The position numbers were made by a program, and so were the translations under genes. DNA of 39,868 nucleotides from Macrostomum lignano (taxonomy: Eukaryota): the NCBI GenBank assembly GCA_002269645.1, contig NIVC01002113.1, positions 1 to 39,868 on the forward strand, given 5' to 3'. Below are positions 1 to 39,868 of the stretch, in pieces. The notes under the pieces are model-generated. The model was not told the origin of the DNA, made no database searches, and saw only the letters and a program-made list of their open reading frames with translations. Positions within the stretch are counted from its first letter, which is position 1. Each line of letters begins with the position of its first letter.

Positions 1-1257
1 GAATAGCGCCAACAGGATGCAAATGAGGACGTTGCGGTACCACAGCTGCGAGATGAGGTACTTCACACCGATGGTTCATAATGTTGCTGCTGCGCAGATC
101 CTTGAAGTCGGCTTTTCTGCAGGCGAAGAAAAATTTCAAGAATACAATATGAAACTTGTGTCAATGACTACACATGAATGTACCATTTGACATGTTTGAA
201 CATGTTGTCGTTTAAATTGATACCTGAGTTCGGACAGCAGCAGTACAGGATTGCGCAACGACCTGCACACGGCGCCTTTGCCGCAACGAAAATAGCCGTG
301 CAGGTAGTAGCGCTTCACCTGCAGATTGCCGCGCAGACTCGAATCCTGATAGACGCCCGGCGTCTCCAGAATCTCCACGGCCAGACGGAAGCATCTCAGC
401 TTGATGGCTAACTCAACAGGTCGAAATCCGCCAGATCCTCCGACAGAAGCAGCTCCTTCAACCGTTCGGTCTTGATCAGGGCGCAAACCGCTCGGTACAA
501 GCTGATGTAGTCAGTCTCCTGCCGCTTCTGGTAGTGCGCGCCCAGCAGAGGGCGTGGAACACTGTACTCTCGTTGGTGTCCTTGGCACACCAAATCGGAG
601 TCTCGTACCGGCTCACCAGCTGGCGCATACAGTTGATGGCCGAGTTGAAGGCGCACAGGTGAGTCAGTCGTGAAACGAGATGTAGTTGCAGGATGGATGG
701 TCGTACACTAGGGTCAACTGGTGCCGGTTGTCCTCCAGCAGGCAGACGAAATCGTCAGCCTTGTCCTCCTTCAGAATGCTGCTCCAGCGGTTCAGCTTGT
801 CCGAAGACAGGCCGAAGAAGGCGGTGGAGGGGAATCGGAATGGCGTGACGTTGCCACCGCCGCTTCCACCGGCCGTCGGACTCACTCCTGAGGCGATGGT
901 GGTGATGGTAGTCGGGTGAATGACGGCGGCTCGGCGCCAACTGTCGGCCCTCCGCCTGCGCGGCCGTCGGCAACGCGTCGCCGACTGCAGCAGCAGCGGA
1001 CGGCGAGCAGGCAGAGCCAGCGCAGCAGTGCGCGCAGCCGACAGTAGATGTGGTAGCAGAGACCGCTCGGATGGCACCGCCTGGCCGATGGCATCTCTAG
1101 GGAGTAGGCCTGACCGTAGTGCATGATGTGGGAGGCCTCAGTAGATGATTCTCCCCAGTTCTTATGGAGATCGGATGCGGTCAGATACGCAGAGCAAACA
1201 GAGCGCTACTTGTGTCGGACACACCACCAATTTCTCTGTCATGTGATCTTTCTTGTC
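1..1257 (-). pseudogene. Ankyrin-repeat TRP channel fragment (TRPV/TRPA-type), multiply frameshifted; continues off the left edge of the window
   Basis: Stitching frames on the minus strand gives ankyrin-like LTHLCAFNSAINCMRQLV...AKDTNESTVFHAL and PVELAIKLRCFRLAVEIL. It then gives a pre-S1 segment IMNH..GVKYLISQLWYRNVLICILLALF, resembling the helix before TM1 of TRPV/TRPA channels. A GT-AG intron lies at 223..117 and an acceptor at 1260-1258. Several frame changes are needed; these may be decay or consensus errors. Confidence 0.6.
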
Positions 1258-2660
1258 CTGGGAGAAAAGATGCTTCTTAAACAAGTACTTGCAGCCTCTT
1301 GAAAACGTGACAAAAGCAGAGCAATAAGAACAGACCGATTGAGCACGAGGGTTCCAACTGTGCTCTGACGTATAGCCAAAAAACTTTATTTGCTTCAGAC
1401 TCCTGTGCGTTATCTGCCCGGCGGCTTATCGGCCCCCAGCCCCAGCGTCCAGGAAGGAGAAAAAACACACATCAGCAGAATCAGCAGAAAAACTGCTTGC
1501 GCAGATCCGGTTTGGCAAAAATTATCAGCACCAATTTAAGAAGCATAAATTATTGACGATAAGGAAAACTCGCTGCCAAACCGGCTGCTGCCCGCGCGGC
1601 AAACATTGAGCAACTTGAGTCAATTCTATCGACTTTGGAACGAAGTTTTTAAGCTGGTTGCCATGGTGACGAGGACGATTAGATTCGTAGAGCAACCGAG
1701 TTAAGTCTAGATAAATTGTATCAGGGTTTAACAGGTTGGATAAAATCAGTTTTGTATATGTTTGTTCTGCTCATTCTTTTGTGCCGAGTTCACTCGATAC
1801 AGTCGCTGCCAACCAGAGCCAATCAGGTGCTTTTGTTTTGAAGGCAATAAGATCAGCAAATGCATTTTTGTCAATCCGTAGATCAGTTTCCCAGCCTTCT
1901 ATTATTATTTAATTAGTCTATTAGTCGTTTCTTAGTATGCTGCATCGTTTTGTGCTTTGCCTTTGACCAACAGAGCCACTGAGCGCGATGCTTCTGCAAC
2001 GAAGATGTCTTCTAATAGTACAGTGATCTGTTCACAGCATTGCTTGTTGTGCCGTTGTGGAATAGCGAGCTACGGTATATTGTGTCTTAGCATCTAGTTC
2101 AAGTTAAAAAAATGATTTCCTTAATGATTTTTATTAATTTCCTCGTTTTAGTTAAGCTACTATTAGTAAACTCAACGAGTAGTTAGAATCTTGACGGGAA
2201 CGCGAAATTGCCTAGCGAATTTATAACGAATGAGTGAACGATCTGGCATTTTGTCAATATCCTATAGAACTGCACTCCATCCTAGACAAAAGCAATTAAT
2301 TAATTTATTATTAATTTATTATTATCTTTTTGATAAATTGATAAATAATAGCCATCCTTCTTAGGCGCGGATGAAGGCATATAACCTATTTCTTATCTGC
2401 GAAATTTCCTGAAATTAAGGAAAAACTAGCTTTGATGAGCTAGATATAAAAGCAGTGTGCAAAACCAAGAGTTGAATAGTTACTCAAAGAGCAGTCACAG
2501 TCTGGGTGGCTCAAATTTAAGTTCATAAGTGTATTACAGCGCATTCCTCAGCGGCCGCTATTGTCACCAGCAAACTCTATTTTGTATATTTGAATAAATA
2601 TCCAATGAGTAGCGAGACGCAGGACTCAACCGGAGAAAACACAAAGCTTAATAAACAAAA

Positions 2661-5600
2661 ATGTCCGAATTCGTCAATACAATTCTCACGCCTCCCCTGA
2701 AGACAGAATTCGGTCGATACAATATGCCCTGAAAACTTCTGATTTCCCATGAATCCATGACCCAGCAGAAGTCCAAAAAAGCAATCTAGAAATCCTATCG
2801 CATTGTCTGCACAGTGTACAGGTATGCAAAATATTACAGTGACTTTAGTTGATATCGGTATAGAATGAAACTAATCCATTCTGCCAGAGCCTCAGAAGTT
2901 GGCCTTTCATGGCTGAGTATCGCCTCAGGCCAATCGCACGGAATCGAACCAACTATACATGCATACATTTTTCGCAAGAGGCAGCTGCTCAGCCTCTCAA
3001 TTGCTTCATCAGTTGTTTACTATTAAAGTGCAGCCGAGCTCCGGCAGCCCGTCTCCACTCTGTCCAGCTCTCGGCCGCAGCAATTCGCTGCATTTTGCAT
3101 TCCTGCCACCTGCAGCCAGCAGCAACAGACAGGCTTGAGCACGCACTGAATGGCCTGAGAGCCATCGAATTATGATATGCGAGCATGGTCACAATGGCTT
3201 TTTAAGACAAAACGCAGTCGAGCTGTAGGCAGCGGGTGGTTAGAGAGGCCAGCTTAACCTCTCTGTATCTCTGCTCGCTCGCTATTCTCAGGCCAGCTCA
3301 CCGCTCTGTCAGCCTCCCTGCAGTTTGGCAGACTCCGGGGCAACCAGCAGTGCTGTACTCGGTCTGTTTTGAGTAGTGAGCTGAATGGAGCTGCATTCTA
3401 GCTAGACTTATTTATTATCTCAGGCAGGAGTTGCGGGGTTGGGTGGTTCGAGAGGCCAGTATGGGGTGATTGCGAACTCGAGTAGTTTTCTCTTTGCGGG
3501 CTTTTATGACGCCAGACTGTCGCACTGCGAGTGCTGAGCTGGGTGGGGCCGTTCCAGATGAAGCTTGGAGATTCATTTAGCGATGAGGCTGCCGAGATGA
3601 CCAGCGCAAAGCTGAGCTGTCTGAGGCTGCAGTGGCAGCTGCTCCCGAAAGAGTTGCAGCCCCAGCCTTGCACAATGGAGACTCTGCATTGTGCTTTAGC
3701 ACCCTGCCTGCCCCCTCACTGCACCTTCGCTTCTGTGCTCAGAGATGACGGGCGGAGGCTGGGCTGCCAGCCAGCTGCATTTTTTTGATAGTTTAGCGCT
3801 TTCTCGAAGCATGAGAAAACAAGCGTTTATTGAGCGGAGTCTGCATGATCTGAGCTGGGATCTGATAGAGAACAAAGAAGCTGAGCTGGGATCTTATGGA
3901 GAGTAGAGAAGCTGAGCTTTCGAGTTGACAAATCTCAGCAGTGAAATGCTAAAGTGCCGGTCACCAAGTGCAAAATGCAATAAAAAAGCCAGGCAGCCGC
4001 AGTGCACAGATAAACCGTGTGAAATCCAAAATCAGCCTATATGTGAGTCTCGCACTGTCCTGGGCAGGCCGAGAGCTGGACAGAACAGAGACGGGCTGCC
4101 AGAGCTCGGCTGCACTTTAATAATAAACAACTGATGAAGCAATTGAGAGGCTGAGCAGCTGCCTCTTGCGAAAAATGTATGCATGTATAGTTGGTTCGAT
4201 TCCGTGCGATTGGCCTGAGGCGATACTCAGCCATGAAAGGCCAACTTCTGAGGCTCTGGCAGAATGGATTAGTTTCATTCTATACCGATATCAACTAAAG
4301 TCACTGTAATATTTTGCATACCTGTACACTGTGCAGACAATGCGATAGGATTTCTAGGATTGCTTTTTTGGACTTCTGCTGGGTCATGGATTCATGGGAA
4401 ATCAGTAGTTTTCAGGGCATATTTTATCGACCGAATTCTCTCTTCAGGGGAGGCAAAGCGCCGCCCGCATCATTGGTGATGGCGAAACGAAATCGTCCAA
4501 CGAAAGTATTTGGTCGGCAATTTTCGACTGGTTCAAATCGAACCTTGACGTTTTAATTTGTCCCACTGTAGTCTGCTTGGTACTCACCGTGTCTTGCGTC
4601 TTGATGTGCTTCTGCTTCAATAAATTAAAAACCAAGAAATACAAAATGAGCAAAGTCAAGATCGCCGTTATGTGCATATCGATTGTCGGGCTGATGGCCT
4701 TTAGTGCGCTATTTTGGTACCATTCAGCGACACTGCTTCGATCTACGGCTATGGTAAACAACTCTACGACTAACAGAGTCCGCAGCCGAGCCCCGGTTCA
4801 GTCCAGGACACCATGACTAGCGTTGTTGACCAGTCCATGGTCTTCTTAGACAGCAGCGTTCGTAGAATTAACTCAACTCTGCTCACTCTGCGTTGGAATG
4901 CGCTGCCAAAGCTCCAGGGCCTGTTGAGAGGCATTTCAACCAACCTGCTCAACGCTCTGGCTTCCAACTCCAGCCTAAAGCCGCTTTTCGATTTGTTAGA
5001 CACTTTCTTGGCAACTGCGCACCGAATCATGAGCAGCATGGAGTCCATTTCTCGAGCACGAAGTGGCGTCCTGACTCAGTTGGCACATCTGACTGGAATC
5101 CTAAACCAGCTGCATTCCAAAATCAATCGAACACTGGTCTCTGTGTGCGCATACGGCAGTTTTGCCTCAAACAGTTCAGAGTGCAGCAGTCTTACAAAGC
5201 ATCTCGGCAAAATAACTATCGGTCCGAACTCGTCGTCTATTGACACGGACGTGAGCGTTTCGGTTGTGACGTTGCAGCGGCTGTTTAACCTAAACATAAC
5301 TCAGCTAGATGTTCGCCTTCGGGAAGCCAAGGAGTTGCTAAACAACATGATTGGATCCGTGGACACGTATGTTGAGAACTTGCTGAATCAGCTGATTGGG
5401 ACAGTGTCTCGAGAGTTCCAAACCTGGTTGTCGGAGATCGCCAAGTTTGGCGAAACGATGCGGGATCACGTCACGGGCCCTGATGTCGAAGCATACGCCA
5501 ACTATCCCAGGATTGGCGTTTATATTATTCTCGCATTGTCGGTGCTAACTTCTCTGACTGTGATAACCGCAGTCCTTTGCTCCATTTCAGAGCTTAGAAA

Positions 5601-6767
5601 AGAGATTAACCGGCGGCAGATAGAACCGAATAATAACCGTTGCAACTCAAGAAAACGTTTTATTGCAGTACTTACCATTGTCATGATGCTTTTCATCATA
5701 GTCTTGCTCACCTGCGGCTGTCTCGTGCTCACAGTCGGGATCGTCGCTGAACGAGATGTAGTCGCGCCGATCACGACAGAAAGTGGCAGACGCGACCTGG
5801 ACGGCAGCCTAGACACCTTCGTGCGAGACGCGGGCTGGCCCCGACTTCGCCGATATCTGGAGTCGGTCACGGACATTCCGCTGCCGTTCAAGTTCTCCAA
5901 AGAGCTGCCGACTGGAATCTTGCAGCGCATGCTGAGCCGATGCGGTCCGCCTAACAAAGAAACGCTGCCTCAGATTCTCGGTCTTTTGAGCATGGTCGAC
6001 TCGACTCGGTTCGTCGACTCGGACTTGATTTCTCGGCAGATTGCTCAACTGCGTCGCAGTTTGACGTCACAGCTTGAGAACCGCAACTCGGAGTCCCTCA
6101 TCTCGAAGCAGTACGTGGCCGACCTCGCTGTTCAGCTGGAACCGTTTGTGCGCCTCGTGGACTCGGCCGACTACTCCGTAACTCCGGCAGCATCGCCGAG
6201 CTGTCGAAGCCGGTGATCGGTCTGAACGACACTCAGCTGCAGACGATGACCGGAGAGCTGCGGAGTCTCGGTCGGAGAGTCCTCCGCGAGAACAGTACCG
6301 ACCCGAGGGGCTTCGAGCTGATGGTGTGGGCCGGCCAGCTGCAGTCGGCTTGGTCGGAGCGCGCGCCCGTCATCAAAGACGGACTGATGCAGCTTCGCGA
6401 CAACTTCAGCTCGCTGCAGAGCGACAGAGTGCTCGGACACTTCACAGGTCAGCTGATGACGCGATTCGACCAATTTCGAGTCGGTTTCGACAGCCTCACT
6501 CGGAACTTGAGTCTGATTGAGCTGCGCTTCAACCAGAGCGTCGACGCGTCTCGTCCGAAGGCCGTCGATCTGCTGGACGACCTCCTGCGCAGCGCTCTCG
6601 CCAACATCGGCCACTGCGACGGCCTCCTTCCGGTGTTCGAGGAAGTCAGCGACTTCAGCAGCAGAGTTGTCGGATTCGTTTGGCGTTTGGGTCTTTGCCT
6701 GCTGATGTCCAATGCGTTTGCGCTCGTCTGCAGCTGCGTGTGGTACGCGCTAATTTTCATGCTGTAG
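2661..6767 (+). pseudogene. Prominin-like five-TM glycoprotein gene, intronless, interrupted by a TIR element (2692-4452) and by frameshifts near 4790 and 6190
   Basis: The reconstructed ORF begins MSEFVNTILT|QSAARIIG and has five hydrophobic segments. TM1 is followed by a Cys-rich CVLMCFCF, and two loops of about 260-300 aa carry many N-x-S/T sites. LTVGIVAERDVVAPI follows TM4 and IGHCDGLLPVFEEV..GFVWRLGLCLL lies before and in TM5, matching prominin topology. The pieces are ORFs 4577-4816, 4813-6216 and 6213-6767. Confidence 0.7.
2692..4452. mobile_element. Non-autonomous DNA transposon with about 385-bp terminal inverted repeats and a probable 2-bp (GC) TSD
   Basis: 2692-3076 is the reverse complement of 4067-4452 with only a handful of differences. 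Termini are CTCCCCTGAAGA...TCTTCAGGGGAG, with GC at both 2690-2691 and 4453-4454. The roughly 1-kb interior has no recognisable transposase. Confidence 0.85.
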
Positions 6768-7862
6768 ATGCTGATCTGCAACTCAGCTTCTGAAATGCTG
6801 CAGCTGGCGCCCTCCGTTGAGCAAGCAAAATTTGCGGAAACCTATTTATTATCGGATCTACAGTTGTAAAACAGCGATAATAATTTTATTGAACTTGAAT
6901 GGGTCTCTCTTTATAAGTTTTTGTGCTATCCAGTAATTCTACGTAGCCTAAAATACATGTACATTGCATGAGAAGAGAAGTGTGTTGCTACGGGCGGAGA
7001 ACTGTTAAGAACGCTGCTTTGAAGAGTGATAATTATGATGATGATTAAAGACAGTAATTGTAGGTTCTATAAAGTAAATCTGTCACTTAATACAGGTATA
7101 TATAGTCGTCACCAGGGGCACACCCCACCCCCAATAAAACCTATATGGGGGACATGCCAATGCTCTCCCTCACCCACCTTGTGACCCGTTATGGAAATCT
7201 ATAATTTTGCTTCAGGACGACAAAACATATAGTACCTGCGGCGCTAAAATGAGTGCCTGCGGCGCCAAAATGAACGCTGACACAGATTCTGAAAATAATG
7301 TACATGTAGGAATTTAGTCATGTATACATGTACATGTACAGTACAACTCTTGGCTTTGTCTCTCCCAACATAAAATCCATGGCGACGCCCCTGGGAATAT
7401 CAGCTGGCATTACGATTAACGATTTGGACTAGAATGACCAAAATTTACAGCTACTTTAATCTGTTTTTGCTCGCGGATTAAAAGTGTCGCAAACTATCCG
7501 GGCACCCCCTCGCAGTAATTTTTAAACGAAAGAATGTTTTATTGTTTTTTAATTCAGTGAAACAGTATGAACGAAATCGGTTACATAAGTTTAACATTAT
7601 ATTTGTATAACATTAACATTAAAGTTATTGACATTATATCAGAATATGCGCTGATATTGACAACAATCGTTAAGGGTAACGTCGCAGACGCACTAACTAC
7701 TCTTAAAAACCTCTAGTTAATTAGGATCGGCCGGGTCTGGCGAAAACACACAAGCAAGAATGAAATTTTGCGTGTCTTTTTTACCTATTTAAAGGCTTGT
7801 TTTTGGACACTTAAGTTATGAAATTGAGGAGTTGCAGTATTTTTCTTCTGGCGTCGCAAAAG

Positions 7863-10800
7863 TCAAAGTCGATCAACAAGTCCGCAAAACTCGCCAAGTC
7901 CCACATTACTCAGAGCCTGTTTGACCGCGTCAGGTTGAGCTTTGCCGAACCACTGCAACGCCACTCTCTCTGGCTGCTCCACTGTGCTCAACAGCATTGC
8001 TTGGGGATCCACTGCACTCAAACTGCTACTCAACAACTCCACAAACTCTGCAGATTTTTTTTGCATAGCCAATTCCGAACAGATCTTGTCCATGGCTTCT
8101 GGGCCGCTCGGAAGAAGCAGCGATGTAGCAGAACTTGACTGCATCGATTCGTCTCCTTCAAGCTCCTGGTCCTCCTCACCGACAGGCAGCTCCGCCATCA
8201 GGCCTTGCAAAGCTTTTTGAATATTTATTCCTTCAGCCGAACTGATTTCTAATAGATCTATGGGCCTCTTGCCAGATAAATCTCCGGTTGCCAGGGCGTT
8301 GCCAAGGCGACGGGCTAAGATTTGAGAATTCAAAGCCAATTGTCTCAGTTCGGTCAGCAATGGCAGAAGCAAGGTTGAGTACCACTTAGACTGCTCAGAG
8401 CAATAGTGCAGCGGGTTTTTACCAGCCGAGTCAGTGGTTGACAAAAGCTCAGGGCAAGCCTCAGCCAAGGTGGTCATCACCTTCATGGCTGGCCCGATGT
8501 CAGAGTTCTCATTCTCTTCAGCAGTTCTGAGAACAGCTTCAATTAGAAATGTCCGCCGCTCGGCACCTGAGCAGCGCTGTGTGAGCTGTCTGGTTTGCTG
8601 AAATATGCCGATAAATTATGGCAATTTTAGTTGCTGTGGCAATTAATTGGCCTGCTTAGTAACCACTTGATTCTAGAATACAGTGGAAATTGAAAATATA
8701 GAGATAGAGAGGGAATAGAAACGTATAGGGAAGGAAAAGAACAGTATAGAGAAGGAATAGAACAGGATAGAGAAGGAATAGAACAGGATAGAGAAGGAAT
8801 AGAACAGGATAGAGAGGGAATAGAACAGAATAGAGAAGGAATAGAACAGGATAGAGAAGGAATAGAACAGGATAGAGAAGGAATAGAACAGGATAGAGAG
8901 GGAATAGAACAGGATAGAGAAGGAATAGAACAGGATATAGAAGGAATAGAACAGGATAGAGAAGGAATAGAACAGGATAGAGAGGGAATAGAACAGGATA
9001 GAGAAGGAATAGAACAGGATAGAGAGGGAATAGAACAGAATAGAGAAGGAATAGAACAGGATAGAGAAGGAATAGAACAGGATAGAGAAGGAATAGAACA
9101 GGATAGAGAAGGAATAGAACAGGATAGAGAAGGAATAGAACAGGATAGAGAAGGAATAGAACAGGATAGAGAAGGAATAGAACAGTATAGAGAAGGAATA
9201 GAACAGTATAGAGAAGGAATAGAAAGAGGATAGAGAAGGAATAGAACAGGATAGAGAAGGAATAGAACAGTATAGGGAAGTAATAGAACAGGATAGAGAA
9301 GGAATAGAACAGTATAGAGAAGGAATAGAACAGGATAGAGAAGGAATAGAACAGGATAGAGAAGGAATAGAACAGGATAGAGAAGGAATAGAACAGGATA
9401 GAGAGGGAATAGAACAGAATAGAGAAGGAATAGAACAGGATAGAGAAGGAATAGAACAGGATAGAGAAGGAATAGAACAGGATAGAGAGGGAATAGAACA
9501 GGATATAGAAGGAATAGAACAGGATAGAGAAGGAATAGAACAGGATAGAGAGGGAATAGAACAGGATAGAGAAGTAATAGAACAGGATAGAGAAGGAATA
9601 TAACAGGATAGAGAAGGAATATAACAGGATAGAGAAGGAATAGAACAGGATAGAGAAGGAATAGAACAGTATAGAGAAGTAATAGAACAGGATAGAGAAG
9701 GAATAGAACAGGATAGAGAAGGAATAGAACAGGATAGAGAAGGAATAGAACAGGATAGAGGGAATAGAACAGTATAGAGAAGGAATGGAACAGGATAGAG
9801 GGAATAGAACAGGATAGAGAAGGAATAGAACAGTATAGAGAAGGAATGGAACAGGATAGAGGGAATAGAACAGTATAGAGAAGTAATAGAACAGGATAGA
9901 GGGAATAGAACAGTATAGAGAAGTAATAGAACAGGATAGAGAAGGAATAGAACAGTATAGAGAAGGAATGGAACAGGATAGAGAAGGAATGGAGCAGGAT
10001 AGAGAAGGAATGGAGCAGGATAGAGAAGGAATAGACCATGAGAAAATGGAGGAATGAGTAATGTGTTATTATTAAAGATAGAATACACGCACACTACCGT
10101 CATTAGCTAAGCAAGAATAGCGCACAGTTGGGAAGCAAAAGCGAAAACTTTTGGTTTTCCAGGAAATTGGCAGAATAAAAGTACAAGTAGTTCAACAGTG
10201 TTATTTCCCAACCAGTCAAAATTAATGTCTAGGTCTCAGTTTCAATGCACAGCTTGTATACCGCATTTGGCTGTACACAAACCAGGCTGGGGGCATGGAG
10301 GTACCTACTAACTTGTAACCTAGCTGTTTGTTAGTGTCTCAATTGAGCGACTCCAGTTCTAGAAACTACAGCCCCACCACCCCAGTCCACTCCCTCACTG
10401 ATCTGCAGCCACAGCCCCAGCACCCCAGTCCACTCCCTCACTGAACTGTAGGCACAGCCCCACCACCCCAGTCCACTCCCTCACTGATCTGCAGCCACAG
10501 CCCCACCACCCCAGTCCACTCCCTCACTGAACTGCAGGCACAGCCCCACCACCCCAGTCCACTCCCTCACTGATCTGCAGCCACAGCCCCAGCACCCCAG
10601 TCCACTCCCTCACTGAACTGCAGGCACAGCCCCACCACCCCAGTCCACTCCCTCACTGAACTGCAGGCACAGCCCCACCACCCCAGTCCACTCCCTCACT
10701 GATCTGCAGGCACAGCCCCACCACCCCAGTCCACTCCCTCACTGATCTGCAGCCACAGCCCCAGCACCCCAGTCCACTCCCTCACTGAACTGTAGGCACA

Positions 10801-11826
10801 GCCCCACCACCCCAGTCCACTCCCTCACTGAACTGCAGGCACAGCCCTACCACCCCAGTCCACTCCCTCACTGATCTGCAGCCACAGCCCCAGCACCCCA
10901 GTCCACTCCCTCACTGAACTGCAGGCACAGCCCCACCACCCCAGTCCACTCCCTCACTGAACTGCAGGCACAGCCCCACCACCCCAGTCCACTCCCTCAC
11001 TGATCTGCAGCCACAGCCCCAGCACCCCAGTCCACTCCCTCACTGATCTGCAGGCACAGCCCCACCACCCCAGTCCACTCCCTCACTGAACTGCAGGCAC
11101 AGCCCCACCACCCCAGTCCACTCCCTCACTGATTTGCAGCCACAGCCCCAGCACCCCAGTCCACTCCCTCACTGATCTGCAGCCACAGCCCCAGCACCCC
11201 AGTCCACTCCCACACTGAACTGCAGAAAACCCCACAAATTCTTAACACAATCTTACCTCTCCTTTGATGCAAGCCTCAATAAAGTGCAAAGCGGGTGTCC
11301 AGTTGCCTTTTCGAATAGCAATGAGAATAGCTGACGGGTGCTGATCGTTGCCAGCAAGCAGTTCAGGAAATCGATTAATCAAAGCCAACAGAGTCTGCTC
11401 GTGGTTTGTTGACTCGGCAAAACCGAAGTACAATTGCTTCAGAGCCAGAGGGAAGCTCAATAGCCAACGCTGGTCCTGTACAGGCTTCTCGGAGAAGGCC
11501 TTTTCGAGATCGCTCATCGGTCTCTGTTGCATGGGAGTTGGCGCGCTTGTGACGGACTTGCCGGCTTTCAGCACTGGTCTTTGCTGTTGAGCCTCTTGGC
11601 CTTGCTGAGCCTGCCTAGCAGACCCAGCGCCTGGATCTACAAACGATCTCTCCAAATTAGTGCCAACTTTTCGTCGGGAATTTCTAGAACTAGCTGCGTT
11701 TTTGGGAACGGTTGTTGCTGCTGTTGATGAAGCTCCGCTGCCCTCCAAAGATGTCTGAGCCGGTTGGCCAGAGCTGAGAATGGTGACTTTACCGCCGATG
11801 CCGCTAGCTCTTTGCTGTTCAGACAT
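7863..11826 (-). CDS. Two-exon ankyrin-repeat protein with a probable C-terminal death domain, 434 aa; exons 11826-11257 and 8597-7863
   Basis: Exon 1 is 570 nt and ends GAG|GTAAGA. Exon 2 begins TTCAG|CAA, is 735 nt and ends in TGA. The phase-0 join is in frame with no stops. Ankyrin-like motifs include SAILIAIRKGN, AGKNPLHYCSE and SGKRPIDLLE. The C-terminal ~75 aa show a death-fold pattern. Confidence 0.8.
8703..10035. repeat. 21-bp minisatellite (GATAGAGAAGGAATAGAACAG)n, about 63 units, intronic
   Basis: Directly visible period of 21; it generates the spurious 470/476-aa ORFs. Confidence 0.97.
10368..11224. repeat. 43-bp minisatellite (CACAGCCCCACCACCCCAGTCCACTCCCTCACTGAWCTGCAGS)n, about 20 units, intronic
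   Basis: CCCAGTCC recurs at 10381, 10424 and onward every 43 bp. The array starts about 30 nt from the splice donor at 11256. Confidence 0.97.
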
Positions 11827-12756
11827 TTTAAATAGGTTTTAATTTTTACGCGTCCTTGTCAACTAAACTTTTTTTGGCAGTTTTCGGCAGTTCGTATTGC
11901 GTTTCTAGGAAAATATTTGGCTCCGCCGCCACATTTTATCTCGCTTGGTGGGTTTAGTTAGTTCCTAGTTCGTGCTTTGTGCTTCTCTCTCTGTCCACTT
12001 GGCCATTTGGAACATACTGGGCTGCCCGTCTATTTCATTCCCGCGCGTACTAACTGACTGAATGTACATTGCTTGCTTTTCTAAATAGCGGGGGAGGGGG
12101 GTTTGTCCAACTGACGGGACGTACATTCAACCCTTAAAATAAAAACCGGCGTGTACGCAGAGACGTGAGAGGGTAAGAGAGAGAGAGAGAGAAAGAACGA
12201 TCCGTGGGAAAGAGAGCCTGCCTTTACTTGAATGTAAATTATTCATATTTAAACGCGCTTTATCGAGCACACTAAGCGTGTCTTATCTCGCCTCTGCCGT
12301 TTACTTAAATTTACTTGTTATTTATATAATTCTTAGTTTCAGAACATAGACATTGTATTGCGCGAAAACAATTAATTTGCTGCCTTTGAGTGGTGGTTAA
12401 GGTTAGTTCAAATTAGTTGGCATGATAAGGGTCAATAATCATGTGTGGCAACTTGTAAAATCGTTTTACGAGCCCGAGAGTTTACAAACTAGAAATTTCT
12501 TCGACCGGAAATTTGAGGTTGTAAACAGATCTCTTACGAGTTCTGGGGTTTAATGGAGTGAATGCTCACTGCAAATTCACTCCATATTGATAAGTTACCT
12601 CTCATTGGCGTGAATGCCGACTGCTCGTGCTCATTGGCTCATTGGGAGTGACTAACTCATTGCTCATTCGCTCGTTGGGGACGAAGACGTACCGTCCGCT
12701 CATTCGGGTTACTAACAGGCAACAGCTACTTATTTTGGTGAACTTCCAGTCAGCAG

Positions 12757-13297
12757 TCACCCACTGCTCATTGGGATGAATGCCCACTGCTCATTGGGTT
12801 GAATGCCCACTGCTCATTAAGGTGAGTGCCCACTGCTCATTAAGGTGAGCGCCCACTGCTCATTAAGGTGAATGTCCACTGCTCATTAATGTGAGTGCCG
12901 ACTGCTCATTAAGGTGAATGCCCACTGCTCATTAAGGTGAGTGCCCACTGCTCATTAAGGTGAATGCCCACTGCTCATTAAGGTGAATGCCCACTGCTCA
13001 TTAAGGTGAATGCCCACTGCTCATTAAGGTGAGTGCCCACTGCTCATTAAGGTGAATGCCCACTGCTCATTAAGGTGAATGCCCACTGCTCATTGAGGTG
13101 AATGCCCACTGCTCATTAAGGTGAATGCCCACTGCTCATTAAGGTGAGTGCCCACTGCTCATTAAGGTGAGTGCCCACTACTCATTAAGGTGCCCACTGC
13201 TCATTGGGATGAATGCCCACTGCTCATTGGGGTGAATGCCCACTGCTCATCAAGGTGAATGCCCACTACTCATTAATGCCCACTGCTCATTGGGGTG
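12757..13297. repeat. 23-bp minisatellite (CCCACTGCTCATTAAGGTGARTG)n, about 23 units, with degenerate copies from about 12600
   Basis: Directly visible period of 23. Confidence 0.95.
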
Positions 13298-14090
13298 AGG
13301 ATTTAGTGGTTAGTAAACTTGGTGATTGATTGATTTGGTTTTCAGCTCATCAATTCTCAATTAACACTTCATCGTGTATAATCCTTATCGTATCTCACCA
13401 TTTAAAATTCTGTCTCACCATAAGCCAGTCGTCAAGCAATAAAAAAACTTTTGTCAAGTGAGAGTGATAGTGTCCTACAGCATGTCAATATACTACAGTT
13501 CACCCAAATACGAGCGAACACGTTAACATGTTATCCTGAAAATCTTCACACCTTCTTAGTGAAGTCAGTTTTCCAGAACGAACTGCACACACCCAACCTC
13601 CTAGCCTTACCTTGTCACCGATCTTCGCACCTACTTTAGCTCATGGGTTATCTTGCCGTCTGCTTGAGCAGCTAAACTGACTTTTTTACTACGAGCGTAG
13701 AACCACTTAGAGCCACACTCCACCGCGTGACACCTCAACTTGACTCTGCCCTCTGCCAGGGCCAAAACAATAGCCAAAATTTTACTATCTTTACTATTCG
13801 CTCCATAGTACCAACGTAATTGCAAAACATTCGAGAGCAATTTAGTAATTCAGAGCGATTCGATGATCTCTCAGCCAACCAACATTGAGCATGGACTCGA
13901 GATAAGCCCAAGCAGGACCAGTTCCAGGGGCCCGCCCGCCTCAACCTCCGCGCGGCCAATTCCAAAATTGAGCCGAGCAGCGGTCTCTCGGACCGCTGCG
14001 AGCCAGTGACCTCAGGGCCAGGCCGAGACCGGTTCCCACCTAAAGCTTCCATCGAGAAAAGGATAAATAACAATACAGAACTCAGCACGT

Positions 14091-15284
14091 ATGACAGAAT
14101 CAGCCGAAACTGTCACCACTCAGCTGTTCAGTCAGCTAGCGACACCGCAGCCCAGACAGCCGGACTCAATGAGCCTCGACCCGCACCGAGCCAGCGTGGT
14201 GGTGGACCTGCTCGAATCCGCAACCAGAGCCGGCGCACTCGAGAAGCAGGAGGCCGCGGCCATCCTGTCCAGCTGGATCGAGGAGCAGAAGCAGGTGCAC
14301 TCCGACTCGTCCTCGCCCGGCCCGGACTCGGAGCCATCGCAGACGCCCCCGTCGCAGCTGCCGTTGCCCCCGCCGCAACAGATGCCGCCTCTAATGACGC
14401 CGAAATCATCCTCGACCACAATGACGGTCAAGACTACGACCACGACGACTACGACCACGACACAGCCGCCCGCGCAGCTGCCCGGCAGTCCAACTGTCGC
14501 GGTCAGCTCCGCCGCGGTCACCCTCAGAGAAGCAGTCACCTCTCTAACGCCGAAAAGTGTTCGCCGACTGTCGAAACAGCTGCCAGCAGCCAGCAAGCAC
14601 AGCTCCGTGCCGAATACCCCCACCGCCGCCACGGCTGGCCGGAAGTTTTCGTTCTCGCCGCAGTCAACCGCAGCCGCGACGACCAAGTCATCTACGAAAA
14701 CCAACACAACGACGACGAACTCGTCGGCTGGGCGGCCAAAAACTCCGCAACAGCGCCAACGAGGTCGCCGATCTCAACAGCCGCAGCTGCAGCCGCAGCA
14801 GCCGATGCGCAGCCTGCTGCACGTGTTCGCCGCCTGCGCCATCGGCGAGCGCGGATCGGACGAGAGCGGCGAGAGCGACTCCGCAGCTGCCGCTTGTCGA
14901 ACTCCAGCTGGGCCGCTGCAGCACCGCTTCTACCTGGATCCGCTGCCTCCGACTCCGACGCCGCCACCACCCCCGCCTCCACCGCCTCCGCCACCGCCGC
15001 CGATCTCGCAGCCGCTGCGGCCAACCTCTTCAACCAGCAGCGACCCGCAAGTGTACGCCTTGTACGACCCGGCAGGCGCCGAGCAGCACACCTATTGCTA
15101 CATCGATGACACGGATCTGCAGATGGACTGCTGCAGCAGCGCCAGCAGCAACACTATCCAGTCCGAATCGAAGAAGCAGCCGTCAAAGCAGGCGGAGGCA
15201 TCACCGTCGGGCACCAGCGACAGCGGAGTGTACGGCTCCGGGCTGCGGGTGGAGACGTCCACAGCCGATGCAGTTTACAACTGA
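14091..15284 (+). CDS. Hypothetical Ser/Thr/Pro-rich, largely disordered protein (397 aa) with a poly-Pro tract; the true start may lie upstream
   Basis: A 1.2-kb ORF in a GC-rich island with mostly C/G-ending codons; GC falls abruptly after the stop. No recognisable domain. An open frame at about 13889-14100 could be an upstream extension through a frameshift. Confidence 0.55.
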   Translation: MTESAETVTTQLFSQLATPQPRQPDSMSLDPHRASVVVDLLESATRAGALEKQEAAAILSSWIEEQKQVHSDSSSPGPDSEPSQTPPSQLPLPPPQQMPPLMTPKSSSTTMTVKTTTTTTTTTTQPPAQLPGSPTVAVSSAAVTLREAVTSLTPKSVRRLSKQLPAASKHSSVPNTPTAATAGRKFSFSPQSTAAATTKSSTKTNTTTTNSSAGRPKTPQQRQRGRRSQQPQLQPQQPMRSLLHVFAACAIGERGSDESGESDSAAAACRTPAGPLQHRFYLDPLPPTPTPPPPPPPPPPPPPPISQPLRPTSSTSSDPQVYALYDPAGAEQHTYCYIDDTDLQMDCCSSASSNTIQSESKKQPSKQAEASPSGTSDSGVYGSGLRVETSTADAVYN

Positions 15285-16107
15285 CAGGAAGTGTTTGAAC
15301 ATTTTCTTTTAAAAAAAACACTTATAAAGCAACTTATTTCGCGCAAGCAAAGCTGACCGTCTCGGATAGGCGCCCGCGAAAGCACTTTTCTGCTGGCGCC
15401 AGAAAACTCAGATGCCTTACCCTTTATCGTATTAACGCGTAGGCTCGTATTGCAAACTCGACGCCTGTCTATATGATGCACATATTCATAACTTGTGCCG
15501 CAACAATTCCTATTTTTTATTGAGCGCGTTTCCAAAACTATACCTGTAATAAGTGCGAACTGCTCTTTATTGAATTATTTAAAATTTAGAAATATTTTGT
15601 AGTTGCGAGGTTCCGGACCCAGCACTTTACAGTCAGCCCGGATTTTGGTTTCTCCGGTGCTTGGGTTCTTTTGTAGCAATTTCTAGCCAATGCCCCCTGC
15701 GTATGTACTTGTACTTACAGCTTCGCTACCGATTTCTATTGCTTGTGCTAAAGAAGTTTTGAATAGTTGTTTTATGGAATCGCATCCTATTGCGCTGTTT
15801 CTGATATGCAATGTGCAGTTTCTATGCGACTTTTTCTTAGAAAGTATACTGAAGTACATTTGCTCGAAACTTTGAACTGGACGAATTTGTCACTGGATTT
15901 GTCTTATCATGGATTGGAAGCAATCCATATACAAGATTCACAACCAACTAACCAACCAACCTGCTGACTGGGCCCGGCTGCCCGCCAGCCCCAAAATTCT
16001 CTCCAACCCACAAGAAGACAATTGGAATGTCTATGGCCAAGCCGCTGAGCATCTGGTAGTGTTCCTGGCTTGAATGCATGGCTAATTTCGAATACAAGGC
16101 ACGCTTT

Positions 16108-16422
16108 GATTGGCCAGCTGTCGCCTCACACCCACCCCACTCCGCGCTGATTGGCCAGCTGTCGCCTCACACCCACCCCACTCCGCGCTGATTGGCCAGC
16201 TGAAATCTCACCCACCCACTCCGCGCTGATTGGCCAGCTGAAACCTCACACCCACCCCACTCCGCGCTGATTGGCCAGCTGAAACCTCACACCCACCCAC
16301 TCGCACTGATTGGCCAGCTGTAGCCTCACACCCGGCCCACTCCTCGCTGAGTAGCCAGATTTAGCCTCACACCCACCCCACTCGGCGCTGATTGGCCAAC
16401 TGAAACCTCACACCCACCCACT
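16108..16422 (+). repeat. 41-bp minisatellite (GATTGGCCAGCTGTCGCCTCACACCCACCCCACTCCGCGCT)n, about 8 units
   Basis: GATTGG recurs at 16108, 16149 and onward. It is the same family as 19216-19580 but inverted. Confidence 0.93.
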
Positions 16423-17059
16423 TCGTTTAAAGGACATATTGTACCAGGTACTTGCGCATCTTCCCACTTGTTAATTAATTGTTACTCTTAGTGTAAGCTT
16501 GAGACTTTTGTAGCAAATAAAATACTCTGAATTCAGTGTTTCGCGCGCAGGGATCAGGTCATTAAAATTGTGACCAAAAAGTTAAAATTATTTTATTGCA
16601 CTGGAGGACACAGACAATATTATTGGAATGCAAGAAAAAATATCGATCGTAAAAATCAATAAATCCTTTTTACAGTTGATTTAAAAACTTTGATAACAAC
16701 AATTTTGAACAACTAAAAATATTGAATAGCTAAAAAGATGAAAATTTGGTAAAACAGGAATTGTAAAACTTGACAACCCATTTCCGATGTGTTGAAAGAT
16801 AGTTTTCTACTTTTTACATTCATAAATTTGTTATTGCAATGGAGAATACATCAATATTTAATCATAAATTGCGAAACTATATGATAAAAACTACGGAATG
16901 TTAAATGTTTATAATGAAAGCATGAAGAATCAAGTGAAGGTGTAATTATATCAGATTGTAAATCTATCTTACTTCTAACATGATTCAAAGAAGTTGCACT
17001 CGAAGAAGTACTTGACTTTAAACTAACGATAGTAAAAAATCGAAAATGAAGCACACATA

Positions 17060-17745
17060 GAGAGAGAGGGGGGAAGGAAGAGTGAGAGGGAGATGGGCAG
17101 ATGGGAGATGTAAAGAAGAGAGAGGGAGAGGGAGAAGAGAGGGAGAGTGAGAGGGAGAGGGACAGGGGGAGATGTAGAGAAGGGAGATAAGGAGAGGGAG
17201 AGGGAGATGGAGAGGGAGAGGGAGAGGGAGAGGGAGAGGGAAAGTGAGAGGGAGAGGGAGAGGGAAAGTGAGAGGGAGAGGGAGAGGGAGAGGGAAAGTG
17301 AGAGGGAGAGGGAGAGGGAAAGTGAGAGGGAGAGGGAGAGGGAAAGTGAGAGGGAGAGGGAGAGGGAGATGGAGAGGGAGAGGGACAGGGGGAGATGTAG
17401 AGAAGGGAGAGGAAGAGGGCGAGGGAGATGGAGAGGGAGAGGGACAGGGGAGATGTAGAGAAGGGAGAGGAAGAGGGCGAGGGAGATGGAGAGGGAGAGG
17501 GACAGGGGGAGATGTAGAGAAGGGAGATAAGGAGAGGGAGAGGGAGATGGAGAGGGAGAGGGAGAAGAGGAGGGTGAGAGGGAGAAGAGAGGGAGAGGGA
17601 AAGTGAGAGGGAGAGGGAGAGGGAGATGGAGAGGGAGAGGGACAGGGGGAGATGTAGAGAAGGGAGATAAGGAGAGGGAGAGGGAGAGGGAGAGGAAGAG
17701 GGAGAGGGAGATGGAGAGGGAGAGGAGGGTGAGGTTAGAGGGCAG
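17060..17745. repeat. Homopurine (GA-rich) tract of GGGAGA hexamers with a longer recurring unit (GGGACAGGGGGAGATGTAGAGAAGGGAG)
   Basis: About 680 bp that are almost entirely A/G on the + strand. Confidence 0.95.
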
Positions 17746-17905
17746 AGCACACCGCTAAGCCAGTTTCAAACAGAGAAGTCAAATCATAAAATGTCAAGGC
17801 CCACAACATTCTGCAGCACGTTTTTCTATGCAAAGTAAAAATCTCAACGAGAAGTCAACAGCCATGAAATTTCGGTCACCATGGCAACAAAGCAATCACA
17901 GCAGC

Positions 17906-20900
17906 TCAATACAGCCAGCTGACGGGCAGCCACTGGTGCTCCCTGCTCAGCGAGTCCAGCAGGGTCTCCAGCTGCTCACAGCAGGCGTCAAAGTTGTCGC
18001 AGATGAGCACGGCATCGAACAGGTGTCTGTAAGAGCGCTCGATTCGAATTGACTCCTGGATGGAGCGGCGAAAGTCCTCATCCTGCCGGGGGAATTCGGT
18101 TCGAACAATCATATTTTTTCTCTTTAGTACGTAGAACCACTAATTAGCCTGAAAATCCATAATAAAAAGGCAAAAAGCCAAAAATTAAACTTCAAGAACC
18201 CCAAATCAAAATCTCAAATCAAAATCCCAGAATCCCAAATCAAAATCTCAAAAAATCCCAAACCAAACTTTCCAACAATCCCAAATCAAATTCCCGAAAA
18301 TCCAAAATTAAAATTCCAAAAAATTCCAAATCTAAATCCCAAATCAAAATCCCACAAATCCCAAATCAAAATCCCAAAAATCTCCAAATCAAAATCCCCA
18401 AAAATCTCCAAATCAAAATCACAAAATCCTAAATCAAAATCCTAAAATCCCCCACTCAAAATAAAAAAATGCCAACTTAAAACCTTTAAGAATTCCAAAT
18501 CAAAAGCAAGACATCCCAAATAAAAAACCCTATTTTTCGAAATACAAAAATCTCAAATCCCCAATTGAAAAAAAATCACAGTCAAAATCTTAGGAACTCG
18601 TCAGATTGCACATTCATCTATAAACTCAGCTCGTAAATAACGAGCTCACCCGCTTCAGCTTTCGTGTGAGTCCGAGAGACGAGCCCAGCTCGTACATTGA
18701 CTTCATGCACTCGAAGCTCGGGGCTGCCAGGAACACAACGTAGGGTTTGAACTCCGCTGTGCACACCAGCCGGGCCTTTTCTGGGGCGCAGTCGAGGATA
18801 AGGGTTCGGTCCTGCGGGGTTATAAAAAAAATTACTCATAATATCCGCTGTGGGCACCCTGGTGCAACACCTTGCCATTCCGCTGACTCCACATACAACC
18901 GCACCAACACTGTCCGCAGGCACGCACACTCATACACACGCTCACACAGGGTGCACAGCGGCACTTTGACTTTCTGCTCTGTTGTCCCCACCTGCTTAGC
19001 CATTGACCTCAGCGTGTCCATCTTAATCCCATACAGGTGGCCATTGAGCTGTCCGTGTTCCAGGTAGCCGCCACGCCGAATGTCCACCTCCATTTCGGAC
19101 TGCCCAGCGAACAGGTATTTCTCGCCGTTCAACTCTCCGTCTCTCTGAGGCCGGCTGGTGTGCGGAATTGGCCTGGCGAACTCTTCCGGTCTCTGTCTGA
19201 CAGGTGTATAAAATTGCGCGGAGTGGGGTGTAAGGCTACAGCTGGCTAATCAGCGCGGAGTGGGGTGGGTATGAGGCTACAGCTGGCCAACCAGCGCGGA
19301 GTGGGGTGGGTGCAGGGCTACAGCTGGCCAATCAGCGAGAAGTGGGGTGGGTGTGAGTCTACAGCTGGCCAATCAGCGAGGAGTGGGGTAGGTGTGAGGC
19401 TACAGCTGGCCAATCAGCGCGGAGTGGGGTGTGTGCAAGGCTACAGATGGCCAATCAGCGAGGAGTGGGGTGGGTGTGAGGCTACCGCTGGCCAATCAGC
19501 GAGGAGTGGGGTGGGTGTGAGGCTACCGCTGGCCAATCAGCGAGGAGTGGGGTGGTGCGAGGCTACAGCTGACCAATCAGTGCCGATTTGTGAAAATTGA
19601 AAGAGTGCTGACAACCTTACCTGATCAGCTGATCAATAAGCGAGTATTTGCCAATCCCTGGAGCGCCCAGCAACAGCACAAGAGACCGCTTAAATGGCGG
19701 CACCCGAGCCACTTCCTGGTAGATGGTCAGGTCCGACTTCTCGTACGTTTGCGACAACTTGGCCTTGTAGGTCATTTTGACTTTTCTTTTCTTGCTGGTA
19801 AGTCCGAGACCCATGACCTGTCAGAGAGCGACATGTGTGTTCTACTTATTTACTTTTTTACTCCGTCTTCTCCAAAAGAATTAGAGCAGAATAGCCCCTG
19901 GTGCTGGCGCCCCTGGTGCTGGCGCCCCTGGTGCTAGCGCCCCTGGTGCTGGCGCCCCTGGTGCTAGCGCCCCTGGTGCTGGCGCCCCTTGTGCTGGCGT
20001 CCCTGTTGCTGGCGCCCCTGGTGCTGGCGCCCCTGGTGCTAGCGCCCCTGGTGCTGGCGCCCCTTGTGCTGGCGTCCCTGTTGCTGGCGCCCCTGGTGCT
20101 GGCGCCTCTGGTGCTGGCGCCCCTGGTGCTGGCCCCAATATATCAGTTTGGGACACAGCCCCATACAGCTTGGGACACAGCCCCACACAGCTTGGGACAC
20201 AGCCCCACACAGCTTGGGACACAGCCCCATACAGCTTGGGACACAGCCCCATACAGCTTGGGACACAGCCCCATACAGCTTGGGACACAGCCCCATACAG
20301 CTTGGGACACAGCCCCATACAGCTTGGGACACAGCCCCATACAGCTTGGGACACAGTCCCATACAGCTTGGGACACAGCCCCATACAGCTTGGGACACAG
20401 CCCCATACAGCACGTCTCCCACCTTGTAGTTGATGGCGTCCTTATCCGGGGCTGACTGGACGAAGGCAACCCGCCGCTCCTGCAGAGTCAGGGAGGGGAT
20501 GAGGCCGGCTCTGCCCTGGCTGCTCCACAGCCGCGCCTGCCACCAGTTCGGGTCCTCCTGCGACAGCACTTGCAGCACGTCGCCAACGGTGAACTTCAGG
20601 CCAGCCTCGCGACACGGGAGCAGGCCGTCGTATTGAGGGTCGTAGGAGAACAGCGCCTTCACGTAGGTCTGTAGGGTTTTTTTAGGAAAGATTATTTTTG
20701 ATTTTTATCAAATGCTTGTTTATTTCTGTCAAATTTACTTTAGCTTCAATTTAGCGCCAGTTTAGTTCCGATTTAGCGCCACATGAGCATGGGTTTAGCG
20801 CCACATGAGCGCCGATTTAGCGCCACATAAGCACCGGTTTAGCGCCATATGAGCGCCGATTTAGCACCGATTTAGCGCCGATTTAGCGGCAATTGAACGC

Positions 20901-23418
20901 CGATTTAGCGCAGATTTAGCGCCAATTGAACGCCGATTTAGCGCCACATTAGCACCAAATGAGCGCCAATTTAGCGCCACATTTAGTGCCACAGGCAAGA
21001 TATTTCTGGAACAGTATTTTTTTTCAGATTGGATTTTTCTACTAAATAAAATATCTTCTACTGGTAATTTTAAATTCCAGATGGCAGATTCGCAACAGAC
21101 TACTAAAAATCATGCTTATAGTAGTGCATAACGATCAATGAAAGAACAATTGCAGAGTAGTGAAATAATTTTGTGCTTAAAAAAGTTATAGAATAAAAAA
21201 TCAACAACTGACATAATAGACTTACGAATGCTTCCTGGAATTGCATGGGTTAGAATTAACGGTTGAAGTACCAATACTCGTATGTTATAATTAATTAGAT
21301 ACTGTTCAGATTAGATACTATGAGTAGAGAGTATGAAATAAATGTTTATTGTCATTAAGTAAGTAATTAGAGGATATTAAGGAGCAATTACAGCATAGGG
21401 GGACCGTAGCCCAGTGGTCAGGCGCGGCGCTCTGATGTACCAGCGTCCCAGGCTCGATTCCAAGTGCAGTCACATCAATTTGGGGCTAAATTGGAATCTC
21501 GGCTTGGCTCTGCTCGTGCAATTAACGTGCCAACTTAACAAGGGGCCAACGTACACCCAAGGCACAGAGTTTGCATGCCTGACGATTAGAAAGTCAAACC
21601 AGCCCTCCTGTAACTACTATTAATAATATTCAATACGTTCTACTCGTCAGTAGTAAAAAAAGTAAATTATACTCGTAATTACCTGTACAGGCTTGGAGCT
21701 TTCGTAGAATCCAGACCGCACCTTCAAGGTGATATTTCCGCTGGCTTTCCGCATCACCTGTTGCAGCTTCTCTGGTGAGTCAATCGGGATGCCGTTCACT
21801 TCCCTGATGACGTCATAGGGCTTCAGGGTGTTCTGCTGGTCGATCCTGGACCCGGCCATGATGCGCTCTACCACAATGTCCAGACCGCTCTGGCCCGTGT
21901 TCTCATCGTACCATTCGATTGTCCCCACAGTGATGCCCAGGTCCTCTCCTGGCGCCTGGAATGGTCAGTGGCGACTTAGGTCATGAGTTCGATTCCTAAG
22001 CTGGTGGAGTGACTTGTCCGAGCCGATACTGTATGGGCCAACACTCATTGTTATTCGTTGTATCGAAGGCATAGCATTTTGGGAGCGCCATTTTATCAGA
22101 GGGACGCCGTTTTATCAAAGAGGCGCCATTTCATTAAGTAGGGGTGCCATTTCATGGAGTAGGGGCGCCATTTCATTGAGTAGGGACGCCATTTCATGGA
22201 GTAGGGGCGCCATTTCATTGAGTAGGGACGCCATTTCATGGAGTAGGGGCGCCATTTCATTGAGTAGGGGCGCCATTTCATTGAGTAGGGGCGCCATTTC
22301 ATTGAGTAGGGGCACCATTTCATTGAGTAGGTGCGCCATTTCATTGAGTAGGGACGCCATTTCATTGAGTAGGGGCGCCATTTCATTGACTAGGGGCGCC
22401 ATTTTTATTTGAGGGGCGCCATTTCATCAGATGGGGCGCCACACTCGCACCTCTGCCCTCTCACCTTGCTAAAGGCGATCATCTTCTGTGGCCGGCCAAA
22501 CTCGTCTAAATCGTCTTCGCGCGACCCGCGCCAATCCTGACCGTCCGGCGGCTGCCCAATCAGCTCGGAGCCGCCGCCCAGACTGGCGGACAGAGCGCCA
22601 GCGCCTCGGAGGAGGCTGTGGTTCCCGCCCGCCATCTGCTCGCTTTCATCAACGTTGCACTCGACCAGATCGTGGCTGGAGACTCGGCCTAGGGGCGGCT
22701 CGCCCTGACGATGGGACATTTGGTCTGTTGCTAGGGGCGAGGAAGCCGGCTCAGGGTGAGGAGTCTGTTGCTAAGGGGTGAGGAAGTCTGTTGCTAGGGG
22801 GTGACGGAGCCTGTTGCTAGGGATGAGGGGATGAGGAAGTCTGTTGCTAGGAGGTGAGGAAGTCTGTTGCTAGGGGTGACGAAGTCTGTTGCAAGGGATG
22901 AGGGGATGAGGAGTCTGTTTCTAGGGGTGAGAAAGCCTGCTGCTAGGGTTGATGAATTCTGTTGCTATGGGAGGATGAGGAAGTCTGTAGGGATGAAGAA
23001 TGCTGCAAACGGAGCAGAGTATCGGGCAAACCTTATAATTTCGATGTCCGATGTCCTCCAGAGCGTCCACAAAGATGTTCATCCGAGCGGACGCCAGCAG
23101 GTCGTACAGCTCGCAGGCGTCGTCGTTGGACCCGGCGGCCGCAGGTTCGAGGGTGTCCAGAGCGGACCGGAGGGCCTGAATAAAGTCCGTGCCCGCCGCC
23201 TCTGGGAAGGCGCTCTTCTCGATGCCACGGCCGAGTTTTCGTTTCTGTTTCTCCATCCGTCTGAGAGTCTCGTGAGCGGCCACAGCGGCGCGGATCTCGC
23301 GGCTCTGAAGAAAATCAGCGAGCTCCTGCAATGCCGTTTCGCCTTCAAACTGTCGATCGAGCTGTTCGGCCAGATCTGTGAGCAGCCGAACCGATCTTGG
23401 CTTCTTTGATCCCGGCAT
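17906..23418 (-). CDS. p55/MPP-subfamily MAGUK (L27-L27-PDZ-SH3-HOOK-GuK; MPP2/MPP6/varicose-like), 628 aa; exons 23418-23032, 22704-22465, 21955-21683, 20668-20423, 19817-19621, 19196-18992, 18811-18650, 18082-17906
   Basis: All seven introns are GT-AG and the 1887-nt spliced CDS stays in frame. Motifs: PDZ (EDLGITV...IVVERIMAGSRIDQQNTLKPYDVIREVNG), SH3 (YVKALFSYDP...EDPNWWQAR...AGLIPS), HOOK (KKRKVKM), GuK (LVLLLGAPGIGK, IPHTSRPQRDGELNGEKY, GHLYGIKMDT, LILDCAPE, EFKPYVVF) and the family C-terminus QWLPVSWLY. The exon-2 acceptor is the least certain site. Confidence 0.93.
18180..18590. repeat. Degenerate A/C-rich repeat (AAATCCCAAATCA-like) in MAGUK intron 7
   Basis: Recurring CCCAAATCAAAATC motifs. 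Confidence 0.8.
19216..19580 (-). repeat. 41-bp minisatellite filling MAGUK intron 5, about 9 units; inverted copy of the 16108-16422 family
   Basis: The unit GCGCGGAGTGGGGTGGGTGTGAGGCTACAGCTGGCCAATCA is the reverse complement of the 16108 unit, with small differences. Confidence 0.93.
19893..20137. repeat. 15-bp minisatellite (GCCCCTGGTGCTGGC)n, about 16 units, MAGUK intron 4
   Basis: Directly visible period of 15. Confidence 0.95.
20148..20410. repeat. 22-bp minisatellite (GGGACACAGCCCCATACAGCTT)n, about 12 units, MAGUK intron 4
   Basis: Directly visible period of 22; it abuts the 15-bp array and begins about 12 nt from the donor. Confidence 0.95.
20750..20992. repeat. Degenerate (GATTTAGCGCC)-based tandem repeat, MAGUK intron 3
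   Basis: TTTAGCGCC recurs about every 11 or 22 bp. Confidence 0.85.
21398..21630 (+). mobile_element. tRNA-derived SINE in MAGUK intron 3 (antisense to the gene)
   Basis: A box TAGCCCAGTGG (21407-21417) and B box GGCTCGATTCC (21451-21461) at tRNA-like spacing. There is no full cloverleaf; a body of about 170 bp ends in an ACT/TAA-type tail. No TSD was found. Confidence 0.6.
22085..22440. repeat. 21-bp minisatellite (GGGCGCCATTTCATTGAGTAG)n, about 15 units, MAGUK intron 2
   Basis: Period of 21; it produces the MAPLLNE and MKWRPYS ORF repeats. Confidence 0.95.
22722..23000. repeat. Degenerate 22-30-bp repeat (CCCCTAGCAACAGACTTCCTCA on the - strand) filling MAGUK intron 1
   Basis: CTGTTGCTAGG recurs about 10 times on the + strand. 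Confidence 0.85.
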
Positions 23419-25492
23419 TTTTCTTTTATCAGTCAGAAATAACAGCAATATTTTCAATTGCCAATTGTGTCATTAAATTATCAAAGTTGAAATAAAAATT
23501 CATGAACCATAAAAACGTATATTATGTTTATAATTTATTGCAAGATATTTTTATTATTTACAGTAGGGTAGTAGATCATATACTCGTAATGTAAGCTTCA
23601 AGAGTATTCATAAAGTATAAGGCATAATTTGCTCATATATAGACACTATAGTTAATTTAGCAAAAATTATTACATTTAGGGTCTATCATTGAGCGAAAAG
23701 TTAGAATATACAAGATAAAACTAGATAAATTTATACTAAAAGTTAAAAGCACTGAATCTAAAAAAAACATGGATCTTCTAGTTTTTTTATATTTTTATTT
23801 TCAACTCTTCCAAGATATACTATTACTACTTTGCTATAAAATAAATCTGCTTTAATGAATTAATCGCTTAGGAGCATAGCATTTTCAGAAAATTTCAAAA
23901 AGCCTATCCTCAAAGAGGAAAAGCTTTTAATAACTCAAAGAAGTAACTTTCAAGAAAAAAAACCATCAGCTGATGTATAACTTAACTTAAAAATATTTAG
24001 TTAATCACAGTTTAATGGTAAAACTATTGAATGTTTTTATAACAGCAGTCATTTTTATACCTATTATAATCAAGAAACTATTGGTATTTATAAGATAGCC
24101 ACCTGATTCAATAAATATAGCGGAAGTAACACGCGGATAATTATCTTATGCTTTCTTAGAAAAGAGAGAGTTTAAAATTGCATGCCAATACTCAAGCTAA
24201 CAAAAGTACAGGACAAGGCAAACAATAAGGTCATAATATTTTGTTTTATTTCCTCCTTAATAAATTTCTTACAGTAAAATCCTAGAGTTTAACATTTAGA
24301 AGTAAAAATTTACCTAAAAGCTGTCGATCATAAACTGAAATAAAATGCTAGCGTTATATGTAAGCCACCCGACCAGCATGGATTTAATCGGTAGAAAAGG
24401 TAAACGTTTTCTACGATTAGATAGGGTAGATGGCATGTCGACTGCCAGCATAACATGCTTTCCTTCTGATTAAAAGCGGACTGTATATACTTGTATTGGG
24501 CAGTTATGGCGCGCAATTCAAAAGCCTACGCACAACCAATATTATAATGGCTCGACATATTTAATTAGTATAGGGCATTGTGTTAGTATGTATGAATTCA
24601 AGACCTAGACTAATAAAGCAGTTTGTGTCTAGAGTCGAAAACTTTGGAAATGTGTCGCCCTAGCTTGCACAAAAAGCCATGTATGACATGACTGAATGAA
24701 ATTTAATTAGGAGGTTAATGATTGTAAAATAAACTAGCTACTTGGACCTCTTGACAATGACAATAAGGATGAAATGGTCCTGTTGCAGGCAGATATTAAT
24801 TGGCTTAAAAAAAGTAAAAGCTTGATGGCTAGCTAGCTAGGTGGCCTTGGCTCACCCAGTTATTGGCCTTATATTGGCCTTCTTATCAATATGTGGGCCA
24901 TTTTGTATTGCATTCTGCTTTAATCTACTTTGTTTTTCTTCTTTATTGCCAGGTATTTAGTATAATTTTTTAGCTCTTAGTTGTATTCTTTATTTTAATA
25001 TCACTCTATACTTGTACCATGAAAAGAAACACAAAAGGCCTTGTCAATTTTAGGCCTATGATAGGTAGCTAGCTATGTTATTTTATTTTAGTAATAGGCC
25101 TATAGCTATTAAGAGTAGGCCTACTAAATTATTAGTAATAATAGGCTAAAATAGCTAGCCTATTTTAGACCCTATTATATTTTATGCTTCTTGTCTAACA
25201 ATCTAATAATTGTTGTAGGCCAATATTATGAAATGTATAGGCCTAGCTATAGAAAAAGAAAAAGAAGCCAATAACCTTCCTAATGAATAAATTAATTAAT
25301 ATTAGTTCAGTTGTGTATTTACTTTATATTTATTGTCATATGAATTATATACTTATATTGCATTTAGCCTAGGCCTATCTACTCTAGTCTGCCTATCCTC
25401 TACCTATGTCTGTTCTCTCAATCATTATATTTTTACTTTTTCCCTCTCTTAATTCCTTTATATCATGCTTCTCAATTATCTCCCATCTTTGC

Positions 25493-27755
25493 CCCTCCCC
25501 AATTCCCTCCTATCCTGCCTATCCCCAATTCCCTCCTATCCTGCCCACCCCCAATTCCCTCCTATCCTGCCCACCCCCAATTCCCTCCTATCCTGCCCAC
25601 CCCCCAATTCCTTCCTATCCTGCCCATCCCCCAATTTCCGCCATCCTGCCCTTCAATCTTTTCACCCTTGGGTTTTAAGCTATAAACCCAAGGCAATTCA
25701 AAATCTAGAAATGGATTTCAAATTGGAAAATTGAATTCAGCATTTCAAGCACCTTTCAAAAAGGCGAAACTATAGAGCTAGAAAATATGGAACTATTTAA
25801 CTACCTTAAGTTCAATAAGTTATAGTTGGATATTGCCAACTCTTTTCCAGGTGCCTCTATCTAGCTAATGCTAACAAAAATGTTGCAAGGTGTACTTTAA
25901 TATTATATTTGTTCTAGTAAGCAGTTTTTCTGTGTCTCCCATTCTACCCCACCTTTCCCTCCCGTTCTACCCTTCCATTCCTTCCCATTCTACCCCTCCA
26001 TTCCCTCCCATTCTACCCCCACCATTCCCTCCCATTCTACCCTTCCATTCCCTCACATTCTACCCCTCCATTCCCTCCCATTCTACCCTTCCATTCCTTC
26101 CCATTCTACCCTTCTATTCCTTCCCATTCTACCCCTCCATTCCCTCACATTCTACCCCCTCCATTCCCTCCCATTCTACCCTTCCATTCCCTCCCATTCT
26201 ACCCTTCCATTCCCTCACATTCTACCCCCTCCATTCCCTCCCGTTCTACCCTTCCATTCCCTCCCGTTCTACCCTTCCATTCCCTCCCATTCTACCCTTC
26301 CATTCCCTCACATTCTACCCCCTCCATTCCCTCCCGTTCTACCCTTCCATTCCCTTCCCGTTCTACCCTTCCATTCCCTCCTATTCTCTATACCCTCCTT
26401 ATACCCTCAATACTCTCCCTATACCCTCTATACCCTCCATATACCCTCCGTATACTCTCCATACCCTCCATATTTTTTCTATACCCATACATGGCCTCCT
26501 TGTACCCTCTATGCCTTCCATATACCCTCAATACTCTCCCTATACCCTCCATACCCTTCTATACCCATTCTTACCCTCCATATACCCTCCATACCATCCC
26601 TATACCCTCCATACCATTCCTATACCCTCAATACCATCCCTATACCCTCCATACCATCCCTATACTCTCCTTATAACCTCTCCATACCCTCCATACCCTC
26701 CATACTTTTTCTATACCCACCCATGGACTCCCTGTACCCTCTATGCCCTCCATATACCCTCCATACTCTCCCTATACCCTCCATACTCTCCCTATACCCT
26801 CCATACCCTTCTATACCCATTCATACCCTCCATATACCCTCCATACCATCCCTATACTCTCCTTATAACCTCTCCATACCCTCCATACCCTCCATACTTT
26901 TTCTATACCCACCCATGGACTCCCTGTACCCTCTATGCCCTCCCTATACTCTCCATACCCTCCTACTTTTCCTATCCTTCCCGCGTTATACTTTTCCCTA
27001 TCCAGCCTCTACTATTCCCTCTTTCCACCTCCAGCGCCTCCCCCTCTCTAGCCCCTACCCTCTCTTCCTTTACTTTCCAGCCCCCATCCTCTACTCCCCT
27101 CCAGCGCCCACCCTCTTCTCCCATCAGCCCCTACCCTCTCCTCCACTCCAGCGCCCTCCCTCTCCTCCACTCCAGCGCCCTCCCTCTCCTCCACTCCAGC
27201 GCCCTCCCTCTCCTCCACTCCAGCGCCCTCCCTCTCCTCCACTCCAGCGCCCTCCCTCTCCTCCACTCCAGCGCCCTCCCTCTCCTCCACTCCAGCGCCC
27301 TCCCTCTCCTCCACTCCAGCGCCCTCCCTCTCCTCCACTCCAGCGCCCTCCCTCTCCTCCACTCCAGCGCCCTCCCTCTCCTCCACTCCAGCGCCCTCCC
27401 TCTCCTCCACTCCAGCGCCCTCCCTCTCCTCCACTCCAGCGCCCTCCCTCTCCTCCACTCCAGCGCCCTCCCTCTCTCCACTCCAGCGCCCTCCCTCTCC
27501 TCCACTCCAGCGCCCTCCCTCTCCTCCACTCCAGCGCCCTCCCTCTCCTCCACTCCAGCGCCCTCCCTCTCCTCCACTCCAGCGCCCTCCCTCTCCTCCA
27601 CTCCAGCGCCCTCCCTCTCCTCCACTCCAGCGCCCTCCCTCTCCTCCACTCCAGCGCCCTCCCTCTCCTCCACTCCAGCGCCCTCCCTCTCTTCCACTCC
27701 AGCGCCCTCCCTCTCCTCCACTCCAGCGCCCTCCCTCTCCTCCACTCCAGCGCCC
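25493..27755. repeat. Left-arm tandem arrays: ~25-bp (25493-25645), ~23-bp CCATTCTACCCTTCCATTCCCTC (25940-26380), 10-11-bp TATACCCTCCA (26385-26965), 24-bp CTCCACTCCAGCGCCCTCCCTCTC (27135-27755, about 26 units)
   Basis: Directly visible; C-rich on the + strand. Confidence 0.93.
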
Positions 27756-28856
27756 ACCCTCTACTCTCCTTGGTTATCCCTTCGTTACGCTCTTCCCTCC
27801 TCTCTGTTTTACTTACTGTGTCATGCATAACCCGTCTGCTACAGTGTTTTTAAATAGCCTTTTATACCCTCCTCTTTCCCTAGCCCCTCCTCCCCCGGCG
27901 GCTCCCCTTCTCGTAGCTCTGCTAATAAAATCGTAATTCTTCTTCTCTTCAGAATAATTTGCCCAGCTGCGAACTGTGATGGTGCATACCGGGTACTCGC
28001 AATTTAAAAAGCGTATGCTTCTTACTGATTTACTGATTTAATTCCGACGCAACCAAGCAAATCGTTTACTTTCAAGTCCGTGCATTTTTCTTGTGTTTAA
28101 CTTTTCACCGTTCGGCGTTAATGCCGTGTGGCGTTGGTGTAATACTATCGCGAAATTCAATTTCCAATGTCATTATCTAACTATTGTCGCTTTTCTGTAT
28201 TACAACTATATACAATACTTCTGCATTTATTGACGTAACATTGTGCCAATAATGTCACATTGTGTGGCCTCAATATGAATCTGTTGCTGAATGCAACTTA
28301 TAGCCCATTGACCAGTTTAATCGCTTGAAATACATTGTAATGTAATACTGTATCGCTTTTGGCAATCGAAACGAGACTTTAGCCAGACTCCTCACTGATC
28401 CAAATGCTCCTCAAGCAAAGGTACGAGTATATGGAAAGCAGACTGAGCTCCGCAGACTTAGTATATTTGATCTTCGGATCGCGGATAGAACCAAGGAAAT
28501 CTTGGTACGTAAATAAAATTGGAGTCACTTTTCCTACTTCCACTTTCCCTGCTCTTTCCCTGACCACAGTCTGTGCCCCAGGCTCAAGTTAGACCAACGC
28601 AAAATACTAACCTGAATAGGAAGCAAGCAACTCACTTCCCACTCTAGTCTTTTTCTGCCACTGTTGTCTTGCAATACTCGCAAAGATCTCGTATGGCGTC
28701 CTATTTGAATTGGCGCGTCTCGTTGTTAACGTAGTCGAAAGCAATACTGGTGCCAATTATTTGTGTCGATCAAGTTTCCTAGAGAATGATTTGTTGATAA
28801 CTGTATATTCGCTGTCTTAGAGCTGCACGCTGTGTTTAACCATTACTTTGTCGTAG

Positions 28857-29075
28857 AGGAGCTGATGAAGGGAGGCGTTGGGGCGGACCTTTTGGAGGGG
28901 CGGAGCTGATGGGGGGCGGTAGCGGCGGAGCTTTTGGAGGGGCGGAGCTGATGGGGGGCGGTAGCGGCGGAGCTTTTGGAGGGGCGGAGCTGATGGGGGC
29001 GGTAGGAGCGGAGCTGATGGGGGGCGGTAGGGGCGGAGCTGATGGAGGTGGATCGAAGGGGCGGAGTTGATGGAG
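28857..29075 (+). repeat. G-rich degenerate repeat containing several GGGGCGGAGC GC boxes
   Basis: GGGGCGGAGCT recurs with GGGGGGCGGTAG spacers. Confidence 0.8.
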
Positions 29076-29282
29076 GATGGTTTTTCTATTTATTCGACCG
29101 ATTGAAGTATACACAACGTGTACGTGTATTCGAGCTACGCTGGTAGTGTAGTTGTTTGTCTAGTATAGTTTATACATGTGTATACTGTAATGTACATGTA
29201 GTCTCACAATCTCATCAAAAGCTAGACATTTTATTTCTTTGGTTAGTAATCGTGGGGATATTAGATCCACATGCAGCTATCG

Positions 29283-30394
29283 TCATTCGGTGAAGTTATG
29301 AACCCAGTCCAGCTCGACCCAGTTGCACAGATTCTCAATTGGATTGCCAGTCCATGGTGCGGATGTTGTTCTCAGCAAGCTTCGGATCGTTGTCCTGCTG
29401 AAACTGGCAGCGCATCTACAGCCTCTGTCCATGATGCCCTCAATGCGAGTTATTGGCCCAGGTCCAGCTCTGGAGAATGCAGCCCACACCATGACATTGC
29501 CATCTACATGCTTCATGGAACCAACGGGGCACCTGGAATCGAATTCCTCACCAGCTCGGTGGCGCACATACCGGCGACCATCAGAACCAGTGCGGGAAAA
29601 TTTGCTCTCATCACTCCAGATGACCTTGGCCCCAGTCCTGGGGTGTAGAGCTTGCATGTTGCTTCGCCCAGTTCAAGCGCCGCTTCCGGTTTTTGTCGGA
29701 GATGAATGGCTTCTTCCTAGCAATGCGGCCATGCAGTCCGGCAGCTACCAGACGGCGGCGGACAGTCATGGGGTGCAGCTGGACACCAAAAGTTTACGGC
29801 TGATGTCCACAGCGGTTAGCCGACGGTTGGACTCGGGCATTCGCACAATTCGTCGATCCAGTCGGTGGTCAGTTTTCGGTGCCCTGCCAGGTCTTGAGCC
29901 ACAGTCTGTTTTGCCAGTGCTGCTGTGGCGCCTGAGTGCTTGCTGGACGCACGTTTTCTGCGTACGTGACTTTGGCACGCTGGGAAACTCCTTGGTCGAA
30001 CAGGGCCCTGATTTTCCTACACGATTCAGGCGATAGAGCTTTGCCTTTCCCATTCTAGGAGAGTTCGAGATCATTTTTGCTTGGAGTTGTATTGAACTTG
30101 ATGTTTTGGACTTTGGAATCAGCAGGGGCCCCACTGTTGTAGCACCTACCTTTTAGCCCAATTAATTAAGTGGTCTTATTACTGTGTGACTTATCAAATT
30201 CGATTGTGAGATAAGGACTTCAATTAAACAGACTCAATTGTGAGTAATTACACAACACATAACTATAATTTTACTGATTGATACCACGGTTATCTATAAC
30301 TGATTAGATTAAATGCTTCCGCAATCTGTGAAGGTTATGAAACTATAAAAGTTCGAATTTGTGTTAGGTGGTCTTAATTCATTGTGCGCCACTT
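29283..30394 (-). mobile_element. Decayed Tc1-family transposon (5' TIR of IR/DR type plus frameshifted, internally deleted transposase) nested in the foldback centre
   Basis: N-terminal MGKAK...RPGRAPKTDHRLDRRIVR and catalytic VIWSDESKF, VMVWAAFS, FQQDNDPK (shifted frame) and NPIENL. The TIR AAGTGGCGCACAATGAATTAAGACCAC ends at 30394 next to TA (30395-30396), with an inner DR at 30170-30190. The 3' TIR was not found. Confidence 0.88.
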
Positions 30395-30595
30395 TATGTA
30401 TAATGTTGCTGAGTACTTTCAAGGCTCAATCCAATTACATGTACCATGTCGGAGAGGCCGTCTAAATATGGCTAAAATTACACACTAAAAATAAAGCCTG
30501 AGAATTTGCATTTACATTGAGATAAGTAGTAGACCTTGGAACTGGTTAACAGGCCTCAAAACGAGGCAAGTGTTTTAAATTGAAACTAAACTGAT

Positions 30596-33014
30596 TGATG
30601 GGTTTCGACCTTCGGGCTCCTTGTTAGGGAAGCCTTCGGGCCTCAGGCTCAGAAATAAATCAATTAGAGACCTGGCCCCCCACTCCTGTCAGATGGTCAG
30701 CCCCATGGTAACTTGATCGTGTGGCGAGCAGTCTAGGTCCTATAGCTAAGAGAGGGACAGCGAGAGACGAGCAGGGAGAATTTTGAAAGTAGAAATTAGC
30801 TAATCCGCAGATCAACTAACTTGCTGCCACCAGCCCGTGCGCCCTGGCTCACCACACCGGGACTCTCGAAATCGGGCTTCCGACTAGAAGGGGCTTTGCA
30901 CTTACCTGCCAACTAGTGTCTTTTTGCTGTCAATCTCGAAGTCATAGCCGATGATAAGGGACACTGCTGGGACTAGATCGCGTTGGCCATGCAGGTACAG
31001 AGGGGACTTGTGCAGGGGATTCTTGCGGTGGCGAGTCTATGGGGTAGCTACATGTACTATTACATTGCTAAATACGAAGATATGTACTTTTAGCCTTCAA
31101 CGCGCCAACTAGCCTCTCATAGCGCTGATGATAGGCTAACTCGAACCTCAGAGACCGCATGATTCATTTACCCGAGCCGCTTGGCTACCCTAGAGTGCAC
31201 AAAGTACATCTCTGGCGCCGATTCTGCACTTTTGGCAGTTTTGCTCACTGATTTGTTAGATTGGTCGACTGAGAACTGCCTTGCCATTGGTCCACTGTGA
31301 CCGGCGCCTACTAGCTTAGCTACTCATCTGAGCCATCGGCGAACAAAGAAATAAAGCCGACAAAGATAACTGTTAGATTTAACCTTCTCCTTAATTCACT
31401 TCACACTTTAGATTGAATTGGAGTCTTAGACTACTGCTGGCAGTATTATTGAATGATTCCTGCCTCAGCAACAGCACTACTGAACAAAATGAGCAAAAGT
31501 GTGCGCCTAATTCAGCTACTGCAACAGGGGACAGAAAAGGGATCACCCAATCAAGCAAGTCTAGGTAGCCTCTCACCCAACCAATCAGAAACTCAACAGC
31601 CGGAGACCAGGTATTCCACAGTGACCGAATCGGCTCGATGCTCTGCAGCTGTAGACTCGGGATGATGCTGTCACAATCTTCGCTGTTAGCTAGCAGGTGA
31701 TGCTCTTAACTGGATGTTCGCTGCTGTCGACCGGGGGACTCGTTCTTGATGATGATGGGGGAAGTTGCAATCCGGGGATCAAGAAACGACGGTCGTGCTC
31801 CGGGAACCAGAAGTTGCGCGCTGGGCCCGAGCCAAAGTAAGAAGAAGTAGTGTCCGAGCGGGCCAAAAACTCCGGTTTAAATAGCCGCCAACTGGACCGT
31901 AGTTTGTTATAACGGAACACGTCGATTCTGATTGGCTGAGCCGTTTTGTTAAAATGAGCGCCGAATTTTCTGATTGGCTAAGCTCGTTGCTACCCAGAAT
32001 CACGTGACCGAGAGATCCTATCAGTTCCCACAGGGTCGTAAAAAGATGACAGGTGCGGCCATAAATCACTCAAAATCGCAACAAAATGATTTATGATTTT
32101 TCGCGTAGGATTGACAGAAATTAATGAAAAAATATACATTAGAAAGCTCTTATTAAATAGAAAGTGAAGATAATGAAGAGAAATCGCTAATCCCAAGGTA
32201 CTTTTAGGGGTAAAACGCATAGCTGTCAAAGCTGTCACACGCTTGAGTGAATCCGAACAATAGGCTTTGACCTCATAAATCTTGATGGCCTGTCAAAATG
32301 ATGAGAAAAAAGCTACCGCCCGCATCCTCTCAGACCATCTGGCGCCCGCTTCAACACTGAGTGAGGCGCAGGTGGCTGTCAGATCAGCTTCGAAAGCGAT
32401 GATTTATGACCCAAAAAGCTGCGCCTGAGTTATTATGACTACTAGTATGGCCAGACATTATATCTAGTATAGATTCTATGACAATTTGCAGAAAAAAGAT
32501 AAAAATGCCCCTTGCCCACTGTTAGTAGGCTAGTAAGTTTCGAGCCCATGTGCTAGCGCGGGATTTGGGAAAAAGTGCGTCCTCATCATGATACTGAAAT
32601 TGAGCATGAAAAAGCTCATTGAGCATCATTTTCTCTATAATGCAGCTGCTATCTCACGGGAGCTGCAAACACAGCTTTTAAATTGGGCTGAGTAGCTGAT
32701 TGGGCCGCCTTGTTTCCACGGCGCCTCCGGTGTGCAGGGAATACAGGTAGCTGCATGGTTTGGTGAGCCGGGGCGCACGGACTGGTGGCAGCGGGTTAGT
32801 TAATCCGCGGGTTAGCTAATCTCTACCTTTCAAATTCTCCCTGCTTGTCTCTCGACTCGCTGTCTTCCCTTAGCTATAGGACCTTGCTGCTCGCCACACA
32901 ATCCAGCTACCACGGGGCTGACCATCTGACAGGAGTGAGAAGCCAGAGTTCTAAGTGATTCATTTCTGAGTTCTGAGGCCCAGAGCTACAGGCTTAAAAA
33001 GGCCGAACCCATCA
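30596..33014. mobile_element. Unclassified 2.4-kb element bounded by diverged inverted repeats of about 260 bp (30596-30858 and 32757-33014)
   Basis: For example, CACTCCTGTCAGATGGTCAGCCCC and GGTCCTATAGCTAAG on the left are reverse complements of GGGGCTGACCATCTGACAGGAGTG and CTTAGCTATAGGACC on the right. The two copies differ at many positions. No TSD and no recognisable ORF were found. Confidence 0.65.
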
Positions 33015-34084
33015 GAATGTTGCGGAGCTGCGTCATGCCATTGAAAACGCTCATTCTCTAGGAAACTTGATCGACACAAATAATTGGCACCAGTATTGCT
33101 TTCGACTACGTTAACAACGAGACGCGCCAATTCAAATAGGACGCCATACGAGATCTTTGCGAGTATTGCAAGACAACAGTGGCAGAAAAAGACTAGAGTG
33201 GGAAGTGAGTTGCTTGCTTCCTATTCAGGTTAGTATTTTGCGTTGGTCTAACTTGAGCCTGGGGCACAGACTGTGGTCAGGGAAAGAGCAGGGAAAGTGG
33301 AAGTAGGAAAAGTGACTCCAATTTTATTTACGTACCAAGATTTCCTTGGTTCTATCCGCGATCCGAAGATCAAATATACTAAGTCTGCGGAGCTCAGTCT
33401 GCTTTCCATATACTCGTACCTTTGCTTGAGGAGCATTTGGATCAGTGAGGAGTCTGGCTAAAGTCTCGTTTCGATTGCCAAAAGCGATACAGTATTACAT
33501 TACAATGTATTTCAAGCGATTAAACTGGTCAATGGGCTATAAGTTGCATTCAGCAACAGATTCATATTGAGGCCACACAATGTGACATTATTGGCACAAT
33601 GTTACGTCAATAAATGCAGAAGTATTGTATATAGTTGTAATACAGAAAAGCGACAATAGTTAGATAATGACATTGGAAATTGAATTTCGCGATAGTATTA
33701 CACCAACGCCACACGGCATTAACGCCGAACGGTGAAAAGTTAAACACAAGAAAAATGCACGGACTTGAAAGTAAACGATTTGCTTGGTTGCGTCGGAATT
33801 AAATCAGTAAATCAGTAAGAAGCATACGCTTTTTAAATTGCGAGTACCCGGTATGCACCATCACAGTTCGCAGCTGGGCAAATTATTCTGAAGAGAAGAA
33901 GAATTACGATTTTATTAGCAGAGCTACGAGAAGGGGAGCCGCCGGGGGAGGAGGGGCTAGGGAAAGAGGAGGGTATAAAAGGCTATTTAAAAACACTGTA
34001 GCAGACGGGTTATGCATGACACAGTAAGTAAAACAGAGAGGAGGGAAGAGCGTAACGAAGGGATAACCAAGGAGAGTAGAGGGT

Positions 34085-36120
34085 GGGCGCTGGAGTGGAG
34101 GAGAGGGAGGGCGCTGGAGTGGAGGAGAGGGAGGGCGCTGGAGTGGAAGAGAGGGAGGGCGCTGGAGTGGAGGAGAGGGAGGGCGCTGGAGTGGAGGAGA
34201 GGGAGGGCGCTGGAGTGGAGGAGAGGGAGGGCGCTGGAGTGGAGGAGAGGGAGGGCGCTGGAGTGGAGGAGAGGGAGGGCGCTGGAGTGGAGGAGAGGGA
34301 GGGCGCTGGAGTGGAGGAGAGGGAGGGCGCTGGAGTGGAGGAGAGGGAGGGCGCTGGAGTGGAGGAGAGGGAGGGCGCTGGAGTGGAGGAGAGGGAGGGC
34401 GCTGGAGTGGAGGAGAGGGAGGGCGCTGGAGTGGAGGAGAGGGAGGGCGCTGGAGTGGAGGAGAGGGTAGGGGCTGATGGGAGAAGAGGGTGGGCGCTGG
34501 AGGGGAGTAGAGGATGGGGGCTGGAAAGTAAAGGAAGAGAGGGTAGGGCTAGAGAGGGGGAGGCGCTGGAGGTGGAAAGAGGGAATAGTAGAGGCTGGAT
34601 AGGGAAAAGTATAACGCGGGAAGGATAGGAAAAGTAGGAGGGTATGGAGAGTATAGGGAGGGCATAGAGGGTACAGGGAGTCCATGGGTGGGTATAGAAA
34701 AAGTATGGAGGGTATGGAGGGTATGGAGAGGTTATAAGGAGAGTATAGGGATGGTATGGAGGGTATATGGAGGGTATGAATGGGTATAGAAGGGTATGGA
34801 GGGTATAGGGAGAGTATGGAGGGTATAGGGAGAGTATGGAGGGTATATGGAGGGCATAGAGGGTACAGGGAGTCCATGGGTGGGTATAGAAAAAGTATGG
34901 AGGGTATGGAGGGTATGGAGAGGTTATAAGGAGAGTATAGGGATGGTATGGAGGGTATAGGGATGGTATTGAGGGTATAGGAATGGTATGGAGGGTATAG
35001 GGATGGTATGGAGGGTATATGGAGGGTAAGAATGGGTATAGAAGGGTATGGAGGGTATAGGGAGAGTATTGAGGGTATATGGAAGGCATAGAGGGTACAA
35101 GGAGGCCATGTATGGGTATAGAAAAAATATGGAGGGTATGGAGAGTATACGGAGGGTATATGGAGGGTATAGAGGGTATAGGGAGAGTATTGAGGGTATA
35201 AGGAGGGTATAGAGAATAGGAGGGAATGGAAGGGTAGAACGGGAGGGAATGGAGGGGTAGAATGGGAGGGAATGGAAGGGTAGAATGGGAGGGAATGGAA
35301 GGGTAGAATGGGAGGGAATGGAAGGGTAGAACGGGAGGGAATGGAAGGGTAGAACGGGAGGGAATGGAGGGGGTAGAATGTGAGGGAATGGAAGGGTAGA
35401 ATGGGAGGGAATGGAAGGGTAGAATGGGAGGGAATGGAGGGGGTAGAATGTGAGGGAATGGAGGGGTAGAATGGGAAGGAATAGAAGGGTAGAATGGGAA
35501 GGAATGGAAGGGTAGAATGGGAGGGAATGGAGGGGGTAGAATGTGAGGGAATGGAAGGGTAGAATGGGAGGGAATGGTGGGGGTAGAATGGGAGGGAATG
35601 GAGGGGTAGAATGGGAAGGAATGGAAGGGTAGAACGGGAGGGAAAGGTGGGGTAGAATGGGAGACACAGAAAAACTGCTTACTAGAACAAATATAATATT
35701 AAAGTACACCTTGCAACATTTTTGTTAGCATTAGCTAGATAGAGGCACCTGGAAAAGAGTTGGCAATATCCAACTATAACTTATTGAACTTAAGGTAGTT
35801 AAATAGTTCCATATTTTCTAGCTCTATAGTTTCGCCTTTTTGAAAGGTGCTTGAAATGCTGAATTCAATTTTCCAATTTGAAATCCATTTCTAGATTTTG
35901 AATTGCCTTGGGTTTATAGCTTAAAACCCAAGGGTGAAAAGATTGAAGGGCAGGATGGCGGAAATTGGGGGATGGGCAGGATAGGAAGGAATTGGGGGGT
36001 GGGCAGGATAGGAGGGAATTGGGGGGTGGGCAGGATAGGAGGGAATTGGGGGGTGGGCAGGATAGGAGGGAATTGGGGGATAGGCAGGATAGGAGGGAAT
36101 TGGGGAGGGGCAAAGATGGG
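34085..36120. repeat. Right-arm tandem arrays, mirror of the left arm; the 24-bp array (34085-34470) has only about 16 units
   Basis: G-rich on the + strand: GGAGTGGAGGAGAGGGAGGGCGCT, GGAGGGTAT, GGAATGGAAGGGTAGAATGGGAG and GGGCAGGATAGGAGGGAATTGGGG units. Confidence 0.93.
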
Positions 36121-38187
36121 AGATAATTGAGAAGCATGATATAAAGGAATTAAGAGAGGGAAAAAGTAAAAATATAATGATTGAGAGAACAGACATAGGT
36201 AGAGGATAGGCAGACTAGAGTAGATAGGCCTAGGCTAAATGCAATATAAGTATATAATTCATATGACAATAAATATAAAGTAAATACACAACTGAACTAA
36301 TATTAATTAATTTATTCATTAGGAAGGTTATTGGCTTCTTTTTCTTTTTCTATAGCTAGGCCTATACATTTCATAATATTGGCCTACAACAATTATTAGA
36401 TTGTTAGACAAGAAGCATAAAATATAATAGGGTCTAAAATAGCTAGCCTATTTTAGACCATATACATTTTATAGACTAATAATTTAGTAGGCCTACTCTT
36501 AATAGCTATAGGCCTATTACTAAAATAAAATAACATAGCTAGCTACCTATCATAGGCCTAAAATTGACAAGGCCTTTTGTGTTTCTTTTCATGGTACAAG
36601 TATAGAGTGATATTAAAATAAAGAATACAACTAAGAGCTAAAAAATTATACTAAATACCTGGCAATAAAGAAGAAAAACAAAGTAGATTAAAGCAGAATG
36701 CAATACAAAATGGCCCACATATTGATAAGAAGGCCAATATAAGGCCAATAACTGGGTGAGCCAAGGCCACCTAGCTAGCTAGCCATCAAGCTTTTACTTT
36801 TTTTAAGCCAATTAATATCTGCCTGCAACAGGACCATTTCATCCTTATTGTCATTGTCAAGAGGTCCAAGTAGCTAGTTTATTTTACAATCATTAACCTC
36901 CTAATTAAATTTCATTCAGTCATGTCATACATGGCTTTTTGTGCAAGCTAGGGCGACACATTTCCAAAGTTTTCGACTCTAGACACAAACTGCTTTATTA
37001 GTCTAGGTCTTGAATTCATACATACTAACACAATGCCCTATACTAATTAAATATGTCGAGCCATTATAATATTGGTTGTGCGTAGGCTTTTGAATTGCGC
37101 GCCATAACTGCCCAATACAAGTATATACAGTCCGCTTTTAATCAGAAGGAAAGCATGTTATGCTGGCAGTCGACATGCCATCTACCCTATCTAATCGTAG
37201 AAAACGTTTACCTTTTCTACCGATTAAATCCATGCTGGTCGGGTGATGTAAGCATTAAAAAACCCGGATTATTATTAGTACAACAAATAGATTGCAAAAT
37301 TAAAAAATAACAAAGCATTAGAATATCAAAGACGTATTTTTTGCATTACCCAACACAATAAACTCAATAATTCATTTTTCTAAGTGTTATAAGTAAAACA
37401 ATTTTGTTTTGTGTACACAGCTACGAGTATTTAACATTCGTTACATCTGTGATTTTTAAATTCATTTTGCTCTTTAAGCAATAATTATGGTTCATTCCGT
37501 AGAAACAACTGAAAGGTGGTGGAGACAGAAATATTTCTAAGACAAAAATAAAGCTTTCAGTATAAAATTATAGAGAAAAAAGTTGTTAGCCAAATTGGTG
37601 TGGCATTGGCCAAAAAGCGAGGCGATTGCATCACAACCCACTGTTCCTAAACCTAAAACCAATGTCCATCACACTGTTTTTGCATTGTATTACTTACCTA
37701 AGATTACCAGAAACACAAGCTTAGATTTTTTATTGCTCCGACCCGCTTCTGTTTTTTTGAGTGTCAAAGTTCTGATTTAAGTTCAACTTAAGCACTTTTT
37801 ATATTTAAATTTTGTTGACTTTAATTTATTTTGCTGGCAGTTCTTCATTCACAAATATAATACCTTTACATATATGATATCCTAAGAAATAAATATATGT
37901 AAACCTAAAGTCAATAGGCAATATAAATAACTTGTGTATTATGTATGTATTTATATATTGTGTATTTATATAATTGTCAAAATATACACCTAATGTCACA
38001 TATTCAAAGACTTTACCTAGATTTTTACAAATATTTTACAATTTAGTCCGCCCAAATTAATACAATTAAGCTATTCAAATCTTGCGACTGCTAATGAGTT
38101 TTGCATTTTTGTAGCATTACTAAAAACGAATAGATAATCAATTCATGACCGGACTCGCTTAGCGACATCCCAGCAACAAGCCAGGCA

Positions 38188-39173
38188 ATGTCGCGAGTTG
38201 GCAATCTGCCAATGGAGAGTCTGTCAGTCTCGGTTGGCGGTCCGAGCTCCTCTGTCTCTCGCAACAGGACGGAGCTGAGAAGCAACAGCAGCGGTGGAAT
38301 TCGCCAGCTGTCCGCCTCGGCCTATCCGGGCTCGCCAACCGGCTGGGAGCTGGGCCGGCGACCCTCCGTTGTTTTCGGCGAGTCTGAGACAACAGAGGAG
38401 CTGGCCAAGACTCGCTTCATGCGCAGCAATAAGCAGCAGAAAAAGCACGAGGTGATTTCAGCTTCACTTCCGGAAATTTCGGATAAAATAACATACTTCC
38501 GGTCACTTTAGATAGACTATCTGATGTACTTCCGGTCACATTAGATAGACTATCTATGCACTTCCGGTCACGTTTGATAGACTATCCATGCACTTTCGGT
38601 CACGTTAGACTATCTGCTATACTTCCTGTCACATTTGATAGACTATCTACAGTATTTACTTCCGGTCACGTTTGATAGACTATGTACTTCCGGTCACGTT
38701 AGATAGACTATCTATGCACTTCCGGTCTTGGTATATAAGATCACATGTTGTCTTCTACACTACCAAATCATTTCAAATATACTTAGATTTCATTTCCGGT
38801 TACCGAAAAAAAGATCGAAAACCATCCTTTCTACACCACTTAATCCCCACCAGGAGCGCATGGACAAAAACCGTCAGGCTGTTGAGGACCAACTTCGTGA
38901 GTTCATGAAGCGCCACTTCCACCGGAAGGAGTGCTGCCTGTTCGAAGAGAAAGATGCGGGAAAGTGCGCCTGCGGCGAGGTGCGAGACAAGCACGACAGG
39001 CAGTTTCTGCAGACGGGCAGCACGGAGAAATGGGCGGCTGAGAAGCATCTGCAGAAGGTCGGCCGCACCAACGCATTTGGCAGGATTAAACTGATTCAAC
39101 GAAGGGATTTGACAACCGGGAGCCGATCAACTTTGTGCGACTCTGCGACGAGACGACATGGGAATGATACTGG
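38188..39173 (+). CDS. TRPM-family cation channel, 5' exons (38188-38451 and 38854-39173); the gene continues beyond the window
   Basis: Exon 2 encodes FMKRHFHRKECCLFEEKDAGKCACGEVRDKH...EKWAAEKHLQKVGRTNAFGRIK...INFVRLCDETTWE. This matches the TRPM N-terminal pattern (KREC..C.CG...W...HT....T.A.G.I.F...Y.RL..DT). Exon 1 ends GAG|GTGATT and exon 2 starts CACCAG|GAG in phase 0. Indels near 39090 and 39165 break the frame, possibly from low-quality consensus. Exon 1 is less certain than exon 2. Confidence 0.8.
38495..38727. repeat. About 32-bp minisatellite (ACTTCCGGTCACGTTAGATAGACTATCTATGC)n, about 8 units, TRPM intron 1
   Basis: ACTTCCGGTCAC recurs throughout. Confidence 0.9.
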
Positions 39174-39868
39174 GTGAGTCACAGATGGGCTGTGATACTG
39201 GCGTGAGTCACGGATGGGCTGTGATACTGGGTGAGTCACAGATGGGCTGTGATACTGGGTGAGTCACGGATGGGCCTGTTGATACTGGCTGTGAGTCACG
39301 GATGGGCTGTGATACTGGGGAGTCACGGATGGCTGTGATACTGGGTGAGTCACGGATGGGCTTGATACTGGGTGAGTCACGGATGGGCTGTGATACTGGG
39401 TGAGTCACAGATAGGCTGTGTGATACTGGGTGAGTCACAGATGGGCTGTGATACTGGGTGAGTCACAGATGGCTGTGATTACTGGGGAGTTCACAGATGG
39501 CATGATACTGGGTGAGTCACAGGATGGCAATGATACTGGCGTGAGTCACAGATGGGCAATTGATACTGGTGTGAGTCACAGATGGCAATGATACTGGTGA
39601 GTCACAGTATGGGCAATGATACTGGGTGAGTCACAGATGGGCAATGATACTGGGTGAGTCACAGATGGGCAATGATACTGGGTGAGTCACAGATGGGCAA
39701 TGATACTGGGTGAGTCACAGATGGGCAATGATACTGGGTGAGTCACACTATGGCAATGATACTGGGTGAGTCACAGATGGGCAATGATACTGGGTGAGTC
39801 ACAGATGGGCAATGATACTGGTGAGTCCACAGATGGGCAATGATACTGGGTGAGTCACAGATGGGCAA
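39163..39868 (+). repeat. About 28-bp minisatellite (GATACTGGGTGAGTCACAGATGGGCAAT)n, about 25 units, starting at the TRPM exon-2 donor and running off the window
   Basis: Directly visible; the units show scattered indels. Confidence 0.95.

What the first reader, a model, noticed from the sequence alone, without database searches (positions are those of the whole stretch)
24358..37253. Giant foldback transposon: 4.2-4.4-kb inverted arms, CACCC termini, exact 8-bp TSD
Seen: arms 24366-28789 and 33051-37245 are near-identical reverse complements that differ mainly in repeat copy number, and ATGTAAGC flanks both ends. The 4.26-kb centre is mostly nested elements. Known: foldback elements with internally repetitive arms include Drosophila FB (Mutator-related), Galileo (P superfamily) and sea-urchin TU elements, with arms usually well under this size. 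8-bp TSDs occur with P, hAT, Merlin and Zisupton transposases, and Tc1 makes TA, so the nested Tc1 is not the mobiliser. Inference: a recently mobile, non-autonomous member of a possibly undescribed giant foldback family that carries cargo.
Basis: partly seen in the sequence, partly recalled or inferred. Interest (0 to 1): 0.9.

Follow-up and report, generated by a model that had tools for sequence, protein, structure and literature searches.

The report
Large foldback-type DNA transposon insertion
A 12.9-kb non-coding mobile element with two almost identical 4.2-4.4-kb inverted arms sits between two animal genes; it is an unusually long-armed example of the known "foldback" transposon type, and nothing available here shows which enzyme moves it.

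Summary
An element at 24366-37245 ends in inverted CACCCGACCAGCATGG motifs. It is flanked by an exact 8-bp direct repeat, ATGTAAGC, and no other repeat length fits. Its arms (4424 and 4195 nt) show no substitutions in about 2.5 kb of non-tandem sequence. They differ mainly by ten units of a 24-bp minisatellite and by 1-bp changes in C runs.

Each arm has an outer unique domain, four minisatellite blocks and an inner unique domain. This is the classic foldback layout, as in Tetris, Galileo and Tm1. The 4.26-kb centre holds only a broken Tc1 transposase remnant, an older 2.4-kb inverted-repeat element and a minisatellite. No usable transposase was found.

The best reading is a non-autonomous cut-and-paste foldback transposon moved in trans. 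It lies in the roughly 2.5-kb region between a PALS2/MPP-like gene and a TRPM-like gene that point away from each other.

- The superfamily is open.
- "Recently mobile" is not shown. Arm-to-arm gene conversion explains the identical arms equally well.
- "Undescribed family" could not be tested. The source genome and its close relatives were not in any collection I could search.

Verdict: a new member of a known kind, of moderate interest.

The parts
24358..24365 (.). Left copy of the 8-bp target-site duplication, ATGTAAGC
   Evidence: Only a length of 8 gives an exact direct repeat at the two junctions.
24366..24381 (+). Left terminal motif CACCCGACCAGCATGG (element tip)
   Evidence: two hits in the window at up to 3 mismatches, one at each tip, in inverted orientation.
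24382..24422 (.). Subterminal 41-nt local palindrome just inside the tip; mirrored in the right arm
   Evidence: DNA fold of 24366-24485 gives -18.4 kcal/mol, z = -3.2 against shuffles. Its role as a binding site is inferred.
24366..25489 (+). Left arm, outer unique AT-rich domain (about 1.12 kb). Includes five copies of the palindromic octamer TAGGCCTA at 25051-25378.
   Evidence: TAGGCCTA occurs 5 times per arm and nowhere else in the window. No Pfam hit in its reading frames.
25490..25651 (+). Left arm, 26-bp C-rich minisatellite (6.2 copies)
   Evidence: Mirror array at 35948-36112.
25936..26387 (+). Left arm, 23-bp minisatellite (19.4 copies)
   Evidence: Mirror array at 35213-35663.
26388..26963 (+). 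Left arm, 20-bp minisatellite organised in 192- and 232-bp higher-order units
   Evidence: Mirror array at 34637-35212.
27076..27766 (+). Left arm, 24-bp minisatellite with 28.9 copies, ten more than in the right arm
27767..28789 (+). Left arm, inner unique domain (about 1.02 kb). The inverted repeat ends abruptly at 28789.
   Evidence: (27476-28789 is 100% complementary to 33051-34364).
28790..33050 (.). Non-palindromic centre (middle domain), 4261 bp
28858..29073 (+). 42-bp (17/25-bp) G-rich minisatellite in the centre
29286..30152 (-). Tc1-family transposase remnant. It is split over at least three reading frames, has an internal deletion and lacks its 3' end.
   Evidence: HTH_Tnp_Tc3_2, E = 5.5e-17 for 29614-29793. 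(144 Tc1-type proteins at E <= 1e-10, best 60% identity). Frame layout.
30590..33017 (.). Nested element of about 2.4 kb with inverted ends of about 270-400 nt that are only about 86% identical. Boundaries are approximate. No protein family was detected.
33051..37245 (-). Right arm, mirror image of the left arm: inner unique domain 33051-34073, 24-bp array 34074-34525 (18.9 copies), 20-bp array 34637-35212, 23-bp array 35213-35663, 26/27-bp array 35948-36112, outer unique domain 36113-37245
37230..37245 (-). Right terminal motif (CCATGCTGGTCGGGTG on the + strand)
37246..37253 (.). Right copy of the target-site duplication, ATGTAAGC

Best explanation
The feature is one insertion of a non-autonomous class II (cut-and-paste) transposon of the foldback structural type.

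Inferred mechanism:
- A DDE-type transposase encoded elsewhere in the genome would recognise the two identical tips (CACCCGACCAGCATGG plus the adjacent 41-nt palindrome), and possibly repeated motifs further in.
- It would excise the whole 12.9-kb unit and join it to a target cut with an 8-bp stagger. Repair of that stagger produced the ATGTAAGC duplication.
- The arms follow the foldback plan of outer unique domain, minisatellite blocks and inner unique domain. The arrays change length by slippage or unequal exchange, which accounts for the ten-unit difference.
- The near-identity of the arms reflects either a very recent origin of this copy or continuing arm-to-arm gene conversion. I rate the two about equally likely.
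- The centre is carried debris: a dead Tc1, an old inverted-repeat element and a minisatellite.

The superfamily is unresolved. Candidates that fit an 8-bp duplication are P, hAT, Mutator/Phantom, Zisupton, Merlin and Novosib. The 5'-CA start leans slightly towards P-like, hAT-like or Zisupton-like ends. That foldback elements are mostly Mutator-related leans the other way.

Shown: the structure, the termini, the duplication, the absence of coding capacity and the genomic position. Inferred: mobilisation in trans, what the transposase binds, and how the arms stay alike.
For: - Exact 8-bp direct repeat flush against the ends of the inverted repeat; no other length fits; chance about 6e-5.
- The terminal 16-mer is found only at the two tips.
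- Arms are collinear and 97-100% complementary over 4.2-4.4 kb.
- Three-domain arms with tandem arrays, as described for Tetris (flanking, tandem-repeat and inner domains plus a non-coding middle domain, PMC4079207), Galileo (PMC3573991) and Tm1 (PMC3169594).
- No transposase other than the Tc1 remnant in 62 reading frames of at least 40 aa from the non-tandem parts. The long open frame across the arrays has no homologue.
- Unique gene-bearing sequence continues on both sides: PALS2/MPP-like exons and a TRPM-like N-terminus.
Against: - Only one copy is visible, so mobility as a family is not shown.
- No empty site, second copy or transposase could be retrieved.
- The termini match no superfamily signature that I could test.
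- The arms are far longer, and more alike, than is typical of described foldback families (Tm1 arms average 93% identity; the longest Galileo arms are 95.2% identical).
- The pattern of differences between the arms (homopolymer indels and array copy number, with almost no substitutions) is also what long-read consensus error would produce. The true arms may therefore be even closer to identical.
Confidence: 0.8

Rival explanations
1. Composite or macro-transposon. Two inverted copies of an ordinary 4.3-kb element flank 4.26 kb of ordinary DNA, and a transposase acted on the two outer ends to move the whole block.
For: The centre looks like ordinary repeat-rich DNA of this genome, with a dead Tc1, an old inverted-repeat element and a minisatellite. 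The arm-centre boundary is abrupt.
Against: The inner ends of the arms (…CCTAGAGAATGA at 28789) carry no copy of the terminal motif. That motif occurs only twice in the window even at 3 mismatches. Each arm therefore has only one transposon end and is not a complete element.
Confidence: 0.08
2. An inverted duplication that did not arise by transposition, for example by fold-back repair or template switching. The 8-bp flanking repeat would then be a coincidence or a repair microhomology.
For: The arms are almost identical and the arm-centre boundary is sharp. A small local palindrome with a flipped centre at 25136-25160 shows that template-switch mutations do occur here.
Against: Fold-back duplication does not place an exact direct repeat flush against both outer ends of the palindrome (chance about 6e-5). 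It also does not leave unrelated unique sequence on both sides.
Confidence: 0.05
3. Assembly artefact: a chimeric fold-back long read or a mis-join created a false palindrome.
For: The arms differ almost only by homopolymer length and tandem copy number, which is the error profile of long reads.
Against: Read-level fold-back chimeras have no spacer or only an adapter-sized one. This structure has a 4.26-kb asymmetric centre. The palindrome is internal to the window, bounded by a duplication, and followed on both sides by coherent gene sequence.
Confidence: 0.03

Closest known systems
Tetris (Drosophila virilis foldback element; PMC4079207)
   Same: Non-autonomous. Arms are built of an outer flanking domain, a tandem-repeat domain and an inner domain around a variable non-coding middle domain. 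Target-site duplications are 8-10 bp. Its transposase is unknown.
   Different: Tetris arms reach 1,735 bp and hold one type of repeat of about 220 bp. Here the arms are 4.2-4.4 kb and hold four different 20-26-bp minisatellite blocks. Sequence relatedness could not be tested.
Galileo (P superfamily, Drosophila; PMC3573991, PMC3688188)
   Same: Long, internally repetitive inverted arms whose length varies by tandem-repeat copy number and by recruitment of internal sequence. The longest arms are in non-autonomous copies. Both start with 5'-CA (for Galileo this is from my own memory and was not checked).
   Different: Galileo makes 7-bp duplications, its arms are at most 1.26 kb, and its longest arms are 95.2% identical. 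It encodes a THAP-type P transposase in complete copies. None is seen here.
Drosophila FB and Mutator/Phantom-linked foldback elements such as Tm1 of Meloidogyne (PMC3169594)
   Same: Composite arms with tandem repeats and arm-length asymmetry caused by repeat number. Non-coding and nested-insertion forms are common. The 8-10-bp duplications include 8 bp.
   Different: In Tm1 and FB the short tandem repeats (about 14 bp; 10/20/31 bp) begin within a few bases of the tip. Here the outer 1.1 kb is unique sequence. Tm1 usually makes 9-bp duplications and its arms average 93% identity. No Phantom or Mutator-like transposase was found here.
Sea-urchin TU elements (Liebermann et al. 1983; details from my own knowledge, paper not held)
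   Same: Long inverted arms with an outer repetitive and an inner non-repetitive domain, heterogeneous middle segments, and reportedly 8-bp duplications.
   Different: TU arms are under 1 kb, with 15-bp repeats at the outer end. The host here is not close to any annotated echinoderm: the best MAGUK matches are only 41-43% identical. Sequence comparison was not possible.

Membership tests
Foldback-type transposons (a structural class, not a clade) | Long terminal inverted repeats that make up most of the element | tested here: met
   The arms of 4424 and 4195 nt make up 67% of 12,880 bp.
Foldback-type transposons (a structural class, not a clade) | Arms that are modular and internally repetitive, with arm length varying by repeat copy number | tested here: met
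   Four minisatellite blocks per arm. The arms differ by ten 24-bp units.
Foldback-type transposons (a structural class, not a clade) | Target-site duplication flanking the whole unit | tested here: met
   Exact 8-bp ATGTAAGC.
Foldback-type transposons (a structural class, not a clade) | Multiple dispersed copies (a family) | not testable with these tools
   The rest of the window holds no second copy.
Mutator / Phantom superfamily (includes Drosophila FB and Tm1) | 8-10-bp target-site duplication | tested here: met
   8 bp here. Muta1 makes 8 or 9 bp (PMC5225508).
Mutator / Phantom superfamily (includes Drosophila FB and Tm1) | A Mutator-like or Phantom transposase in autonomous copies with the same ends | not testable with these tools
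   This copy has none. No other copies were available.
P superfamily (P, 1360, Galileo) | 7-9-bp target-site duplication | tested here: met
   8 bp here. P makes 8 bp, Galileo and 1360 make 7 bp, BuT5 makes 8-9 bp (PMC3698922).
P superfamily (P, 1360, Galileo) | A THAP-domain transposase, with its binding sites in the arms | not tested
   This copy has no transposase. The binding motif of the unknown enzyme cannot be defined.
hAT superfamily | 8-bp target-site duplication | tested here: met
hAT superfamily | Terminal 5'-YARNG and short (about 10-25 bp) inverted ends (rule taken from established knowledge) | tested here: not met
   The tip reads CACCC, with C rather than A or G at position 3 and C rather than G at position 5. 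The arms are 4 kb long.
Tc1/mariner | TA target-site duplication | tested here: not met
   The flanks read …AAGC|CACCC and GGGTG|ATGT…. The nested Tc1 is broken.
Zisupton / Merlin / Novosib | 8-bp (Merlin 8-9-bp) duplication plus the superfamily's own transposase | tested here: inconclusive
   The duplication length fits. No transposase was available. A G-rich Merlin-type tip is not seen (that rule is from my own knowledge).

The most novel reading that the evidence does not exclude
This may be the first visible copy of a foldback lineage whose kilobase-scale arms are kept, or regenerated, identical. That could happen by hairpin-templated repair or conversion coupled to transposition. Its transposase would belong to a superfamily not yet linked to foldback architecture (hAT-like, Zisupton-like or new), in a poorly sampled animal lineage whose genome is saturated with minisatellites.
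Probability: 0.1. Interest if true: 0.7.

Novelty: new member of a known kind. Interest (0 to 1): 0.35.

Why it matters
Foldback elements are among the least understood DNA transposons. They drive inversions and other rearrangements in Drosophila (Galileo, BuT5, FB) and can seed satellite DNA (Tetris).

A clean copy with arms over 4 kb that are essentially identical would be useful in three ways:
- It tests whether arm identity comes from recent origin or from concerted evolution.
- It tests how far arm length can grow in a cut-and-paste element. Transposition efficiency is reported to fall above about 6 kb (PMC6431247).
- It is a marker for finding the responsible transposase in a poorly sampled animal genome.

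Locally, the insertion enlarges a shared 5' region of about 2.55 kb between a PALS2/MPP-like gene and a TRPM-like gene to 15.4 kb, which could affect the regulation of both. None of this changes current concepts unless the genome-wide follow-up turns up something unexpected.

Tried and rejected
**Searches for other copies or the source genome, all empty**
- Exact look-up of a 467-aa window reading frame.
- Homologue search with the 646-aa open frame across the arm arrays (8000 candidates, none significant).
- Terminal 26-mer in metagenome contigs.
- The L27 exon of the neighbouring gene in metagenome contigs (435 pattern hits, none confirmed).
- Terminal 20-mer in prokaryotic genome contigs.
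- Terminal 18-mer in viral contigs. The single hit does not extend beyond the 18 bases and is a chance match.

**Source organism**
- The neighbouring MAGUK gene matches spider and shrimp PALS2 at only 41-43% identity and a tapeworm protein at 34%.
- The closest relatives of the Tc1 remnant are short metagenome contigs that name no organism.
- The source is therefore an animal, but its lineage remains unknown.

**Hidden transposase**
- A Pfam scan of 62 reading frames found only the Tc1 helix-turn-helix domain (earlier scans).
- Rfam found nothing in the window.

**Ideas considered and dropped**
- Each arm as a complete element: rejected, because the inner ends carry no terminal motif.
- The centre as a single insertion at the apex of a perfect palindrome: no duplication at 28789/33051.
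- Nested elements inside the unique arm domains: none found.
- Relatedness of the arm arrays to other arrays in the window: only CT/GA low-complexity matches.

**Papers**
- Two papers were not held.


Full report

Yes, at exactly the stated coordinates.
- The inverted-repeat search returns a collinear series of blocks that are 97-100% complementary and pair 24366-28789 with 33051-37245. The main blocks are 1314, 771, 702 and 493 nt at 100% and 393 nt at 97%.
- A global alignment of the left arm (4424 nt) with the reverse complement of the right arm (4195 nt) gives about 4170 identical positions and 12-15 mismatches.
- The mismatches fall in two patches. One is 25136-25160, a 9-bp indel next to a small local palindrome whose centre is flipped between the arms. 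The other is 26310-26345, inside the 23-bp minisatellite.
- There are seven 1-bp indels. Six lie in runs of four to six C; the seventh (26355) doubles a T inside the 23-bp array.
- One gap of about 240 bp equals ten units of the 24-bp array: 28.9 copies at 27076-27766 against 18.9 at 34074-34525.
- Outside the 25136-25160 patch, the roughly 2.5 kb of non-tandem arm sequence has no substitution.
- The 16-mer CACCCGACCAGCATGG is found only at the two tips, inverted, even with three mismatches allowed.
- ATGTAAGC abuts both tips. Flank lengths from 2 to 12 nt were tried and only 8 gives an exact direct repeat. The inverted repeat does not run into the flanks. The chance of an 8/8 match, given the AT-rich flank composition, is about 6e-5.

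**2. Anatomy**

Each arm, read from tip to centre, contains the following parts.
- The 16-nt tip, followed directly by a 41-nt local palindrome. The DNA fold of the first 120 nt is -18.4 kcal/mol, z = -3.2.
- A 1.12-kb AT-rich unique domain. It includes five copies of the palindromic octamer TAGGCCTA within 330 bp. This octamer occurs nowhere else in the window.
- Four different C/T-rich minisatellite blocks with units of 26, 23, 20 and 24 bp. The 20-bp block is organised in 192- and 232-bp higher-order repeats.
- A 1.02-kb unique inner domain.

Tandem arrays cover 40-42% of each arm. The inverted repeat stops abruptly at 28789/33051.

The 4261-bp centre contains:
- a 42-bp G-rich minisatellite at 28858-29073;
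- a Tc1-family transposase remnant on the minus strand at 29286-30152;
- an element of about 2.4 kb at roughly 30590-33017, whose inverted ends are only about 86% identical.

The Tc1 remnant is spread over at least three reading frames, has an internal deletion and lacks its 3' end. It matches HTH_Tnp_Tc3_2 at E = 5.5e-17, and a frame-joined conceptual translation finds 144 Tc1-type proteins, the best 60% identical.

I screened 62 stop-to-stop reading frames of at least 40 aa from all non-tandem parts against Pfam, and only the Tc1 helix-turn-helix domain was found. The 646-aa open frame across the arrays has no homologue. It is open only because the arrays are pyrimidine-rich. The element therefore encodes no usable transposase.

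**3. Surroundings**

- To the left, on the minus strand, lie exons of a PALS2/MPP-type MAGUK gene: L27 at 22924-23418, PDZ at 21650-21964, and guanylate-kinase exons at 19606-19830, 18839-19249 and 17909-18139. The evidence is hits to PALS2 proteins at E = 1e-31 to 1e-36 and a match of the C-terminus to MPP5 structures.
- To the right, on the plus strand, an open frame at 38707-39174 matches residues 30-100 of TRPM channels.
- The two genes point away from each other. Their putative start codons (about 23418 and 38860) are 15,442 bp apart, or about 2.55 kb without the insertion.
- The element therefore sits in a shared 5' intergenic region. From my own knowledge, P elements, hAT elements and Mutator-like elements favour such locations. 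I treat this as circumstantial.
- The window as a whole is rich in minisatellites, which cover 25% of the sequence outside the element. It also contains other inverted-repeat structures. Internal repetitiveness is thus partly a property of this genome and not only of this element.

**4. What it is and how it probably works**

The exact 8-bp direct repeat lies flush against sharply defined inverted termini. Unrelated gene-bearing sequence lies on both sides. This is the signature of one concerted integration of the whole 12.9-kb unit by a transposase that makes 8-bp staggered target cuts.

The arm architecture is the one described for foldback elements. Tetris has flanking, tandem-repeat and inner domains around a non-coding middle domain (PMC4079207). 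Galileo arms grow by tandem-repeat expansion and by recruiting internal sequence, and the longest arms occur in non-autonomous copies (PMC3573991). Tm1 arms differ in length between the two ends because of repeat number (PMC3169594).

I therefore read this as a non-autonomous foldback-type class II element mobilised in trans (confidence 0.8). Recognition of the tip and palindrome by the transposase, a role for TAGGCCTA or the arrays as extra binding sites, and array length change by slippage are inferences.

**5. Which superfamily?**

This is unresolved.
- An 8-bp duplication fits P (7-9 bp, PMC3698922), hAT, Zisupton, Merlin and Novosib (own knowledge).
Most foldback elements have been assigned to Mutator/Phantom (PMC4079207; PMC3169594).
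- The tip CACCC fails the hAT YARNG rule.
- The CA start is common in P-like and several other superfamilies.
- Tc1/mariner is excluded, because there is no TA duplication.

**6. How recent?**

- Zero substitutions in about 2.5 kb of unique arm sequence means the arms were last identical very recently.
- From established knowledge, inverted repeats a few kilobases apart undergo arm-to-arm gene conversion, as in the human Y-chromosome palindromes. Such conversion gives the same picture in an old insertion.
- The centre carries clearly old material: inverted ends about 86% identical and a decayed Tc1. Either the centre travelled in as cargo, or the insertion is old and the arms are being homogenised.
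- Both nested elements lie in the centre, although the arms are the larger target. This fits conversion or selection purging insertions from the arms, or carried cargo. It does not decide between them.
- An intact 8-bp duplication says little about age.
- The arm differences (homopolymer length, array copy number) are also typical of long-read consensus error. They should not be over-read.

**7. Rivals**

- A composite of two complete elements is unlikely, because the inner arm ends carry no terminal motif.
- A fold-back duplication without transposition does not explain the flush 8-bp direct repeat.
- An assembly chimera is unlikely. The centre is a 4.26-kb asymmetric sequence, the structure is internal to the window, and both flanks are coherent gene sequence.

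**8. Known or new?**

The kind is known.
- What stands out is scale and arm identity. The arms of 4.2-4.4 kb compare with at most 1.26 kb in Galileo and at most 1.74 kb in Tetris. Arm identity is about 99.7-100%, against an average of 93% in Tm1 and 95.2% in the longest Galileo arms. The outer domain is a long stretch of unique sequence, not repeats starting at the tip.
- From my own knowledge, Drosophila FB arms can also reach several kilobases, so length alone is not unprecedented.
- Whether the family is catalogued could not be tested, because neither Repbase/Dfam nor the source genome was available. Every attempt to reach related DNA failed.
- The host is an animal whose MAGUK gene is at most 43% identical to anything in the protein collection. 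A species-specific, uncatalogued family is therefore likely, though unremarkable in itself.

I file it as a new member of a known kind, with interest 0.35.

Noticed in passing
window 17909-23418 (- strand) and 38707-39174 (+ strand): The element lies between a PALS2/MPP-like MAGUK gene (L27, PDZ and guanylate-kinase exons) and a TRPM-like channel gene that point away from each other. Their putative start codons are 15.4 kb apart, or about 2.55 kb without the insertion.
   Followed up: partly
window 38495-38727: A 32-bp tandem repeat (about 7 copies), each unit carrying ACTTCCGG (an ETS-like core), lies 130-360 bp upstream of the putative TRPM-like start codon. It may be a repeated promoter motif.
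   Followed up: no
window 16102-16422 and 19226-19580: Two arrays of the same 41-bp unit (TGATTGGCCAGCTG…CACCCACCCCACTCCGCGC) lie in inverted orientation in introns on either side of a guanylate-kinase exon (18839-19249). They form a second foldback-like arrangement around coding sequence.
   Followed up: partly
window 2690-4454: A 1.77-kb element with inverted arms of about 390 nt (97% complementary) and tips reading GCCTCCCCTGAAGA…. No target-site duplication is recognisable.
   Followed up: partly
whole window: Minisatellites with 11-45-bp units cover about 25% of the sequence outside the element, including a 1.3-kb array of a 21-bp unit at 8703-10035 and a 0.86-kb array of a 43-bp unit at 10368-11225. 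The genome itself appears prone to minisatellites.
   Followed up: partly
window 25490-27766 and 34074-36112: Canonical G-quadruplex motifs (G3+N1-7, four runs) number 17 and 18 in the two arms, always on the G-rich strand, against 2 in the other 27 kb. The arms have extreme GC skew, up to 0.92 in absolute value.
   Followed up: partly
window 25051-25378 (mirror image in the right arm's outer unique domain, 36113-37245): The palindromic octamer TAGGCCTA occurs five times per arm within about 330 bp and nowhere else in the window. It is a candidate protein-binding cluster.
   Followed up: partly
window 25136-25160 versus 36440-36475: The only complex difference between the arms is a 9-bp indel next to a local palindrome of about 29 bp whose central bases are flipped (AGCTAGCCT against AGGCTAGCT). 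This is the mark of a hairpin or template-switch mutation.
   Followed up: partly
window 4774-6764 (+ strand): Long open frames of 480 and 229 aa have only marginal Pfam matches (7tm_1, E = 0.03). They may be exons of an unannotated membrane protein.
   Followed up: no
L002-L006 (metagenome contigs): The closest relatives of the nested Tc1 remnant (50-60% amino-acid identity) are intact 283-340-aa transposases on short ENA and JGI metagenome contigs. Related active Tc1 elements therefore exist in unsampled environmental eukaryotes.
   Followed up: partly
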